From an uncultured virus (IMG/VR IMGVR_UViG_3300005201_000719) (lineage: Duplodnaviria > Heunggongvirae > Uroviricota > Caudoviricetes), in IMG/VR virus record IMGVR_UViG_3300005201_000719: DNA of 64,000 nucleotides; one strand, given 5' to 3'. How positions within the stretch are numbered: position 1 is the stretch's first letter; each line of letters begins with the position of its first letter. Positions 1-64,000 of the stretch are shown here, piece after piece. The translations under genes were made by a program, and so were the position numbers. A model generated the notes under the pieces. The model saw nothing but the letters and a program-made list of their open reading frames with translations. It was not told where the DNA came from and made no database searches.

Positions 1-651
1 CTATGCCCCCCTCTTATAAAACCGCAACCCATAACCCTTATAATGAGCTTTCCAGTCTGCCGGGCTGTAATATACACAAAATCCGTCCGGCTTATTCTCC
101 AGGGAGTTTTTGTACGGGTCTGCAACTATTAAATAACGCACGTTCCGCACGTCTGAATTACCGAAACCGTTACCCACATTTTCCGGCCTGTCCTCATACC
201 CAACGACGGTGACATAATGTCCTGGTATCTTAAGAGCGGGAAACTTCATTGACACCATGACAGGCAGCCCAGCGTCAATCTCCGCAACAATACGATCCAC
301 CGTAAACTCATGGTAGGACGACGCCTTATATCCAACCGCTACATTGATAGTTGCATACAATACATCAGCCCATTCCAAAATGTTACCGACTGATTTTGGA
401 ATGCCCATATCAGGCCCATGCGAGCGCCTGGCAAGGGCTTTAATGTCGGCACTGTACGGGCTTGCCGCGTCATTCGCAAGCCAATCAAGATTGTCCTCCG
501 GCTGTTTGTACGGCCCTTTTATTTTATCCACCTCTTTTAAGATATGGAGGCTCTGCGCTCCTGCTGTACGCTGACAAGCGTTATCTCTGTCCCTTTCATT
601 GTTCATCTGGGTGTAAAAATCAGCCCTGTTGGGCAATAATAATTTTTTCAC
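1..651 (-). CDS. C39-like cysteine peptidase, possibly a lysis enzyme
   Basis: NACQRTA (Cys), GHYVTVVGY (His) and IVADPY (Asp) motifs; located downstream of the tail genes. Confidence 0.65.
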   Translation of the reverse strand: MKKLLLPNRADFYTQMNNERDRDNACQRTAGAQSLHILKEVDKIKGPYKQPEDNLDWLANDAASPYSADIKALARRSHGPDMGIPKSVGNILEWADVLYATINVAVGYKASSYHEFTVDRIVAEIDAGLPVMVSMKFPALKIPGHYVTVVGYEDRPENVGNGFGNSDVRNVRYLIVADPYKNSLENKPDGFCVYYSPADWKAHYKGYGLRFYKRGA

Positions 652-661
652 AACATCCCCC

Positions 662-1387
662 TTAACTAATGCCTTTAAGTTTTTTTATGCGCGACTGATT
701 TTTATCAACGCAGTCATCACAGCATATTTTTTTGGCGGCTTCGGTCTTGAATTCGGACTTCGTAGCCTCATACTTCTCGATTTTCTTTTGCATTCCAGCG
801 ACCAGTATCTCTACTGCACCATCAAAAAACTTATCCAAGACGTCGCGGATAGGCTCTTTAATAGCGGCAAAATCTGAGTAACTGTCGTTACACTTAACCA
901 ACCGTACCTTTTCCTGTAGTAACCGATATCGTTTTTCGATGTCCTTAAGGATTATGTTTATGTACTTATCCCTACTTGATTCGGTTAATTTTTCCCACAG
1001 GGTGTTTCGGCGAATTCTTTTGTACAGCTCGCTTTTCACGATGGCGCTAAACTTTTCGTAGGTAAAATAACAATGCTCGCCTAATAAAAGTGGTGGTTCG
1101 AGGCTATCTTCCAACTCTTCTACCAAATCATACAAATTGGCAGTTACCTCATGGTCTATGTCGTCCGTGAACTTCTTCAATGCTTCTTTTAGGAGCGCAT
1201 CTTTATCCCTTTTTGCCAAAAGGCGCGTAATGCCGCCGATGTTCAATTCTTTTTCTCCAAATTTTATTGAAAAACCGTTAAAGAATATAATCGCCACCAA
1301 GACCACAACCGACATGATAATTATCAGTAAATGCTCAATTGGCATTGAGTTAACATCCATTTGGATGTTTGCGTCCAAAAGATACAC
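662..1387 (-). CDS. Protein with an N-terminal transmembrane helix, possibly lysis-associated
   Basis: Hydrophobic stretch LLIIIMSVVVLVAIIFF; GTG at 1387 preceded by GGGAGGG RBS. Confidence 0.6.
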   Translation of the reverse strand: MYLLDANIQMDVNSMPIEHLLIIIMSVVVLVAIIFFNGFSIKFGEKELNIGGITRLLAKRDKDALLKEALKKFTDDIDHEVTANLYDLVEELEDSLEPPLLLGEHCYFTYEKFSAIVKSELYKRIRRNTLWEKLTESSRDKYINIILKDIEKRYRLLQEKVRLVKCNDSYSDFAAIKEPIRDVLDKFFDGAVEILVAGMQKKIEKYEATKSEFKTEAAKKICCDDCVDKNQSRIKKLKGIS

Positions 1388-1406
1388 GTTTCCCTCCCGC
1401 TTGACC

Positions 1407-1481
1407 AAATAAAAACGCCCTCTATGGCGACAACAGGTTTCCCCGGTTATCGACATAGAGGGCGTCCGCTTTTCGGTCGGC
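1407..1481 (-). terminator. Leader motif plus intrinsic terminator hairpin (copy 1)
   Basis: 12-bp perfect stem 1415-1426/1454-1465 followed by TTTTATTT on the minus strand; 22-nt motif at 1460-1481 shared with 23347-23368. Confidence 0.7.
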
Positions 1482-1496
1482 TCTTCTATATCAAAA

Positions 1497-1525
1497 AATA
1501 TAGCATAAAAAAACGGTTCTGTAAA
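1497..1525 (-). promoter_or_regulatory. Sigma70-like promoter for the putative lysis genes
   Basis: TTTACA-17 bp-TATATT with an extended -10 TG. Confidence 0.55.
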
Positions 1526-1528
1526 GCC

Positions 1529-1900
1529 CTATGATGCTAATAAATTGATTTCATCTCTCCAGGACTGGCGTTCCGCAATTTGAGCGGAATATTCGCTTGG
1601 CGTAGCGGAGCCCTCGGCAATCTTTGCCGCGATGTAATCGGTCTCTAACAGTTGGCGCTTGAGTAAAACAACTCTTGCGGCATTTGTTTCCGACTGTTTT
1701 TCCGCATCGGTTTTTCCGATAACGATAACGCCGTTAATCTCCCGCGCTATGCTTCCAGCCGCTTCGAATTCTTCAAGAGGGACTTCCTTCAAAACAGTGG
1801 TAACTCCGTCCAGCTCTTCCATCGCCGAAAGGTTGGTGTGCGCGACCACTGTACCGTCGGCCTTTTTGCCGATAAAAACCATCTTCTGATCCATAAACAT
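1529..1900 (-). CDS. Small tail-associated protein (tail fibre assembly-like)
   Basis: C-terminal LLETDYIAAKIAEG...ERQSWRDEIN motif typical of small genes after tail fibres; GGAGG RBS. Confidence 0.55.
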   Translation of the reverse strand: MFMDQKMVFIGKKADGTVVAHTNLSAMEELDGVTTVLKEVPLEEFEAAGSIAREINGVIVIGKTDAEKQSETNAARVVLLKRQLLETDYIAAKIAEGSATPSEYSAQIAERQSWRDEINLLAS

Positions 1901-1906
1901 CCTCCA

Positions 1907-3040
1907 TCATCTATTATTTACGAACAGTGTATCATATAAACTGTCCATATTTTGCACCGTTTTATAGGCATGGAAACGCCGGATAAAATTACCGCGCCAT
2001 GATTGGTATGATATCCGGAGATCCCCATAATTCATTCTTCCGGAATCCATCAGTTTTCGGAAACTGCGTAGTTTCCGGCGCATCCGTTTTGCGGAATCCT
2101 TTGTCGGTTTCCGCAACACCCTTCCGTTTTCCAACAGATAATACTTCCCCTTTAGAAATAATAAACCTTCTCGCAAAGGAAATATTCTCGTTTTCCTCTC
2201 ATTGACCGTTATACCTAAAGTATCACATACTATTTTTATTTCCGCAAGACATTTCTCTAAATAGCCTTTATCCTTGTGAATTAAATATAGATCGTCCATA
2301 TAGCGGCCGTAAAACTTTATTCTTAGGTTTTCTTTAATAAAATGATCAAGCTTATTTGGATGAAATATAGCAAATATCTGGGACACCTGGCTTCCCAATC
2401 CAAGTGAAATACCGGGACCGAATACTTTAATAAAATCCCAGGACAGGCTTAAAACCTGTTTGTCGTGTACGTGCTGCTGTACCTGGCTCATTAAGATACT
2501 ATGCTGAACGTTGTCAAAGTATTTTTTGAAATCTATTATCAGGGCGTAGCCGTCATTTGAATGCCCGTTCTGCCGGTAGAACCGGCAAAGGTGGGTTATA
2601 AGCCGCCGGATAGCAAAATGTACTCCCTTACCTTTAATGGATGCCCCGTTATCGTGAATCACGGTATTGGTAAGTATTGGCACAAGTACCTGATCGCAAA
2701 GGCATTTCTGTACTACTCGTTCCGTTATATGTACAGATTTTATATGGCGTATTTTCCCGCGTTCATGTAATATAAACTCCACAAAACCGCTCTGGACACT
2801 TTCCCCGGCTTCAAGCCTTCGTTTGGTTTCCCAAATGTGATGAAAGACATTCATCTCATAGCGCTGTGTGGATTCTTTCCACATTACGCCTTTTCGTGAT
2901 GATAGGAACGCTTTATAGAGATTATTGGGATCTGTAATGAGGGAAAAATCATCAAACCGGGCCAGTTTCTCATGGCGTTTTTTTTCACGCTCTGATTTTC
3001 GCCGCTGGTATCTGGCAACCTTTCTTTCTTCACTTGTCAT
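1907..3040 (-). CDS. DGR reverse transcriptase (377 aa from the ATG at 3040)
   Basis: RT motifs ERVVQKCL, IIDFKKYFDNV, LGLGSQVSQ (DGR-type SQ) and YGRYMDD; adjacent to TR and avd; GGAG RBS before 3040. Confidence 0.96.
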   Translation of the reverse strand: MTSEERKVARYQRRKSEREKKRHEKLARFDDFSLITDPNNLYKAFLSSRKGVMWKESTQRYEMNVFHHIWETKRRLEAGESVQSGFVEFILHERGKIRHIKSVHITERVVQKCLCDQVLVPILTNTVIHDNGASIKGKGVHFAIRRLITHLCRFYRQNGHSNDGYALIIDFKKYFDNVQHSILMSQVQQHVHDKQVLSLSWDFIKVFGPGISLGLGSQVSQIFAIFHPNKLDHFIKENLRIKFYGRYMDDLYLIHKDKGYLEKCLAEIKIVCDTLGITVNERKTRIFPLREGLLFLKGKYYLLENGRVLRKPTKDSAKRMRRKLRSFRKLMDSGRMNYGDLRISYQSWRGNFIRRFHAYKTVQNMDSLYDTLFVNNR

Positions 3041-3300
3041 AAACACACTCCATTGAAAAACCCTGTATAGCATCCCCCGGGCTATCGGCAAAGCATCAAG
3101 CCCGGGGGTATGCGTTATCATGCTACATAACATCAACAGGCATGAAACGGCAGGAACGCACACACCACCGCCATGCAAGAAGCGTTCGCCTGGACGTATC
3201 AGAGTTAAAATTCTCCGCCTAAAAAGGACGGAAGGATGCAGTCTCCTTCTGTGGGCGTACAAGTCGGTTATAAATAACCTACATTTGTTTTTGTATCCAC
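3041..3300 (-). ncRNA. DGR spacer region of the TR RNA, structured
   Basis: Lies between TR and RT; 10-bp stem 3074-3083/3099-3108 and hairpin GAAGGA-N7-TCCTTC at 3231-3249. Confidence 0.55.
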
Positions 3301-3304
3301 GGAA

Positions 3305-3397
3305 TCGGGGGCAACGCCACCCACCTCAGACGCATTGTTGTTATTGCTATTACCATTGTTGTTGCAATTACAGAAATTGGCGGCGGACGAAGCCGAG
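3305..3397 (-). repeat. DGR template repeat (TR)
   Basis: Minus strand reads TCG GCT TCG TCC GCC GCC AAT TTC TGT AAT TGC AAC AAC AAT GGT AAT AGC AAT AAC AAC AAT GCG TCT GAG GTG GGT GGC GTT GCC CCC GA; 10 AAY codons; aligns without gaps to VR1 and VR2. Confidence 0.97.
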
Positions 3398-3415
3398 TAC
3401 AGACCGAACCCTTTA

Positions 3416-4012
3416 TTACACTCTTACATTTTCCCCCTTCATTATTTTTTTGGCCATATCGTTAGTGGATTTTCTCCACCCTTTTAATAACCGTATTTCA
3501 AATTCTATTTTGTCAATAAATGGCAGTATTTTGCTCACATCAATAACAAAAGTGTTATACCTCAGGGAGAACACATCAGAAAAGTATTGCAGCTCCTGTA
3601 CAAGTTGTTGGCAGTTGGCGATTGCGGCCGTCTGGTAACGCCGCCTGTCCGCAAGTTCATCTGACTGGACGCGGCGGGTATACTCTTCCGGAAGTTTGGG
3701 AGCGTCAGGGTTTTTTGGATCTTCCATTGCTGACGGGTATATGGAGTTCCCGGCTGTTATATTCATCATCATGTTTCTGAGTATTTGCATGATGTTCCTT
3801 CTGAATTCGGCAAGCGCCCATTCCGGGAATTCTCCAAGGATAACACTTCCATCATCGTTTGGATCTTCAATGTACGTCTTACCATCGTTTGCGGTTTTAA
3901 TTTTTACTCCGAAATTTCGTAACAGGATAGCTGTAAGTTCTTTTCGTAATTGTCTGGCGTTGTTATAAAATTCTAGCTTAGACAAGCCTCTTTTATTCTT
4001 TATGACCGACAC
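3416..4012 (-). CDS. avd: DGR accessory variability determinant (Avd-like four-helix protein)
   Basis: Position between target gene and TR; MSVIKNKRGLSKLEFY start, GNSIYP, RRRYQTAAIANC, EIRLLKGWRKS. Confidence 0.8.
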   Translation of the reverse strand: MSVIKNKRGLSKLEFYNNARQLRKELTAILLRNFGVKIKTANDGKTYIEDPNDDGSVILGEFPEWALAEFRRNIMQILRNMMMNITAGNSIYPSAMEDPKNPDAPKLPEEYTRRVQSDELADRRRYQTAAIANCQQLVQELQYFSDVFSLRYNTFVIDVSKILPFIDKIEFEIRLLKGWRKSTNDMAKKIMKGENVRV

Positions 4013-4060
4013 ATTCCCCCCTCACGAAATGCATTGCTCAAAAAAGTCCAAAAAAATTCG

Positions 4061-4158
4061 GCCGCTTCGCGGCAGTAGGTTTTTGGGGGAGGACTGCTTC
4101 GCAGCCCTCCATTTCGCTATCATAGCATACTCCAATCCCGCCCCACAAGGGGGCGGGA
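4061..4158 (-). promoter_or_regulatory. Hairpin/cruciform elements downstream of VR1 (candidate DGR target recognition)
   Basis: Perfect 9-bp stem TCCCGCCCC/GGGGCGGGA at 4136-4158; two GAA-triloop hairpins at 4088-4110 and 4061-4073. Confidence 0.7.
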
Positions 4159-4176
4159 GAGAAAGATAGGGTGCGG

Positions 4177-5481
4177 CTACGCCACACAGAAAGCGGGGGC
4201 AACGCCACCCACCTCAGACGCAGAGGTATAGTAGCTAACACCAATGAGGTCGCAACTACAGAAATAGGCGGCAGACGAGGCCGAGGGGGTGTGGAGCCAA
4301 TGCCAGTCTCGCGACCCATTCCAGCGCTTTATTCTGTAGACATAACTCCGTTGATAAATCGGGAAATGCACATTGGTATTGTAATATTGCAATTCATCCC
4401 CGTATGTCTCAGCTCCAAACAATTCAATGTCAGTCGGCACCCAAACCGTGTAATTGTTCGATGTGGAGCTGCCTTTTTTGCTGTGGTATTTGCTTATTGT
4501 ATAGAGATAATTACCACCCAAAGCAGCCTTCAATCCGGTTGCGAAAGCTCCAGAACCATCCCCGGTTGCCCCTTCAAGCCATACCCTCAATTCGCTTGCC
4601 TGATAGCCACCGGTATTGGTATCAGACGGATTTACCCTTGCTTTAGCAACAATGTTTCTGAAAACGAACAGGATATGATTCTTTGTGTTTTCTGTGCTTC
4701 CGGCGTTTTTATACGTGTTGAACCCAGCAACGACGATACGGTTGTTTTTGTAGGTGTTATTCCACACCTGCGGCGCATTGCCGTTTGTTGGCGCCGCGAT
4801 ACCAGACAAATCCAACTCGTCTATATAGTCGCCTACCAATATGCCGCCAAAATGAGGGATGCCGGTATTGTCAATTTCACCATTGTTATTGCATCGGCGC
4901 CGGATTTCTGTCATTGCTTCGGCTATTGTAGCAACCCCAAAAACGGTTAAAAGATTTCTGCCAACACCGTCCACTTCCTGCGCGAGTAACGCCGGCAAGC
5001 CTTTTATTTTCATCTTTCCGGACGGCTCGATGAAGACTTCATCAAAAGCTTCACCGCCGCTAACAATGCCAGCAACGCCAACATTGTTACCAATGCCAAC
5101 GCTGTCAACGCCGTCATCCACCCACTCAAATATAGGCGGTTCCTCATTTGGGCTGTTATTCAAAACCCACACATGGCCATTTTTCAGGTTTTTGACGTGA
5201 GTGCCGTCCCAAATTTTTGTCTGGTCGCTCTGCCCGATCTGGTCCAATGCGTACTGGGTAAGATCGCCCTGGCTTGGGGTGTTTGTCCCAAAGTTATGAG
5301 CCGTCAAGTAACCGCCCCGGCCTTTCATGCCGTCGACTTTCTCTTTAAGATAAGCCGTTCTATCGGCAAGTTCTTTGATGGGTACATTATCGAGACCGTC
5401 AGGGCCGCCCTCTACAAATTCCTCCGCATCCCAGCCGTGTACGACTTCCGAATATTCAGCGGCTTCATTGATTTCAAACAT
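4177..5481 (-). CDS. DGR target 1: tail fibre/receptor-binding protein with a C-terminal CLec-like (DUF6273-like) variable domain
   Basis: N-terminal fibre anchor motif VEGGPDGLDNVPIKELADRTAYLK; follows the baseplate genes; the last ~35 codons are VR1. Confidence 0.9.
   Translation of the reverse strand: MFEINEAAEYSEVVHGWDAEEFVEGGPDGLDNVPIKELADRTAYLKEKVDGMKGRGGYLTAHNFGTNTPSQGDLTQYALDQIGQSDQTKIWDGTHVKNLKNGHVWVLNNSPNEEPPIFEWVDDGVDSVGIGNNVGVAGIVSGGEAFDEVFIEPSGKMKIKGLPALLAQEVDGVGRNLLTVFGVATIAEAMTEIRRRCNNNGEIDNTGIPHFGGILVGDYIDELDLSGIAAPTNGNAPQVWNNTYKNNRIVVAGFNTYKNAGSTENTKNHILFVFRNIVAKARVNPSDTNTGGYQASELRVWLEGATGDGSGAFATGLKAALGGNYLYTISKYHSKKGSSTSNNYTVWVPTDIELFGAETYGDELQYYNTNVHFPIYQRSYVYRIKRWNGSRDWHWLHTPSASSAAYFCSCDLIGVSYYTSASEVGGVAPAFCVA
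4193..4285 (-). repeat. DGR variable repeat VR1
   Basis: Gap-free match to the TR: 14 mismatches at TR adenines plus 4 non-adenine third-position mismatches. Confidence 0.95.
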
Positions 5482-5496
5482 ACTACTTTCCTCCCA

Positions 5497-5970
5497 TTAA
5501 AATATGAGCGTCCACTGACCCTCTAAAGAAATATCCGCTGCCTTATGGAGCGGGTGTTCCCTTACCCTTCGCGAATACAGCACACCTCCTGCCGTCACAA
5601 GCCCGAATTCCATAATTGCAAGCCCGTTAGCTTCCGTTACCAGAAGTTCCCAGTCAATTTGCACCTGGCCGTTCTCCGGGTATGAGAAGCCGGAAACATT
5701 TTTTGAAAACGCACCGGTTATCATGGTGTCTGCCAATGTGGGCGGCGTACCATTTGTCCCGAAAGCGATCTTTTGAATATTCCTTCCGTTAAAATCCCCG
5801 GCCGCAAGGTGCGCCATCTGGATTCTGGCACCATTCACGATTAAGTTATGATCCTCTATCTGTTCGATAGGAATCCCGTTCTTCAATACGGTGTACCGAA
5901 GTATTCCTGTTACCGGAGGGTGTTCATCGGTAAACCGTACTTTTGATCCCATTCCTGCCTGTTCGATCAT
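5497..5970 (-). CDS. Tail/baseplate protein (tail-collar-like)
   Basis: HNLIVNG, IAFGTNGT and EANGLAIMEFGL motifs; position before the fibre gene. Confidence 0.7.
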   Translation of the reverse strand: MIEQAGMGSKVRFTDEHPPVTGILRYTVLKNGIPIEQIEDHNLIVNGARIQMAHLAAGDFNGRNIQKIAFGTNGTPPTLADTMITGAFSKNVSGFSYPENGQVQIDWELLVTEANGLAIMEFGLVTAGGVLYSRRVREHPLHKAADISLEGQWTLIF

Positions 5971-5991
5971 GTGATCCTCCTGCTATGTTTC

Positions 5992-7182
5992 TCATTCCAA
6001 GGGAATGAGTATATTTCCGTTGTGCCGGATTTCTCCATTACGCCGGTATGTGCCATTGTGAAAATGGTGATAACGCATTCCTGCCGAAAACACCTCGCCG
6101 ACTTCGCCGTATTCCTCAGTGACCGGTTCTAATGTGCCGTGTAGCCGATGCTGCATTACCGGGAAATTACAATGAGTGTGCTTGCCGTTTCTTTTTATAG
6201 CTCCATTACGCCGGATGTATTTGTTCATAGCATCCGCCATGTCAGCAATCACCTGAATATCCTGTGTGTCTTCAACGTCTGGCAGTATATCTACCATGTC
6301 CATTTGTCCAGAGAGAGCGATTATATCGCTAACTGGTAGCGGATTAACGCCGTCATGTCTAATTGTCGCGTTGCGTTTGAAAAAACCATTACGGTAAACG
6401 CGGCCGTGATATTCGTCTATTGATTCCTGTTCCTTAACGGTAATGGCAAGTAAATCCTGCGCACCAGAAGAATGCCGGAAGGGCGGGAAAATAACACTAT
6501 TGGAAGGTTCCCAATAAACTGTTTTGTGCTGGACAGTTCCGTTCCGTTTCTTCCTTCCATCGTGCTTGAAGCTTTTTGCTTCTACATCCCTGACAGTATG
6601 GCCGTCTCTGGCTATTCTTCCGTTGTGCTTTATTTGTCCAAAGTACTCTTCCTTTACCGATCGTTTTACCGTTATCTTTTGGTCCTCAGATTCGGTTATT
6701 TTTTCTATGAAGTGAAATAATTCTTTGGTGTCATAAGCAACGCCGGCAGCCACTACCTGCTTCATATACTTATTAAAATTCACCGTTGGGCTTTCACCGT
6801 CATGTAATATCGACAATCCGGCCGGATAATTCGGCTGGATGTGTACCACTTCGCTTGAAAAAATAAACTTTATGACTTTGATAATGTCGTTTACACTACC
6901 GTCCGTAGTATTGAGTAATATCCTCAGCCTGATTAAAAGCCGATACAGTTCGTCATCGTTCCCTTCCCGGTTTTCATCTACCAATTTACCAAGGCGGTCA
7001 AGCAGAATGCCTTTTGCTTTGTCCAAATCGTATTGGTCAGACGTTTTGTCAATAAGACGGTCCAATTCGGCAAACTGCGCGTCATCGAAAGATACCAGTT
7101 TTTTCGTTTCCCCGCGGGAAAGATATTGCGGGAGATACGGCGGTTTGTTATAGACGTTAAAGTCTACCGGATCAAACTGCAT
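5992..7182 (-). CDS. Baseplate wedge protein (DUF2612-like) with repeated (R/K)HNG-x-RNG motifs
   Basis: LDKAKGILLDRLGKLV...DDELYR N-terminus; follows baseplate J. Confidence 0.7.
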   Translation of the reverse strand: MQFDPVDFNVYNKPPYLPQYLSRGETKKLVSFDDAQFAELDRLIDKTSDQYDLDKAKGILLDRLGKLVDENREGNDDELYRLLIRLRILLNTTDGSVNDIIKVIKFIFSSEVVHIQPNYPAGLSILHDGESPTVNFNKYMKQVVAAGVAYDTKELFHFIEKITESEDQKITVKRSVKEEYFGQIKHNGRIARDGHTVRDVEAKSFKHDGRKKRNGTVQHKTVYWEPSNSVIFPPFRHSSGAQDLLAITVKEQESIDEYHGRVYRNGFFKRNATIRHDGVNPLPVSDIIALSGQMDMVDILPDVEDTQDIQVIADMADAMNKYIRRNGAIKRNGKHTHCNFPVMQHRLHGTLEPVTEEYGEVGEVFSAGMRYHHFHNGTYRRNGEIRHNGNILIPLE

Positions 7183-8629
7183 TCTCCGCCTCCAAAATGG
7201 TTACCCGTGTTTTATCAATAAGCGCGATCTGCCGTTCATCGATGCTTATGTTTTGCGCGGCATATTCCTGTTCATCTGGCGGCGTCAAATCTCCAGTAAC
7301 CGCAAGCGTTATATCCGCAAGGCCAATTCCAGGAACGCTGTAAATAGGTTTATTGAGCTTCTGATATATCACATCGACGCCGACTTCCTGTTCTGCAGCT
7401 CCATGTTCGTCAATTTTGTTTTTAAGGAGTTCAATTCCGTTTGCCGGGAAATCTTCTTCTGGATGCTTCTGAATAACAACCTTAATCCAGATATATTGAT
7501 TTTCCGGCCGTGAAAAACCGATGTCCCAGGGACGTCCTTCACTATCCTTGATCCTGACAACGGTATTTCCAAAAGGCTGGATGCCTCCCGCCCCTTTCCG
7601 GAATATCGCCTCCGCAATTTCATTATCAACGCCGCCTATAACAATAGCCTCATAGCAGTTAGGGGGGCGGCCGTCATTTGGCTGATGGGATCTGTTTGAA
7701 TAGACCTCGCAATAAAGAACGCCGGGCGCTTTTTTTATCTCATTCTTAATTGCCAACTCATTTCCGGAAGCATTACGCTGACGGTTGTTTTTTTCGATGC
7801 GTAACTCTGAATCGCTTTCTTTATCGCGCCCGGTAATTCCAGTGGCGTAGTTGATAATGTGGTCAAGTCCGCTGACGTTCGATACTATTTTGTCCAACGT
7901 GCCGATACCGGCAAACAACGCCCCGGCCACAACAGCCCTGTATATACCCAAAGCACCTAATGATGTTATTTCAATTTTTGGATCATCACAGAAAAGAGCA
8001 AAGGGAACGATCCCCGCTTTTGAATGAATCTCTATCCCGTCATCTCCGTGATTAACCATTTCAAATACGCCCGGGAAGATGCCTTCAATTTGGTCATAGA
8101 TACCAAGCCCTACGTCAGGTTCTTCATCACCCTCGATAGCGGTATAGGATATCACCCTGCCGTCAATAGAAAAGGAATACAGACCTTCTACCAGCTCCGC
8201 AATCTTGAATTGAAAACCAAGCAGCCTGTCCCGGCTTATCGTAACGGATTCCTGTAAAGCGAATTGATCTCCGGACACGGACATTTTCGCAAGGGAACCG
8301 CTATTGATAGGCGTTCCCTCATCTCCCCAAAGGGCCGTATATACCCTTGTAGCCTCTGCCGGCAGGCGTTCAACGTTCACCAGGGATACAAGACGGTCAA
8401 GATACACGCCGCTTGCGGTATCAGGATCGCCTGCGGCAAATAAACCCTCTGCCATTTCCCAAAGCTGAGTAAGCTTCGCAACCTGTACGCCGATATAAGC
8501 GCCCTCCGGTGTTTCGGTCGATGTGTCGATCTCATATCCAAACGCTGCTTTCCATGCGTCCCTTTCTTCCTGCAAAATAACCGAAAAGGGTTTAGCGATA
8601 AATCCTTTTTCTGTAAGACCGTATTCCAT
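7172..8629 (-). CDS. Baseplate J-like protein
   Basis: YGLTEKGF start, DPDTASGVYLD, GRDKESDSELR, IAEAIFRKGAGGI. Confidence 0.85.
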   Translation of the reverse strand: MEYGLTEKGFIAKPFSVILQEERDAWKAAFGYEIDTSTETPEGAYIGVQVAKLTQLWEMAEGLFAAGDPDTASGVYLDRLVSLVNVERLPAEATRVYTALWGDEGTPINSGSLAKMSVSGDQFALQESVTISRDRLLGFQFKIAELVEGLYSFSIDGRVISYTAIEGDEEPDVGLGIYDQIEGIFPGVFEMVNHGDDGIEIHSKAGIVPFALFCDDPKIEITSLGALGIYRAVVAGALFAGIGTLDKIVSNVSGLDHIINYATGITGRDKESDSELRIEKNNRQRNASGNELAIKNEIKKAPGVLYCEVYSNRSHQPNDGRPPNCYEAIVIGGVDNEIAEAIFRKGAGGIQPFGNTVVRIKDSEGRPWDIGFSRPENQYIWIKVVIQKHPEEDFPANGIELLKNKIDEHGAAEQEVGVDVIYQKLNKPIYSVPGIGLADITLAVTGDLTPPDEQEYAAQNISIDERQIALIDKTRVTILEAENAV

Positions 8630-9006
8630 CAGGTTATCCCTCCATTACTGCTATCCCACACGGTTTCAAGAAGCCCAACATTTGTCTCAGCGGCAATCGC
8701 TACTTCATAAAGACGTTCCTTTTTGTCATACTGCGGCGCAAACTCCACAACGCGCTTAATGCCTTTTATGCTGATCAGTTTTGCCCTTAACGCGGTTTCC
8801 AAAATCGAACGATGTTCTGATTTCCGCGCCGTTTGGGGGCGGTACGGCAAGCCCTTTTCGGTATTCAAATACCATTCGCCTAAAAAAATAGACAGTTCAT
8901 GCCGTACTACCTGGGCTAGGAATTCAAGTTCTGTTTTCGTGTACCTTATCTTTCCGTTTTCGCGGACAAAGTTTGCCGTTTTCGGATCTATGGCTATGCT
9001 TTTCAT
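8629..9006 (-). CDS. Baseplate gp25/gp46-like protein
   Basis: FLGEWYLNTEKGLPY motif; position between spike and J. Confidence 0.75.
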   Translation of the reverse strand: MKSIAIDPKTANFVRENGKIRYTKTELEFLAQVVRHELSIFLGEWYLNTEKGLPYRPQTARKSEHRSILETALRAKLISIKGIKRVVEFAPQYDKKERLYEVAIAAETNVGLLETVWDSSNGGIT

Positions 9007-9605
9007 GCTATATCCCCCGATCCTGCGCCTGATAAAAACGGCGATTTGAGCGTTACGTTAATCGTTCCGTCTGTAAGATATTTGTGGAATGCTAACGTAA
9101 ACTGGGCGGCATAATACTCATTCCCTCCGGTAACCATGCCGTTCATTGTGGCAAAACAAGCCTTGAGCAAACTTGCAATAGTCGATTTATTCCCGGTAAA
9201 CTTTCCTTCCCCCGGGCCTGAGAACGGCATAGTTCCCCCTGCATAAAGAACTACTGTACCGTTGCTTTCAATCTTTACGATGTCGGCTTCCTTACAGGCG
9301 TTGTCAATATCGGTGGCGATGTGATCCGCAAGCCCGTCATTGGTATATCCAGCCGTGAAGGTTGTCAGCAAATCGTCCATGAGGACATCGGCGTCAATGG
9401 TCATAGTCCCAACTCCGGCCCCGGTATACGAACCGGCAGGCGCGGCGCCGGAATCAGTTGTGGAAACCTGCCCGGTTAAAACAAATTCTTTCATTTCTTT
9501 TGCCATTTCGGTTGCCTTATAACCGTCACCATCCACCGTAATAGAATTCATAGCGAGGAATATCTGTGTGATGGCGGTTTGTAATGTCAAAGGAACCATT
9601 GCCAT
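9003..9605 (-). CDS. Baseplate-region hypothetical protein with internal duplication
   Basis: Repeated units ending in GxGxG; overlapping start/stop with neighbours. Confidence 0.6.
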   Translation of the reverse strand: MAMVPLTLQTAITQIFLAMNSITVDGDGYKATEMAKEMKEFVLTGQVSTTDSGAAPAGSYTGAGVGTMTIDADVLMDDLLTTFTAGYTNDGLADHIATDIDNACKEADIVKIESNGTVVLYAGGTMPFSGPGEGKFTGNKSTIASLLKACFATMNGMVTGGNEYYAAQFTLAFHKYLTDGTINVTLKSPFLSGAGSGDIA

Positions 9606-9618
9606 ATACTTCTTCCCC

Positions 9619-10368
9619 TTACTTCTTGAATACCTGGGCGCATTTCGCCTTAAGCGGTGCTATATTAGCCGCCGCCCACGTTGCCGCTTTGTGTAATGCA
9701 GGGCTTCCTTCTGTTTGAAGATTTATCAGGGCTGTCATCAGCTCATCCATAATGCCGCCAAGCGTTGCAATGGCATTCCCTATTTCCAGCAAATCAGAGC
9801 CATTGGCTTTCAGCGAAACCGCGCCGTCCATTTCAAACACATCTTTGCCATTGTCAAAAAACACCTTGCCTTTTTCCATGTAGAACGTACTGGTTCCGTT
9901 TTCGATAGTAACCTTGTCATCATCAATAAGGATTTTTTGTTTTTTCTTGAATAAAATACTTAGGCCAGTTTCCGGTGTTGCTGGAAAATCTACTGGCTGT
10001 AGCCCTGGGAGTGCGAAGCTATCCATGAGATTAAAACGCCGCGGATCAGCGTCCTCTATTTCCTTACCACCGCTGTCCCGCCATTTATCTGTAGCCCGTT
10101 CGCACACGATAACCAGTACCTCATCATCCTTTTCCAAAGGGACGTGGATGGTGCAGTTTTTTGTACCGAAAAATAAAACCGGAACATCAGGGATTATCGG
10201 GAAATTAAGAAACTCCCCATTAGGCATTTTTCTTTTAAGGTACGGCTGTATATCTGCGCGGCGGGTGTTTGGATCGTATGTCTTTACCGTGCCCGGAAAG
10301 GCTGTGTGAACATTGGACATATTATATTCAAACGTTTCCCGGAGAAGCCTGATTAGTTCATCGCTCAT
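9619..10368 (-). CDS. Baseplate spike (Gp138-like N-terminal domain)
   Basis: HTAFPGTVKTYD, PIIPDVPV, DEVLVIVCER, RRFNLMDSFALPG. Confidence 0.85.
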   Translation of the reverse strand: MSDELIRLLRETFEYNMSNVHTAFPGTVKTYDPNTRRADIQPYLKRKMPNGEFLNFPIIPDVPVLFFGTKNCTIHVPLEKDDEVLVIVCERATDKWRDSGGKEIEDADPRRFNLMDSFALPGLQPVDFPATPETGLSILFKKKQKILIDDDKVTIENGTSTFYMEKGKVFFDNGKDVFEMDGAVSLKANGSDLLEIGNAIATLGGIMDELMTALINLQTEGSPALHKAATWAAANIAPLKAKCAQVFKK

Positions 10369-11204
10369 ACCGCCTCCGCTTCAATATCTACTTTATAATC
10401 CCCGCCCCAGTTATCCCCATTGAAAATGGCTTTACTGATTACCACCTCGCTATTGAGGGTGGAGGATTCCACTTTGCAGGCGGCCCCGGGCACCAGCTCC
10501 GGAAAGAGCATGGCACTGAATTTCCAGCGGTTGCTTGCCTCTGCCTTTGTGTCATCATCAGATGTTTTGTCCGATACCGGCTCAGGGGCAGTGAGCAATC
10601 CTGTTTCTGCGGTGAGTTTCAATCCGATTCTCTCTGCCGCTTCCCCTGGCTTGATGATGTAGAGCATTTCGTTCTGTATCGTATACGTAAGGTCATAGCG
10701 GTTCAGCACGTCCCGCAATCCGTCCCCGGCCATGCCGATAAAAGAATACCCGTGTGGGTACGCTTCCCCTGCCGGCACGTTCTCCATTCCCTTGTACGAA
10801 AGCCCTATCGCATCCACAAACGTCTGTACTATAGTCCGCGCTTCGGTTTCTTTTGCATACGATACCGAAACCTGGCCAGACATGACCGCCGTCCGCCCGT
10901 CAAATACTTCCAGTTCTGTAACGCTATCGACGCCATCACTTTTCCGGCTGCCTCTTAACACGTCGCCAAAGAAAATGGCGGCTACCGTTTCATCTTCATA
11001 TCCTGCCTTGAGGGTGATGTGGTTTCCGGCAACCGCTACCTTTGCATGAGTATCATCAGAGAGGTTGTATATTTCGATTTTTGATTTATTGGGATCTGCG
11101 CTGTCGGTTTTTTCAATGGAAAAAGCAATCTTTAATCCATCGATCTTAAAACCTTCGCCGCCTTTGGGACCGACAATAACCTCGACAAATCTCTTAAACG
11201 CCAT
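10365..11204 (-). CDS. Baseplate hub protein
   Basis: FSIEKT..PNKSKIEIYNL, LKAGY, TGLLTAPE motifs. Confidence 0.8.
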   Translation of the reverse strand: MAFKRFVEVIVGPKGGEGFKIDGLKIAFSIEKTDSADPNKSKIEIYNLSDDTHAKVAVAGNHITLKAGYEDETVAAIFFGDVLRGSRKSDGVDSVTELEVFDGRTAVMSGQVSVSYAKETEARTIVQTFVDAIGLSYKGMENVPAGEAYPHGYSFIGMAGDGLRDVLNRYDLTYTIQNEMLYIIKPGEAAERIGLKLTAETGLLTAPEPVSDKTSDDDTKAEASNRWKFSAMLFPELVPGAACKVESSTLNSEVVISKAIFNGDNWGGDYKVDIEAEAV

Positions 11205-11208
11205 GGCC

Positions 11209-11556
11209 CTATTCCTCAAAAATTGTATATTTCAGCACATACCGGGTGTGCAGATTGTCCCTGGTAACCTCAGCGCTGCCCAGGTTTCCCTTGGTATCCA
11301 AAAGCCACATTCTTCCCGGTGGTAGTTCCGGAACAGACGCCCGGTACTTCTCCAGAAAGTAAACACCTGGCACAAGCCGTATTCCTGCAAGCAGCAGTTT
11401 TCCTCCGGCATCCAATATGGACATAAACCAAGCGTCCTGCCGTGTGTTATACGAGATGTAAAACCCGTACCGTTTTCCGGACAGATCAACTTTCATCTCC
11501 CAACGCACGGCTTTTTCTGACAATAACGGAATGTCGATGCTTTCTACAATTTTCAT
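11209..11556 (-). CDS. Small baseplate (plug-like) protein
   Basis: YNTRQDAWFMSI...LLAGIRLVPG; ATGA overlap with the upstream gene. Confidence 0.7.
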   Translation of the reverse strand: MKIVESIDIPLLSEKAVRWEMKVDLSGKRYGFYISYNTRQDAWFMSILDAGGKLLLAGIRLVPGVYFLEKYRASVPELPPGRMWLLDTKGNLGSAEVTRDNLHTRYVLKYTIFEE

Positions 11557-12218
11557 TGCGGATACGGACACCCCCATTTCTCTGCATATTCTGACGGGCT
11601 TACCATCCCGGATTGAACCGACTGCTTCCACTCTTCTTTCATGCGGTTACTCTGGGGGCTCGGGCTGCTTGTGCCCTGTACACCGCCATTTGCCGTCCCT
11701 GCTGTTTGAGCACCACCAGCACCACCGCCTGTTGCTGAATTAAATTTCCCCGATGCATTTATGGTTGTAGTTTCACTTTTGATTACGCGAATTTGTTTGA
11801 ATGACATAGTGAACGGCAAATCTTTTCCTGTTTCCACATCCCGGTCAATTTCAAAACTGGTAATCACCATGTTTTCAAACGTATCAAGCCCAAGCGCAAC
11901 CGTAAGAGGCTCCTTGTCTTCTTTGAGCTTCTTTAATTCCAAGTAAGCCTGTTTTATCCTGGCCTTTGGATCGTCTAATATACTGAGAAAGTCTGAAATA
12001 TCACCACCCAATACTCCAAACTTTGCGCGGCCGATAAATGCTTGTATTGAAATCTCCGGAGCTTCTGATATAACATGGTCATTGACATTGCTGCCGTCTT
12101 CGACCGGAATATCCGTCACCGTATTGGAAAACCCGTACCGTTCAGAAAGAACAACGTCTATCTCAAACCCGCCTATACTTTTGGGCGTCCTCTTGTAAGC
12201 AAAGTTTAATATGTCCAT
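11553..12218 (-). CDS. Dit-like/tube-initiator baseplate protein
   Basis: VTDIPVEDGSNVNDH and FENMVITS motifs; directly after the tape measure gene. Confidence 0.75.
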   Translation of the reverse strand: MDILNFAYKRTPKSIGGFEIDVVLSERYGFSNTVTDIPVEDGSNVNDHVISEAPEISIQAFIGRAKFGVLGGDISDFLSILDDPKARIKQAYLELKKLKEDKEPLTVALGLDTFENMVITSFEIDRDVETGKDLPFTMSFKQIRVIKSETTTINASGKFNSATGGGAGGAQTAGTANGGVQGTSSPSPQSNRMKEEWKQSVQSGMVSPSEYAEKWGCPYPQ

Positions 12219-15200
12219 CAGTTTTTTCTCCTTGCTTCAGGAGATGGGATAGTGCCCCTGGCCCCGCTTATCGCGTCCTTGAGCGCGTCTTCCACGCCGC
12301 GCCTAACGGCCGCCGACGCCATTTCCGGCGACATTCCGCTGGCATTTACACTTACATTTATGGGTGCGGAAATCTGAGTTTCGTTTGATGTAGTGGAAGA
12401 ATGGTAGTTATTGTTTGCTGCGACTGATTTCATCGCGCTTCCGGAGAGTGAACCGCCCCCAGCTCCGGCATATGCCGGCTGTGGCCCGCCTAAGAATCTC
12501 ATCAGGGCGTCTATAATTTCGCCGGGGTTCTTCATGGCCATAATATAATCGTCCGGGTGAGTGCTATAGCTGCCATCGGGGGTTACGATCATGTCGTTGA
12601 CAGACTTTGCAGCAGCGGGTTTACCGCCTCCGCCGCCTGTTGCTACATTAACAACAGCGTCCTTGATGCCGCTAAAGAAACCTTTCACTTTGTCCCATCC
12701 GTCTTTTATGACACTGATGAAACCGAAGAACTTTTCTTTTATGGCGTCGAACAATCCAAAGAAAGCGTTCTTAATATATTCAAATGTTGCGGCCGGCCCC
12801 TGTTTCAGGGCTTCCCATAACCCCGCAAAAAACTCTTTTATTTTATTTATTCCATTGAGAAAATTATCTTTTAATCGAGTTAAAGCCCCTCCGCTGAAAT
12901 TATCCAAGGCGCTAAACGCTCTTTGCCCGGCGCCTTTAATATCTTCCCAACGGTCTTTCATAAAACTGGCGGCCGCAGATGCTCCTTTTTTCATACCCTC
13001 CCAAGCAGAACCTGCACCCTTCTTGATCCCGTCCCAGGCTTTACCTGCGACGTTCTTTATTCCAGTCCAAACTTTACCGGAGACTTCTTTGATACCTCTA
13101 AGTACACCAAGGACTTTTTCTTTTACACTGTCGAACAAACCAAAGAAAGCGTTCTTCACAAATTCTATTGTCGCAGCAGGGCCTTCTTTAATGGCATTCC
13201 ATAACCCTGAAAAGAATTCTTTCACACCATTTACCAAGTTCAAGAAATTATCTTTCATTCTAGTCAGGGCGCCGCCCGTGAGATTATCCAAAATACCAAA
13301 CGCTTTATTTCCGGCTTCTTTGATGTCCCCCCAACGATTTTTGAAGAAACCTGCGGCAGCACCAGCGCCCTTTTTCATACCTTCCCAGGCTGTGTCAGCT
13401 CCCTTTTTGATGCCGTCCCAAGCCTTGCCGGCAACGCCTTTTATCCCGTCCCAGGCTTTTCCGGCAACGTTCTTGATACCGTCCCAGGCTGCACTGGCAA
13501 CGTTTTTTACACCGTCCCATAATCCTGAGAAAAACCCGGTAATAGCCCCCCATATCTCCTTAACCTTATCAACAATCGCTTTCACGGCGTCAACGATTCC
13601 GTTCCAGATCGCTTTTGCTTTGTCTGCGACGAAGGTGAATACCTTTACCAAAGCAGCTTTAATTTTGTCCCAATGTTTTATGACAAGGCGGACAACCGCC
13701 ATAACAATAGCGGCAGGGAGAAACAGAATCGCCAATAGCACATTCGCTATGTTAAGCGCGTTCTTTTTTACGAAAGCTATGATCTTCTTGAAGAATCCAA
13801 CTATTGCGTTCCAGATACCGATAAAGAAGTCTTTAACCTTGCCAATGTTTTTCACCAGGGCGTAAATACCAAATGCAAGCAGTCCAATCGCTGTAATTAT
13901 TAAACCAATGGGGTTGGCGTTCATGGCAACATTCAAGGCCCACTGCGCCACTTTCCATATTCCAATAGCGATGGCAATTACCCCAATTATGTCCTTGAAT
14001 TTCCATAAAAACCCTATTACGTCACCAATGAATTGTCCCAATAAAGAAAACAGAGGGGTTAAATTATTTATAACGTCAGTCAGATTTCCTGCGTGGTCTG
14101 CGCCTGTCTGAAAAACATCCTTTAACAAAGTCTTTAGTGCCTCAAGAATAGGACTTACAAATTCTCGTATCGGTTTGAATGCAACTAAAAACATTTGAGC
14201 AAGATTCATTAAAAAAGGCTGGGCGCTCCGTATAACATCTTTTAAGAAACCGAAAACATCACCGAATATTTTCTTTAGCGGTTCAAAAGCTCCGCCATAT
14301 TTTTTCATCCTCATTTGAAGGACTTCAAAGAAGATAATGACCTGGGCTATCATGTGTATCAGATAATCAAATGCTTTGGCGCCGAAATCCACTAATCCGC
14401 TTTTGCCAAGTTTTATCAGATCAGTTACATAACCAATTACATTTGCCAGCGCCGGCGCTACTTTTGTGCCAATGGCGTCTCCGGTACTGGAGATAACATC
14501 TTTGAGAATCAATATGGAGCCTTTCAAAGTAAGCGCCTGATTCGCGGCGTTCATGTAGAAGCGGCCGCCTTCCTTTGTGGCCCCTTCCATAGCCATTGCC
14601 AGTTCGTTGAAGCCTATTCTCCCAGCCTCTATATCCGCATTTAGCTTTTCTACTGATACCCCAAGGCCTTGAGCCATATCTTGGACACCAAAGCCGGCCA
14701 TGGCAAGCTGCCGCATGGTTCCGGTATTAACCTGCCCGGATACAGATACTTTGGTTAAAACACCGCTTAAGGCGTTGAAGTTTTCAGCGGAACCGTTGGC
14801 GACATCACCAAGGACATCTATCATCTTTGACGTGTCCTCAGCTCCCATGCCAACGGTGCGGAGCTGTTTGTACGCATTTACAAGGTTCCCGGTACCGAAC
14901 AATGGGTCTATGGTTTTATCACGTAGTTCTTCTAAGGCTTCGGCGGCTGATTCTGCGGACCCGGTAAAGGCTTGTAATTCGGTTCGGTAGCCCTCCATTT
15001 CGATGGTTGCGGAAATTATGTTTTTGGATATCCAGCCGATACCAAGAGCGACAACGCCGGCAGCCAGTTTCCACGCAATGCCTACCCCTTTTGCCGCAGA
15101 CGCAAGGCCGTTGCTTTTGGCTTTTGTGTTGTCAATCTGTTTGTCGAATTTTTTTAGCTCGCTGTCATCAAGTTCATAGCCCAGCCGTGCTATCAATTCT

Positions 15201-15220
15201 CTTACTGCTGTACCAGCCAT
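12218..15220 (-). CDS. Tape measure protein
   Basis: 1000 aa, Ala/Gly-rich, hydrophobic central segments, 11-aa W/F-periodic repeats (AWDGIKNVAGK). Confidence 0.92.
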   Translation of the reverse strand: MAGTAVRELIARLGYELDDSELKKFDKQIDNTKAKSNGLASAAKGVGIAWKLAAGVVALGIGWISKNIISATIEMEGYRTELQAFTGSAESAAEALEELRDKTIDPLFGTGNLVNAYKQLRTVGMGAEDTSKMIDVLGDVANGSAENFNALSGVLTKVSVSGQVNTGTMRQLAMAGFGVQDMAQGLGVSVEKLNADIEAGRIGFNELAMAMEGATKEGGRFYMNAANQALTLKGSILILKDVISSTGDAIGTKVAPALANVIGYVTDLIKLGKSGLVDFGAKAFDYLIHMIAQVIIFFEVLQMRMKKYGGAFEPLKKIFGDVFGFLKDVIRSAQPFLMNLAQMFLVAFKPIREFVSPILEALKTLLKDVFQTGADHAGNLTDVINNLTPLFSLLGQFIGDVIGFLWKFKDIIGVIAIAIGIWKVAQWALNVAMNANPIGLIITAIGLLAFGIYALVKNIGKVKDFFIGIWNAIVGFFKKIIAFVKKNALNIANVLLAILFLPAAIVMAVVRLVIKHWDKIKAALVKVFTFVADKAKAIWNGIVDAVKAIVDKVKEIWGAITGFFSGLWDGVKNVASAAWDGIKNVAGKAWDGIKGVAGKAWDGIKKGADTAWEGMKKGAGAAAGFFKNRWGDIKEAGNKAFGILDNLTGGALTRMKDNFLNLVNGVKEFFSGLWNAIKEGPAATIEFVKNAFFGLFDSVKEKVLGVLRGIKEVSGKVWTGIKNVAGKAWDGIKKGAGSAWEGMKKGASAAASFMKDRWEDIKGAGQRAFSALDNFSGGALTRLKDNFLNGINKIKEFFAGLWEALKQGPAATFEYIKNAFFGLFDAIKEKFFGFISVIKDGWDKVKGFFSGIKDAVVNVATGGGGGKPAAAKSVNDMIVTPDGSYSTHPDDYIMAMKNPGEIIDALMRFLGGPQPAYAGAGGGSLSGSAMKSVAANNNYHSSTTSNETQISAPINVSVNASGMSPEMASAAVRRGVEDALKDAISGARGTIPSPEARRKN

Positions 15221-15231
15221 GTCAACTTCCT

Positions 15232-15543
15232 TTACTTCTCATCAGGCCTCTTATTCTCCTGTTCCATGTAGGCATCGTTGGCAATTTCAAACGCTTGGTA
15301 CATATCCAGCACTGCGTTTGCCTCAAGCAGCTCTTTGTACGTCCATTCGTACTTTATCTCATGAAGCGGGACACCCTTTGCTTCCCACACCCGCCACATC
15401 AGATGAAGAACTTCGATTTCAGGATCAAGCGTGCCTAAGTTTCCGATATCTCCGATTCGCTTTTCGAGCTTTGCCCTTCCGATTCTGAGCCAAGAATTTT
15501 CTTCATTTTCACGCCAAAGCCTTGACCCATTTTTGCTAAAAAA
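15232..15543 (-). CDS. Tail chaperone -1 frameshift extension (gpT-like)
   Basis: Slippery T TTT TTA at 15543-15537; the -1 frame stays open to the TAA at 15232 (…EVLHLMWRVWEAKG…RPDEK). Confidence 0.75.
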   Translation of the reverse strand, partial: FFSKNGSRLWRENEENSWLRIGRAKLEKRIGDIGNLGTLDPEIEVLHLMWRVWEAKGVPLHEIKYEWTYKELLEANAVLDMYQAFEIANDAYMEQENKRPDEK

Positions 15544-15998
15544 TCTGGGAAGTTTGCCTCCAAAACAAACAGCATTACCGAATAGATCGTAAAAACTTTT
15601 CCTTTGAATACCATGTCCATAGACGTATCAAAGGTCTGATCTCCGAACGTCAACTGAAGGGCGTTTCCGTTCTTTGTCACGTAAGCCGTAACATTTTTAA
15701 GCATCCTTCTCATCAGAGACTCTAATTCGGCTTCGGTGAGTTGACTCACCAAATCTGTTATTGCCTGAGAAATGCTGTCGCCGTCAAAATTTATCTCTGC
15801 ATCTAAGAGCTTTTTGCCTTCCGTTGGAATCCCGCTTTTGAATAACGATCCTATACCCTTTGCCATAAACGGCCCAAACAGCCGTATTAAATACGGATGA
15901 AGCCTTGCGGCTTCAACGACCCGAAACGGCGCCACTGAAAAGCGGATACCGTCAATTTCTTTTTCTTTCGTTTCCATGTCCATGGTTCCATCCTCCAT
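15435..15998 (-). CDS. Tail assembly chaperone (gpG-like)
   Basis: Between tube and tape measure genes; ends FVLEANFPDFL at the slippery site. Confidence 0.8.
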   Translation of the reverse strand: MEDGTMDMETKEKEIDGIRFSVAPFRVVEAARLHPYLIRLFGPFMAKGIGSLFKSGIPTEGKKLLDAEINFDGDSISQAITDLVSQLTEAELESLMRRMLKNVTAYVTKNGNALQLTFGDQTFDTSMDMVFKGKVFTIYSVMLFVLEANFPDFLAKMGQGFGVKMKKILGSESEGQSSKSESEISET

Positions 15999-16042
15999 GT
16001 TCTAAGTTTGGCTAACAGGGGGGATTGCTCCCCCCGTTAGAT

Positions 16043-16474
16043 TTAGGCTGCATACCCGGATTTATTGTCCCCGGCTATCTGTCCGGTATCGAACGTCCAT
16101 TGGCGTTCTTTCATTTCTTTTCCGAAACCCCAGGTGGGATCACCTTTTATCCATGCCTCCGGCCAGAACTGGAGGGACGCTCCGTTCAGGTCGGTAATGG
16201 ACAGCGGCAGAATTGTTTTTCCGGACAATTTATCTGCGGCGCGTGTGGCAGAAAAATGTTGATTCGACATACTGGACTGCATGAGGGTGATCGTCACGTT
16301 GTGCGTGTCGTCGCTACTCTGAGAGCGGCCAACTTCGCCATCGGCGCCAACCTGTTTCTTGAAACCGTCCGCATCATTCGGCGATACCTCGATAAAATCA
16401 CCATCGGTATACCCTGAGATCGGCACGCCGCCAAAGGTAACGATAACCTTCTTCGGATCATAACTCTTGACCAT
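16043..16474 (-). CDS. Tail tube protein (DUF3277-like)
   Basis: YDPKKV, VGADGE, TITLMQSSMSN. Confidence 0.85.
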   Translation of the reverse strand: MVKSYDPKKVIVTFGGVPISGYTDGDFIEVSPNDADGFKKQVGADGEVGRSQSSDDTHNVTITLMQSSMSNQHFSATRAADKLSGKTILPLSITDLNGASLQFWPEAWIKGDPTWGFGKEMKERQWTFDTGQIAGDNKSGYAA

Positions 16475-16490
16475 AATTTACTTCCTCCTT

Positions 16491-17564
16491 TTACAGCGTT
16501 ACATTGACGCGGATTTTGGTGGTATGAATTGCACCCTGAACAGGGGCTTCAGCCATTATACCTGGAAGATCGCGCTTTCCTTTATCATCTTCCGCTACAT
16601 TCGATCTTTCAGGTGCGGTAACCGTATAGGTTTCTATCAACTCCGCAACATCGACACCTTCCTGCAAGGCAGATCGCAAAGCCCCGGTTACAACGGCTAT
16701 GCCTTTGTCATTGAACGGAACCTTTTTGCTTTTCTTGAGATCGGTGAATACTTTGTTCTGGATTCTGGCCTTGAGCCAATCGCACCCATGAATGATGTCG
16801 ATGTACTCACCGGAACCGACCTTGCCCCAGAAGGTAGTGGGGACATCGGCGACCAGACAGTACAACATGACGTTCTTTGCGGTTGCGGTCTCGAACGGCC
16901 CTGTATCCAGCTCATAGGTTGGCACAGCTTTGAAATCCTTGAACATCCAGGTACAAGAGCCGGGCTGGAAGGTGAGAACACTACCAAAGCACGCAACGCC
17001 AGGCATTGGATCATCATCAGTGATTTTTCCGTCCTGCCCCGGGGCGCAATCGGGATGATAGAAAACGAAACTGCGGTCAAGATTATACAGCTTAATCCAT
17101 GCCGCAATATCTCCAGTTTCCTCATCGACAATGTTCGGATCGCCTGACTCAATACAGTAAAGCTTCTGATTTGATTCAGCCCAGAGAGCAATCTCCTGCT
17201 GATCGGTCATAACCCGCGCCGATGTAGTAATAGCGTAAAAGCCATTATTCGCTTTTTTGATGGCGGCAAGCGCGACTGTCCAGCTTGCATCATTGGGCTT
17301 CTTCACGCCGACATACATTTTTCCGATGTGCGGATTCTGCGCAAACTGCTTCGCGGCAGCTCTATACACAACGGAATCGGATGTTAAGCCGGCCGTAATC
17401 AGTTCCTCCGCATCTCCGATAACCAGCACTCGTTTGGTTGCAAACGTAGTACCAGTCGGATCGAATGTGTCCACAAATAAATGTTCCGAAAAACTTTTCA
17501 TGGACGGAACGCTTGTTTGCCGATTGATCATTACATCGACAATTCTTTCCAAAAGATCAGCCAT
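16491..17564 (-). CDS. Tail sheath protein (DUF3383-like)
   Basis: PGSCTWMFK, GEYIDIIHGCDWL, KVPFNDKG, GAIH. Confidence 0.9.
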   Translation of the reverse strand: MADLLERIVDVMINRQTSVPSMKSFSEHLFVDTFDPTGTTFATKRVLVIGDAEELITAGLTSDSVVYRAAAKQFAQNPHIGKMYVGVKKPNDASWTVALAAIKKANNGFYAITTSARVMTDQQEIALWAESNQKLYCIESGDPNIVDEETGDIAAWIKLYNLDRSFVFYHPDCAPGQDGKITDDDPMPGVACFGSVLTFQPGSCTWMFKDFKAVPTYELDTGPFETATAKNVMLYCLVADVPTTFWGKVGSGEYIDIIHGCDWLKARIQNKVFTDLKKSKKVPFNDKGIAVVTGALRSALQEGVDVAELIETYTVTAPERSNVAEDDKGKRDLPGIMAEAPVQGAIHTTKIRVNVTL

Positions 17565-18120
17565 TTGGTAACTCCCCCTCGTTCGTGATTTCTTCCATCG
17601 GGAGATTGTCTGACAGCTTTATGTGTACCGTCTCAATCCAGCCCGGTGAAACTTCTTTCACCCTGATATAGGTGACGTAGAACTCAAACAGCGCGGAGCT
17701 TTCGGTATCAGTACCGCCCCGCACTGCCGGGTTCTCTCTTACTTCAAGGGCGTAAGGTATAACCAAGCCCCTTTCAGCCAACATTTCAATGTATTTATCT
17801 TCTTCGTATGACGCTTTAATGGTCTCAAGCAGATCCAAAGCGCCCTTTCCAAAGGCATACATTGTTAAAGCCCGGCGCACAAACCGGGAAACCTTTTGCA
17901 CTCCTTGATCCTCAGGATTATCTGGATCGACTTCGACCATGCTGTAATCCGGCATCCCCGGTGTGCTGGTTCCGATAAACTCAAGGGAAATAAAAGGAGG
18001 TTTCGGGCGGGGCCCGTCCTCATTATCCCAAATTACCGGATCTGTTCTTCCTTCCTCAGCTACAACAGCAGCGACCCAATCATAAATCGCGTCTTTTATC
18101 TGCTGCCGTTCGTTGATCAC
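17557..18120 (-). CDS. Neck/tail terminator protein
   Basis: VIWDNEDGPRPKPPFISL; position before the sheath. Confidence 0.7.
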   Translation of the reverse strand: MINERQQIKDAIYDWVAAVVAEEGRTDPVIWDNEDGPRPKPPFISLEFIGTSTPGMPDYSMVEVDPDNPEDQGVQKVSRFVRRALTMYAFGKGALDLLETIKASYEEDKYIEMLAERGLVIPYALEVRENPAVRGGTDTESSALFEFYVTYIRVKEVSPGWIETVHIKLSDNLPMEEITNEGELPNG

Positions 18121-18473
18121 TTCTCACCTTCCATTACCCTGGATGCCAACAGTTCCCAATGCGGTAACAACTGGCCTTTCCACGGCTTAACCGCTTGTAT
18201 TTCGTATTCGCGGTCTTCCCAAACTATGATGTCGCCGCTGACTTCCCTCTCAGAATCAGCGGAGGTAAAATCCAACTCAGGGGGAGCGAACACTAAAATA
18301 GTTTCAGTGTTCCGCTTCCCGGAAGGGAGCAACTCAAGCAGCTTTCCGGAAGCCGGTTGTGCTGTTCCCTTAAAATCGGTATCCTCCGGCGTTGTGTTCT
18401 TTACCCAGGAGCCTTTTACATAAGCCCCTCCGTAAACCCGCTTTATAAGCGGCATATTTCTTAACAGGCTCAT
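18117..18473 (-). CDS. Head-tail joining protein
   Basis: AQPASGKLLELLPSG, GDIIVWEDREYEI. Confidence 0.7.
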   Translation of the reverse strand: MSLLRNMPLIKRVYGGAYVKGSWVKNTTPEDTDFKGTAQPASGKLLELLPSGKRNTETILVFAPPELDFTSADSEREVSGDIIVWEDREYEIQAVKPWKGQLLPHWELLASRVMEGEK

Positions 18474-18949
18474 CTCGTTTCAACTTGATACCTGATGCTG
18501 TTACGCATCGTACCGGTATCTATCAATGGCCTGCTGCTTCCCTTCCGCTGTACCGTTAGCTCCGCATTCGGTTCAAAATCGCCGCCAATGATGTACCGCT
18601 TAATTCCGTCCTGTGCAAACTGTCCCAAACGCGCTATTGCGGTAGCAGCGTCCATCTTCCCTTCGGAAACCAACTTATACAGTTTTTCCTGCGTTGCCTT
18701 AATCGCTTCGGATTCATTTTCAATAAACCCGCGGATAAAAGGCCGCGGCGGTATTTGCCACTTCTTTTTCTTTCCGGGAACCCCGTACTCGTTATAGGCG
18801 GCGTACTCAGCTATTGAAACGCCTTTCTTACTTCCGGACCCTTCAATGATGCCGACTTTAACGCTTAACTGAGACAGGGCTGCTATCTGTTTTCTGATTT
18901 CTTCCATGCCCTTGTCAGTATCACGGATTCCGCCGCCATCATTTTTCAT
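18470..18949 (-). CDS. Virion morphogenesis/neck protein
   Basis: NEYG, IPPRPFIR, RKGSSRPLIDTG. Confidence 0.8.
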   Translation of the reverse strand: MKNDGGGIRDTDKGMEEIRKQIAALSQLSVKVGIIEGSGSKKGVSIAEYAAYNEYGVPGKKKKWQIPPRPFIRGFIENESEAIKATQEKLYKLVSEGKMDAATAIARLGQFAQDGIKRYIIGGDFEPNAELTVQRKGSSRPLIDTGTMRNSIRYQVETR

Positions 18950-19257
18950 TTTTTCTCGTCCGTGGTGTTACCTGCTGACGCAGTGTTTCCGGTTGCCGTG
19001 GTGTTTCCGGCAGTCGCAGCGTTACCCGATGCGGGTACTTGTTTTGCGGCTTCCTGCTTTGGGCTTCCCTTTTCCGGTTCCTTGACATCACCGGGTTTCA
19101 CGCCCTCGATAGTCAACATCTCCTTGCGGATCAATTCTCTTCCCCAGGGGTCTTTCTTGATTTCCGCAAGCTGTTCGTTGGTCAATTCACCGCCCTTCGG
19201 TTCGATTTTGACGCCCCCTATTTTCTGGGCCTGTTTAATTTTTGCCGTATACTTCAT
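18946..19257 (-). CDS. Hypothetical protein with a low-complexity tail of GNT(A/T) repeats
   Basis: GGAGG RBS, in the head-neck operon. Confidence 0.55.
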   Translation of the reverse strand: MKYTAKIKQAQKIGGVKIEPKGGELTNEQLAEIKKDPWGRELIRKEMLTIEGVKPGDVKEPEKGSPKQEAAKQVPASGNAATAGNTTATGNTASAGNTTDEKK

Positions 19258-19270
19258 CTCGTTTGTCCTC

Positions 19271-19645
19271 CTATAATCCAAATGTATTAACGCCCATTCT
19301 AGGCCGGCTTTTTATAAGCCCCATGAGCATTCTTCCGTATTTAGTATTGCCAAGGGCAGCGCCATCACCCGCCGTCTGCGCGAATGATATTGATAGGCCG
19401 CCCTCTGACACGGAGGATACGGGAGCCCCTCCGCCCAATGCCACAGTATCGCTTGCGGCGCCTGAACCGCCGTTCATCAACGTAAATAAATGCGCCGCCT
19501 TGAAAGCGACCGCCTGATTATAAACCGCGCCGAAAAAGTCCCGCGAAGTAACCTCGACCGCCATTCCCAAGTACACTTGCAGGGATGGACTGCCCGATAA
19601 CTCAGGGCAGATGGTCTGAATTATTTCCGCGGGGCTTGCTGACAT
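19271..19645 (-). CDS. Head-tail adaptor (DUF4054-like)
   Basis: AAHL, VSSVSEGGLSISF, TKYG. Confidence 0.8.
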   Translation of the reverse strand: MSASPAEIIQTICPELSGSPSLQVYLGMAVEVTSRDFFGAVYNQAVAFKAAHLFTLMNGGSGAASDTVALGGGAPVSSVSEGGLSISFAQTAGDGAALGNTKYGRMLMGLIKSRPRMGVNTFGL

Positions 19646-19647
19646 GG

Positions 19648-20232
19648 TTATTTGCCCCCTGCTTCTTTAATGGCGGCAATGATTTCGGCTTTGGTGCCTG
19701 ACACGGTAATGTTCTTTTCGGCTGCATAGGCCTTGAGTTCATCTACGGTCATTTTTTCAAAATCCTCTTCATTGCCGGTATTGGCGTCTTCCTCATCGAC
19801 CGTGAGATCAAACTTCGGAATATCCACCTTGAGTTCCTTCATCTTCTCGACAATGCAAAGGCGGATTTCTTCGCGGGTTTCTTCCTTGTACCATTTTACG
19901 AGGGTATCAGGATTGAGGCATTCGCCTACCAGGGCAGCAGCATCCTTCGCCGGCATATTTTTCAGGTTGTGCGCAGTGCCGCCGCTGGGGTTTGTCTTAG
20001 ATTTACCGACGCTCTTTTCAACGGTGGTGATTTCGCCGCGGGCGATCTCCCGGGTAAGGTGTACCTGTATAACCTTCCATTCGTCGTCAGTAACTTCATT
20101 TATGCCGGGAAGCAAATGGATTTGACTACGATCAAGTTTCAACTTTTTCAGTTCTTCGGTAGTCGGTACGAGTGGAACACATTTCATGTGCTCAATTTTT
20201 GGCTGGTATTTAATCAGCATCTTTGTATCCAT
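19648..20232 (-). CDS. Head-associated protein with a C-terminal SAP/HeH-like motif
   Basis: MTVDELKAYAAEKNI...TKAEIIAAI. Confidence 0.6.
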   Translation of the reverse strand: MDTKMLIKYQPKIEHMKCVPLVPTTEELKKLKLDRSQIHLLPGINEVTDDEWKVIQVHLTREIARGEITTVEKSVGKSKTNPSGGTAHNLKNMPAKDAAALVGECLNPDTLVKWYKEETREEIRLCIVEKMKELKVDIPKFDLTVDEEDANTGNEEDFEKMTVDELKAYAAEKNITVSGTKAEIIAAIKEAGGK

Positions 20233-20249
20233 CCTACAAAATAGAAATA

Positions 20250-20269
20250 CCCCCTCTGTACAGAGGGGG
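20250..20269 (-). terminator. Hairpin after the major capsid gene
   Basis: CCCCCTCTG-TA-CAGAGGGGG followed by TATTTCTATTTT on the minus strand. Confidence 0.55.
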
Positions 20270-20282
20270 GTGTGAACCTTTT

Positions 20283-21227
20283 TTAGATTCCGTCCACATA
20301 GCAGAACGCCATCGGGTAGTACACGATAACGCCGGCGCAGCGGCTGTGACAGGGGATAGTATATTCCAGCCCCTGTTGAAGCGGATCGAATTGCTCAAAC
20401 GGCTGAGGCAGTTCGAGGGTGATGTGTTCATCATCAAATATGCCTAACATAGCCCTGTCAGTTTTCCCTTCGCCAGCTCCGGCCAATTCGTTAAGCCATT
20501 CAATGCGCTTAATGGTCGGATTGTTGTCAAGGATATACTTGAGAAGGGTTTTGTCGTTATCACCCAAGCGTTTGTTCGCAAGGAAATTGTAGGTCGCCAT
20601 CGGCAGTAGAAGTGTGTCCGGAACTTCACGGCCGTAGGTCGGAATCATAACGGCATCTGTGATGATGTTGATGTCCCGCAGAATTTGCGCTTCGGTTTTA
20701 TCCTTCCACTTTGTTGAACCTCCGGCGCCGTCTGCCGGCAAAGTGGCTTCGGTAATGCCGGGGTAGCGAAGAAGCCCCTGCACCTTGTGTTCGGCATCGC
20801 CGTTAAGCGCCATGTCATGGACTTTTTCATCATGGGCGCGTCTTGCGGTGATCGCCCGGCGCATTTCAAGATTTGCACCGGGGTTCATGGCGGCGGACCG
20901 TATTTCCATGATGTTGTAGCTGTACGAATCACCGATGCTGTGGACTTTCACCGATTCCTCGGTTCCGTACACGTCCACCCTGGGGAGGTCGTGAGCGTAA
21001 TCGTTGATGATCTTGGCAATACCAACGCCGGTATAGCGCCGGTAATAAATGACGCGCGCACCGGGCCCCGCTTCCGTGCTGATCGGAATAAGCGTCAAGG
21101 CTTTCAGGTCTTTCGGTTTGGCGTCATACGTCTTTGCCTTTATATGCTCAGCAGCTCTGGCAAAGAACAGGGATTCCCCGCGGTCAAGCCGGCTCAGGTC
21201 ACTCCCGCCTACATAATTAGTTCCCAT
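20283..21227 (-). CDS. Major capsid protein (DUF2184/encapsulin-like HK97 fold)
   Basis: DLPRVDV, YNIMEI, PDTLLLP, GVIVYYP. Confidence 0.9.
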   Translation of the reverse strand: MGTNYVGGSDLSRLDRGESLFFARAAEHIKAKTYDAKPKDLKALTLIPISTEAGPGARVIYYRRYTGVGIAKIINDYAHDLPRVDVYGTEESVKVHSIGDSYSYNIMEIRSAAMNPGANLEMRRAITARRAHDEKVHDMALNGDAEHKVQGLLRYPGITEATLPADGAGGSTKWKDKTEAQILRDINIITDAVMIPTYGREVPDTLLLPMATYNFLANKRLGDNDKTLLKYILDNNPTIKRIEWLNELAGAGEGKTDRAMLGIFDDEHITLELPQPFEQFDPLQQGLEYTIPCHSRCAGVIVYYPMAFCYVDGI

Positions 21228-21268
21228 TTTACAACTCCTTCAAGTTAGGGTTTGATTTCCCGGGGGAA

Positions 21269-22012
21269 TTATTTCATGCCTCTGACTTCAATCAGGGCAA
21301 GATTTCCTGTTACACGGTTGCTCCGGAAGAAGCATCCGCAGTCATAATTGTTCGTTGAAACATCCGTAAACTTTCCGGCGTCGTTTCCGGACATGATGAT
21401 GTACGCCGGTTTCTTATCATCCGGACTTGCGGCATCCGCAACGTTGACGAAAATTTTACCCCTGACCAAAACACCGATTGATGTCGCAGCGGGATAATAT
21501 CCGACTTCCTTGCCGTACGCCAGTTGCTCAAGCGCTGCAACGCCAATGAATCTCGATGCGCTGTAAGCCGCAGAGGCAAATGTCGGAGGACTACCACCGC
21601 CCGTTACTACCGCAGAAGCGGTAATGGTAACGCCGGGGCCCTGCAAAATGACGGCGCGGGGAGTACCTTCTACAAAGAAGGCGTCGATTCCCAGGGCACG
21701 TATCTCTTGGCTCTGGTCAACAGCGTTGATGATCTTCTTGATGGTGTCTACCGAACTGTCCTCAAAGGTGATGCCGCTCAGGGTGATACCGTTAACCGTA
21801 ATGGCAACAGAATGGCCTGCAGCGAGATCGGCGGAAGCGGTAAGGGATACCGCGCTTATTTTGGCGCCGTAACCTACCTTGTCATCCCCCACAAAACCGA
21901 ATACGGGATCGCCGGGATAGATGTTCTCTCCGGCAGCAACGGATTCCATTTCATCATGGATTCCGTACTTCATGCCGGGCAGGGCTTTATCAAGTTCGCC
22001 GTATAGATTCAT
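21269..22012 (-). CDS. Capsid decoration/cement protein
   Basis: Between scaffold and capsid genes; ALPGM start, IGVLVRGKIFV. Confidence 0.65.
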   Translation of the reverse strand: MNLYGELDKALPGMKYGIHDEMESVAAGENIYPGDPVFGFVGDDKVGYGAKISAVSLTASADLAAGHSVAITVNGITLSGITFEDSSVDTIKKIINAVDQSQEIRALGIDAFFVEGTPRAVILQGPGVTITASAVVTGGGSPPTFASAAYSASRFIGVAALEQLAYGKEVGYYPAATSIGVLVRGKIFVNVADAASPDDKKPAYIIMSGNDAGKFTDVSTNNYDCGCFFRSNRVTGNLALIEVRGMK

Positions 22013-22015
22013 TGA

Positions 22016-23266
22016 TTAACCCTCCGTCTTCTGACCGCGGCTGGTAGCCTGCATACGGTCGATCATTTTCTGCCGGGCAGTGGCAGAGTCATTTTTGTCT
22101 GCGCTTTTGCCCGTGGCAGCTAACCCACCGCCTAAAACTTCCCGGCTTTCACCGTCAGCTTTGGCGTCCAGATCCTCCACAGCGGCGTCGAACCGTGCGG
22201 ACACATAGACTTCATCCTTACCGTCAAGTTTGACGTTCGGATAAACGGCCGTGATAACCGCTTTCTTGATGTCGATGTCGGCCATGTCTTCTTTGACCTG
22301 GACACCAGCTCTGGTAGCGGCGTCTATCAACATCATCTTGGCGTTAACCGCTTCATTGATCTTTTTGGAATCAGCGGCGTTATCCTTGGCCTCTTTGAGT
22401 TCCTTCTCAGCCTTGTCAGCCCGATCTTTCATCGCGTCACGTTCGCCTTCAAGAGACGAAATCGTTTTTGCTTGATCGGCTTTCAACTGGGCGAGAGCCT
22501 TCTCTGCGGAATCGGCGCGGTTCTTCTGGTCCACATACGACTGGCAGAGCTTCTCATCGCCTTCGTACTCCACGCTGTCCAGGGTGATTTTTCTCATTCC
22601 CATTTTCCCAACCTCCGGATTAGTTTTCGGGCTACTGCCCGATTGATATATCTGGACAGCATCCGCGCTATCCATGCGAATCCTTGCGGCATCCCCGGCC
22701 CTTGCTCTGTCCACTATTGCACAGTGGTTATAGCGTATGTTCCGTTGGATGCCATCATAGGCAATACCGCACCAAACCGCGCCGGCAGGTGCCGGCTCAA
22801 AATCACAGGTGTACCCCATTGATAGAGCTGTCTTTCCAGCTTCTACATCAGCGATTGTTTCAGCGTCCGTGACCGTCAGATCTATAGCAACATGAAAGCC
22901 GTCTGAATAAGGCGAACTACGCCCAGTCATATCAGCCCATGAGTCAACATAATTTGAAGGGTTATTCCCAAGATTACCCACCTGATAGATCTTTGCGTTA
23001 TCTGCGGTAATCTTTTCTTGCGGGTGATCATTTGCCAGAGGCTTCATCTTCATGGAGTCCAGGCTTTCACCCGCAAACACTTCTTCCGGAAGACGCAATT
23101 CCCGGGTAACAGTACCGTCAGCATTGAGGTAGGTAAAAACCCCCACGCTGGTAACAATGGCGCGCCCTGTCAAAAACCCCTCGTCGGTCTTCTTGAAAGG
23201 CGTAGTCATCCACTTGCCGGGATCTACGCTGTCTATGCGGTTTACCTTTTTCAGCTCATCAGCCAT
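22016..23266 (-). CDS. Prohead protease/scaffold (DUF2213-like)
   Basis: ELRLPEEVF, LSMGY, QRNIRYNHCAIVDRARAG; coiled-coil C-terminus. Confidence 0.9.
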   Translation of the reverse strand: MADELKKVNRIDSVDPGKWMTTPFKKTDEGFLTGRAIVTSVGVFTYLNADGTVTRELRLPEEVFAGESLDSMKMKPLANDHPQEKITADNAKIYQVGNLGNNPSNYVDSWADMTGRSSPYSDGFHVAIDLTVTDAETIADVEAGKTALSMGYTCDFEPAPAGAVWCGIAYDGIQRNIRYNHCAIVDRARAGDAARIRMDSADAVQIYQSGSSPKTNPEVGKMGMRKITLDSVEYEGDEKLCQSYVDQKNRADSAEKALAQLKADQAKTISSLEGERDAMKDRADKAEKELKEAKDNAADSKKINEAVNAKMMLIDAATRAGVQVKEDMADIDIKKAVITAVYPNVKLDGKDEVYVSARFDAAVEDLDAKADGESREVLGGGLAATGKSADKNDSATARQKMIDRMQATSRGQKTEG

Positions 23267-23287
23267 TTTCTTCTCCGTACTGGCCAG

Positions 23288-23368
23288 AAAATAAAAAAAA
23301 CCCGCTGAAATCGGGGGAGGGTAAAGATACCTCTCTCGGTTTCAACGGGCGTCCGCTTTCCGGTCAGC
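23288..23368 (-). terminator. Leader motif plus intrinsic terminator hairpin (copy 2)
   Basis: Long hairpin CCCGTTGAAACCGAGAGAGG...CCTCCCCCGATTTCAGCGGG followed by T8; 22-nt motif shared with 1460-1481. Confidence 0.75.
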
Positions 23369-23391
23369 CTATTAAATTACTGTCTACACCC

Positions 23392-23422
23392 ATTATAAGG
23401 CAGACATTGCAAATCCTGTCAA
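23392..23422 (-). promoter_or_regulatory. Candidate late promoter for the head/tail operon
   Basis: Consensus TTGACA and TATAAT, but with a long 19-bp spacer. Confidence 0.55.
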
Positions 23423-23440
23423 GCGTTTTTTTTCAAAATT

Positions 23441-23635
23441 TCAGTATTTATCCTTCTGGTACTTCCCCTCCTGGGGGGTTGTAGGGACGCATTCCCTGTA
23501 CCGCTCACGCTTTTCGGTGATAATGTCCACCACTTTCCCGTTTTGCCGCCCGGAAATAGATATGGTTATACTGCCATATTCTATCTCAGTGGCGGCTAAA
23601 ACGACCTCGTCAATGATTTCTTTGGTCAATTCCAT
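23441..23635 (-). CDS. Small DUF2292/YezD-like protein
   Basis: EIEYGSITISISG...KVVDIITEKRER resembles the DUF2292 pattern (by eye). Confidence 0.5.
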   Translation of the reverse strand: MELTKEIIDEVVLAATEIEYGSITISISGRQNGKVVDIITEKRERYRECVPTTPQEGKYQKDKY

Positions 23636-23739
23636 GGTTTTCCCCCACGATTATTGGCCGAAACCGTCAATTCTCCCAAATCCTTACCCATACATACCCC
23701 TCCGAAACCTCCATTTGTTTGAAAAGATATGTTTAACCC

Positions 23740-25788
23740 CTATGGGGCTTTATTCAACGCTTTAAGTTCCCCCTCAGGAATAGGCGAACTGGACGCGATA
23801 ATCTGTTCACTCTCCTTTAACACATAAAAGGCAAATGCCCATAACGGATCAACAGGGCTGTCCGATGAATAAGGATACACCACAAAGCCGTAAGCATCTG
23901 AGAGTTCCTTATAGAAATCACCCAACAGATTATTATAGGTAACCCCGTTTTCGGTAACCGGCGCCAGTTTACCGCTTTTCTCCAGAATTGATCTTGCTTC
24001 CTCTTTGGTCATTTTCTTATCCTGCTTAAATGATACATCATGAGAATCCATTTTATCAATCTTTGTTTTAGGGGGATGGGGCGTTACTACCCCGGTAAAA
24101 TCGATCTTTGGGTTTAAGAAAGCGTTGTCTATGCGGAAAAAATTAAGGTTATATTGACCGTCTGAAGTATACCCAACACGGTCAAGCAGGCGTTCAGCAT
24201 TTGGCTGCCCTATCTGAGGGTCGACAATCCGCAATTTTCCATTTATCACCTCAGCAATATATGTGTGGCCATAACTAGAACCCCTGCCTTCCCACGTCTG
24301 GGATATGGCGAACCTTGCATTTTTGTAACGCCCCATTGCCTTTAAGAAATCGTTTTTATCCACAGCCCTTTCTACTTTTAGTTTTCCTGAGTTACCAATA
24401 AAACATTCAAGGCCTATTTTAACCGGATCTTTTTCCCTGTTTGCCGGGGCCGGCATTGCGGTTACACGATAACCGCGCCTTTGAAGTTCATAAGAGACAA
24501 TACTCCTTTGGCAATTATCGTTATAACCAGCGGCATTGCCATAATTTACATTGGCAACCGCCGCAGAGCTGTCTACGCTCATTGGCTTTCCTTGCTCTAT
24601 GTCTAACTGCGATTCTATAAGCGGTGTCTTTCTTCCATGTTCGTCAGTATACTCAGAACCTCCAATAGATTTGTTTGTTTCAGGCTCATCATCAGAACCT
24701 GAGGCGATATAGCCTTCCTCAAAATCAATATCCCGGTCTACTTCTTCCACCAGTTCCGCCCAATAAGACAATGCTGTACAGCGGCATTGTATATCCTGCC
24801 CCGGATGGAGCTGACACCAATCAGATGGCCTGTCCCTCCATGTTTTGCCGTCCTCTGAATAAACCGTAAAATCATCCCATCGGCAGATTTTCCCTTCCAG
24901 CTCTGCGTGTGATTCGCGGACACGTTCATCAATACAGGTTGACCATTCGTACATTTCAAGGCCGACAGCTTCCATACGCGCCTGTGTTACCTGTCCATTA
25001 AGCTTCCCGATCTGGTCTCTGGCTATAAGGTTTGCCCGACTTGCCTTCATGGATTTGTTAATTTTTTGGATAGCCTGGGTAAGCTGCCCAACGGACATCC
25101 CCCCGGTAACAGCCCTCTCCGTTGCCCTATTGATTCGTTTGATGTAGTCGCTTCCCATGTTTTGAATAAGCGCGTAATTTTCTTCCTGCCATGCCTGTTT
25201 TGTGTTCGGCCACCAATCTTCATAGACCGGGAACTCTACTCCCAGCTCCGCCCTGGCTGCCTTATCCCACTGTTTGGAATTGAAGTCATTCATGGAATCG
25301 GCTATTTTACCCAACCCCATTATCACCTGCGGGGGCGCGTCGCTGGTTCCGCTTTCGTTGACGGGTGGGAAGTAGACGGTGTGCCAACCTGTCAACGATT
25401 TCACCAGACGCCGGTATGTGCCGCCTGGTATTTCATCCTGCCTTATAAGGGTGTCCGAATCGCCGCGGAGGATCGCTTCCTGATTGTTTTTCAGATATTC
25501 ATGGACATAATCTTCTAAGGGTTTAAGCCATGCACGAATAGCGGCGCCGTATCGACGTTCCGTTGCCCAGGGATAGAGCCATTTGGGTTTATTTTTAACC
25601 CGGCCCCGTGAAGCCCTTCCCATTTTTTTTCGCTTGGCGTACAGTACACTCTTTAATGCCTGTCGGTTATATACCAAAGCGTCTGATCTGGTCTGTTTTT
25701 GCAAGGGGCGTTTATCTTCACCTAAAAGCAAATGCACTGCGGATAGAGTTTCTTTATACCAGCGTATCGAGGCGGCATCATGGATCAT
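23740..25788 (-). CDS. MuF (SPP1 gp7-like) minor head protein with a C-terminal papain-like toxin domain
   Basis: RANLIARDQIGKLN, YEWST.DERVRESH and HPGQDIQCRC; then NCQRS...YELQRRGY, GHTY and DPQ. Confidence 0.85.
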   Translation of the reverse strand: MIHDAASIRWYKETLSAVHLLLGEDKRPLQKQTRSDALVYNRQALKSVLYAKRKKMGRASRGRVKNKPKWLYPWATERRYGAAIRAWLKPLEDYVHEYLKNNQEAILRGDSDTLIRQDEIPGGTYRRLVKSLTGWHTVYFPPVNESGTSDAPPQVIMGLGKIADSMNDFNSKQWDKAARAELGVEFPVYEDWWPNTKQAWQEENYALIQNMGSDYIKRINRATERAVTGGMSVGQLTQAIQKINKSMKASRANLIARDQIGKLNGQVTQARMEAVGLEMYEWSTCIDERVRESHAELEGKICRWDDFTVYSEDGKTWRDRPSDWCQLHPGQDIQCRCTALSYWAELVEEVDRDIDFEEGYIASGSDDEPETNKSIGGSEYTDEHGRKTPLIESQLDIEQGKPMSVDSSAAVANVNYGNAAGYNDNCQRSIVSYELQRRGYRVTAMPAPANREKDPVKIGLECFIGNSGKLKVERAVDKNDFLKAMGRYKNARFAISQTWEGRGSSYGHTYIAEVINGKLRIVDPQIGQPNAERLLDRVGYTSDGQYNLNFFRIDNAFLNPKIDFTGVVTPHPPKTKIDKMDSHDVSFKQDKKMTKEEARSILEKSGKLAPVTENGVTYNNLLGDFYKELSDAYGFVVYPYSSDSPVDPLWAFAFYVLKESEQIIASSSPIPEGELKALNKAP

Positions 25789-26033
25789 TTTGCTTCCAAA
25801 ATATCCTTTATTTCTTTTTCACTTATTGACATATTTACCCCGGAGAGTAATGCCATAAATAATTCCAGCCGCTTCCAAGAATCAGAGCTTATGACAATGC
25901 CTTCTCCGTCTTTTCTCCTAACACCGAGAATGGTTGTCATGTCTTGTGCTGTTATACCGTCGCGCTGCCTTTTTTCTTCTTGCTCTTGTGTATTTGGGCT
26001 GCAAATATCTGCTAAGAAGGCTTCAAACTTCAT
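25785..26033 (-). CDS. Hypothetical protein
   Basis: ORF with RBS, overlapping the MuF start. Confidence 0.45.
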   Translation of the reverse strand: MKFEAFLADICSPNTQEQEEKRQRDGITAQDMTTILGVRRKDGEGIVISSDSWKRLELFMALLSGVNMSISEKEIKDILEAK

Positions 26034-26035
26034 CC

Positions 26036-26527
26036 TCAACCTCCGCAGCAATGTTTGTACTTTTTCCCTGATTTACATGGACAGGGATCGTTACGTCCGA
26101 CTTTTTCAGTACTGCGGACAACGGGCTTAGGCGCGATTTTTCCGTCTTCATAAAACCAGCGATCATCCTTCTTTACGAATTTGGCAATTTCGTTGTGGGT
26201 ATTCTTTAGCCCTTTGCGTTCATAAGCAGCCTCAAATACCACAGTACCAGAATTGTCAGCAATACCGCCGCCTTTAACTGTGATGATTTTTAACCCAAGC
26301 CAATTTGATTTCTCGCTCCAATCCTTTATACCGTCCGGATTTATGTTTTCTTTTTCCAGACAAGTATTGATGATGTAATCAATGGCGTGTTTAACATACG
26401 CCGTGTAGCGGCTTCGCATCAGTGCCTCAGCCGTGGGCGGATTTATTTTTCCGGTAAGGTACGGCATACAACAGTCGCGGAATGTTCTTCCGGAACCGCA
26501 AGGACATTGTTCGTTCTTAAAACCCAT
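26036..26527 (-). CDS. ychJ: YchJ-family protein with two SEC-C motifs
   Basis: [52 protein letters not shown]. Confidence 0.9.
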
Positions 26528-26528
26528 G

Positions 26529-28136
26529 TTACTTATCCCCCTTCTTTTTTTCTTCCACCTGTTTTTTCAATTCTTCCAGCTCTTCCTTTTCCTCTTCCGT
26601 CAGTTCTTCCTGTTCCTCCAGTTCGGCGATCCGTTCTTCCGGGTCAGGTTCGTCATCATCAGGCTTTGAATCCGGATCGTCCTCAACATCGGGCGGTTTA
26701 TCCGGATCTTCCTCGCCATCATCCGGGGGTTCCTCAGCATCGGGATCATCGGGTACTGTTTTCACCGGGGGAAGTTGATCCTCTTCTTCCGGAACTGGAA
26801 TATCATCAAGTGTTTTACCGAATATCAGGTGTCGCGCCTCGTAAGGCTCCATAATCCCGGCATTGATGTACGCCTGAAATGTTTGCGCCTTAACCTGTTC
26901 GGTGTCGGCATCCAGTTTGTTCACCTCAGCTTGCTCTTTTGGGGAGAGTTGCTGTAGTGGCTTCCAGATTACATAGGGTTCCGGCAAGTTTTGAGATTCC
27001 GCAATTAACCGTACAAGACGCAATAAAACAGGGGCCGCTTCCTCCGTCTGTTTTGAACGTACTTTGTCATAGTAGTTTCGCATATCCGATTCGCCGGTAG
27101 CGTTCATGCCGGCAGGTGACACGCCGAACAACCGCGTTATGGGTATCCCGGTACAGGAAGAAACCAACATGAAAAAGATATGCAATACCTGCGGCAGCCC
27201 GGCAAAGTTTACGTGTTCCCTGATAAAATCATCATCCTTATCAAGATAGACAGAACGAAAAACGCTTTTTGTCATGTCCATTATTTCAACACGTTTTCTT
27301 ATAAGTTCCTGCCCGTCAGGCTGGGTGAGAATCTCCGCAAGGTCACTCAGTTTATATTTGCCAATGCTGAATTCATGGATAAGGTGTCCGACATCACCCA
27401 TTGCACCGCCAACCGTACTCAAATAATCATTTACGTTTTGAATAACGCTTACACCCCAATACCGTTGTTCTTTATCGTACCTGTCGGCGCCCTCCGGTAT
27501 CGGTTCGCCATGTATTTCAATAACCCTGGTATGGTGAACTAAGGTAACCTGCTGTACGCCGTTGGGATTAGCGGATTTGATCGGGTAAAACTCAGGCAGC
27601 CCATAACGGGGTTTTGTGGGATCGGTCTGAAAAACGATACTTGAAAATGTTATATCGGAACGGTCCACTACCCGCAGGTATTCAATACCGCCTTCTTTAA
27701 CACGCTTTGGCACAAGAGGTTTATCCAGCGTCTGGCCGTCGAGGGCTCCGATGATAATAGCCGCGCCGCCGTATAATCTTGCCCAGTAAAATGCCTTTCT
27801 GATTTTTTCGATGGCGCTGACATTTTCCAATATGGCGTTGTATTCATCGGAAAGCTGTTCGGTTTTCAGTTCATCGGTATCCGGGAATTCATATTCCCAT
27901 CCTTCCCGGAACATATCATCCGGGATTGCCTTGATGATATTTGTTCCCAAACCGTCATCTAAGAATAGATTTTCCAGCTCTTCATCTGACAAAATACCGT
28001 TGGCTTTTGTTTTTGTTTGTTTGTTTTTATCCAGTGCGCTTCCCAGTCCCGAAACAAAATTACTCCAGCCGTCTCTAATCATCTGAGCCGTGCGCCGGAT
28101 CATACCGGGTGCTGCCTGCGTGGTATCGGTTTTCAT
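26529..28136 (-). CDS. Portal protein (DUF1073-like) with an acidic C-terminal tail
   Basis: [40 protein letters not shown]. Confidence 0.9.
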
Positions 28137-28552
28137 ACTTCCCTCTCATTTCGGTTTACACCGCCTAATTTATCTGCCCACTTCTCAGGGTAGCGGTTGT
28201 AATACCACCTGTTCCTTTTTTCACCTGTCCAGTTCTTGTGAAAAATCCTATCCCAAAGATTGCCGATTGCTGATGGGATGCCAATTACAAGCAGGTACAG
28301 CGGCCCAAGATAAAATGACTGGAAGCTGTGCCCGTTCTCGTGCTTTATCATAGTTTCATCTTCCGTCTTAATTATGATGTAGTTTCCCAACGAAACGCCT
28401 GAGAAAAACTTTCCAAACCAGTTTTTAGGTTCATAGAACCAGTAAATAATCGCGGTTCGCGACAATGTTTCCATTGCACCCAATACCCGAATAAGCAATA
28501 ACGCCAATAAATGCTGTGGTAACTGCCAGATAAATAAAATTATGTCTTTCAA
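28133..28552 (-). CDS. Small membrane protein with an HExGH zincin motif
   Basis: WQLPQ, SLGNYI, KHENGHSFQS.YLGPLYLLVIGIPS. Confidence 0.75.
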   Translation of the reverse strand: MKDIILFIWQLPQHLLALLLIRVLGAMETLSRTAIIYWFYEPKNWFGKFFSGVSLGNYIIIKTEDETMIKHENGHSFQSFYLGPLYLLVIGIPSAIGNLWDRIFHKNWTGEKRNRWYYNRYPEKWADKLGGVNRNEREV

Positions 28553-29064
28553 TTTTTCCTCCCCTGTTGGAAATAGTCTGATGCCAATATTTCATATTCT
28601 TTCAAATCGTACAGTTTATTATCCATCAGTCTTACTTCCTGTCTTTTTATTCCGACTATTCTGCCATTGTATTTCTTTACCCATTCGTCATAGGTTTTTT
28701 CTATTGGGTTCCCAATCACAACCTTGAAGTTGATTTTATTGAACCCGTATTTTTCAAATATGTCCTTGATTGCGGTTAATAAATCTTTCCCGAAAACGTA
28801 CGAATTGTGAGCTGCCTCACCGCCAAAATGTATCGCGTACAAACCGGTAATTAAGTTTGCCAATCGTTCTATGTGGTAGCCAATTACCCCTACAATTTCG
28901 TCGTTGTGGATGGAAACAAAATAGGTTGAATCCCAATTATCTTCCGGCAGTTTGAACGTTTCTCTGTATGGCTTGAGCTGATCAAACTTATAATACAAAT
29001 CAAAAGCAGTGTCGTAAAACAACTGCCTCAGTCTGTCTTCATGCTTTTTCGCATACTCTAACAT
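28549..29064 (-). CDS. GNAT-like acetyltransferase-fold protein
   Basis: IFEKYGFNKINFKVVIGN...YDLKEYEIL resembles the RimJ/L-type C-terminus. Confidence 0.55.
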   Translation of the reverse strand: MLEYAKKHEDRLRQLFYDTAFDLYYKFDQLKPYRETFKLPEDNWDSTYFVSIHNDEIVGVIGYHIERLANLITGLYAIHFGGEAAHNSYVFGKDLLTAIKDIFEKYGFNKINFKVVIGNPIEKTYDEWVKKYNGRIVGIKRQEVRLMDNKLYDLKEYEILASDYFQQGRKN

Positions 29065-29070
29065 AAACCC

Positions 29071-30396
29071 CTACCACTCATATTTTGCCCGTGCTGATGT
29101 ACTGCCGTTTGTGTATTCCTCCCGCAGCAATGATCCCGCGCTGTCAGGAGCGTCATCAGGCTCGCTCCCTTCCTTGTAATCCGTTATCTGGAGCATATAC
29201 TCATCATCGGATTCCGGCGCCCACAATATTCGCTTCCAGAATTTGTACAGGTTCGTACTTATCTTGAAATGTTTGTTCTGGGACTCATTATAAGATTTAA
29301 CCCTCAATTTCTTTGCTGTCAAGTCTTTTGCGCTCATTCCTTTGTCGGCGTTCGTTTCCTCATGGAGATATTTAACACGGTATTTGATACAGTACTCGCA
29401 TATTTTATCATACCAATCCCTCACATGGCCGGGATAAGAGAACCCTATTGCCTGATATATCGTGTCATCACCCGTCCCCCGTAACGGCGCCATGATAGTC
29501 AGAGCGCAATAGTGATCCCCGTCGAAAGCGGCGTCAAGGTGTGCAACGGCATTCTTGACCGAAAAATCCCAGCCCTTTGAGTACTGCGGATCTGAAAACA
29601 GCAGCGATTCATCTTTTCCAATTTCAAGTTTGTAATTGATAGCGTATAAAAATGGTGTAGTAAGTTGTTTCTTCTTTTCCGCTTCGCCTTTGGGGAGGAA
29701 GTTGTATTTATCAATCGGGTATTTGGCTATATCGCATATTTCGTTAATCTCCCCCCAAGCGTCCTCACGATGCCAGGGCGTTCCTATCCATGTGCTGCCC
29801 TGGCCTGGGTCAATAATGTTTGCAGCTATTTCGTGTACCATTTCCTTTGTGCGTTCACGTTCTGCGCGGCTTAATTTATCCTTTATGGTGATAATGTCGT
29901 CTACAATAACCTTGTCAAAGTGATCCCCGGTTAATGATCCGTCAATGCCTTTGGGGGTGATGTTACCTTCCGGAGTTAATGTCTTTTTGAAATTCCACTG
30001 ATAGCGGCCGTCACGTTGTCGTACAATTTTCGGCTCCATTCCGTGAGCAAACTTAAAAAGCTCTTTTACTTCCGGCAGGGACATTGCCGCGGCTATGGTA
30101 CTGGTTACATCCGCAGCGGCGCTAAAGTTTTTCCGGATTATACCTATACGGTCATCGGGGTGAAAAAGCATCCAGCGTATGGCGCCCACTACAAGGATCG
30201 ACGTGCTTTTATACGACCCCCTGAATGCCTGTAATGCGCGTGGTTCATCACTGTCCCAACAGTACCTTATCCAGTCGCTGTGTACCGGGAGTAACTTATC
30301 GCGCCCGATAAACCATCCCAGCTTATGCGGTTCCTCAGCTATAAGCCTTAAAAAATCCTCAGAATAAAGCTGTTGTCTCCAGTTTTCATTCGCCAT
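29071..30396 (-). CDS. terL: Terminase large subunit
   Basis: FRGSYKST Walker A, VIVDDI Walker B, IGTPWH, HLDAAF, DDAPDS nuclease motif. Confidence 0.92.
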   Translation of the reverse strand: MANENWRQQLYSEDFLRLIAEEPHKLGWFIGRDKLLPVHSDWIRYCWDSDEPRALQAFRGSYKSTSILVVGAIRWMLFHPDDRIGIIRKNFSAAADVTSTIAAAMSLPEVKELFKFAHGMEPKIVRQRDGRYQWNFKKTLTPEGNITPKGIDGSLTGDHFDKVIVDDIITIKDKLSRAERERTKEMVHEIAANIIDPGQGSTWIGTPWHREDAWGEINEICDIAKYPIDKYNFLPKGEAEKKKQLTTPFLYAINYKLEIGKDESLLFSDPQYSKGWDFSVKNAVAHLDAAFDGDHYCALTIMAPLRGTGDDTIYQAIGFSYPGHVRDWYDKICEYCIKYRVKYLHEETNADKGMSAKDLTAKKLRVKSYNESQNKHFKISTNLYKFWKRILWAPESDDEYMLQITDYKEGSEPDDAPDSAGSLLREEYTNGSTSARAKYEW

Positions 30397-30976
30397 TCTT
30401 CCCTTTCTTCACCGTATTTTTTCTGGTGATTATTTTTGGCTTAATGCTTTTCGTGGCCTTTTTCGTTTCCAGAAAAATCCGATCCAGCCTTTCCTTTGTG
30501 CTGTCTGGGATGGTATCAGTAAACTCTACTCTCTGGTTATTGATGATAGTTTCTCTCCAGCCACAATGGGCCTTCATGTAGAAAATCATCATGGCCGGGT
30601 TTGCTTTCCCTAATTCAACAGCCTCTTCCTCTTTCTCGTTTTTCTCTTCCGGCTTACCGCCTTTCCTCGGTGTTTTTGGTTTTGGCTCTGGCTTTTTCGG
30701 AGGTTTAAGCGGTATGCCCATCATCACCTTTTTATACGCTCTAGCCCAAAAAGCGATAAAAGCAGCTTTTCCTTTTTTATAGCAGTCGGAAAAATCCGGG
30801 TGAACTTTTACCCACTCGAAAAAGGTATCCCTGTTTATTCCCAATTCGGCGCACACTTCTTCCACGATGTAGCCTTTGTTCATGCATTCCACAACGGTTT
30901 CACACATGGAAACATCGTATTTGGACGGTCTGCCTCTAGGCAGATGATCCGCTGGATCTTTTCTTGGAGTAGCCAT
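30386..30976 (-). CDS. terS: Terminase small subunit
   Basis: GRPSKYD, HTH LGINRDTFFEW, IFYMK..GW; directly upstream of TerL. Confidence 0.8.
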   Translation of the reverse strand: MATPRKDPADHLPRGRPSKYDVSMCETVVECMNKGYIVEEVCAELGINRDTFFEWVKVHPDFSDCYKKGKAAFIAFWARAYKKVMMGIPLKPPKKPEPKPKTPRKGGKPEEKNEKEEEAVELGKANPAMMIFYMKAHCGWRETIINNQRVEFTDTIPDSTKERLDRIFLETKKATKSIKPKIITRKNTVKKGKNGE

Positions 30977-30999
30977 ATTATTTCCCCTCGTTAAGGCAG

Positions 31000-31027
31000 A
31001 TTATACACCTGTTTTTGAGATTGACAA
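31000..31027 (-). promoter_or_regulatory. Candidate promoter for the packaging genes
   Basis: TTGTCA-16 bp-TATAAT upstream of terS. Confidence 0.45.
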
Positions 31028-31166
31028 CCTTTGCAATTTCCAGAGGCTAAAAAAGGACAGGAGGGATGTTTTTCTGCCCTCTATGTCCCTTCCCAAAATG
31101 CTCTAAAACCTACCTGTAGCTACCTCTGTTGAGTTTTCCGGGGTTCTGCCGTGTGTAGATAGGTCT

Positions 31167-31685
31167 TTACACTTTCCGGACATACAGCTCTTTGGAATAC
31201 CCGGTTGCCCGGGAAGCCATGAGCTTCAAAAACTCTTCTTTGGACAAATCGGTAAGCCTGAATATCTCTTCCGGCCGCATTCCCAGCTCTTTGCCGATTT
31301 CTTTAATGGTTTTCCCCTGGGTCAGCAGTTGTTTTACGATATTCTTCATCGGTTCAAGTAAATGTACGCCTCTTGCCCGGTTGTGGGTAACCGTCCCGTA
31401 AATATCCCCGGCTTCATCCGCGTGTTTTACGATTACGATAGGCACTTTGCCCTTGAGCTGGGTCTTTAGCGGTTCTTCCCCGGATACCGTCCAGCGGTGG
31501 AAGCCGTCTATGATGGTGTAATCCGGCCGGCAGACTATGGGAAGCGTCCAGCCGTTGCTCATAATGGATTTTACCAATAAATCAAGGTTTTCCCTTGATA
31601 CCTTATTGGGGTTCCAGTCATTTGCCTTTAATAATCCCCTGTCCACCCACTGTAGCGTGGATAGCGGCGCTGTTAGTTTGTTCAT
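31167..31685 (-). CDS. ParB/Srx-like protein (IbrB-like)
   Basis: ANDWNPNKV, GWTLPIV, IIDGFHRW, TVTHNRARGVH. Confidence 0.85.
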   Translation of the reverse strand: MNKLTAPLSTLQWVDRGLLKANDWNPNKVSRENLDLLVKSIMSNGWTLPIVCRPDYTIIDGFHRWTVSGEEPLKTQLKGKVPIVIVKHADEAGDIYGTVTHNRARGVHLLEPMKNIVKQLLTQGKTIKEIGKELGMRPEEIFRLTDLSKEEFLKLMASRATGYSKELYVRKV

Positions 31686-32815
31686 GTTTTCTTCCTGCTT
31701 TTCCTGTGTTGGTGTGCGTACTGCACGTTGATATTGGTGATAATGCCCCGGAGCGTCCTTTGTTTTGGGTCGCCGGCGATTAGACAGTCATAAATTTGCT
31801 TGTATATCCTGTTGCAGTCGATAATTGAGCCGTACTTGAACAGCAGCTTTATGATATGTTTGGCGTTCTCCAAAGAGCTTTCCATGACAAAATTCTTCTT
31901 GTGGTTCTGCAGCAGGTTAAAGACCTCAGCCTTATAATCCCGCGGGGTTTCCAGCTCCCTCCTGGTTTTGCTTGAATGCCGGAACATTTCGCTGTCCCAG
32001 TAGAGGGCCGCAAGGTAGGCGTTCGGCTCCCTCCGGATTATGCGGTCCATAAGATCCGGATAATACTCGTTCATCTTTACCAGGGATTTGGCCGTGTCCA
32101 CGGAAAAGAACTGGGACACCCTGAGCTGGTTAATCCGGATTCCCGCCTGATACATATACAGGTACACCTCCGGGATGTCGATTTTCTGTTCGTACAGATA
32201 CCGCCAAATATCCAGATCTTTCCAGTCGTACATCGGCCATACCATGTTCCCACGGGCCAGGCCGGTATTTGCCGAAAAGGAATACGTCATAAACTTAAGC
32301 CGCTGGAGAGATTCCGCCATCCGTACCCCCACAATACAGATGCCGTCCGCGTTGTGGCGCTCCAGGAATTGCTGGTATCTGTCCTGCCTTGCCTTGCATA
32401 AGGGGTGTTTGAAAATCGCGAACGGCGGCGGCTGGCGTACCCATGTTTCTTTTTTCTCGCTGTCCCAGCAGATAAAATACTCGTCCTGTTCAAGCAGGTT
32501 AAAGTATGAGTAATGCCGCACCTCAAGGCAGAACCAGTTAAACCGCCCTCCCGCCAAGAGGATTTTTTTTCGCCACTCATAGACTTTTTTTATTACGCAG
32601 TCGTACATCGCCTCTTCATCTATGAATTCCGCAATCATTTTTGAGGCGTCTATTTTGCCTTCTGCGGCCAATTTGAGTATCACGTCCATCATGCACATGG
32701 AATCTTTGCCCCCTGAGAAACTGACGTATACCTTCTTGCCGTTGGAAAAGGCGTTGATTATCCGCTGCCGGGCGGCGTCAAGGACGTTCTTGCTCCCCTC
32801 CCGTTTTACAACCAT
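31682..32815 (-). CDS. PAPS-reductase-family PP-loop protein (IbrA-like)
   Basis: VSFSGGKDS, FIDEE, GVRMAESLQR, PMYDWKDLDIW. Confidence 0.88.
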   Translation of the reverse strand: MVVKREGSKNVLDAARQRIINAFSNGKKVYVSFSGGKDSMCMMDVILKLAAEGKIDASKMIAEFIDEEAMYDCVIKKVYEWRKKILLAGGRFNWFCLEVRHYSYFNLLEQDEYFICWDSEKKETWVRQPPPFAIFKHPLCKARQDRYQQFLERHNADGICIVGVRMAESLQRLKFMTYSFSANTGLARGNMVWPMYDWKDLDIWRYLYEQKIDIPEVYLYMYQAGIRINQLRVSQFFSVDTAKSLVKMNEYYPDLMDRIIRREPNAYLAALYWDSEMFRHSSKTRRELETPRDYKAEVFNLLQNHKKNFVMESSLENAKHIIKLLFKYGSIIDCNRIYKQIYDCLIAGDPKQRTLRGIITNINVQYAHQHRKSRKKT

Positions 32816-33390
32816 ATCACTTCACCGCACTTCGGGCAGGTAACGCTTTTCAGCTCATCTGCCGGCGTTTCCGCGGTTACGGCCGCCTCCGGGTTGCCGG
32901 TTTCCTCGTTATTGACTTCCGAATGGGATTCTATTCCCATAAGGTTTTCTACCGTCGCCTTGCCGTAATCTTCCAACGCCTGGGATATTTCCTCAGACGC
33001 GGCGCCAATGGAGGTTAGTATATCGTCGTCAAATCCGGGGATATCGAAATCGCCGGCCAGGTCGTGGATGAGCTGTTCAATGTTGCCCAGGTTGTCTATG
33101 CCCAGGCCGGCCGTTTTGTTATCGGCCATCATCAGCTTCTTTTTCTCGTTGTCGGTAAGCTCGTATAGCATGACTACCCAAACCTTCTTAAAGCCCTCCG
33201 CTCGCATGGCTTCCACAAGGCCGTTCCCGGCAAGTACCAGATATTGATCGTCGATTACGACGTTCTTGTACTGCCCCCACTTTTTGAGGGAGCGGCGGAT
33301 CTCCGCTATCTGTTTTTCCGGATGTATGCGGGTGTTCAGCTCCGGCGTTTTCAGCAGGGCTATGCTTACCTCTTTACGTTCTTTCCGCAT
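32806..33390 (-). CDS. ParB-N domain protein with a C-terminal CPxCG motif
   Basis: NTRIHPEKQI, LAGNG, ADNKT, CPKCG. Confidence 0.8.
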   Translation of the reverse strand: MRKERKEVSIALLKTPELNTRIHPEKQIAEIRRSLKKWGQYKNVVIDDQYLVLAGNGLVEAMRAEGFKKVWVVMLYELTDNEKKKLMMADNKTAGLGIDNLGNIEQLIHDLAGDFDIPGFDDDILTSIGAASEEISQALEDYGKATVENLMGIESHSEVNNEETGNPEAAVTAETPADELKSVTCPKCGEVIWL

Positions 33391-34459
33391 GATTGTTCCC
33401 TCCGTTGTCTTTTTTTCTTTCCGCAAGGCGCCAGACTATGGCGAAAAGTACCGCGCCCAGAACGATGTAGATCCGGATTGACGCCATAAGCGTCCACACG
33501 CCAAGAACGCCCATGGGGATAAGGAGCTGCCAAAAGCCCACGACAGCGATGTTCAGGGCAAGCCCTATCCGGCGCCCAAAGGTGATGTAGACGCTGTAGA
33601 GGAATGAGGACACCGTGGATATCGCCACGAGGAAAATCAGAAAGGCTTTGATGATATTAAGGACCGGGTTAAAATGCGTCCACGCAAGCAGGAAGGTAAA
33701 CGTCAGGTACGCGCCGAACAGCAGGCCGCCCCCGATAAACGCCCGGCGTATATTGATTCTCTTTACTCCGGCGCCGTTCTTCTCGTTGTAATCCAGGATT
33801 TCAAAAAAGTACGGGTACAGGAACGGCCCGGGTATCAGCAGCACGCATTTTTGTACGCCCTCGATTATGGCCGGGGGTTCAATCCCCCAGGGCAGAACGT
33901 TCATCGCGCCGCGGGAATAGGCGATTGCCCCTACCGTCAGCAGCAGCGCGACGCCGTACACGGCCGCCCAGCTCGCATTATCGGTAAGCACGGTGCGGAT
34001 CATGCCGTCCCGGAACAGCAGGAAAATGAAGAGCGCGGCCGCCGCGTAAGCCAGTATAAGGCCGAACGTCCCGCCCATAGGCGTATCCTGGAACACCGTA
34101 TGGATGCCGTTCAGATTTAGCCACACCTGAAACACGCACATAAGGCCTGTGATGTACCGCATTGCCCGGCTCCGGAAGACGTCACGGAGCTTTGGTATCG
34201 CCGGCGCGAATAACCCGAACACAACGCAGGCCATTGTGTTCCCGAAGGCCCAAAGCAGAAACGGGACTATCCCGAAATTCTGCGCCATTTGGATGCCTAC
34301 CATGAGCGATCCTACTCCGGCCCATGTCGCCGCGATGGACATCGAGTAGTACCGAGATGGATTTTGGATAAAGCTTGATTTTACGCGCGAGAATACGCGC
34401 GGACTGTTACCGGCATCCGGGCGGTCCCCGGGCCGGGTTTTGAGATTGGTGGTGTACAT
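33374..34459 (-). CDS. Multi-pass membrane protein, solute-symporter-like
   Basis: About 10 hydrophobic segments; SIAATWAG motif resembling TM1 of sodium:solute symporters. Confidence 0.7.
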   Translation of the reverse strand: MYTTNLKTRPGDRPDAGNSPRVFSRVKSSFIQNPSRYYSMSIAATWAGVGSLMVGIQMAQNFGIVPFLLWAFGNTMACVVFGLFAPAIPKLRDVFRSRAMRYITGLMCVFQVWLNLNGIHTVFQDTPMGGTFGLILAYAAAALFIFLLFRDGMIRTVLTDNASWAAVYGVALLLTVGAIAYSRGAMNVLPWGIEPPAIIEGVQKCVLLIPGPFLYPYFFEILDYNEKNGAGVKRINIRRAFIGGGLLFGAYLTFTFLLAWTHFNPVLNIIKAFLIFLVAISTVSSFLYSVYITFGRRIGLALNIAVVGFWQLLIPMGVLGVWTLMASIRIYIVLGAVLFAIVWRLAERKKDNGGNNHAERT

Positions 34460-34478
34460 AAGTTCTCCCTCAGTTGGG

Positions 34479-34508
34479 AGTATAACAACAGGGAATTTTC
34501 TTTGTCAA
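34479..34508 (-). promoter_or_regulatory. Sigma70-like promoter of the transporter-ParB-PAPS cluster
   Basis: TTGACA-18 bp-TATACT with TG. Confidence 0.6.
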
Positions 34509-34577
34509 ATTCAGTTCATTTCTATTTTGTGCTATTTTGTCGCATCTGTCGCTTTATGCCAATTTTGTTGAATCGAT

Positions 34578-35405
34578 TCAACAAAATTCTTTTAAGGCTT
34601 TATATTTTGCGTATATTACTGCAGGCCGCGCCCATGGCCATGTGAACCGTATCCATTCCGGATCGCGTTCCCCCGTTTCATCCCTGTACAGCATAGCCAT
34701 AGGGTAAAACCCGGCTTTCATGCAATCAATAAGACGTTCCTCAGCTTTTTGTAAAGTATCGCCGGGATATCCAATTAAAACGTATGCCCGTAATGGATGG
34801 CATATTTTTAATCCGGCTTCTCTTAATAATTTTCCCGCTTCGTAAAGCGGCTCACGGTCATTGGGGGTGTCGTATGCGAAAAATACTTGTTTCGGTTTTA
34901 TTTCCGCCAATTGTGATACGTGCCATTCTTTTAGCCGGGCAGCTTCCAAACCGCCTGTGAAACTCGCCTTGTGCCGCTGTCGTTTCAACATATCAAAAAC
35001 GCTGGTTATATGCTCATCAGAACAGGCAAGCAGATTGTCATCAAGGATATTCCAACCGTCTTTTACCTGCAGTTCTTTTATAGCCTCCCCTTCGCGGCGC
35101 CACACGCTGCAAAACCAGCAACGGTTCGGGCATCCCCGGCTTGTGATTACATAGCCTTTTTTAATATACATCCCTGGGATAAACTCATCGCCAGCCTGCC
35201 CTGTAGCGGGGCCGCCGATTTTTGTGGGTGCGACATGGCGCCATTCTTTTTCTAATCGTTCCGCTTCCGGCAAATCCCATGTAAATGTTACGGATATATG
35301 AACCTCGTCAGCCTCCGCAAACATAGTTGGATATCCGACAAATGATAATTCATCTGTCGGTGTAGTGTTTTTTATTCTGCGGGGAAACACACGAATTATT
35401 TTCAT
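34578..35405 (-). CDS. Radical SAM protein
   Basis: TSRGCPNRCWFC (CxxxCxxC), ILDDNLLA. Confidence 0.85.
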   Translation of the reverse strand: MKIIRVFPRRIKNTTPTDELSFVGYPTMFAEADEVHISVTFTWDLPEAERLEKEWRHVAPTKIGGPATGQAGDEFIPGMYIKKGYVITSRGCPNRCWFCSVWRREGEAIKELQVKDGWNILDDNLLACSDEHITSVFDMLKRQRHKASFTGGLEAARLKEWHVSQLAEIKPKQVFFAYDTPNDREPLYEAGKLLREAGLKICHPLRAYVLIGYPGDTLQKAEERLIDCMKAGFYPMAMLYRDETGERDPEWIRFTWPWARPAVIYAKYKALKEFC

Positions 35406-35617
35406 AGATAATCAGTACCACCTATGCCGGGACGCCTATCATAATGCTTCTGATAGTAACGCGGAAATAGATGTGCGGGACGGCACTCTGGACACAATGT
35501 AACATGGGTCAAAGCCCAATCAAGATTTGCCTCAACATCCTTTTTAAGACGATGAGTACACTTGAACTCAAACACCTTTCCGCAGTTATCACATTCAATT
35601 AACATACGTTTCGTCAT
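35402..35617 (-). CDS. Small zinc-finger-like protein
   Basis: CDNC...CPEC; GGAGG RBS. Confidence 0.5.
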   Translation of the reverse strand: MTKRMLIECDNCGKVFEFKCTHRLKKDVEANLDWALTHVTLCPECRPAHLFPRYYQKHYDRRPGIGGTDYL

Positions 35618-35866
35618 TTTTCACCTTCCTCCTAAAATGTTTCCACCAAAACCTTTTTCATAATTTGGTTCATCATTGTCAGCGGCCTTCTTTTTCTTTC
35701 AGGCTTCTCCAATGGAGTTTCCGCGAAAAACATACAATATATCGAACAGCAGTACCATGGCACACCCGCAAGGCACTTCTTGTCCCGGCAGTTCGCGCAA
35801 TACTTACAGATATGCGGGTACATCTGTTCGGATACGGGGGTAACTGTTTCATTGCTTGTTTCCTTT

Positions 35867-36472
35867 CTACGCAATTCCGTTGTCATGGCAAAATCTATAT
35901 AGGGTGAATCTGTGAACCCCTAGCATCTTTGCGATTTTCGCCTTTGACATACCTCCTTTTAGTAATTTCTTTATTTCTTTCCCTTTACCAGATAATTTAA
36001 TCGGCTTTTTGTTTTTACTTCCCTTTGGCCTGCCTATATGTATGCCCTCGGCCATTTTCTTTCTTAACGCTTCTTTCGTTCTCTGGCTTATCATATCTCT
36101 TTCGATTTCAGCAGCGATTGAAAATGCGAAAGCAAGAACTTTTGATTGAATGTCATTTCCTAATACATAGTTATCTTTTACCGTTACAACTTTGACTTCA
36201 TTCTTCATACAGAATTCAAGTACCCGCATAACCATATACATAGACCTGCCTATTCTGGACAGCTCGCTTGCTATTATTGTGTCTCCCTTTTTTACTTTTT
36301 CCATGAGTTTCCCAAGCTGCCTTTTTCCCGGCTCTATTTTCCCGGATACTCCGGAATCAATTATGTACTCGCCGATTTTTAGCCCCATAGAACGCGCTTT
36401 TTTATCCACGCCTACTTTTTGATTGGATTCATCCTGCCGGTCGGTACTTACCCGCAAATAACCGTATGTCAT
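35867..36472 (-). CDS. Serine recombinase (resolvase/invertase) with a C-terminal HTH
   Basis: YGYLRVST, DSGVSG, SELSRIGR, AEIERDMISQRTKEAL, GRP. Confidence 0.93.
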   Translation of the reverse strand: MTYGYLRVSTDRQDESNQKVGVDKKARSMGLKIGEYIIDSGVSGKIEPGKRQLGKLMEKVKKGDTIIASELSRIGRSMYMVMRVLEFCMKNEVKVVTVKDNYVLGNDIQSKVLAFAFSIAAEIERDMISQRTKEALRKKMAEGIHIGRPKGSKNKKPIKLSGKGKEIKKLLKGGMSKAKIAKMLGVHRFTLYRFCHDNGIA

Positions 36473-36735
36473 GCTAAAAGCCCCTTTACCTGAGCTGCTA
36501 CAGATTCCCCAAAGTTATTTTCAAGCACATCGCACATTGATAATCCGTCTTTTTCATAATCTCCAAACTTATCGTGTAGCCAATCATCAAACTTCCCAAG
36601 ATCGAGAACCGGCTTGCTTAATGCTATTGTTAAATCTTTATCCATAAAATTACTAAAATACACCCTGAATGTTTTATGGAAAAGTTTATGCGCGGCGAAA
36701 AATAATTCTCTGTTATCGATCATTTCTTTTGTCAT
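36469..36735 (-). CDS. Hypothetical protein
   Basis: ORF with RBS, coupled to the recombinase gene. Confidence 0.5.
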   Translation of the reverse strand: MTKEMIDNRELFFAAHKLFHKTFRVYFSNFMDKDLTIALSKPVLDLGKFDDWLHDKFGDYEKDGLSMCDVLENNFGESVAAQVKGLLA

Positions 36736-36936
36736 TCATTCACCTCAATCAAAATGGTATTTCCGGATCACGTAATGGATCAGTAGTTAGATGCCATTTT
36801 TCTTGTGCTTCTTCTTTCCATTGTTCCCTTAGCCAATCTTCATAATGGCCGTCCCTGCCATAAGCAGGATCGCCATAGCACATTGAACAAACGCTTTGCC
36901 CATCCGGAATTGATATTCCGCAACTTGAACAAGTTC

Positions 36937-37407
36937 TCATTCCCACCTCCTTACGTCTTTTATCCTGTACTTAAGCACCTTTGTTTCACAAACTCCACAA
37001 CAAATACAACTTACAACCGGCTCCAATTCTTTTATTATATGTAGTGTTTCTGTCGGTGGAGATTGTACAGGAACATCTACCCACGAATTTGAGGTTGATG
37101 TATTGATAACTTTATGCAAATACATTTTGTTATCAGCTCCGTATCGCTTTTGTTCTATCAGAACATAATCTCCGAAAGAAAGCTCGCTCTGCTTCTCTTT
37201 ATCCTTTGCTGCAAAATATTCATCGAGTTCATACATCAAAGTTTCACCATTGTCCCCATCGCCGCCTGTCTTCCAACAAAAATAATCATCACAAAATTCA
37301 AAATCATAGTCCGCAAGCCATTCGACTATTTCCTCAGATCGTTGGTCATGATCTATCCCCTGTTCCCAACGAGTATTTACATCAATAGTTTGTACTACCT
37401 TTGGCAT
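36937..37407 (-). CDS. Hypothetical phage protein
   Basis: FCWKTGGDGDNGETLMY motif; AGGAG RBS. Confidence 0.55.
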   Translation of the reverse strand: MPKVVQTIDVNTRWEQGIDHDQRSEEIVEWLADYDFEFCDDYFCWKTGGDGDNGETLMYELDEYFAAKDKEKQSELSFGDYVLIEQKRYGADNKMYLHKVINTSTSNSWVDVPVQSPPTETLHIIKELEPVVSCICCGVCETKVLKYRIKDVRRWE

Positions 37408-37418
37408 TTCTCTTCTCC

Positions 37419-38114
37419 TTAAACTGCCCACACATAATCAGGCAATAGTGATATGGTATTATCCAGCCTTCTTGCGGCTGCCATTTTTTCCTTGTTATAA
37501 GACGGTTCATCAATGGCAGCCCATTCATCATAGGCGTCCGTTATCGACGAAACTGTGTTTAGAAGTTTTTTCCGTTCGTTCTTTACCAATCCGAAAACAG
37601 AGGTAAGGCAATCGTACTCATTCCGCAAATCAAGAAAACTTATCAGTATCCCAAAACATTGCCCTCCGATAGCGATAATTTGTTCTTTGGTAAGTCGCAT
37701 CAGTCTTTTCCCTGATTCTCTTTGTGCAAGTTCGGCGTCATATTTTGTAAGGTTAAAATAATCATTTTCAAATGTGTCATAGCCGACTACATATTGTGTT
37801 CTGCCAAGACTTCCCACAAGATAATCATCAAAATGTTCTGTGACGTAACTGTCCTTTATCCTTTCAATTAAAATTTCGATCTTACCTTCCAAATCGGTAA
37901 GGCAAAATTTAATCTCATCAAGTTCTTCCTCATCCCCGCCCAGGGCTTTCAACATAGCTTCCCTGTCTTCTTCGTACAGCAGGCTACAGCATTCGTCCTG
38001 TATTTCATACAAACAATCAACAATGCGATTTCTCTGTATTAAGAACAAAGCGCCCTTCTTATACCTTATTTTTTTGGCTTTTTCTGCCACTTCGCTTTCA
38101 TCGGCATCGTACAT
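37419..38114 (-). CDS. Hypothetical protein
   Basis: 231-aa ORF with RBS. Confidence 0.6.
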   Translation of the reverse strand: MYDADESEVAEKAKKIRYKKGALFLIQRNRIVDCLYEIQDECCSLLYEEDREAMLKALGGDEEELDEIKFCLTDLEGKIEILIERIKDSYVTEHFDDYLVGSLGRTQYVVGYDTFENDYFNLTKYDAELAQRESGKRLMRLTKEQIIAIGGQCFGILISFLDLRNEYDCLTSVFGLVKNERKKLLNTVSSITDAYDEWAAIDEPSYNKEKMAAARRLDNTISLLPDYVWAV

Positions 38115-38124
38115 ACATTTCTCC

Positions 38125-38478
38125 TTATTCTTGATTGGGGCATTTTAATTCCGGAGCTATATCATGCCGTGTACCAAACAACTGGCAGACCCCGGGACGC
38201 AAATCATAAATGCGGCAGTAACATTTTCCATCCTTGTCTTTTCCCAAAAATGGACAATCCAGATCGCCCATTTGAAGTGATATTACTATCTGTTCAAGGG
38301 GCTGGCTCATTTTGTTGTATATCGAGCGCGGTATATAAAACGGCGTTCCCTCAATGTATTGCTTTATCAAGGATATTCCCAATTTTTCAGCGGTTCTCCG
38401 GACAGCCTTGTATTCCCGCCGTGTGAACGGCGCCACACCGCAGCATTCGCCGCAGCGCTTACAGGTAAAATTAGCCAT
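38125..38478 (-). CDS. YkgJ-family cysteine cluster protein
   Basis: CKRCGECC, CPFL, CRIYDLRPGVCQLF. Confidence 0.85.
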   Translation of the reverse strand: MANFTCKRCGECCGVAPFTRREYKAVRRTAEKLGISLIKQYIEGTPFYIPRSIYNKMSQPLEQIVISLQMGDLDCPFLGKDKDGKCYCRIYDLRPGVCQLFGTRHDIAPELKCPNQE

Positions 38479-38854
38479 GATAACTCCAGTCCCCTTCATA
38501 ATTCCATAGTCCCAGGGCGCCGCGGGTGGGTATACTTTTTTCCAGCGACATGGGATAGCGAAACCTCCAATGGAAAAGCCCAGGCTCGTCCCAGGGAGTT
38601 TTATTATCCCTGTCAACGTTGTACAGCTCCACCGTACCGATTATTTTCCCGGCCTGTGCTTTCCAATACGCATAATCCGCTGGGGTAGCGTGCCAACGTT
38701 CTGCGGCATGGCGGTCCAGTTCTTTGGATACGTGGATCATAATCCGTCCCCGATACAGGGTTTCCCATGTCCGGTTTTCGGTTGTCTTAAACTGCCCTTG
38801 ATGGCCGAATATGATCCAATCAGCCCAAGGGTTTTTTATGGTAAGTACCTTCAT
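38471..38854 (-). CDS. ASCH domain protein
   Basis: LTIKNPWA, KTTENRTW.T.YRG.I.IH, RGALGLW. Confidence 0.85.
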   Translation of the reverse strand: MKVLTIKNPWADWIIFGHQGQFKTTENRTWETLYRGRIMIHVSKELDRHAAERWHATPADYAYWKAQAGKIIGTVELYNVDRDNKTPWDEPGLFHWRFRYPMSLEKSIPTRGALGLWNYEGDWSYHG

Positions 38855-38874
38855 ACACACATCCCTTCCATTTT

Positions 38875-39171
38875 CTAATCTCCTTTGTTTGCAATTTCCA
38901 ATAAAACATCCGCATGGCACGGTTTGTCTAACGGACACCAACAGGCCAAGTCTTTACCCCGCAATTCAGTTTTTATCTGCTTTATGTATTCATTATCAGG
39001 ATCAAACATTTTGAACATGATCATTTCTTCAAATTGCTCTACTGCACTTGACCCCAATGGCTTCTTATCAAAGAATGGATTTCCCCACTTTGTCGGACGG
39101 CCGACATAAACCGTATTCGGCGGCATCTTCCAACCCTTAACACGTTTTCGCTGTATACGCTTAGGCATCAA
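38875..39171 (-). CDS. DUF4326-like protein
   Basis: VYVGRPTKWGNPF, LRGKDLACWC...CHADVL. Confidence 0.85.
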   Translation of the reverse strand: MMPKRIQRKRVKGWKMPPNTVYVGRPTKWGNPFFDKKPLGSSAVEQFEEMIMFKMFDPDNEYIKQIKTELRGKDLACWCPLDKPCHADVLLEIANKGD

Positions 39172-39865
39172 GTACCTCTCTTAATTTTCTATCGCGCCAT
39201 TCCTCTATTTTTCTGTCTTGATATGGCGGACAGTGATAACAAGTGGAAGATCCGCAATCAATCCGCAATTCTCTGCATATTTTTGTATGAGATATATTTT
39301 CGATTTCTTTAATCCTTGCGATTTTTTCTTCAGTCGTCATAGTTCCCTGTCCTGTCAGCTTCTGCCAATTTATCTTCAAGTTCTTTGATATATCGGTTAA
39401 TCAATGACCGATACGAACGTCCGTCCCCTCCGCAAGAGGCTATAATCCTGTGAAGTTCTTTCAGAACATCAGCAATTTTTATTCTCATTCCAGTAACCCC
39501 CTTCTTTTGGCTTCTTCAAGCGCCAATGTAATGCCTATGTTTGTCTCGTACAAAACCAAAGCAATAGCCAACTTCCAGTCGGTAAGTCCGCACAATACAA
39601 CAGCTCCCACAAAACATAGATTTTCAAGGATTAGCCAGATGATTTTCATTTTCTTCTTTATAAGCATTTTGACCCCCCTAACAAAATTCAACTCTTTCAT
39701 AAGGGCAAGCTACGCCCCTACCTGATTTATCAAAGCAAACAAAGATAAACCGATCATTCCATGAAGTAACAAACCCGAATTCACGCCGCCCGTTATCCTC
39801 ATACACCACGGACAGCCCGTGTATTTCTTCATGGTTCTTTTCTTTGAGATACATGTCTGCTTTTG

Positions 39866-40273
39866 TCATTCTGAAACCTCCGTGTTCGGTACAAAAAATA
39901 CTTCAAAACTGGAATATGCCGCACCAATAATCATTTTCCCGTGATTTGGCCATAGATGAAGCAAGCCGCTTTTTTTGAGACAGTCTATACTCCATGCTCT
40001 TGGTTTTATTGACTTTGGAAGCCCGGTTTGAACACTCCATTTTCCGTAACCACCTATACCGTCGATGTGAATTACATCGCTGCAATCAGAACACCGGCAG
40101 ATAGGCACTCCGCCGTTACAAGCAACAAAATCCATAAGACGAAAACCGCTACTGTGGCATTTCCTTAGAGGAAGAATAACGATGCTGGTACATTCAAATT
40201 CTTTGTTCCGTTCTTCACGCCATGGAAGTTTATCAAATTCTTCCCTCGTCCACTCGCTTATATCTTTTTTCAT
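39866..40273 (-). CDS. Hypothetical phage protein
   Basis: HSSGFRLMDFV, WSIDCL; RBS present. Confidence 0.5.
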   Translation of the reverse strand: MKKDISEWTREEFDKLPWREERNKEFECTSIVILPLRKCHSSGFRLMDFVACNGGVPICRCSDCSDVIHIDGIGGYGKWSVQTGLPKSIKPRAWSIDCLKKSGLLHLWPNHGKMIIGAAYSSFEVFFVPNTEVSE

Positions 40274-40435
40274 AAAACCCCCTGTTCTCCCATTATTTGT
40301 TTAATGGCCTTTAATCGTGCATCTTCAAGTTTTTTTTCAAACGATTGACGCACATCGCTTCCACATCCATAATCGGATTTCCCCAACAGTTCGGAAATAA
40401 AATCCGATTCCCTCAGTGTAAGTTTCAATTCAACT

Positions 40436-40867
40436 TCATGCCCCATTTGTATACTCCTTCACGTTTTTCTCTATCCAGTCCAAAATTATTTCCATGGGTA
40501 TTGTTCCCCCTTCCGGCGGAAGCGGCGCGATAAACTCCCATTTGAAATCCTGATGATACTGGAATGCCAAATCCTGACCGATAAAAATTGACAGGATATT
40601 AAGCGCAAAATCTGACGGGCCGCTTCCGCCGTATCCCCATTCAAATCCGTCAGGGCTATGGTATGTTATACGGCACGGAACATTTGTATGTATTCCGTTT
40701 TCATCACGAGTACAAATAATATCCTCTTTCCAGTTTTCAATTTCTCCTACCTTCATAAATTCAAACACTCCTTGAAGATTGTTAATCGCCCTGCATATCG
40801 GACCGATACCCAATTTCATTGATAAGGGATTTGTTAAACGTCTTTTGCATTTACAGCAAACAATCAT
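40436..40867 (-). CDS. Zinc-ribbon (DUF6011-like) plus DUF6166-like protein
   Basis: CKCKRRLTNPLS...GIGPIC; HSPDGFEWGYGGSGP. Confidence 0.7.
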   Translation of the reverse strand: MIVCCKCKRRLTNPLSMKLGIGPICRAINNLQGVFEFMKVGEIENWKEDIICTRDENGIHTNVPCRITYHSPDGFEWGYGGSGPSDFALNILSIFIGQDLAFQYHQDFKWEFIAPLPPEGGTIPMEIILDWIEKNVKEYTNGA

Positions 40868-41104
40868 CTACACAATTCCACCTACCACGTTTTTCAAAAC
40901 TTTATCTGCGATCTTCTCTATCGCGTTGCTCATATAATTTTGATCATTTAGTTTTTGTCTGTACTTCTCAATTTGTTCCTCCGTTAATCCTCCCTGCATT
41001 AGTTTTTTAACCTTAGCTGGCTTACCCGTCGGCCGACCCCTTCGTGGTTTTGTGGTGCGTTCAAGGTAGCATAACAGCTCTTCAAACTTCATATTCTCTG
41101 CCAT
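40868..41104 (-). CDS. Small basic protein
   Basis: RRGRP motif; tight coupling to neighbouring genes. Confidence 0.45.
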   Translation of the reverse strand: MAENMKFEELLCYLERTTKPRRGRPTGKPAKVKKLMQGGLTEEQIEKYRQKLNDQNYMSNAIEKIADKVLKNVVGGIV

Positions 41105-42114
41105 CCTCTATGCAAAGCGTAATCGTATAAATCCCGCTGAGCTTCTTCAATCGTTGCCTTCTGTTTTATTTTTTTTGAATACATTCGACATAAACCGTTT
41201 TTGGTTTTTCTTACCGCGACATATTTCTTTTTACCTTTTTTGTCTATGATTTCAGCAATTACGTATTTACTCCCGGTGTTGCTTATGATCACCATCTTTT
41301 TATTTTTTACAATATCAAAGGATTTTCTCTTTAGGTTTGCTACTGCATTCATATTTAACGCAGTTGCTAAGTAGGCGCTTGTAATTTTTTTGTTCTCTGT
41401 ATACCAATTCATGTGGCACATAATACTATGAACCTGCCGCGATACCATATAAAGATTGTCTAAAGCAAAGTTCATTTTATTTTTATCCAGAAAAACAACG
41501 ACGTGTCCTTTTGGTACCGGGCCATGTTCACGCTCCCAAATTACAACGTGTTTCATTCTCCATAATCTTTGTGTTACTTGTGGTTTGTCAGATACTTTCA
41601 CCTCGACATAACCATCAACAGTGATCCGTTCACTCCCAACGGCCCGAACGTTTTTCTTATATCCAGAATGCCCTGGTCGGAACCAGCCTTTTTCACTGCC
41701 TGGGCTACAATAACCTTTCTTTCCTTTATTGTGAGTAACATGTCCTTTCTGGAAACATCCGGAAAATCCCGTTTGTATACCTAACCTCTTGCAGAGACTT
41801 GCCAGATTATGATCTGTTATTGAAAACCCAAAACGCTGATTAAAAGCTGGAAGAATTTCTGAATAATGATGTCCTGGAACGTTCTTTTTTAGCCATCTGC
41901 AATGTACCGGAAGGTATTTTTTATTCCAGCACCAGCCTATTTTAGGCCTGAATCCGCTTTTAAACCCATTTTTGTGACAAAAGTTTTTTAAACTGCTGCA
42001 TGTTACAGATAAGCGGAACCGGCGATTAAAAAGTTTTGTAAGATCTGCAAAACTACGCCCTTTGATATTCTTTTCGAGGAACAGAATATGTTCGGGCGTA
42101 TATATTTTTTGCAT
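41089..42114 (-). CDS. HNH endonuclease with repeated N-terminal domains
   Basis: FQKGH, GSERITVDGYVEVKV, KHVVIWE..HGPVPKGH, NFALDNL. Confidence 0.85.
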   Translation of the reverse strand: MQKIYTPEHILFLEKNIKGRSFADLTKLFNRRFRLSVTCSSLKNFCHKNGFKSGFRPKIGWCWNKKYLPVHCRWLKKNVPGHHYSEILPAFNQRFGFSITDHNLASLCKRLGIQTGFSGCFQKGHVTHNKGKKGYCSPGSEKGWFRPGHSGYKKNVRAVGSERITVDGYVEVKVSDKPQVTQRLWRMKHVVIWEREHGPVPKGHVVVFLDKNKMNFALDNLYMVSRQVHSIMCHMNWYTENKKITSAYLATALNMNAVANLKRKSFDIVKNKKMVIISNTGSKYVIAEIIDKKGKKKYVAVRKTKNGLCRMYSKKIKQKATIEEAQRDLYDYALHRGWQRI

Positions 42115-42118
42115 TGTC

Positions 42119-42424
42119 TTACTGACCACTCTTGCCACTCGGCGGCGGCAAAGCCTCCGCATCCCGATCCACCCAACGGTAGGTATCGGGTATTTTTACT
42201 TTTCCGGCTGCCTCCACTCGAAGCTTTATCACATCAAGGCCAAGGCGGCCATTGCTGATAAGCTGGGCAGACACTCTGTTAATCGCCTCCGATCTCATAA
42301 TCTCATTCCGCAGTTCCTCGCCTTTCATTTCATTTTCATCCAGATCATTGAGCCTTTCTAATTGCTCAAAAAGGATGTCATGAAGATCGCTCGCTTTGTT
42401 TTTCATCTCTCTTCCTCCGTTCAA
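42119..42424 (-). CDS. Hypothetical phage protein
   Basis: DLHDILFEQLERLND motif, commonly found upstream of this HNH type. Confidence 0.6.
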   Translation of the reverse strand: MNGGREMKNKASDLHDILFEQLERLNDLDENEMKGEELRNEIMRSEAINRVSAQLISNGRLGLDVIKLRVEAAGKVKIPDTYRWVDRDAEALPPPSGKSGQ

Positions 42425-42465
42425 ACTCTATAAAATCAGCAGCATCACTCGCCGCTGTTTATGCC

Positions 42466-43104
42466 TCATTTTTCAGGATCGCCCATGTTAAAAATCTCTG
42501 GACACACCTCACGACATTTTTCGTACAATGGTGTCATTAAAGCCCGCATATCAGGGTGGGCAGCTTTTGAAATTGCACGTAAACTAAAGATGTGCCGCCA
42601 CTCGCGGAAATTAGCCTTAACGACGATTTCCGTTTTGACACAGTTAGGCAAGACTGACCGCGCTATTTGTGGTGTGACTTTATTGTTTAACAATGATAAG
42701 TAGGAACTTGCTGCTCCGCGGCACCCAAGTTCCCAAAGATACTCTGTGTCTTCTGCGTTCAAACCTGACGGTTTAATGAATGTTATATCATGACCGAATT
42801 TTTCACTACTGCAGTTACAGTAGCGCGTACTTTCCTGCACAAACGAACATAGCCTGTGCCGTACAAGCTCGTGAGTTACACCACGATCGGTAATAAATTT
42901 TACAACCATATTACCAAACTCGATAACCGCAAGATGACCGCGGCTGATGATTTTAGTAATAAACGGCAACGCAGAACTTTCGGTTATTTTGTCCTCAGAC
43001 TTATATGCCGTCCGCCCTGCAACCTCAATGAGTTTAAATTCCTTTTCCCATTCTTCCTTAGTCCGTGGGTAAAGAACTTCAAAACTCGGTCTCACAATTT
43101 TCAT
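42466..43104 (-). CDS. thyX: FAD-dependent thymidylate synthase
   Basis: DRGVTHELVRHR, QESTRY, ARSVLPN, NFREWRH. Confidence 0.93.
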   Translation of the reverse strand: MKIVRPSFEVLYPRTKEEWEKEFKLIEVAGRTAYKSEDKITESSALPFITKIISRGHLAVIEFGNMVVKFITDRGVTHELVRHRLCSFVQESTRYCNCSSEKFGHDITFIKPSGLNAEDTEYLWELGCRGAASSYLSLLNNKVTPQIARSVLPNCVKTEIVVKANFREWRHIFSLRAISKAAHPDMRALMTPLYEKCREVCPEIFNMGDPEK

Positions 43105-43126
43105 AACATACTCCCGTTCTAAAAAA

Positions 43127-44041
43127 TTATTTAACAAAAACCCATTTTCCTTGGTCTTCATCAAATTCAATAATTTTGTGGCATGACAAACACATAATTC
43201 GGTTGCCATTCTTCTTAAAACCTTCCTCGCTCCCGCAATCGCATTTCTGCGGAGGATTATGCCTGGCCTTTTCAACAGCCTCTTTGCGTATCTTTTCCCT
43301 TACGGTTTTTTCCTGTCGTGCTTTCCACTGTGGGAATTCTTCCCGAAGATCCTCCCAGGACTTTACAGCGGAGATAAAAATCGGTTTGAGCCCATCGGCA
43401 TCTTTGTCAGGATATTTTTTCCGGACCTTAATCGCGCAGAATTCAAGAAATGAATTGGGGCCGATTAGCCAAGAAGAATCATCATGGTGATTGATGAATG
43501 TTCTTGCCGTAACGGTGTTAATAAAAAAGCCGTGAGCTGATGACTCTTTTTTTATTTGATCAATGAGTGGCGGTTGTTTTGTACTCCGATCATTACCACT
43601 ACCACTATCTAAATTTATATTTTCAGAATCAAGATCATTATCAGAAACAAGATCACTAACAAGATCACTACCACTATCAGTTATTTTTGTTATTTCTGTT
43701 ATGCTCTGATAACACATGTTATTGCTGTTATTCGTGTTATCATCTGTTATTTGTGTTATTTCTCCTTTTCTCTTTCCCCACCGTTTCTCCATCCCCCTTT
43801 TTCCCGCTTCGCTTTTTGCTTTAACCGTTTCTTCCCATTTCTCTCTATTGGCATCAATATCGCACTTGATAATTCCAAATAAAATTGTTAATGCCTGGTT
43901 CTTAAAATCAGGTTCTTTGCCGGTTTTGTCATAACTGATAATTCCCCTCATTAACAAACCAAAATCAGCATCAGATAATTTTGCGTTGTCTATATAGTCG
44001 ATATATTTATATTTGATTAAGACAGAATGTTTATCAGCCAT
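43127..44041 (-). CDS. Replication initiator (DUF6291-like N-terminus)
   Basis: LSDADFGLLMRGI, SEAGKRGMEKRW; internal repeat tract. Confidence 0.75.
   Translation of the reverse strand: MADKHSVLIKYKYIDYIDNAKLSDADFGLLMRGIISYDKTGKEPDFKNQALTILFGIIKCDIDANREKWEETVKAKSEAGKRGMEKRWGKRKGEITQITDDNTNNSNNMCYQSITEITKITDSGSDLVSDLVSDNDLDSENINLDSGSGNDRSTKQPPLIDQIKKESSAHGFFINTVTARTFINHHDDSSWLIGPNSFLEFCAIKVRKKYPDKDADGLKPIFISAVKSWEDLREEFPQWKARQEKTVREKIRKEAVEKARHNPPQKCDCGSEEGFKKNGNRIMCLSCHKIIEFDEDQGKWVFVK
43590..43765 (+). repeat. Iteron-like repeats inside the initiator gene (candidate phage origin)
   Basis: Clustered TGTTAT repeats and ACAAGATCACTA direct repeats. Confidence 0.55.
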
Positions 44042-44409
44042 TATTGTTCCCCTCTCGTTTGAACATTCAGAAAAGTTAATTTTCCCTGCTGATACATTTC
44101 CTTGATGATTGGCAATAGCAGCTCAATATCTCCGGCAAGTTTCCGCACCCTTGCGGATTTGTTATTTGCCTCAGCGCGGGTTACCCTTTCGAGGTACGCA
44201 TCAAGTACAAAGCGTGATAGGTATCTTTCTTCATGGAAATACGGCTGCCCCCGGGCAAAATCCTCCATAGGAATCCGTATTTTGATTTCACAATACCGCC
44301 TCGTAGAGCGGGGTTTTGCGGGTTTCCGTGTAGAACTACCATTTTTGGCGCCGCGCTTCTTGACGGTAGCTACAGGTAGCTTTCCGGGGGATTTTTTAGG
44401 GGTTCCCAT
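44041..44409 (-). CDS. Basic hypothetical protein
   Basis: Lys/Arg-rich N-terminus; coupled ORF. Confidence 0.5.
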   Translation of the reverse strand: MGTPKKSPGKLPVATVKKRGAKNGSSTRKPAKPRSTRRYCEIKIRIPMEDFARGQPYFHEERYLSRFVLDAYLERVTRAEANNKSARVRKLAGDIELLLPIIKEMYQQGKLTFLNVQTRGEQ

Positions 44410-45082
44410 AGTACCTACTTTCCGGAAAAATCCTATAGATGTTCTTTTTCAGGTGTACCTCGGTGTGGCGCCCCAACCGGTTTATGAGCTCCTTTATCTT
44501 CTCCCTGGGCGGTTCCGGCAGATTGTTCCCGCCGCTATCAGCGCCGATGTTTACCTGCATTGGGTTGGCCTCAAGGATCATGCCGATAAAAGGATCGAGA
44601 TCAAAGTCTAAAACCGGCTCGACTGTGACCATCCGCTTCCCTTCCCATTGGCATAGATATTTGATCCGCTCAATCGGTGGGGGGGCTTTGGTTATAAGAG
44701 GATAGCCCCTGTTGCTTTCGATGGTTACGCAGGCAATATCCGAGGGGCCCGGCTCTATCAGGCTTACAAGGCGGTACGGATTTTTTGTGTGCCAAAGGTA
44801 TGTGTTGCCGGGATACAGCAGAGTATGATCTCGCACTTTATTTATCCAATCGAGAGGCACATCCGGGTGAAACAAATCGCACCCGGAACAAATGAAAATG
44901 AAGTTACCTTGCCCCATGTCTGCCCTCAATTCGGCTTCCATTAGGTGGAGCGGGGCCGGTTTTCCCCATCCTTTGACATAGCAATATGAGCAGTCATAGG
45001 GGCAATCTCCCCGTACCGGCGTCCAGGTATCAGTAACGAACTGGTACATATTGCTGTTTGGAGACACTTTTTTAAGAGGCAC
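44396..45082 (-). CDS. Radical SAM protein (DUF5131/SPL-like)
   Basis: TWTPVRGDCPYDCSYCY, TKNP, VTVEP; GTG start with AGGAGG RBS. Confidence 0.8.
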   Translation of the reverse strand: MPLKKVSPNSNMYQFVTDTWTPVRGDCPYDCSYCYVKGWGKPAPLHLMEAELRADMGQGNFIFICSGCDLFHPDVPLDWINKVRDHTLLYPGNTYLWHTKNPYRLVSLIEPGPSDIACVTIESNRGYPLITKAPPPIERIKYLCQWEGKRMVTVEPVLDFDLDPFIGMILEANPMQVNIGADSGGNNLPEPPREKIKELINRLGRHTEVHLKKNIYRIFPESRYYGNP

Positions 45083-45256
45083 GATTGGCCTCCTTTTTAT
45101 TACTCCCCAAGAACCACTGGATTCCAAACGCGACGCTGTTTAACACTGCGACTACCAGCCACACAAGAGGGCTAACGGATCTCGCCTCTCTTCCTATGAC
45201 AACGGCGGCCAGAATGACACCAATAACATTCCAGATCATAAAAAACTTTCTTAACA

Positions 45257-45661
45257 TCAGTTCCCCTCCCTGATTTCCGTTTTTTCCCGTGCTCTACTAA
45301 GAATGCGGTCATAAACATCTAGCGGCAGATACGCTTTTGCCTGTTCCATAAAATAATCGCTGGTCGTTCTGCCGCTGATGCGGTGCTTCTTGATTAAGCT
45401 ATTCACGTAAGATAAAACCCGCTGGTTAATCGACATGGCCGACCTGTGGCGGCGGAACTGTTCTTTTGTCCAGCCTTCGCCTCCGTTGGCATATTCGATC
45501 TGCTTTTCTTTTATGATTGCAGATATACCGCTGATTTTTTTGTTTATTCGCACTCTCAATGTTTCCAGATCATCAAGAGACATGGCCTGTAAATCGGCAT
45601 CGGTATATTCGTTGTCATCAATTTTGAAAACGTCCTGGTCTATTGCGTCATGTAGTGTCAT
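45257..45661 (-). CDS. Hypothetical coiled-coil protein
   Basis: 134-aa ORF in the operon. Confidence 0.5.
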   Translation of the reverse strand: MTLHDAIDQDVFKIDDNEYTDADLQAMSLDDLETLRVRINKKISGISAIIKEKQIEYANGGEGWTKEQFRRHRSAMSINQRVLSYVNSLIKKHRISGRTTSDYFMEQAKAYLPLDVYDRILSRAREKTEIREGN

Positions 45662-46310
45662 TTCCCATTCTCCCCCGGCCAGTCAAAGACCTTGAAAATT
45701 ACGCTTTTGCCATCTTTGCGATCATGTTTACTACACAACACGTCCCCGCAATTACCTTCAAAGGCACATTCCGAACAATGGCAGCATAAACATTCCGAAG
45801 GCGGTGTTTTGCAGCAATTCACTTCCACAGGCACAATCGCCTTTCCTAAAGGTATGTCAATCAATTTGTGCCTCCTTCTTCGATATATTTTCTAAAGGCT
45901 TGCCTCCGGCTTTTTTAACCTCTTCCTCAGTAATACTAAATTCAAGCTGGTCCCCATATTCCATAAACCTATCCGCGTTTTCGTGTAGCTTTTTTAGCAT
46001 CAGGTTATAGCCTTTGTAGGTACGCAGTTTATTAAAGCGCAAAAAACAATCGTGGCTGTCAAACCACTGGATAACGTGCCTAAGTGCCGTTTTGTAGCCG
46101 ACTGTAAAGCGCAGGTCAAAGATCACTGTTTCGCCTCCACTTCAATCTTTTTGATTTCATGGGTCTTAAAATTCAACGTTAAAAGAGGATGCTTATCAGG
46201 AGGACGTATCACTTCTTTTTTCAAGCCGATGTCAACATAATCATCGTCAATCTCTAAATACTTGACATTAAAAGCCTCTGATTCTCCGTTTGCAAAATGA
46301 ATAATAGCTT

Positions 46311-47117
46311 TCATTCTGATACCTCCAGCTTTGAAATTAAATCTTTGGCTATGCGGACAGCGATTTCGGTTCTTTGACGTTGCCACGCTCCAACTGATGG
46401 GGCCCACCGGAAACCGTGCTTTTTAAGCATTGTTCGTATTTCCTCTGACGGTTTCCCATCAAAAATAAATTGAACGCGGTTTATATCCACATCGACACGC
46501 ATCTCTCCGCCAGAGAATGTGATTATTTCCGCAGCCATGGTGTCAAGTTTCGACAGTGATTCCAGTTTTTCTTTTATACGGTGGATTTCAGCGTTGTTAT
46601 TGCTTAGTTTCCAACTCTCAAACGGTCCGGATTTTTGCACCCGCGAATAGGCTGTCTTCATTTGTTCGTCAACCTCTGCGGCCGTTTCATCCGACAACCC
46701 CGGATATCCTTTCATGGTTTTATGTTTTCGCCAGTATGCATTCGCAGATTTCATCCATTCCTGCGCTTGCTCAAGGTTTGCCAGTTTTTCCTTATACAGA
46801 TTGGCCGCTTCTGGATTGTCTCCGCTGATAGAACTATTGTTCTCTGCGGTATCAGCTCTGCCGGCGTAATGGTCGGCCTTCTCACCCGCCGCGGCGGATT
46901 TACGGTGTGCTGTTTCAATCTTCTTTATAGCCGCCCGATGCCTTCCTTCTGAGTGATGGCCTACTAATATGGGTTGCCCAAAAGGGATGGCGCTCCCGAT
47001 ATTTTCAGCTTTCTTGTGCTGTGCTTCCGCTTCTTTCCGTGCTTTTTCAGCACATTCATTTAAGCGATCTATTTTTTGTTCTTTCCGATCTTCGTAATCG
47101 GTTCTTCCGATTGGCAT
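46311..47117 (-). CDS. DUF3560-like protein
   Basis: IPFGQPILVGHHSE, LKKHGFRWAPS..AWQR. Confidence 0.8.
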   Translation of the reverse strand: MPIGRTDYEDRKEQKIDRLNECAEKARKEAEAQHKKAENIGSAIPFGQPILVGHHSEGRHRAAIKKIETAHRKSAAAGEKADHYAGRADTAENNSSISGDNPEAANLYKEKLANLEQAQEWMKSANAYWRKHKTMKGYPGLSDETAAEVDEQMKTAYSRVQKSGPFESWKLSNNNAEIHRIKEKLESLSKLDTMAAEIITFSGGEMRVDVDINRVQFIFDGKPSEEIRTMLKKHGFRWAPSVGAWQRQRTEIAVRIAKDLISKLEVSE

Positions 47118-47272
47118 TCTTTCCTCCCATCTTGTGTACCCGCAGTTTTCGGGCAATTTGCCATAGCGACATTGGCGGGGCAACCGGCCCAGTAACACCA
47201 GGCCGGATCACCGTCGTCAGCAAGGTAGTCTCTGCATTTAATCCGTTTGCAAACTACCACCTCGCTCATGTT

Positions 47273-48934
47273 TTAATCATTCCTCTTTTTACCGGAACCG
47301 GTCTTTTTAACAGGTTTTTTCGCCGCAGGTTTTCTCTTGCCCTGGGCTGGTTTGGCTTCTGTTTCTGTCTTTACAGGAGCAGGCGGAGCTTTCGGCTTCG
47401 GTATCATCGCCTGAATATCAGGGCGGTATAATTCCATGACCCTTTCTTTACTTACACCCAGCCATTTGAGGAAACCCATGTGCCTGCCATTTTCCAAATC
47501 GTCCGGATCTGGCAAATCATTTTCACAAAATGAAACGGCAGATAATAACAAAAACAGTTTTTCTTTGGAGAGTTTGGTTAGGTCTGGAATTTGTTTCTCG
47601 GAATAATCGCTCCCCATGAACAGCTTGAAGATTTTTTTTGTCTGATCTCCAATACGGTCAAAAATCTTTTCTTTCAAATACCATTCGATGTCCGATTCCG
47701 CAGGCTTCACTTTCAAACGTTCTTCAAGAAGCGGCAAAAAGTGTTTTTTCTGGAGTTTGTCATCCATTTGCCATGGATACAATTTGTTAGAATTCGCTTC
47801 CAACGATTTAATGGCGGTTACGGTTTCTTCCTTTGACAGCCCCAGCAATTTTACGGCAGGTGCAAAACGGCTTTCTGAAACCGGACGCTGGTGTTCCGCC
47901 GCGCTAATTCGTTTTTCTTCTTTCCAGTATACGGCTTTGATTTCCAGATTACCGTTACTCGAAAGGGACATTTTGAAACACGGCTTTGCGTTTTTACATG
48001 GCTTGTCATCGGGGTTGTTATAACCAGCACGAATTAACGTGTACTTTGCATTGTCAATTTTGACTTCCTTTCCCAAAATCCTGCGGAGCGATTGATCGCC
48101 GTATGCAATAAGAAATGTTTCCTCATGGGTTTTATGCCGCGTTTTCAGATTCTTGAGCTTTGTAGATAGCAGTGCTTTCCATTTCTGTAAATAGCACTCA
48201 TGATTCAAGCACGAATCGTCCGTGTGGGTAAGTTCCGGGAACAGGCTTTTGTCCTCAAAGAACGTTCTTGTTTTGCAGGTTTCGCACTGCCCATCGGCGA
48301 TGCACTTGTAGAGGTTATCATGCTGCCGTTGCGACACAAAGGAAATGGCTTCATAATCGCCAATTTCTCTTTTGTGGTCTTTATACTTTTCGCAGAACGC
48401 CTTTTGCCCTTCCGTGTCCAGCGTTTTAAGCATAGCCGCAGCATGAAGGGAAATAATGCCGTTCCGGAACAGGGCTTTGACCTCATCAATAAGATCCAGA
48501 AGCTGTAACCGCTGGTAAATCTCATTTACTTTACGGTCAAACCTTTTAGAAAGAACCTGAATGGTCTCCCCGTTCACTAAAAGCTTTTGAAAAATAGTCG
48601 CTTCATCAAGCGGGTGCATGGCAAGCCGATTGATGTTTTCCGACCCGGCGATCTCGTCGGCGTGTTCGATCTCATCCCCTTCAAGTATGCGACAGGGTAT
48701 GTCTTCCCAGCCGAGCTGGGTTACAGCCCTTACGCGCCGGCGCCCGGCAACGACTTCAAAAAGCTCTGCGCTTTCACCTTCATCAACTTCCTCGATTGTC
48801 GGTTTCACGACAATGGGGTTAATGACGCCGATTAACTTAATGTCCCTAGCGAGGGTTTCAATTTCCCCTTCACCGCCGTAGGTGCGGTTACCAGAAAACC
48901 GCAAAGCGGCCAATGCAATTTTTTCTTCTCTCAT
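47273..48934 (-). CDS. ParB/Spo0J-family protein
   Basis: GVINPIVV, EVVAGRRRVRA, SENINRLAMHPLDEA. Confidence 0.85.
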   Translation of the reverse strand: MREEKIALAALRFSGNRTYGGEGEIETLARDIKLIGVINPIVVKPTIEEVDEGESAELFEVVAGRRRVRAVTQLGWEDIPCRILEGDEIEHADEIAGSENINRLAMHPLDEATIFQKLLVNGETIQVLSKRFDRKVNEIYQRLQLLDLIDEVKALFRNGIISLHAAAMLKTLDTEGQKAFCEKYKDHKREIGDYEAISFVSQRQHDNLYKCIADGQCETCKTRTFFEDKSLFPELTHTDDSCLNHECYLQKWKALLSTKLKNLKTRHKTHEETFLIAYGDQSLRRILGKEVKIDNAKYTLIRAGYNNPDDKPCKNAKPCFKMSLSSNGNLEIKAVYWKEEKRISAAEHQRPVSESRFAPAVKLLGLSKEETVTAIKSLEANSNKLYPWQMDDKLQKKHFLPLLEERLKVKPAESDIEWYLKEKIFDRIGDQTKKIFKLFMGSDYSEKQIPDLTKLSKEKLFLLLSAVSFCENDLPDPDDLENGRHMGFLKWLGVSKERVMELYRPDIQAMIPKPKAPPAPVKTETEAKPAQGKRKPAAKKPVKKTGSGKKRND

Positions 48935-49281
48935 AAATCGATCTCCTTACTCTTTGATACAGGGCGGAATTCAACATGTTCCGCCACAACGATTACTTTG
49001 GAATGGGACTTGCCCTCCGAATCATGCCACCGTTCCTGTTTGAGCCGTCCAACTACTCGGACAGGACGGCCCTTGTGTCCAAGGTTGTAGCAGTTCTCCG
49101 CCAGCTTTGCCCAGGTTTCCACGTCAAAGAAACTTACTTCCCTTTCCAACCCAGAATCAAGTTTGAAGAACCGATTGGAAGCAATGGTAAAATTGCAAAT
49201 GGGAGTTCCTTTGGGGGTAACCCGGTACAGTGGGTCCCGTACCAGATTACCTTCGATTAAAATCGAGTTGAGGTTATTCAT
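48931..49281 (-). CDS. ssb: Single-stranded DNA-binding protein, short form without an acidic tail
   Basis: LNSILIEGNLVRDP, VRVVGRLKQERW. Confidence 0.9.
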   Translation of the reverse strand: MNNLNSILIEGNLVRDPLYRVTPKGTPICNFTIASNRFFKLDSGLEREVSFFDVETWAKLAENCYNLGHKGRPVRVVGRLKQERWHDSEGKSHSKVIVVAEHVEFRPVSKSKEIDL

Positions 49282-49291
49282 CTGCCTAACC

Positions 49292-49714
49292 TCAAAATGG
49301 AATGTCTTCATAAGGCGGATATCCATCACCTGCTGATGATTGGGGTTCCTGTGTTTGCCCTGATCCGCCGTCAGAACCTGCCGATGATCCGCCTAAGAGC
49401 TGAACAGATGAAGCGGTAACCGTAACCTTGCTTCTTTTTTGTCCGTCCTTTTCCCAGCGTTCCTGGGTCAATTCTCCAACCACGGCGATCTGTTTTCCTT
49501 TTGACAGGTACTGCTTAAGGTGTTCTGCGAGTTGTCCCCAGAGGACAATTTCAAAAAATCCCGGCTCATCTTTCCACTGATCTTCGATTTTCCGTTTCTT
49601 ATTTACGGCGATAGAAAACTTCCCAACCGCTTTCCCGGCAGTGGTAAATCTAAGATCCATGTCGTGGGTTAAACGCCCGATTAAAAAAACTTGATTCACA
49701 TCTGAAACCGACAT
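49292..49714 (-). CDS. ssb: Single-stranded DNA-binding protein
   Basis: NQVFLIGRLT, YLSKGKQIAV, C-terminal EDIPF. Confidence 0.92.
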   Translation of the reverse strand: MSVSDVNQVFLIGRLTHDMDLRFTTAGKAVGKFSIAVNKKRKIEDQWKDEPGFFEIVLWGQLAEHLKQYLSKGKQIAVVGELTQERWEKDGQKRSKVTVTASSVQLLGGSSAGSDGGSGQTQEPQSSAGDGYPPYEDIPF

Positions 49715-49726
49715 ATCTATTACCCC

Positions 49727-50851
49727 CTAAAAAATGTCCAGTTGTTCACCGGAGTCACCCGTTTCTGCTTCGGCAGCTTCGGCCATTGCGTGTTCCTGCA
49801 CAGCCGGCTGTTCTTCTTCCTTTGTGGGAGGAACGTTCTTTTTCCCCTTTCCGGATTTCGCACCATCGCCATTCGGATTAACTGTAGATGTAGTAACGGT
49901 ATCGGCCTGCTTTGATTTCGGAGCGTCCAGCCGTTTGTAGAGTTCCGCTTTTTGTTTTTCCAGCAAGTCAGTTACAAAGGCGAGTTTGAGATCGGTCCTC
50001 TCTTTGGGTAACGTGGTAAGTTCTTTCGCTATCAAGTCCCTGACTTGATCCTTTTCGGCGATAGTAAATACCCTTTCGCCAAAATCTTCGCTATCGAGGA
50101 TATTCCCGATTTCGGTCATTGTGTTTTTAAGCTGTTGTTCCGGAGAAGGCGGCGGCGGAGCGGCGCCTTCATTAAGCCAGGCAATCAGTTCCTTGCCAAA
50201 TCTTTTACCGGGCCTGTCGATAAACTTGTCCTGAAATTTGCTGGTGCGATCTTTGGTGACATGGCCGACATGGTTTGCATCCATGGTCATGGCCATGGTG
50301 AATTCGTACTCAAACCCTGCCCGCTGGACTGCGGCAGTACCGACTTTGTTAATAGTGGTTTTGCCCTTATCGTCCTTGTCGACAGAGTATTCCGTTTTAG
50401 ACCGGCAGGTGACTATCACATGGCCAGGGTAACTGAGCATAGCTTCAATCAGCTTCTTTTGTAGCGGCGTCCCCTGTGCCCATGCCCTGAATGACGTATT
50501 GCCGCCCGTCATCGTATTGGCAATGCGATCCACACGTTCTACAAGGGCGTCCCAGGCATGGGACGTGCTGTCAATGATGACAATTTCATACCCGCCTTTT
50601 GCGGCCGCTTCCAGCGCCTCGATGTAGTTCTCAATCTGAAACTCCTGCAAATCCAAAGTGTCAAACGCGAACCTATCGGCGTACAGCGATGCCGAACCAT
50701 GTTCTGAATCAATGAGGGCAATTTTTCCTTTTATTGCCTCAGCCATGCCGTCAGCGGTTGCCAGGGCGGTATATGTTTTTCCGCTCCCTGATATACCGTC
50801 AATCGCAAGCCTAAGCCGCGATTTTGTTTTGACTGCCTTCTTAAATTCCAT
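49727..50851 (-). CDS. Sak4-like AAA recombinase/ATPase
   Basis: GISGSGKT, IDSEHGS, IIDSTSHAW, FEYEF, KDRT. Confidence 0.85.
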   Translation of the reverse strand: MEFKKAVKTKSRLRLAIDGISGSGKTYTALATADGMAEAIKGKIALIDSEHGSASLYADRFAFDTLDLQEFQIENYIEALEAAAKGGYEIVIIDSTSHAWDALVERVDRIANTMTGGNTSFRAWAQGTPLQKKLIEAMLSYPGHVIVTCRSKTEYSVDKDDKGKTTINKVGTAAVQRAGFEYEFTMAMTMDANHVGHVTKDRTSKFQDKFIDRPGKRFGKELIAWLNEGAAPPPPSPEQQLKNTMTEIGNILDSEDFGERVFTIAEKDQVRDLIAKELTTLPKERTDLKLAFVTDLLEKQKAELYKRLDAPKSKQADTVTTSTVNPNGDGAKSGKGKKNVPPTKEEEQPAVQEHAMAEAAEAETGDSGEQLDIF

Positions 50852-50895
50852 AGAAAACTCCTTATGTTCCCCGGCTTTCACCGGGGAGATTGTGG

Positions 50896-51774
50896 TTAGG
50901 CCGCTTCCGCCTCATTAGCAGTAGCGACATTGTTGTGGTAAAAATCGCAGTACTCACAACAAGAACAGTATTCGGTGCAGCGTACCGATTCCCCGGGACG
51001 TACTTCAACAGAATGCCCAGCGCCCAAATCGGCAGCCAATTTTTCCGCTTCATCGGAATTGTCCAGAACACGCACGGCGTTTTTGCGGCCTTCCTTCCGG
51101 ACAGCGTATTTTGTGGGCTTTTCCCAGCGTTCCTTTGCGGAACAGGGCGGGATTTCGTTGTCCTCCGCTTCCAGATACTGCTTGTATTCGGCGACTTTGG
51201 CTTTTATGAAGGTTTCGATTTCCGCAAGAGCTTCTTCGGTAACCTCAAACTCATAGACATACATGGGCAGTTGCGGATATGATGAATCACGCTTGGCGTC
51301 CCGCTTGGAATGGTCTTTGATCAAGGCGACAAACCGGCAAGTTTTAACCTCAATTCTGTTCTTTCGCAGGAGCCAAGCGTAAATCAGCCCCTGCTTTCTC
51401 CAGTCCTCAAAGTCCTGAAACTTAATTTTCCAGACAGACACGCTTTTGTAGTCCGACAGGACGCCGGTCTTCATGTTGTAGTTGTCAATCCGACCAGTAA
51501 CGATGATGCCGTCCACATCATAGGAAATAAATTCCTCTGCGAATTCATCAGCGCCTTCATCTTCCAGTACCGAATGAATAGCAGTCCCGATAACCGCCCA
51601 GAAGCGTTCCGAAACATCTTCCTCAAGGCGGTCCCAGTGGCGATCCCGGAGTAGTATCTGCTTTGTACCAGTTAACAACGTGGTCGCAGATAACCGCCCA
51701 GGATCATTGTGCTTCCGGACAGTACACGCTTTGACCAGTGCTTCCGGAAGGTTCATTTTGTTAGTTATTTTCAT
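50896..51774 (-). CDS. PD-(D/E)XK (Cas4/RecB-like) exonuclease
   Basis: GTAIH, TGRID, DYKS, Q..IY and a C-terminal Cys cluster. Confidence 0.8.
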   Translation of the reverse strand: MKITNKMNLPEALVKACTVRKHNDPGRLSATTLLTGTKQILLRDRHWDRLEEDVSERFWAVIGTAIHSVLEDEGADEFAEEFISYDVDGIIVTGRIDNYNMKTGVLSDYKSVSVWKIKFQDFEDWRKQGLIYAWLLRKNRIEVKTCRFVALIKDHSKRDAKRDSSYPQLPMYVYEFEVTEEALAEIETFIKAKVAEYKQYLEAEDNEIPPCSAKERWEKPTKYAVRKEGRKNAVRVLDNSDEAEKLAADLGAGHSVEVRPGESVRCTEYCSCCEYCDFYHNNVATANEAEAA

Positions 51775-51825
51775 TCACTAACTCCTTTCTCCAAATATAT
51801 TTTGAGTCGCGACGCGACTTTTTCC

Positions 51826-52590
51826 CTAAAACAATTCCCCCTGGATATATTCCAGAGCCGGGGGTAGTGTTATTTCTTTTTCCTCATGCGTTTCCACTTC
51901 CTGCAATTCTGGATTGGCAATAATGTCGCGCATTTGTTCAGCTCTTAACCGAAAGTCCATACCAGCCATGTGATAGCCAATGGTTTCCCTATGCCAGTAC
52001 GTCTCATCAGGGAACAATGCATTACCGCAGATAATCACCGCTGGGACAGCTAATAAACTTAATTGAATAAATGTCATTCGTGCACATCTTGGATCAATGT
52101 CTATACCGTGGAAGAAAACGTCCTGCTGGTAGTTAATCCCACGTTTCTTCATTACCGACGCGCCGGCAATAAGCATACCGCCCGCACCACAGCAAGGATC
52201 GCATATTTTAATAACACGGTCTTTTGAGCAATCGGTATCCCCGATTGCTACTTCCGCCATGAGTTGTGAAATATGAAAAGGCGTGAAAAACTGTCCGCTT
52301 CTTGAATTGGTCAGCTCTCCTATAGTAAAAACTTCTCCTAAGAAATCCTGTTCCTTTTCTTCAAGGGCTTCGATGGTCATATACAATAGTTCAGAGAGTT
52401 GCTTTAATTCTTCAGCGGTATACTGTTTTGAGATTTGTAGATATTCTTCTTCGACAGCTTTATCATTTTTCCATGGTGCGTATAGTGTTGCCGAGGCAAG
52501 TACCAGCCAATCATTGAAAATTTCATATCTATGCTTAGAGGGTTTTATTTTATCAAGTAACTTAACAAAGTTTTGCGCTTGTTGTGTCAT
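51826..52590 (-). CDS. N6-adenine methyltransferase-like protein (HsdM-like fragment)
   Basis: GQFFTP, DPCCGAGGML, GIDID; no NPPY motif seen. Confidence 0.75.
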   Translation of the reverse strand: MTQQAQNFVKLLDKIKPSKHRYEIFNDWLVLASATLYAPWKNDKAVEEEYLQISKQYTAEELKQLSELLYMTIEALEEKEQDFLGEVFTIGELTNSRSGQFFTPFHISQLMAEVAIGDTDCSKDRVIKICDPCCGAGGMLIAGASVMKKRGINYQQDVFFHGIDIDPRCARMTFIQLSLLAVPAVIICGNALFPDETYWHRETIGYHMAGMDFRLRAEQMRDIIANPELQEVETHEEKEITLPPALEYIQGELF

Positions 52591-52637
52591 ATACTCTCCG
52601 ATAAACCGCCCGGGTTGCCCCGGGCACGGTTTGTCAA

Positions 52638-52916
52638 TTAGACTGCCTTCCTTTCATACTGAGCGAAAGACAATTCTTCTTTCTTGATTTTGCTGAGTTC
52701 GCAAAACACGACTTTGAACGTGTTAATTTCTGCGGCGGTTATCTTACTGTTGGACGGATACAAGGCTTCGACCTTCCCCACAAAACTCGACACCACAAAC
52801 GATTCATTCGGAAACACCGCTTTGAGCGCCCCTTTTACCTGTCGGGCAACCCGATCCCCGTTGAACGTTCGTTCTTTCTTCGCTTTCTTTTCTTTCTTCT
52901 CTGTTTTCTGGTCCAT
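52638..52916 (-). CDS. Hypothetical protein
   Basis: AAGGAG RBS; ORF. Confidence 0.5.
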   Translation of the reverse strand: MDQKTEKKEKKAKKERTFNGDRVARQVKGALKAVFPNESFVVSSFVGKVEALYPSNSKITAAEINTFKVVFCELSKIKKEELSFAQYERKAV

Positions 52917-52986
52917 GATGAAACTCCTTTAGCCTTCATGGTTTGTTTGTTCAAGCGCAACGCGCCTAGGCTATCGCCGACTGTTT

Positions 52987-53379
52987 TCAGTTTCGACCGG
53001 GAGCCACCCGGCCAGTCATCAGGACGAATAATCCGTTTTCTTTATTCTTCTTAATAATTTCCTCCACCATGGCTTTTAACTCCTGCGTATCTTTATCAGA
53101 TAGCGGGCCAAAATCACCCCCAACGTCAGCACATAGGAAAATATCACCCATGATTGGGCTTCCGTGTTTGTCAGTTCCGTATAGGTAGCTGCCGACCTCG
53201 TTCAATTCGCTGTCGTTCAATAGTCCTTCGTCATCTACAACCATGAAGAACTTACGGCTTAACCTTGTAGGCCTTACCGCCTCCGCATAACCGCTTTTGA
53301 ATTGCTTTTGCATTTGCTCAAACGTAAAATCACCGGTTGTTACTTCGTTTTTTGTTGTGATCAGTATTGCTTTCATCAT
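52987..53379 (-). CDS. DUF3846-like protein
   Basis: MVVDDEGLL...N..GS.LYG....PIMGD. Confidence 0.65.
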   Translation of the reverse strand: MMKAILITTKNEVTTGDFTFEQMQKQFKSGYAEAVRPTRLSRKFFMVVDDEGLLNDSELNEVGSYLYGTDKHGSPIMGDIFLCADVGGDFGPLSDKDTQELKAMVEEIIKKNKENGLFVLMTGRVAPGRN

Positions 53380-54221
53380 TAACCCCCAATCCCCATTTTT
53401 TTGATTATCTCGTTAGGTGATAATCTGTATGCGGTTTTGAACTCAACGTAAAACTGGTTTTGTTTTAGTATTCCCAATTTTCGTAGTTTACTATCTCGTT
53501 CTTCCATGCTGCTCCCGTATCTGTGTTCTAATGTTTGGCCATATCCGTGTGGAAAATCTGAATCTGTTAATTCAGGGGTTGTTTCCAACCAGCGAAAACC
53601 GTGACGTCGAAAGAACGAAGGGTGTATCAGTGCATAGGATATTTTCAGTGGGTTACTAGGCTGTCTCCAGTGTTTTACCTGTACGCTTTTAATTGCCCAC
53701 TCTGATGATTTTGTAAATGTATCCATTATATTAAGGCCGACACGGTAGCCTTGAGTTTCCAGTGTTGTAATTACATCTAGCATTTTCTTTCCGGCGACTA
53801 CAACCATGTTTGCGTCTGTTGCTGCCATCACGCTCATGCAATATACAATCGTGATGACTTTTGCCTTCTGTTCGCTTTGCTGGGTTGTTATCATACTCGT
53901 TGGGTAACCGGCTATGGCATTAGGCACATGAGGTGCATACCCTACGACATTCACTGAGGGCATATTTTTAGGTTTGTTTTCCATGTGCGTTATGCGAATA
54001 CCTGTTGACGTCATTTGATCAAGCCCTTCTTTGTAACCGTTCAAAGCCAACATGGTCGCTTCTTCATAGCTATTAGTCATGGAAAAATCGTAATCATTAT
54101 CATGGCTTGACAGTCTCTGATCTTCAAATACGTTGTTAGGTTTTCGCTTGTCTATGATGCCGACATATTCCGCAAGGCTGTTAAATTCTTCGTATATGAT
54201 GTTTATTCCGTCATGTATCAT
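53379..54221 (-). CDS. vWA-like partner of the MoxR-type ATPase
   Basis: VVGYAPHVPNAIAGYP, HPSFFRR; directly downstream of the AAA gene. Confidence 0.6.
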   Translation of the reverse strand: MIHDGINIIYEEFNSLAEYVGIIDKRKPNNVFEDQRLSSHDNDYDFSMTNSYEEATMLALNGYKEGLDQMTSTGIRITHMENKPKNMPSVNVVGYAPHVPNAIAGYPTSMITTQQSEQKAKVITIVYCMSVMAATDANMVVVAGKKMLDVITTLETQGYRVGLNIMDTFTKSSEWAIKSVQVKHWRQPSNPLKISYALIHPSFFRRHGFRWLETTPELTDSDFPHGYGQTLEHRYGSSMEERDSKLRKLGILKQNQFYVEFKTAYRLSPNEIIKKMGIGG

Positions 54222-55426
54222 GCTGCCACCATCTCTCTTAAAACCCTTGTGTATTCATTTGCGCTTGTGTCCATATTGCTGTAGATTGTTCGCAAATCAT
54301 CTTTTGCCAGACTGCGTATCAGCCCTATTTGAATAGCTTCTGTTTTCCCAAATACAGCGCTTAATTTTGCAAGCCTTTCTATAGACCGATAGGAAACTAC
54401 AAATTTTATTTTCGCGGCCTGTACTGCCATGCGGAAACTGCGTACAAAATGGACCAATTCATGATTGCCGTTAGCGACCGCCTCTTCGATTACGGCACTG
54501 TAGTCGATTTCCACAATGGCGAACCTGTCCAGCGATGCAGCGTCTAACTGGTAACGACCGGTGTACTCGATGTCCGCGCCCGTACCGTATGTGTTGCCTG
54601 CGGCTACAATGCGGAAATCCTCATGGGCGTTTACCCTACCAGTGGGAAAGTCAAAATAACGGTTTGCTATAGCAGCGTTCAGAATGACAAGTACCTCGGG
54701 TGTGGATGCGTCGATTTCGTCCAACATGAAGATCCCGCCGTTGGTAAAAGCCTTATAAAACTGCGTTTCGTGGTAATTGCCGTTTGCGTCTATGAAGCCT
54801 GTCAATTTGTATTCCTGCGTAACGGCGTTTGAAAAGTAAAACTCCATACTCAGGGCTTCGCTTATCTGTTTGCAGATAACGTTCTTTCCGCTCCCTGCCG
54901 GCCCTGTCAGAAATACCGGGATGTCGGCAGATACCAGTTTAAGAACTGTCTCAAACTTTTCATGGACTATGCCCTCTATGACTTTGTTTCCGGCAGGGCT
55001 TTTCACTTCAATTTTCTTTGGCAGAGTACCGTATGTTTCGCTGATGTAGTGGTCAATCTGGTCTTTCGACATAGTGATTACATTTTCAACGGCAATACTG
55101 GCAACCGCCTGGGCAATTAAAGCATCCAGTGCGGATGTCGTTTGTGATTGGGGAATTGGAGCTGACGCGGGTATTGATGATGTCATGCCTGTCAATACTT
55201 CCTGTGTCTTGCCATTTTCCCAGACGGCCCGGCAGGAATCGAATAATGACTCTGCTTCTTCCCGGCAACGTTCAAATATCTTGAACGGTCTCCCGGAATT
55301 GACCTCGCAATAATTATCTAGGGGATCGTAAATATACGAGCCAAAAATAATGAGAGGCTTGTACTCAGTCGCGTCATGTTCAATAACGCAAGTTACGGAG
55401 CCTTTTCTTCCCAAAACTACTTTCAT
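54218..55426 (-). CDS. MoxR/CobS-like AAA+ ATPase
   Basis: GPAGSGKN, FMLDEID, AAGNTYG, GRYQLDAASLDRF. Confidence 0.88.
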   Translation of the reverse strand: MKVVLGRKGSVTCVIEHDATEYKPLIIFGSYIYDPLDNYCEVNSGRPFKIFERCREEAESLFDSCRAVWENGKTQEVLTGMTSSIPASAPIPQSQTTSALDALIAQAVASIAVENVITMSKDQIDHYISETYGTLPKKIEVKSPAGNKVIEGIVHEKFETVLKLVSADIPVFLTGPAGSGKNVICKQISEALSMEFYFSNAVTQEYKLTGFIDANGNYHETQFYKAFTNGGIFMLDEIDASTPEVLVILNAAIANRYFDFPTGRVNAHEDFRIVAAGNTYGTGADIEYTGRYQLDAASLDRFAIVEIDYSAVIEEAVANGNHELVHFVRSFRMAVQAAKIKFVVSYRSIERLAKLSAVFGKTEAIQIGLIRSLAKDDLRTIYSNMDTSANEYTRVLREMVAA

Positions 55427-55746
55427 GCTACTACCCCCTGTTCTTCGCTTTCCGATTTGCCACAATTACGCAAAGGAACCGAAACTCCGAGAGAATAATA
55501 AAGAACTTCCTCTCTGCCGATAGAGAGGGCGGCAAGCGCAACGTCCGCCATGATACTTACTGCTTCGTCCCGCCTCATTTTGATTCTGGAAAGGGTACTT
55601 TGCATAACCCCCACGAACAAACAAAACCCACCAGGATTGTCCGTAAATGTTTCTTTTATGTAAGTCACCCTCGGACTCGCTGATATGGTGGACAACGGGA
55701 GATCAAAAACTTTTTCACAAATTACTTGGGCCTCAGCTAGCTTCAT
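55423..55746 (-). CDS. Hypothetical protein
   Basis: AGGAGG RBS; coupled ORF. Confidence 0.45.
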   Translation of the reverse strand: MKLAEAQVICEKVFDLPLSTISASPRVTYIKETFTDNPGGFCLFVGVMQSTLSRIKMRRDEAVSIMADVALAALSIGREEVLYYSLGVSVPLRNCGKSESEEQGVVA

Positions 55747-56405
55747 CACAGCACCTCCTTTTGACCGAACCAAAATGAAAAGCAATCCATTGTGTGTACC
55801 GATTCGTTGGCGAGTTCCCAAAGCAGACTATGTGCGGTTTGCCCAGCTTCATAATCACCATCTCGTGCTGATTTAATAAGGAAGGGAAGGCTTGCTATAG
55901 CCTCGTCAAATTCTTCTTTGGTGCTTTTACCAAACTTGCCTATGACTTTGGCTATTCCATTCACCTTGTATCTCGTTTCGTGGCGTTTCTGGAAGCCAAA
56001 GAAGCTTGTAATATCTTCCCATGTTCCCCCTGCCAATTCTTCTTTGAAGTTGTTTTCTTTTCCCCATACTTCGGATCGGCCTTTAATTCGCTTATGGCCT
56101 GATTCTGGGGTGATTGTATAAACCACATCGCCGCTTTCCATTTCGCAGAAGCGGAAATCATCATAGATTTCTCCATCCAGAGGGCAGTTGTTTTTGAAGA
56201 AAACGAACATCCTGTCAACATTGATTTTTGATGATGTTGCAATCTGTTTTACTTTAGGGAACATTGCGTCAAGCCTTGGCTTGAGTTCTTCATCTTCACA
56301 GAACCAGTCATACCAACCGGCATCTATCATCGTGTCCCTATCGGAGTTTTGATACCTTCCGTTTTCGTAGTTACGGATAAATTCTCTGACGGTTATTTCG
56401 CTCAT
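55746..56405 (-). CDS. Hypothetical phage protein
   Basis: GWYDWFC, FKNNCP, YDDFRF motifs. Confidence 0.6.
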   Translation of the reverse strand: MSEITVREFIRNYENGRYQNSDRDTMIDAGWYDWFCEDEELKPRLDAMFPKVKQIATSSKINVDRMFVFFKNNCPLDGEIYDDFRFCEMESGDVVYTITPESGHKRIKGRSEVWGKENNFKEELAGGTWEDITSFFGFQKRHETRYKVNGIAKVIGKFGKSTKEEFDEAIASLPFLIKSARDGDYEAGQTAHSLLWELANESVHTMDCFSFWFGQKEVL

Positions 56406-56905
56406 GCTGGTATCCGTCCTTTGGTATCCAGCTCGATTCTTTTGCCGTCGAGCTTATATACAAGCCATGCACCTTTTGGATATTCACCTTTGTTTATGCC
56501 TTTCATTAAAAGGGCGCTTGCTTGATTTTCTGAAACGGCGTCGATAATCCCTACACGCCGTTCGTATTCGTTGTCACCTTCTGAATCAACATACCAATCC
56601 AAAACTTCAAAGTGCAAAGTTTTTGGTTCGGTACAGGATTTAGATTCCGGTGAAGCGTTACTGGTCTCATCATTGAGGAAGTTTTTCATTGCAGGAAAGA
56701 ATTCTTTTCTGACGCACCAGCCGGAACTCACCCAGAAATAAGTACCGCCAAAAGGATTTTCTTTCTCTACAAAGTTGTAGAGCGTCATACCGCTGTCATC
56801 TGCTAAGGCTATGACCATGTTTTCGCCATCACCTTTGGCGATGCTGTGCTTGGGGTTGCCTTTGATTTCAAGCCACTCAGCCAAATTTTTAGGTTCTTTC
56901 ATCAT
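56402..56905 (-). CDS. Hypothetical protein
   Basis: Coupled ORF. Confidence 0.5.
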   Translation of the reverse strand: MMKEPKNLAEWLEIKGNPKHSIAKGDGENMVIALADDSGMTLYNFVEKENPFGGTYFWVSSGWCVRKEFFPAMKNFLNDETSNASPESKSCTEPKTLHFEVLDWYVDSEGDNEYERRVGIIDAVSENQASALLMKGINKGEYPKGAWLVYKLDGKRIELDTKGRIPA

Positions 56906-57156
56906 TTGGAACCTGCCTTCTGGACTTCCTTGTAGCCATGCCGTTCCATATACTTTTTTGCGGCCCGAAGCGTTTTGAACTCTTTACCCATGGCATAGGG
57001 TATTTTTCCTCTGAATCGGCGGCTGTATAATTCTATTTGCTCATCGCCTTCCGCACGAAATCCAGAACCTATACCGGGATAGTTGTAAGATTGAATACGC
57101 CCTTCGATTCTGCCTTTTTCAAAATGAATGATCAGTTCTTTTTGTTCCTTTCTCAT
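56902..57156 (-). CDS. Hypothetical protein
   Basis: AAGGAG RBS; first gene after the promoter at 57257-57285. Confidence 0.5.
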   Translation of the reverse strand: MRKEQKELIIHFEKGRIEGRIQSYNYPGIGSGFRAEGDEQIELYSRRFRGKIPYAMGKEFKTLRAAKKYMERHGYKEVQKAGSK

Positions 57157-57225
57157 CTAAATCTCCTTTGGCCTCTATAGAGGGCCTTTCGGCTTCCGGG
57201 GCTTCCGGCAGCCGTTTATTAAGTG

Positions 57226-57432
57226 TTCTAGTATCGGAATACTAGAATATATATTAAAAATACCCCCGCCGTAGGGGCCTGTCAAGGTTTATAGCCAAAT
57301 TTTTTGAAAATTCTCCAAAAATCGTGTTTTTTTTGGGATTTTTTAGTGTTCTGGTATTCCGAAAGTGGGTCATTTTGACCCATATAGCTGTGTCATTTTG
57401 ACCCACAAAATGTCCCATAGTCGGAATACTAT
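57226..57432. promoter_or_regulatory. Divergent control region with repeated operator-like motifs
   Basis: Leftward TTGACA-17-TATTTT (57285-57257); TCGGAATACYA motif three times; GTCATTTTGACCCA twice. Confidence 0.6.
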
Positions 57433-58069
57433 TACCATTTTTTTCTTGATCTGGTATGCTTTTTTGATGTAGACTGTTCCTTATGGAAGGAATCACAGCA
57501 CTACAAATGTCCCAGATTTTGGGCATCTCAGCAGACGGTGTAAAAAGGCGGCTCCAAAAAAGAGGCATCAAACCGTTTATGTATTTAGGTCCCACTGGTT
57601 TGTACAAAGAAGCTGATCTGGAAGCCATAAAAAAAGATGGTGTCATGGGGCGGCCGAAAAAAGATCCGACAGCGAAAACCACCCCAAAGAAAAAGGCAAA
57701 AAAGACAGCTAAAAAACCCTGATAGGGAAACAGCTCTCCCTGCCTCTCCGGAATATGCTCCGGCTGCTTTGCCAGGGCTTCTTCCCTTTTAAGCTGATCC
57801 TCTATAAGCAACTCAAGCAAAGATTTCACTCTCCGGTATAAGCTGTTGTTTTGATCTGCTACCTCAAAAGAATCCCGTCGATGGCGCCGCGCCATACGGA
57901 GGATAGTATCGGGGTACATATTGATTGCTTTTGGATAGATACTTACGACATCAGTTTTCAGTTCATTGCCGTGGAATTCATGGCCGATAGGATAGCAGTC
58001 GATAACTTCTTTTACAGCATCGCTCATAGAGTTGAGTTTTTTCTCTTTTTCCTGCCGGCTATCTGCCAT
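57254..58069 (-). CDS. Hypothetical protein; only the N-terminal ~115 aa look like genuine coding sequence
   Basis: After QGELF the frame runs antisense through the HTH gene and the control region. Confidence 0.45.
   Translation of the reverse strand: MADSRQEKEKKLNSMSDAVKEVIDCYPIGHEFHGNELKTDVVSIYPKAINMYPDTILRMARRHRRDSFEVADQNNSLYRRVKSLLELLIEDQLKREEALAKQPEHIPERQGELFPYQGFLAVFFAFFFGVVFAVGSFFGRPMTPSFFMASRSASLYKPVGPKYINGLMPLFWSRLFTPSAEMPKIWDICSAVIPSIRNSLHQKSIPDQEKNGNSIPTMGHFVGQNDTAIWVKMTHFRNTRTLKNPKKNTIFGEFSKNLAINLDRPLRRGYF
57483..57722 (+). CDS. Small HTH DNA-binding protein
   Basis: ITALQMSQILGISADGVKRRL, GRPKK, basic tail. Confidence 0.7.
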   Translation: MEGITALQMSQILGISADGVKRRLQKRGIKPFMYLGPTGLYKEADLEAIKKDGVMGRPKKDPTAKTTPKKKAKKTAKKP

Positions 58070-58091
58070 GGAAAACGCTCCAGTAGTTAAG

Positions 58092-58115
58092 TCCCGCCCC
58101 ACGAGGGGGACGGGA
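58092..58115 (-). promoter_or_regulatory. Hairpin downstream of VR2, a homologue of the VR1 hairpin
   Basis: TCCCGCCCCACGAGGGGGACGGGA versus TCCCGCCCCACAAGGGGGCGGGA at 4136. Confidence 0.75.
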
Positions 58116-58131
58116 TGTTAGATAGGTGTGG

Positions 58132-58995
58132 CTACGCCACACAGAAGCCGGGGGCAACGCCACCCACCTCAGACGCACCGTAGTAATAGCTATGACCATA
58201 GTGGCTGCAAGTACAGAAATTGGCGGCGGACGAAGCCGAGGCAGATGATGTCCAGTACCAGTGCGTATCATCTTCCCAAACCTTGATCCTGTTTTTGATT
58301 TGCGAGAAAAAAGAAAGTTGAAAAGGCTCATCATAAAAATTAGATTCAGGTTCCCAGTATTCCCCGTCACCAAATAACTCCGTTGCCGTAGGCAGAGTAA
58401 TCTCCAGCCCGTCATTGTTTTCAAGTAACAAATCGGATATGTCCATCGCGTTGAGAAAGTCTGTATTGAGGTATTTAGCCAGAGCGCTTTCGGAGAAGCC
58501 CCCTTTGTTTGTATCTTTGGCGTTAATGGCGGATCTGAAAATTATATCTTCAAAGTTGAATAAGGCCTTACCATTCTCTGTTACTTCGACGAGCTGTACC
58601 TTCGATTCGATGTGCCGAGCAGGAAAGTCTAAACCGTCATAGCTTGCTGCAGGTACGTCAAACGAAACGCGGATAAAATCGCCAAAATTAAAATTCTCTA
58701 CCGCCTCTGCCGGCGCAGTACGGATATAGTCTTGTACCGCTTTGAACGCATGACGCCAATCACTGGCTCCCAAGTACCGTGTGAGATCGCGCGTTTCACC
58801 GGGGGCACGATTACCTTTCTCAGCGGTGTTTGCTTTTCCCGGTTTGTATCCCAGATCGCCAGGTACATCATCAACAGGCATCACTTTGAGTTTCAGCGGG
58901 GTAACTCTTTGCCGATACTTGCTCGAAAACTCAATGACTTCAAATCCGGCTTTGTTCATTGCCGAAATTGCCCTGTTCAATAAATCGTTAATCAT
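58132..58995 (-). CDS. DGR target 2 (remote): early-region protein with a C-terminal CLec-like (DUF6273-like) variable domain
   Basis: AGGAGG RBS before the ATG at 58995; DTNKGGFSES, LPTATELFG, RIKVW...WYW, ending SEVGGVAPGFCVA like target 1. Confidence 0.92.
   Translation of the reverse strand: MINDLLNRAISAMNKAGFEVIEFSSKYRQRVTPLKLKVMPVDDVPGDLGYKPGKANTAEKGNRAPGETRDLTRYLGASDWRHAFKAVQDYIRTAPAEAVENFNFGDFIRVSFDVPAASYDGLDFPARHIESKVQLVEVTENGKALFNFEDIIFRSAINAKDTNKGGFSESALAKYLNTDFLNAMDISDLLLENNDGLEITLPTATELFGDGEYWEPESNFYDEPFQLSFFSQIKNRIKVWEDDTHWYWTSSASASSAANFCTCSHYGHSYYYGASEVGGVAPGFCVA
58148..58240 (-). repeat. DGR variable repeat VR2
   Basis: Gap-free 93-nt match to the TR with 11 mismatches, all at TR adenines. 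Confidence 0.97.
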
Positions 58996-59024
58996 AAAAC
59001 CTCCTAAGTTCAAAATTGAACTAC

Positions 59025-59123
59025 TGGACCGGGGCGGAATCGAACCGCCGTTTTGACTGGTCGGGAAAAGGAGGTTTCAGAGGAAACCCGCCCACCCATG
59101 CCATACCACTAGACCACCGATCC
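59025..59123 (-). ncRNA. tRNA-like RNA with an oversized anticodon arm
   Basis: Acceptor GGATCGG/CCGGTCC-A, D loop AGTGGTA, T arm GGCGG-TTCGATT-CCGCC; ~49 nt where ~22 are expected. Confidence 0.6.
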
Positions 59124-59226
59124 AAAACCGCACAGAGCCGCGGCGTACACCCATGAACCTTCTGTGCCTATCCGTGCGTCCACGGACGGAAACTTCCGGC
59201 AGGTTTGGTTTAGCCCTCTGTGCGGA

Positions 59227-59307
59227 TGGGGACGGCAGGGGGCGAACCCTGCATGGCCTAGGCGCGCTGCCACTGGGCCGATTTGTATGACACCGCACCA
59301 CATCCCC
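59227..59307 (-). ncRNA. Degenerate tRNA-like RNA
   Basis: Acceptor GGGGATG/CGTCCCC-A, T-like arm GCAGGG-TTCGCC-CCCTGC, central stem GGCCCAG/CTAGGCC. Confidence 0.45.
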
Positions 59308-59509
59308 GGTAGGACACCCGATTTATATCCCGCTCGCTCCCTACTATCGCGGTTGCCCGTCTCTCCGGGCTGCCAAGCCTCTACTCCGTTCTGCCTCGGG
59401 CTTCCTACAGCTTCTCATCCAGTCGGATTTTGGGTGGGACTACATACGGCGTTGTACCCACAAATTCCGGACAGCCAGTACCTACACTATCCGTACCGTA
59501 AATTTTGAT

Positions 59510-59581
59510 TAGCAGGGGCTGGAATTGAACCAGCGACATCCGGCTTATGAGGCCGGCAAGCTACCGCTGCTTTACCCTGCC
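59510..59581 (-). tRNA. tRNA with CAT anticodon (Met, or Ile2); CCA not encoded
   Basis: GGCAGGG/CCCTGCT acceptor, AAGC/GCTT D stem, CCGGC-CTCATAA-GCCGG, GCTGG-TTCAATT-CCAGC. Confidence 0.9.
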
Positions 59582-59695
59582 TGGTTTTTTACCTCCTTTC
59601 TTTTCTTCCACGGAAAAACTTATGCCTCTTGTGGTTGTTAACCAGCCACAAGCCGATAAAACCGAAAACCCCGGCGATTACCAGAATCAATACGA

Positions 59696-60292
59696 TCATT
59701 TTTTTTGCGCTTCTTTCGGCGGTTCATCAGCCGGTTTCTTTTCTTCCTGACATGAGACCTTGATCGTTTCCATGCAGTTTGTAGATATGACAAGAACGTC
59801 CGTAGGAACAGTAATGTCCCCGGATGATTTTGATTTTCTCAAAATGATTTCGTCATAATCTTTGTTCTTTGAATTGGCCACAACCGCGCGGGCGTTAATA
59901 ATGGCGCCGCGGTTAATTTCCTGACCTATCGATCTGAGAATGGCGTCAACAATCTCCGTTGTCTTTTCTCTGACAAGCCCGTATGCAGATTTAGTCCGCA
60001 GATTGGTATCCAGCTTTTCAAGATAATTCTTGACGACCTCGTTTCCCTTTGTTGAAACCACACTGCAAAGCAAATCCTTCTGTTCGCTGGTCAATTCAAG
60101 GTTATTTTCCATGAAGGAATTTACCCTAAGATCATCAGCAAGCTTATTCGTAAGATCGCCAAAAAGATCATCAAGTGCATTAAGCCTGATCACCGATTCA
60201 AAAATATCGTGAACGGTTTCAACAATTTGCTCGTCTATTACCGGCCTGATGTCCTCAAAATCCGGTTGCTGATTTTGTACAACTTTCTTCAT
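59696..60292 (-). CDS. Hypothetical protein
   Basis: 198-aa ORF coupled to rusA. Confidence 0.55.
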   Translation of the reverse strand: MKKVVQNQQPDFEDIRPVIDEQIVETVHDIFESVIRLNALDDLFGDLTNKLADDLRVNSFMENNLELTSEQKDLLCSVVSTKGNEVVKNYLEKLDTNLRTKSAYGLVREKTTEIVDAILRSIGQEINRGAIINARAVVANSKNKDYDEIILRKSKSSGDITVPTDVLVISTNCMETIKVSCQEEKKPADEPPKEAQKK

Positions 60293-60294
60293 CC

Positions 60295-60699
60295 TTATTC
60301 TCCTTCAACGATTATTTGTGCTCCAGGTTTTCTGTCGGCGTAGTATTTCCCCGCGTCAGTCCTGTATACCTGGGCATCATCTTTCCAAACGCCGACATCG
60401 GACATTGAATCCATCACGGCCTTGAGTAAATTGTCTGTATCGGGCCGCTTTGTATGTGGTACGTTAAGGCTGTTTCCGGCGTTCTTCATTTTCTTTGGTC
60501 GGGGCAAATAAAAGCACACTCGCAATATCACCGGTCCGACAATGGTAGGGCGGCGGCACGGAAGAAACGCTGCTTCGATTTGTGCTTTCCATGCTTTGAC
60601 CTCAGATGAGTTGGAATAAAAATTCCCATACTGTCCCAAGCGCGGCCTTGATTGCGCCCTGGGTATACCGTTGACGAACAGGTGATACAGAACTTTCAC
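60295..60699 (-). CDS. rusA: RusA-family Holliday junction resolvase
   Basis: GIPRAQSRPR, KRPDTDNLLKAVMD, WKDDAQV. Confidence 0.9.
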   Translation of the reverse strand: MKVLYHLFVNGIPRAQSRPRLGQYGNFYSNSSEVKAWKAQIEAAFLPCRRPTIVGPVILRVCFYLPRPKKMKNAGNSLNVPHTKRPDTDNLLKAVMDSMSDVGVWKDDAQVYRTDAGKYYADRKPGAQIIVEGE

Positions 60700-60858
60700 T
60701 ACCGCAAATCTCCGATGGGGTAGTTGCTCATTGCCTCTTTTATGGCAAGCCCCAGATTGATTACCCGATCACACAACCGGCGCAGTACCGGGATCTTCTT
60801 ATGCCCCATGCGCTCGCCGAAATCTTTGATCCGCGTTCCACAGCGGTAAACAAAACCT

Positions 60859-61227
60859 TTAATCATAAATCGTTCCCTCCCGTAGTTTTGCGGGGGCTGC
60901 TCCGAATGGCGTTGTCAGACCCCCGCTTTGAATGTCAATTCTTTTTTTGTCAGCTACATCACACACCTCCTTTTTATCCTTTGGCTTAGTGGCGGCCGGA
61001 ACTTCTTTTTTCTCCAGCCAGTCACTAATGTCCGCAGAATCCATAAACCTTTTCCCGGCGTCCAGCAAAAACCACTTGAACGGAAGCGTCCCGTTTCTCA
61101 TGTGCCTGTAGTACCAGTCCTTTCCGAGCCGGGTTATCTTCACGGCTTCATCGACTGACAGCAGTTGGCCGCGGACCGACTTCAAAACTTGCGGTACTGC
61201 GTTGCTTTGCCTCAAGCCTTCCTCCAT
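60859..61227 (-). CDS. Excisionase/Cro-like HTH protein
   Basis: LLSVDEAVKITRLGKDWYY...DISDWL; divergent from the repressor. Confidence 0.7.
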   Translation of the reverse strand: MEEGLRQSNAVPQVLKSVRGQLLSVDEAVKITRLGKDWYYRHMRNGTLPFKWFLLDAGKRFMDSADISDWLEKKEVPAATKPKDKKEVCDVADKKRIDIQSGGLTTPFGAAPAKLREGTIYD

Positions 61228-61371
61228 AAAAAAAAGGGAATTGCCATCCTGGCCCTTTCGGGTGGAGGTGTTCTGGGCACCCCCGGATAGCAATTCCCTG
61301 TTTCACCCTGCCCAGAACAAGGTATCTTCTTCTTTAAGCCTTCCGGAGCTCCTAAAAGCCACGGAAGACCG

Positions 61372-61450
61372 AGCCACTTTAGTGGCGTTTATCTCACTAT
61401 AAAGCCAAAATAATGGCTTCGTCAAGCGGTAAAGCCACTTTTTTGGCTTT
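61372..61450. promoter_or_regulatory. Three operator palindromes GCCA-N6-TGGC overlapping the leftward promoter
   Basis: Sites at 61373-61386, 61402-61419 and 61431-61450; TTGACG-18-TATAGT on the minus strand at 61425-61396. Confidence 0.75.
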
Positions 61451-61479
61451 TTTTTTCAGAAAAAGCCGAAATTATTGCT

Positions 61480-61902
61480 ATGAATTCAAAATTTTGGGAA
61501 AATGTTCGCGAGCAGATAAAAGACAAGAAAGATAGTCAGAAGTGGCTTGCGGATGCCTCGGGGGTTGGACGGACAGCGATAAACAATGGTATTGCCAAAC
61601 TGAATAAGCCAGAAACCAAGGGAAATACCGTAATAAACAGTCCGTCAGCCGACAATGCCTTTGCCATTGCACGGGTTCTAAAAACAACGGTTGAAGAACT
61701 GGTAGCCGGTCCGATTGGCGCTGAGTATGTCCGGCAGCTTTATGCCGCCAAGGGGTTACTATGGGAGCCTCCCGGGCGTATCGCCGACATCGTGGCGGTG
61801 CTGGACGCCGTAGACGATGAAACGCTGGATACAGTCAGGACAATGCTTCTCCCGCTGAAAGAAAAAAAGGGAGACGTTGCATCCGGTTTGGCGACAGGGT
61901 GA
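61480..61902 (+). CDS. XRE-family HTH repressor
   Basis: SQKWLADASGVGRTAI, PSADNAFAIARVLKTTVEELV. Confidence 0.85.
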   Translation: MNSKFWENVREQIKDKKDSQKWLADASGVGRTAINNGIAKLNKPETKGNTVINSPSADNAFAIARVLKTTVEELVAGPIGAEYVRQLYAAKGLLWEPPGRIADIVAVLDAVDDETLDTVRTMLLPLKEKKGDVASGLATG

Positions 61903-61923
61903 TGTACTTAAATTGAAGGAATT

Positions 61924-62217
61924 ATGCCAAGAAAGGTAGATCCGGAATTATTGCGGAAGCTCGCAGCAGAAAATAGAAGGCAAATGGAAGAATGCGGTCT
62001 CAAACTGTACGAATGGTCTACTTGTGGGGATGAGCGTGTCAGCCCGGCTCATGCTTTAATGGAAGGAAAAATCTGTAAGTGGGCAGATCCTACGGTTTGC
62101 TCGACCAATGGGAAAACGTGGAAACCCCGCCCGAAAGGAGCGCCTCACGCCCACCCCGGGGAAGAGGAAGGCTGCCGCTGTACCGCAATGAGCTACAGCA
62201 AAGAACTTTTGGATTAA
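61924..62217 (+). CDS. Stand-alone mini-MuF domain protein
   Basis: YEWSTCGDERV..H, HPG...CRCTA; 40/67 identical to the MuF core of 23740-25788. Confidence 0.85.
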   Translation: MPRKVDPELLRKLAAENRRQMEECGLKLYEWSTCGDERVSPAHALMEGKICKWADPTVCSTNGKTWKPRPKGAPHAHPGEEEGCRCTAMSYSKELLD

Positions 62218-62387
62218 GTTTTGGGAAAAAAAAGCTGCCCGTTCCAACAGTAGTCTTGAGGGAAAACTGATGTACACCGGGCAGCGATAGGTTCACAAAG
62301 TAAACCCAATTATCATTGTTAGCAATAATCGCATTGTTTGTCAACAAAGTTAGCGGAAAAAATTATATTCTCAAAGATAATAATGCT

Positions 62388-62573
62388 ATGGATAAGCAAG
62401 TTGTCTCAAAAGGGTTCCGCATTTCAGTAAAGGCAGACGAGGTTTTGAAGGAAGTGTCAAAACGGGACTTTCGGGACTTCCCAACCGTTGTAAGGTATTC
62501 GCTCCTTGCGTACGTCCAAAAGCAGCACCCGGATTTGTACGATGCCCTTGCCGCGGAATTCACCCCGCAATAA
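62388..62573 (+). CDS. Small ribbon-helix-helix-like protein
   Basis: KGFRISVKADEVLKEVS...VVRYSLLAYV pattern. Confidence 0.5.
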   Translation: MDKQVVSKGFRISVKADEVLKEVSKRDFRDFPTVVRYSLLAYVQKQHPDLYDALAAEFTPQ

Positions 62574-62683
62574 GCCCTTTACGGTCCAAAGTATTGCCAG
62601 ACACCTCGTTTTTGGACGTCCAGGGTTATTGTCTTATATACCATCCTCTTTTATACTCACTGGTACTGAATAAGGAGTTACCA

Positions 62684-63085
62684 ATGAGAAAAGCCGTTTT
62701 TATCGTTTTTCTGGCCGCAATAGCCGTGTCCGCGTGGGCCGGAACAGAGTTCCGGGATGCCTGCCGGAAGATTATTTATTCGGCCAATCCTGTTGACGAG
62801 GTTGCCAAGATAAATGATGACCGCCTGCGGTCGCTGACGCGGTTCGCCTTGGGGATAGCCGCCGAGGGCCAAGACCCCCTAAACGAGAATGACGCCCTGA
62901 TGTTTGCCTTCCTCGGTCGTGTGGAAATGCGGCGCCGACAGGCTACAGCAAACGAGTTCTCCCTGTTCCTGCAGGAAGAAAGGGAAAAACTACGCCCCTA
63001 TATCAAGGGGAGCGGCGACGTCACGGCATACGTCAAAATGGATAACTGGATCGATATGTACCAGTTAAAGCTCATTACCGGATAA
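62684..63085 (+). CDS. Exported protein with a signal peptide
   Basis: AAGGAG RBS; MRKAVFIVFLAAIAVSAWA. Confidence 0.7.
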   Translation: MRKAVFIVFLAAIAVSAWAGTEFRDACRKIIYSANPVDEVAKINDDRLRSLTRFALGIAAEGQDPLNENDALMFAFLGRVEMRRRQATANEFSLFLQEEREKLRPYIKGSGDVTAYVKMDNWIDMYQLKLITG

Positions 63086-63092
63086 TACGTTA

Positions 63093-64000
63093 TTACGACG
63101 CCTTAAACTTGATGACGTTCGGCGGATCTTCCTTTGGCGGTTCCGCCGCTTTTTCCGTTGCCTCTGTAATAATACTCCCAATATCACGGATCGTCTTACT
63201 TGTTGAATGAAGGTAGTTTATTGTCGTTTTCAGATCCGAGTGGCCTAACAGTTCTTGAATGTATCGTAAAGAAACGTTCCTTGCCTCCAGCAATGACGCC
63301 AGGGAATGACGCGAGCTGTGCGGAACAATTTCACGGCCGTTTAATTCTATCCCAGCTTTATTAAGCCATTTCTCAAAATGAGCGCCTATCCACCAAGCTG
63401 AGGGGATACTCCCGTCCTTGCGAGAAAACACAAATTCATGTTGGCCGTTTTCGGCCCACAGTTTTTTTATTGCCGCCTGTAGGATTGGATCAAATGGGGC
63501 TTTTCTTTCCTTTTTCCCTTTCGGTGGCCCCAGCACCTTGTCTTTATAGTCAAACATTTGCCATGCCCTGCGAACCATTATCTTTGGGGTGTGCCAGTCC
63601 AGATCCTCAGGCTTCAAAGCAAATACCTCAGCTCGGCGTAAACCAGAAAGGAACATCGCGCCGCACACCGCCAGATCCATAGTCTCAGTTAGAATACCCG
63701 GCATGAATAGCTGTAGCATTTCATCTTCCGGAAGGTGGTCTCTTGTCTTGCCTTCATATTTTGTAAGGTCAATGTACATGAATGGGTTTAGCCATTTGCG
63801 GTTTTTTCGTTGATATTGTTTGAACGCCATTTTGAAAAACTTTATAACGCCGGTCGCAGTACGAGTGCCGCCTAACATCTGATCGGATTCCTTTTTTCCT
63901 ATCAACTTTTTTTTAACGGATAATCGGGACATGAATTCCAAAATATCTTCTTCTTCAGTCTCAGCCATTTTTAACGAGGCTATCACATCGTTTTTTATGT
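63093..64000 (-). CDS. int: Tyrosine recombinase/integrase; 5' end lies beyond the window
   Basis: SGLRRAEV, HSSRH, LLGHSDLKTTINYLH. Confidence 0.93.
   Translation of the reverse strand, partial: IKNDVIASLKMAETEEEDILEFMSRLSVKKKLIGKKESDQMLGGTRTATGVIKFFKMAFKQYQRKNRKWLNPFMYIDLTKYEGKTRDHLPEDEMLQLFMPGILTETMDLAVCGAMFLSGLRRAEVFALKPEDLDWHTPKIMVRRAWQMFDYKDKVLGPPKGKKERKAPFDPILQAAIKKLWAENGQHEFVFSRKDGSIPSAWWIGAHFEKWLNKAGIELNGREIVPHSSRHSLASLLEARNVSLRYIQELLGHSDLKTTINYLHSTSKTIRDIGSIITEATEKAAEPPKEDPPNVIKFKAS

What the first reader, a model, noticed from the sequence alone, without database searches (positions are those of the whole stretch)
58092..58995. Second DGR target 54 kb from the cassette, in an apparently non-virion early gene
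Seen in sequence: 58148-58240 matches the TR over 93 nt with 11 mismatches, every one at a TR adenine (TR NFCNCNNNGNSNNNN becomes NFCTCSHYGHSYYYG). It has the same terminus (TTCTGTGTGGCGTAG), a similar CC.CACC.TATCT linker and the same GC hairpin as VR1. The protein shares the divergent CLec-like domain with target 1 but lacks the fibre anchor and any signal peptide, and it lies in the early operon downstream of rusA and the tRNA array. Inference: one TR diversifies both a virion adhesin and a cytoplasmic early protein, for example a hypervariable binder of host defence or regulatory proteins. Multi-target DGRs are known, but a function for such an early-gene target is not known to me.
Basis: partly seen in the sequence, partly recalled or inferred. 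Interest (0 to 1): 0.92.

Follow-up and report, generated by a model that had tools for sequence, protein, structure and literature searches.

The report
Second DGR target in early genes
A prophage's mutagenic retroelement rewrites not only its tail-fibre tip but also a small soluble lectin-like protein encoded among the early genes, a conserved gene family whose role is unknown and probably lies outside the virus particle.

Summary
Window 58148-58240 (- strand) matches the template repeat (TR, 3305-3397) over 93 nt with 11 mismatches, all at TR adenines (23 A of 93; P about 2e-8). It carries the same 3' end and two downstream hairpins as the fibre target VR1, and those hairpins covary across 22 relatives. 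VR2 is the cleaner copy: VR1 has 4 non-adenine mismatches, VR2 has none.

The 287-aa product has an N-terminal alpha-beta-beta module, a disordered linker and a DUF6273 C-type-lectin-like domain. It belongs to a family of 35 full-length homologues. In 11 of 12 contigs the gene sits among early genes and never beside structural genes.

In 3 of 3 lineages where a cognate TR is available, VR2 and TR share every non-adenine base. Non-cognate TRs differ at 10-13 such bases. This is concerted evolution by retrohoming.

One complete relative keeps the gene and the early module, but has an unrelated virion module and no DGR. A second phage lineage places a similar DGR target third in the operon beside the repressor.

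Non-adjacent prophage targets are already in print, so the layout is not new. The early-module family is. That the protein is cytoplasmic or not in the virion is inferred, not shown.

The parts
58132..58995 (-). VR2 target gene, 287 aa (ATG at 58995, stop TAG at 58132-58134). Layout: N-terminal alpha-beta-beta module (residues 1-40), disordered linker (40-58), DUF6273 / C-type-lectin-like domain (about 60-287).
   Evidence: ORF. Pfam DUF6273 E 4.3e-6. phrog_21980 E 8.9e-22. AF2 model. VIA-align: 9qa6_A DUF6273 domain Z 8.2, TvpA 2y3c Z 4.9. 35 full-length homologues.
58148..58240 (-). VR2, the variable repeat: 93 nt, 11 mismatches to TR, all at TR adenines.
   Evidence: exact count, P 2.2e-8.
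58126..58142 (-). Hairpin 1 across the stop codon (GTGTGGC-GTA-GCCACAC), part of the target-side recognition sequence.
   Evidence: Covariation: pair 27-36 is GC in 8, CG in 7 and UA in 3 sequences.
58093..58114 (-). Hairpin 2, a GC-rich stem-loop (CCCGTCCCCC-TCGT-GGGGCGGG) 11 nt after hairpin 1.
   Evidence: helix 2 is 94.3% paired, and 4 pairs change on both sides.
3305..3397 (-). Template repeat (TR), between the accessory gene and the RT; 23 adenines in 93 nt.
4193..4285 (-). VR1 in the tail-fibre target: 18 mismatches to TR, 14 at A and 4 at non-A.
4177..5481 (-). Target 1, 434 aa: a fibre-type N-terminus plus a DUF6273 domain, last gene of the baseplate/fibre module.
   Evidence: phrog_10372 and phrog_38759 at the N-terminus, phrog_21980 at the C-terminus.
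3416..4012 (-). DGR accessory gene, 198 aa. Conserved in 11 related cassettes. Predicted as four long helices. No Avd family match.
   Evidence: helices 12-31, 64-90, 109-148, 163-191. No family. Only generic bundle hits.
1907..3262 (-). Reverse transcriptase ORF. RT homology starts near residue 76, so the true start is probably the ATG near 3037.
   Evidence: phrog_1423 E 3.5e-80, residues 76-439. RVT_1. Translation.
59025..59123 (-). 99-nt tRNA-like element, 29 nt upstream of the VR2 gene start. Homologous elements sit directly upstream of the gene in 5 related contigs.
   Evidence: Rfam tRNA 39.5 bits.
59510..59581 (-). tRNA-Met (CAT).
60295..60699 (-). rusA, a marker of the early/recombination module upstream of the VR2 gene.
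   Evidence: Pfam RusA E 1.2e-23; phrog_140.
61396..61425 (-). Promoter-like site (TTGACG-18-TATAGT) facing the early operon, divergent from + strand regulator genes. A consensus match only.

Best explanation
VR2 is a genuine second target of the prophage's single diversity-generating retroelement (DGR). The RT (1907-3262) and its accessory protein copy the TR RNA into cDNA with errors at adenines. That cDNA replaces VR sequence wherever the target-side signals are present: the GC-rich TR-identical 3' segment, the target-specific end TTCTGTGTGGCGTAG, and the two downstream hairpins. Both the fibre gene and the gene at 58132-58995 carry these signals, so the element acts in trans on both.

The second target encodes a 287-aa soluble protein with a small N-terminal alpha-beta-beta module, a flexible linker and a DUF6273 C-type-lectin-like domain. 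About ten Asn-templated residues in that domain form the variable surface.

The gene is a conserved member of the early (recombination/replication) gene module, not of the virion module. I therefore read it as a hypervariable ligand-binding protein made early after induction or infection, which acts in the infected cell or is released at lysis. Its most likely ligand is a variable host protein or a protein of a competing phage.

What is shown: the TR/VR relation, the cis elements, the family, the synteny and the concerted evolution. What is inferred: early expression, a location outside the virion, and the ligand class.
For: (1) VR2 has 11 of 11 mismatches at TR adenines and 0 at the other 70 positions.

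(2) The cis elements are shared with VR1 and with 20 related VR1- and VR2-type targets. Across them, 93.9% of cells are paired and 6 of 15 pairs change on both sides, with 0 of 500 shuffles reaching that.

(3) Concerted evolution. Cognate TR-VR2 pairs have 0 non-A mismatches in the window, in G003 (L001 against the TR in L005) and in L029 against the TR in L014. The best non-cognate TRs give 10-13 non-A mismatches.

(4) Across 33 homologues, Asn-templated positions have 3.0 bits of entropy. Interleaved positions have 0.44 bits and the domain core has 1.18 bits.

(5) Synteny. In 11 of 12 contigs carrying a VR2-type gene, it sits next to homologues of rusA, the 198-aa gene, the xis-like gene or ORF 57254-58102. 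In 0 of 12 does it sit next to a structural gene.

(6) G001 (CheckV estimate 100% complete) keeps the gene together with the early/replication module. It has no detectable homologue of the window's capsid, portal, terminase, sheath or baseplate genes, no RT and no second DUF6273 gene.

(7) In a second lineage (G006, G007) a roughly 264-aa protein of the same layout is the third gene of the operon divergent from a cI-like repressor. It differs from the TR at 14 A and 1 other position in G006, and at 22 A and 3 other positions in G007. The two records carry the identical TR but different VRs.

(8) A crude hydropathy scan of all 33 homologues finds no signal-peptide or membrane-like hydrophobic stretch, and there is no structural PHROG match.

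(9) VR1 carries 4 non-A mismatches and VR2 none. VR2 was therefore rewritten after the last changes to the TR.
Against: - No expression, proteome or population data were available; no sequencing run was listed. The timing of expression and absence from the virion rest only on gene position and module co-inheritance.
- Most phage DGR targets are tail proteins (PMC8144416, passages read). A small N-terminal module on a flexible linker would also suit a protein that docks onto a particle.
- The VR part of the AF2 model is poorly predicted (pLDDT 33-43 for residues 250-287).
- In G003 the VR2 is 3 nt shorter than its TR. Simple cDNA replacement does not predict this.
- The L029-L014 pairing assumes that two separate contigs belong to one phage.
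- G004 and G005 end exactly at the VR2 locus, so they say nothing about presence or absence of the gene.
Confidence: 0.6

Rival explanations
1. The VR2 protein is a virion component after all. It would be an alternative receptor-binding tip or a decoration protein that docks on the tail or capsid through its N-terminal module, giving the phage two independently diversified adhesins.
For: - Its lectin-like domain is homologous to the fibre target (35% identity), and both match DUF6273 and phrog_21980.
- Published two-target phage DGRs are read as receptor-binding or decoration proteins (PMC10743442; bioRxiv 10.1101/2024.10.15.618418; passages read).
- The N-terminal module plus disordered linker looks like a tether.
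- Virion proteins need no signal peptide.
Against: - The gene is never in a structural module: 0 of 12 contigs.
- It is retained in G001, whose virion genes are unrelated. In the second lineage it sits next to the repressor/cro switch.
- It lacks the fibre N-terminus that target 1 has.
- No longer fused form of its N-terminal 135 residues was found (weak evidence).
Confidence: 0.25
2. The protein is made by the resident prophage and serves the lysogen. It would act as a hypervariable sensor or blocker of incoming phages (superinfection exclusion or defence), rather than as an early lytic function.
For: - The gene sits within 6 kb of the integrase end and directly behind tRNA-like genes that could be transcribed on their own.
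- A terminator-like site lies between the rusA operon and the tRNAs (59667-59688).
- DGR-diversified lectin domains have been proposed as antigen sensors in bacteria (PMC10907252, abstract seen; PMC10053308, passages read).
Against: - It is on the lytic strand, downstream of the xis-like gene and rusA, not with the + strand regulator and moron genes next to the integrase.
- No effector domain is attached.
- The promoter and terminator hits are consensus matches not clearly above shuffles: 11 found against 7.9 expected, and 15 found against 8.6 expected.
Confidence: 0.12
3. VR2 is a relic: a former target, or a duplicated lectin domain, that the DGR no longer rewrites.
For: - Orphan copies exist. 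G001 and G008 keep the gene without a cognate TR.
- In G001 hairpin 2 has lost one G-C pair.
- G003's VR2 is 3 nt shorter than its TR.
Against: - In the window VR2 has 0 non-adenine mismatches, while the fibre VR1 has 4.
- Both hairpins are intact.
- TR and VR2 have changed together between lineages.
Confidence: 0.04

Closest known systems
Bordetella phage BPP-1 DGR (Mtd, Avd, TR, Brt)
   Same: An RT plus accessory gene plus TR sit next to a C-terminal VR in a C-type-lectin-fold target. Substitutions are adenine-specific. The VR has a GC-rich 3' end and a downstream hairpin. The BPP-1 features are recalled and also summarised in PMC5758913 and PMC8144416 (passages read).
   Different: BPP-1 has one target, a trimeric fibre tip. 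Here a second target lies 54.7 kb away on the prophage map in the early module. The accessory protein is 198 aa with no Avd family match. There are two hairpins, one of which spans the stop codon.
Non-adjacent targets of phage-associated DGRs (Wu et al. 2018, PMC5758913)
   Same: That survey reports 'many examples' of phage-associated DGRs with one target in the cassette and another within 50 kb, presumed to lie in the same prophage (passages read).
   Different: The passages I read give no family, gene-module position or function for such targets. I did not read the supplementary table, which may list related elements. The distance here (54.7 kb) is slightly beyond the 50 kb they quote.
Faecalibacterium Toutatisvirus DGR (bioRxiv 10.1101/2024.10.15.618418)
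   Same: Two DUF6273 targets share one TR. The second is a core gene of unknown function 17,480 nt from the TR, and some relatives keep the targets without the DGR (passage read).
   Different: Both of those targets are interpreted there as receptor-binding or decoration proteins, and an early-region location is not reported. No sequence relative of the VR2 protein was found among 50,697 deposited phage records beyond two weak partial hits.
Tentaclin two-target cassettes (phages nd4 and nd12, PMC10743442)
   Same: One TR serves two DUF6273/C-lec targets of different architecture. Its small 'target2' is a single globular lectin domain flanked by short helices (passages read).
   Different: Both of those targets lie inside the cassette next to tail genes, and the tentaclin VR is N-terminal. 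Here the small target is detached from the cassette and sits in the early module.
Treponema denticola DGR with TvpA and remote targets
   Same: It is a multi-target DGR acting in trans. The TvpA structure (2y3c) is the second-best structural match to the model (Z 4.9, 115 residues). One homologue of the VR2 protein is named as coming from a Treponema sp. MAG.
   Different: The TvpA-type targets are cellular, exported lipoproteins of the FGE subclass (PMC5758913, passage read). The protein here belongs to a phage, has no signal peptide and is of the DUF6273 type.
DGR-diversified putative antigen sensors of multicellular bacteria (PMC10907252)
   Same: It sets out the idea of a hypervariable lectin domain working inside the cell in a conflict system (abstract seen).
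   Different: Those are cellular multi-domain proteins with signalling or effector domains. The protein here carries only a 40-residue N-terminal module and is encoded by a phage.

Membership tests
DGR variable-repeat target | A VR/TR pair whose differences fall at TR adenines | tested here: met
   11 of 11 mismatches at A and 0 of 70 non-A positions changed; P 2.2e-8.
DGR variable-repeat target | A target-side 3' recognition sequence (GC-rich end shared with the TR, then a target-specific end that differs from the TR) followed by a hairpin | tested here: met
   The GC-rich 20-mer is shared with the TR. TTCTGTGTGGCGTAG is present at both VRs but not at the TR. Two hairpins covary across 22 targets. 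The IMH/hairpin rule itself is recalled from the BPP-1 literature.
DGR variable-repeat target | The VR lies at the C-terminus of a C-type-lectin-fold domain | tested here: met
   DUF6273 covers residues 142-286. The model matches the solved DUF6273 domain of 9qa6_A (Z 8.2, 144 residues, rmsd 3.0) and then TvpA, Lcl, TaqVP and CTLDs at Z 2.2-4.9. The VR loop itself is poorly modelled.
DGR variable-repeat target | A DGR-type RT and TR in the same replicon | tested here: met
   RT phrog_1423 E 3.5e-80. The TR lies between the accessory gene and the RT. The translation contains LGSQVSQ, which fits the (I/L)GxxxSQ motif; that motif is recalled, not tested against a model.
DGR variable-repeat target | An accessory protein of the Avd or HRDC type | tested here: inconclusive
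   A conserved 198-aa protein occupies the Avd position and is predicted as four long helices. No family matched, and Foldseek gave only generic bundle hits.
DGR variable-repeat target | Ongoing diversification within a population | not testable with these tools
   No run was listed, and the protein's 90% cluster has a single member. Indirect evidence: concerted TR-VR2 evolution in 3 of 3 lineages with a cognate TR available, and different VRs under an identical TR in G006 and G007.
Phage tail fibre / receptor-binding protein | An N-terminal anchor or shaft homologous to fibre proteins | tested here: not met
   Similarity to target 1 is limited to the C-terminal roughly 170 residues. The fibre-type PHROGs match target 1 only.
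Phage tail fibre / receptor-binding protein | Encoded in, and inherited with, the virion module | tested here: not met
   In 0 of 12 contigs are structural genes adjacent. G001 keeps the gene but has unrelated virion genes.
Phage tail fibre / receptor-binding protein | Physically present in the virion | not testable with these tools
   This needs virion proteomics.

The most novel reading that the evidence does not exclude
Temperate phages of at least two lineages carry an 'intracellular antibody': a small early-expressed lectin-fold protein whose binding surface is rewritten by the same retroelement that retargets the tail fibre. Each incoming genome would then test a new binder against host defence or regulatory proteins, or against rival phages. 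DGR diversification in phages would thereby extend from adsorption to the intracellular stage of the arms race.
Probability: 0.3. Interest if true: 0.85.

Novelty: new variant of a known kind. Interest (0 to 1): 0.62.

Why it matters
Phage DGRs are understood as devices for changing host range at the cell surface. This one also rewrites a conserved early-module target that has no fibre anchor. The target is kept in mosaic relatives with different virions, and in the window it was rewritten more recently than the fibre itself. That would mean hypermutation is also selected on a function after DNA entry, or at least on one away from the tail.

The family offers a compact natural scaffold of about 230 residues with about ten randomised positions. 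It also makes the question concrete and testable: what does a phage gain from a diversified soluble binder?

If instead the protein proves to be a detachable adhesin, the result still documents a new architecture and a gene position that current DGR surveys classed only as 'unknown'.

Tried and rejected
- Own-genome search: no genome is held for this window.
- Sequencing runs: none was listed for 57300-59600, and no RNA holder was listed. Read laying was therefore not used, and population variation and expression remain untested.
- Foldseek against the PDB with the VR2 model: no match at E <= 0.001. The wider VIA-align search was used instead.
- N-terminal residues 1-105 in the ESM Atlas: only unnamed viral clusters at scores of 0.82 or lower and TM below 0.4. 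This gave no lead.
- N-terminal 135 residues against longer proteins: none of 145 candidates scored.
- Homodimer prediction for residues 1-48: no verdict (score 0.18 against a mark of 0.42). This counts neither for nor against.
- A 20-nt scan of viral contigs with the GC-rich VR end found only one 9.6-kb contig with its own TR and VR1. No near-identical copy of this phage was found.
- Deposited phages: 2 weak partial hits in 50,697 records.
- Accessory protein against the PDB: only generic helical bundles.
- Rejected idea: that G004 and G005 lack the VR2 gene. Their contigs end at the neighbouring gene.
- Rejected idea: that the 54-kb distance matters mechanistically. The element acts through a diffusible cDNA, and the circular distance is shorter.
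- Literature searches for an early-gene, cytoplasmic, anti-defence or superinfection role of a phage DGR target found no such report in the held library. Subscription-only papers and bioRxiv supplements were not visible.

Full report
**Observation**

The window is a temperate myovirus-type prophage read almost entirely on the minus strand (PHROGs; Pfam). In transcription order it contains:
- integrase at 63093-63986;
- + strand regulators at 61480-63085;
- an xis-like gene, then rusA at 60295-60699;
- recombination and replication genes at 46-55 kb;
- terminase, portal, capsid, sheath, tape measure and baseplate from 31 kb down to 6 kb;
- a DGR cassette at the far end: fibre target 4177-5481, accessory gene 3416-4012, TR 3305-3397 and RT 1907-3262.

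The repeat finder reports exactly three copies of the repeat. An exact comparison gives:

| Copy | Coordinates (- strand) | Mismatches to TR | At TR adenines | At other bases |
|---|---|---|---|---|
| VR2 | 58148-58240 | 11 | 11 | 0 |
| VR1 | 4193-4285 | 18 | 14 | 4 |

TR holds 23 A in 93 nt, so the chance of the VR2 pattern is 2.2e-8.

**Cis elements**

Downstream of the GC-rich TR-identical segment, both VRs switch to a target-specific end that the TR lacks. Two hairpins follow. One spans the stop codon (58126-58142). The other is GC-rich (58093-58114).

I aligned this region from 22 VR1-type and VR2-type targets. In that alignment 93.9% of cells pair. Six of 15 pairs change on both sides, and no shuffle out of 500 reaches this. 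Sliding the 3' partner drops pairing to 37-56%. The early-region gene therefore carries the full target signature, and that signature is under selection.

**The protein and its family**

The 287-aa product matches Pfam DUF6273 and phrog_21980. An AlphaFold2 model built on 33 homologues (pLDDT 70, pTM 0.67) shows a helix-strand-strand module (residues 1-40), a disordered linker (40-58) and a confident globular domain. The VR tail is poorly modelled.

Foldseek found nothing. VIA-align placed the solved DUF6273 domain of the Thomasclavelia ramosa IgA peptidase first (9qa6_A, Z 8.2, 144 residues). That domain's identity as DUF6273 is confirmed in PMC12402451 (passage read). Next came TvpA (Z 4.9), Lcl, TaqVP and animal CTLDs. 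The N-terminal module gave only weak, uninformative matches (Z up to 3.6).

The database holds 35 full-length homologues at 44-67% identity. All are metagenomic, and one is labelled as a Treponema sp. MAG. Across 33 of them, the Asn-templated positions have 3.0 bits of entropy. The interleaved scaffold positions have 0.44 bits and the domain core has 1.18 bits.

Similarity to the fibre target is limited to the C-terminal roughly 170 residues at 35% identity. At DNA level it is limited to the last 110 nt. So the two domains are old paralogues whose VR segments alone are kept alike by the TR.

**Evidence that the DGR acts on VR2**

A cognate TR is available in three lineages: the window, the 67.7-kb record G003 (L001 and L005), and L029 paired with the TR in L014. 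In all three, VR2 differs from its TR only at adenines (10-11, 11 and 8 sites; 0 non-A). The best non-cognate TR differs at 10-13 non-adenine sites. TR and VR2 have therefore changed together, which is what repeated retrohoming predicts.

In the window, two of VR1's four non-adenine mismatches reproduce the state seen in the G003 lineage. The other two correspond to a swap of AAT AAC in the TR against TAC TAT in VR1. VR2 follows the present TR at all four. The simplest reading is that VR2 was rewritten after the TR last changed and VR1 was not.

One oddity remains: G003's VR2 is one codon shorter than its TR.

**Where the gene lives**

Of 12 distinct contigs with a VR2-type gene, 11 show it flanked by homologues of rusA, the 198-aa gene, the xis-like gene or ORF 57254-58102. 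None shows structural neighbours. The twelfth contig (L034) has no recognisable neighbours apart from an HNH gene.

Whole-record comparison is the most telling result:
- **G003** matches the window in all modules.
- **G001** (CheckV estimate 100% complete) shares the early and replication genes, including this gene. It has no detectable homologue of the window's terminase, portal, capsid, sheath or baseplate genes, no RT (with G003-G005 as positive controls) and no other DUF6273 gene.
- **G004 and G005** end exactly at the locus and are uninformative.

The gene thus travels with the early module and survives both a change of virion and the loss of the DGR.

**A second lineage**

More distant proteins (28-34% identity, about 260 aa, same layout) are the third gene of an operon divergent from a cI-like repressor next to an integrase. 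In IMG/VR records G006 and G007, an RT with an adjacent 703-aa DUF6273 target lies about 15 kb from this gene. The two records share an identical TR, yet their early-gene VRs differ from it at 14 A and 1 other position (G006) and at 22 A and 3 other positions (G007). G008 keeps the gene without any TR copy. L035 and L043 are 95.6% identical in the largest aligned block (4,115 nt) but diverge most in the VR and in the linker.

**Mechanism and function**

The homing mechanism follows the established DGR model and is well supported here. The function is inferred from these points:
- the gene's position 2.3 kb into the operon that starts at a promoter-like site facing away from the regulators (consensus only);
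- a GGAGG 5-9 nt before the ATG;
- the absence of any hydrophobic leader or membrane segment in all 33 homologues (crude);
- the module co-inheritance described above.

Together these favour a soluble protein made early. I put about 0.93 on 'genuine DGR target' and about 0.6 on 'not a virion part'. Within the non-virion reading, I judge a binder of host or rival-phage proteins more likely than a lysogen-expressed exclusion factor. The main rival is a detachable adhesin or decoration protein.

**Comparison with the literature**

- Wu et al. (PMC5758913, passages read) state that phage-associated DGRs often have a second, non-adjacent target within 50 kb in the same prophage.
- Egorov et al. (bioRxiv 10.1101/2024.10.15.618418, passage read) describe a core DUF6273 target 17.5 kb from the TR in Toutatisvirus, and relatives that keep the targets without the DGR.
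- Baykov et al. (PMC10743442, passages read) describe two-target cassettes.
- Roux et al. (PMC8144416, passages read) class viral targets as tail-structural or 'unknown'.

None of the passages I read, and none of five full-text searches, reports a DGR target that belongs to the early module or proposes an intracellular role for a phage target. Supplementary tables were not examined and may list members of this family.

**Verdict**

The two-target layout is a known kind of arrangement. What is new:
- the early-module DUF6273 family and its recurrence in two lineages;
- its independence from the virion module;
- the finding that in the window it, rather than the fibre, carries the most recent rewrite.

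This is a new variant of a known kind, of moderate to high interest.

Noticed in passing
window 59025-59123 (-); L001 5093-5180; L002 7437-7522; L024 1407-1488; L028 402-488; L031 98-187: A homologous 82-99-nt tRNA-like element sits about 20-80 nt upstream of the VR2-type gene in six lineages. ARAGORN assigns different anticodons (CCG, CTT, TTA = stop, CCT) at unusual positions 36-39 and misses the window copy. Rfam scores the window copy 39.5 bits. It could be an aberrant or suppressor tRNA, or a processing signal for the downstream mRNA.
   Followed up: partly
window 4193-4285 against 3305-3397: The fibre VR1 has 4 non-adenine mismatches to the TR (T>C, C>T, T>C, C>T). By contrast, 9 of 14 related VR1s have 0-1 (the other five show 2, 6 and 11, or a truncated TR, where the 5' VR/TR boundary is uncertain). 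This suggests VR1 has not been rewritten since the TR last changed.
   Followed up: yes
L037 615-920: This is a degenerate DGR. The first roughly 20 codons of the accessory gene are fused directly to the last 37 nt of the TR, deleting the rest of the accessory gene and most of the TR. VR1 and the RT remain.
   Followed up: partly
window 57254-58102 (-) and 57483-57722 (+): The 282-aa minus-strand ORF downstream of the VR2 gene is overlapped antisense by a 79-aa + strand ORF with an HTH-like N-terminus and a Lys-rich tail. The Phe-rich second half of the minus ORF looks like the antisense of that tail. Only the first roughly 115 residues of the minus ORF are conserved in most relatives, so which frame is real remains unclear.
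   Followed up: partly
window 3416-4012 (-): The DGR accessory protein is 198 aa, longer than Avd as I recall it. It is conserved in 11 related cassettes and predicted as four long helices with a disordered insert (residues 40-59). It matches no Pfam, PHROG or NCBIfam family.
   Followed up: partly
window 3038-3262 (-): The RT ORF as listed starts at a TTG 75 codons before RT homology begins and overlaps the region just downstream of the TR. The real start is probably the ATG at MTSEERK. In relatives the upstream stretch contains stop codons.
   Followed up: no
L002 / G001 59170-60093: A phage record estimated 100% complete keeps the VR2-type gene but has no RT, no TR and no fibre-type DUF6273 gene. 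Its GC hairpin has lost one G-C pair, and its VR still holds several AAC codons.
   Followed up: partly
window 31167-34459 (-): A block of two ParB-like nuclease genes, a PAPS-reductase-like gene and a 361-aa ORF is the best-conserved part of the genome: 65-86% identity in all five compared records, including those with unrelated virion modules. It may be a DNA-modification module.
   Followed up: no
window 12948-13546 (-): The tape-measure gene contains seven overlapping copies of a 116-nt unit (two clusters) spaced 33 nt apart, i.e. an 11-codon period (repeat finder family D1).
   Followed up: no
window 62594-63085 (+): A + strand ORF next to the integrase has an internal start followed by a signal-peptide-like hydrophobic stretch (12-residue hydropathy 3.2). 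It is a candidate lysogen-expressed secreted moron, and is 80% conserved in G003.
   Followed up: no
L002 29-101; L003 26-99; L025 215-292: Host-type tRNA genes (Ala, Asn, Pro) lie just outside the integrase in three relatives. This suggests tRNA-gene attachment sites and places the prophage end just beyond the right edge of the window.
   Followed up: no

Follow-up and report, generated by a model that had tools for sequence, protein, structure and literature searches.

The DNA analysed here (the window, 64,000 nt) belongs to a 65.7-kb record of an uncultured virus that is classed as a complete provirus and carries an integrase, RusA, an excisionase-like gene and a divergent HTH repressor. 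The host is likely to be Treponema, as a homologue of DGR target 2 is annotated as a protein of Treponema and a related locus is present in a Treponema sp. genome. Directly upstream of target 2 lies an array of one tRNA and several structured RNAs, first proposed in a first-pass annotation of the sequence and borne out by our analysis; all of its units (U1 to U5) are on the minus strand (Table 1). Three units are indeed packed end to end, with gaps of 1 nt between U3 and U4 (59226) and 4 nt between U4 and U5 (59127–59124), and 29 nt lie between the end of U5 and the target 2 ATG (58995). The canonical tRNA(CAT) was recognized by both ARAGORN and Rfam (66.7 bits), and the 98-nt element is closed, as reported, by a perfect 10-bp stem (59128–59137/59216–59225). 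There is also no credible open reading frame in the array: a 24-codon frame in U2 loses its ATG in the related loci L502, L506 and L017, and U2 was rejected as a peptide gene because the start codon is not kept.

Table 1. Features of the window that bear on the array
Feature	Position	Strand	Description
DGR RT	1907..3262		
DGR RT-2 RNA	3038..3297		
DGR template repeat	3282..3398		
DGR variable repeats	4170..4286; 58125..58241		
DGR target 2	58132..58995	-	287 aa, DUF6273 domain; variable repeat 58125..58241
Shine-Dalgarno AGGAGG of target 2	59000..59005	-	
U5	59025..59123	-	99-nt tRNA-shaped RNA; extended anticodon stem, 21-nt pyrimidine loop
Anti-Shine-Dalgarno in U5	59067..59075	-	ACCUCCUUU; equals last 9 letters of the likely host-family 16S rRNA
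U4	59128..59225	-	98-nt branched hairpin, 10-bp closing stem; no homologue found
U3	59227..59307	-	81-nt tRNA shell; unrelated middle part, irregular T loop
U2	59355..59508	-	conserved structured non-coding RNA of ~155 nt; no Rfam family
U2 closing hairpin	59355..59370	-	5-bp stem, GAGAGA loop
U1	59510..59581	-	tRNA(CAT), initiator-like; CCA not encoded
36-aa hydrophobic peptide ORF	59589..59699	-	just before the array; translation, no PHROG family
Promoter-like site	61396..61425	-	best upstream site (10/12); divergent from the HTH repressor gene

As no minus-strand promoter-like site was found between 60311 and the array, the array is likely to be part of an early lytic transcript, and the site divergent from the repressor gene is likely to be the early-operon promoter. 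The 36-aa ORF that precedes U1 is of membrane type with a basic tail, and similar ORFs occupy the equivalent place in L016 and L017.

Folding energy was modest for the array as a whole (571 nt, z -0.65) and ranged from -0.4 to -3.0 for single units, with U4 at -2.99; a 10-bp stem like that of U4 arose in 21 of 1000 array shuffles and occurs at three other separate places in the window. A relaxed ARAGORN search allowing introns gave 202 overlapping calls and was uninformative. Since folding energy alone is weak evidence, it is the homologues and not the folding that prove the units.

Conservation of U5 and its loop

Target 2 has 35 relatives with 44–67% identity, and an alignment of 33 of them was used to fetch loci from metagenomes (27) and from viruses (21). 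Besides the window, nine distinct loci had a full-length orthologue together with upstream DNA and were counted (L001, L011, L012, L014, L015, L016, L017, L018 and L039); L019 and L020, which start inside the gene, L021, which has a partial match without an element, and the remaining target-1-like loci were left out. A tRNA-shaped element lies directly upstream of the orthologue in seven of these nine loci, which were picked by protein alone; no U5-type element precedes the full-length orthologues in L014 and L017. L011 carries two anti-Shine-Dalgarno (anti-SD) elements, one of them mid-array. Where the spacer was measured, the last unit ends 22–29 nt before the start codon in eight of nine loci, with a spacer of 81 nt in L018.

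A first pattern scan had eight hits and returned only the contig of L001, and a pattern scan of GTDB gave 53 stretches, mostly tRNA-Val, with one clear element (L192), which was added to the sample and so was selected for the motif. Model R1 found a single true element (G005) in 151 host-family genomes, its other nine hits being tRNA-Lys or tRNA-Pro, and had no match in five related phage records (55–92% complete). BLAST of phage and plasmid collections returned ordinary tRNA matches or short chance hits only. A further locus, L506, was reached via U2 and has a U5 scaffold (43.6 bits) with a CCUCC-bearing loop, located about 27 nt before a different gene.

U5 has a 7-bp acceptor stem, a D arm and a T arm with a UUCRA loop, and the 99-nt cloverleaf seen in the first-pass annotation scores 39.5 bits against the Rfam tRNA family in a focused scan (gathering score 29); the window copy was missed by ARAGORN and by a window-wide Rfam scan. 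It lacks the 5-bp anticodon stem and 7-nt loop of a decoding tRNA, and in the eight aligned copies the anticodon loop is replaced by a pyrimidine loop of 11–21 nt on a stem of 5–12 bp. This enlarged loop holds an anti-SD payload that the first-pass annotation had overlooked. ACCUCCUUU is kept in seven of the eight copies and is one letter shorter in the eighth (ACUCCUUU), while the 5' half of the loop is variable. The 16S rRNA end, GGAUCACCUCCUU, was found in 28 of the 121 host-family genomes searched, most of which are incomplete; one 16S end that could be read out continues with U after it. A second class of U5 with a short D arm (L011a, L012) carries UCACCUCCUUU, and the match to the 16S end is extended to UCACCUCCUUU in L011a, L012 and L248.

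Of the 152 cells in the acceptor, D, anticodon-base and T stems, 98% are paired, compared with 26–62% for slid-structure controls. Nine of 19 pairs have changed on both sides among the eight copies, which none of 500 shuffles equalled, in a control that ignores the relatedness of the copies. The discriminator (position 73) is A in five, G in two and U in one of the eight copies, so that charging identity is not kept; with this variation and no encoded CCA, U5 is not a decoding tRNA. ARAGORN nevertheless calls four copies tRNA-Stop, -Arg or -Lys and, at a relaxed threshold, that of L001 tRNA-Arg.

Predictions of loop accessibility were mixed, from a folding model that has no tertiary structure. 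In the window copy the motif is predicted by ViennaRNA to be mostly paired (0.19 unpaired), and the open-loop cloverleaf is calculated to cost 5.8 kcal/mol. When the cloverleaf is forced, most of the motif is accessible in L011b, L015 and L192 and half of it in L001; in the window, L016, L018 and L039 the model buries part of it. The motif was also considered as the Shine-Dalgarno (SD) sequence of a plus-strand, antisense gene; this was rejected, the next ATG opening four codons only.

We wanted to know whether U3 or U5 could belong to a known tRNA-like class, namely a Y RNA, a message-less tmRNA or an intron-bearing tRNA. A weak YrlA score was obtained at 59008–59050 (15 bits, E 5.2), the L039 element scored 26.7 bits and the L039 shell has a G3.U70 pair; however, these scores are far under the gathering score of 69 and are due to the T arm and a neighbouring hairpin, and the motif GNCGAAN0-1G is absent from 59000–59600. 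The pair at 3:70 is G-C in U3 and A-U in U5, where the D stem covaries, ARAGORN finds no tmRNA, and loops of 11–21 nt share no register that would splice to one anticodon. With a TROVE/Ro60 gene in none of five phage records as well, membership of such a class is highly improbable. Like U5, YrlA Y RNAs (Rfam RF02553) are described in PMC4201824 as non-decoding tRNA mimics of bacteria and phages, whereas U5 is without the Ro60-binding motif or the permuted arm order. The neighbouring hairpin (6 bp, ~59011–59022, minus strand), between U5 and the SD, is not conserved. tRNA shells of 125 nt with extra arms are present in L248 (2256–2382), L506 (1595–1719) and L039 (3765–3889); GNCGAAN0-1G occurs in the L248 and L039 shells and is not kept at that place in L506.

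The other units and their order

We take a CAU anticodon, a weak 1:72 pair and A11-U24 to be the determinants of an initiator tRNA. U1 has the CAU anticodon and A11-U24, with G1.U72 followed by G2-C71 and C3-G70. Initiator tRNAs have three consecutive G-C pairs in the anticodon stem; U1 has two of the three in the window and all three in L011 and L016. From these sequence features U1 looks initiator-derived. Homologues occur in four of the seven other element-bearing loci (L011, L015, L016 and L039) and in L502, and comparison with host tRNAs gave one partial match, to another CAT tRNA.

U2 has homologues in L011, L502 and L506 and, more distantly, in L017. Its five helices are paired in 92% of cells and 10 of 29 pairs are doubly changed among five sequences (0/500 shuffles), the structure having been predicted from the same alignment as was used for the count. 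U2 matches no Rfam family and is a structured RNA that is uncatalogued. The GAGAGA-loop hairpin that closes it is identical in L001 (20/20), has variants with compensatory changes in L017 and L506, and lies 3–5 nt before a tRNA-shaped unit in relatives. A GANAGA hairpin together with upstream letters is also found between two chromosomal genes in two host-family genomes and in a Helicobacter prophage (three loci: L504 ~1505–1545, L505 ~1500–1540, L507 1495–1530), again without an Rfam family.

The 81-nt degenerate cloverleaf of the first-pass annotation (U3) was sustained in part: a 7-bp acceptor and a T stem are present, but there is no Rfam match and the T loop is irregular and without A58, with a G in place of U54, as in L502 and L503. 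Acceptor and T stems are kept in seven shells of 81–127 nt, with five of 13 pairs doubly changed, and the middles of these shells cannot be aligned. As BLAST and nhmmer gave no link among them, common descent can be inferred from the shell only. No homologue of U4 was found by BLAST or profile-type searches of related loci and collections.

The units occur as U1-U2-U3-U4-U5 in the window, U1-U2-antiSD-tRNA(Ala)-other-U5 in L011, U3-U2-U1 in L502 and U3-U2-U5 in L506, with little beyond the last unit in L001, L012 and L192. On these sequence comparisons they behave as exchangeable modules that have been reshuffled between phages.

The array could alternatively hold decaying tRNA pseudogenes, left by integration or by turnover of a tRNA array. 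The irregular T loop of U3, the lack of a U4 homologue and the modest fold z-scores would fit such decay; against it stand the compensatory changes in U2, the U3 shell and U5, the invariant anti-SD and the new orders of modules in L011, L017, L502 and L506. The first-pass annotation had looked to compensatory changes in homologues to decide the matter, and their discovery supports its conserved polycistron of tRNA mimics and refutes decay for U2 and U5. We give almost no credence to the pseudogene explanation for the array, although it could still fit the U3 copy of the window.

Several elements of the relatives lie outside these comparisons. A hairpin of 6–7 bp with a GGG loop and an upstream CCC, a possible H-type pseudoknot, lies 3–6 nt before a tRNA-shaped unit in six relatives (L011 1368–1410 and 1118–1161; L015 362–404; L016 3830–3872; L017 2448–2492; L018 59–101; L192 1931–1973), with compensatory changes in L016 and L192, and is absent from the window array; a role in shielding the preceding RNA at its 3' end is possible. 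Other hairpins of these arrays, whose loops are rich in C (CCCCUCCC, CCUCC, CCCCCC), are found in L011 (~1345–1370), L015 (~320–350), L016 (~3808–3838), L018 (~12–70) and L502 (~1716–1752), and are possibly more anti-SD cargo. A non-coding module around GGCCUAUACCG is common to L011 (~1245–1310), L016 (~3750–3800) and L017 (~2735–2780) and is not in the window.

Processing, targets and possible function

tRNA-like folds direct the cutting of a long transcript by RNase P and RNase Z in tRNA punctuation and in mascRNA. Punctuation of this kind is suggested here by the tight packing, the intact acceptor and T stems, the absence of an encoded CCA and the presence of RNase Z in the hosts (above cut-off in 32 of 41 host-family genomes), and processing of the array by RNase P and RNase Z is, on these features, very probable. 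The array is distinguished from tRNA punctuation and mascRNA by its bacterial phage setting, by the conserved cargo of its units and by their shuffling as modules. Following transcription from the upstream promoter-like site, the two enzymes would cut at U1, U3 and U5, thereby freeing U2 and U4 and leaving the target 2 mRNA with a leader of about 29 nt; the earlier suggestion that the units set the 5' end of this mRNA by processing is plausible, given the 22–29-nt spacer in eight of nine loci and the RNase Z count. The accompanying suggestion of decoys for anticodon nucleases finds no specific support, since the mimics have no anticodon loop.

A tie between the array and the DGR, implied by its first description as adjoining a remote DGR target, was not upheld. 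G002, a 100% complete phage, has U5 and a target 2 orthologue without RT or RT-2 RNA, and in L506 it is a different gene that follows the scaffold; the array is therefore not part of the DGR and its link with target 2 is positional. The DGR of the window is itself genuine (Table 1). RT was found in only one (G001) of five phage records searched. The RT of G001, the closest relative (G001:C1:7284–8631), has in-frame stops in the search output and its DGR may therefore be inactive.

The U5 loop can form 11 bp with its own downstream site (-15.7 kcal/mol), and such duplexes range across loci from 5 to 11 bp and from -7 to -16 kcal/mol. One explanation is that U5 acts in cis only, as a t-element-like processing signal that sets and protects the 5' end of the next mRNA, with the anti-SD clamping its own SD until the RNase Z cut. 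This would account for the position of U5, always last before a strong SD, for the 22–29-nt spacer of eight of nine loci, for the own-site duplexes and for the many distant shells (below) that likewise closely precede an SD and start codon. However, nested cis pairing has a probability of at most 0.002 (in a model without pseudoknots), and loops and own sites have not co-evolved: own pairs have a mean of -12.13 and crossed pairs of -12.03 (p=0.36, permutation, nine loci). Further, the spacer does not track stem length (13 nt in L016 and 19 nt in the window, both with long stems), the second copy of L011 is mid-array and the spacer of L018 is long. We consider an action confined to cis doubtful.

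Across four phage genomes, U5 loops had no preference for start sites of their own genome. The payload therefore looks generic, given the lack of own-site or own-genome preference and the negligible nested cis pairing. A 63-aa gene (ATG 39869, minus strand) with a 12-nt perfect match to the U5 loop at its start region was rejected as an unproven target; this loop finds a stronger site in another phage, and no orthologue of the gene occurs in the fetched loci. A generic blocker would act on the phage's genes as well, since these too have GGAGG sites.

The lack of a specific mRNA target would also fit a decoy, in which U5 mimics the 16S 3' tail and absorbs host nucleases or proteins acting on the anti-SD, while U1 replaces a cleaved initiator tRNA. 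Toxins that remove the 16S anti-SD exist, according to PMC12274833 and PMC12620021, and some copies of U5 extend the match to 16S as described above. On the other hand, CACCU, given as the MazF-mt11 site, is absent from the class of the window copy (AACCU or GACCU), RelE1 is reported to cut within 30S and 70S ribosomes, and a catalytic nuclease is hard to titrate. A decoy of this kind is improbable.

In our preferred reading, the array comprises conserved non-coding RNA genes that act as modules in a likely early operon of the prophage, host RNase P and RNase Z would cut the units apart, and the last unit would damp initiation by anti-SD pairing with ribosome-binding sites; we put the probability of this reading at about 0.5. 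The tRNA shell would stabilize the U5 loop, as in engineered tRNA scaffolds, and the anti-SD would act in trans on mRNAs of the host or the phage by pairing with their GGAGG-type sites, with no single dedicated target. If so, a phage could tune translation initiation with RNA alone. More speculatively, phages may repeatedly have made tRNA genes into stable shells showing the 16S 3' tail, a ribosome mimic that competes with the 30S subunit for SD sites across the host transcriptome; here a tRNA-punctuated cassette would deliver the mimic alongside an initiator-like tRNA and other shuffled small RNAs, and so reprogramme initiation early in lytic growth. This fuller account is tentative and, taken whole, rather unlikely. 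The preferred reading would, if true, add a class of phage regulator that annotation misses or miscalls as tRNA-Lys, -Arg or -Stop.

Related systems and a wider motif scan

P4 CI RNA is a comparable phage RNA. The C4 antisense RNA of P1/P7 is, as proposed for U5, a phage RNA released from a longer transcript; both are encoded upstream of genes and have a loop complementary to ribosome-binding sites. According to PMC5320573, RNase P excises C4, and the b' loop of C4 blocks these sites in part. U5 has a counterpart of the b' loop in ACCUCCUUU and its own-site duplex, and no a'-type specificity loop by the own-site and own-genome tests. It is set apart from C4 by its full cloverleaf, by copying the 16S tail without a second, target-specific loop, and by its place in a likely early lytic operon, where no separate promoter was found for it. 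Rfam models of C4 had no match in the array at E up to 10.

In the engineered tRNA scaffold of Ponchon and Dardel (PMC3753655) the acceptor, T and D arms are kept and the anticodon stem-loop is swapped for cargo, as in U5; U5 is natural, conserved by selection and has an anti-SD as its cargo. The irregular-tRNA polycistrons of Mukai et al. (PMC5389517) resemble the array in being tandem irregular tRNA-like genes that may not translate, but they have acceptor branches of 8/4, E-loops and anticodon loops of the ordinary kind, whereas the units here are 7/5 with the anticodon loop replaced. Viral tRNA-like candidates are reported in PMC10690425, the main text of which contains neither 'anticodon' nor 'Shine'. 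No description of an anti-SD tRNA shell was found in the openly accessible literature and the only Rfam family matched was tRNA; as a natural tRNA scaffold with an anti-SD, U5 is uncatalogued, with U2 an additional structured RNA of that standing. If the reading holds, the U5 array would parallel in nature what has been engineered as tRNA scaffolds and tRNA-punctuated guide arrays.

Viral contigs were scanned for CCUCCUU preceding a T arm (40 of 64 parts) and, as a control, for the permuted CUCUCUU (45 of 64 parts), and both scans were sorted by one classifier. The 83 distinct test matches comprised 34 without a T or acceptor stem, 30 canonical tRNAs, seven open-motif shells, all mutually dissimilar, and 12 others; the 75 control matches comprised 45 without a stem, 19 canonical tRNAs, five open shells, all of one family, and six others. 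This suggests that tRNA shells with pyrimidine loops form a wider theme in which the anti-SD is the commoner payload, with thin support, as the scan was chosen for its motif and had a single control motif. As with U5, an SD and start codon closely follow many of these distant shells. Further test shells were recognized by eye among matches that the classifier had placed elsewhere (L235, L239, L250, L286, L297 and L298). The control scan also contained a family of tRNA shells (96 nt) in which a long stalk is combined with a UUUCUGGCUCUCUUG loop (L381, L388, L398, L444, L481 and L369), and in one anti-SD shell (L326) the whole loop arm is tandemly duplicated, giving two copies of the motif.
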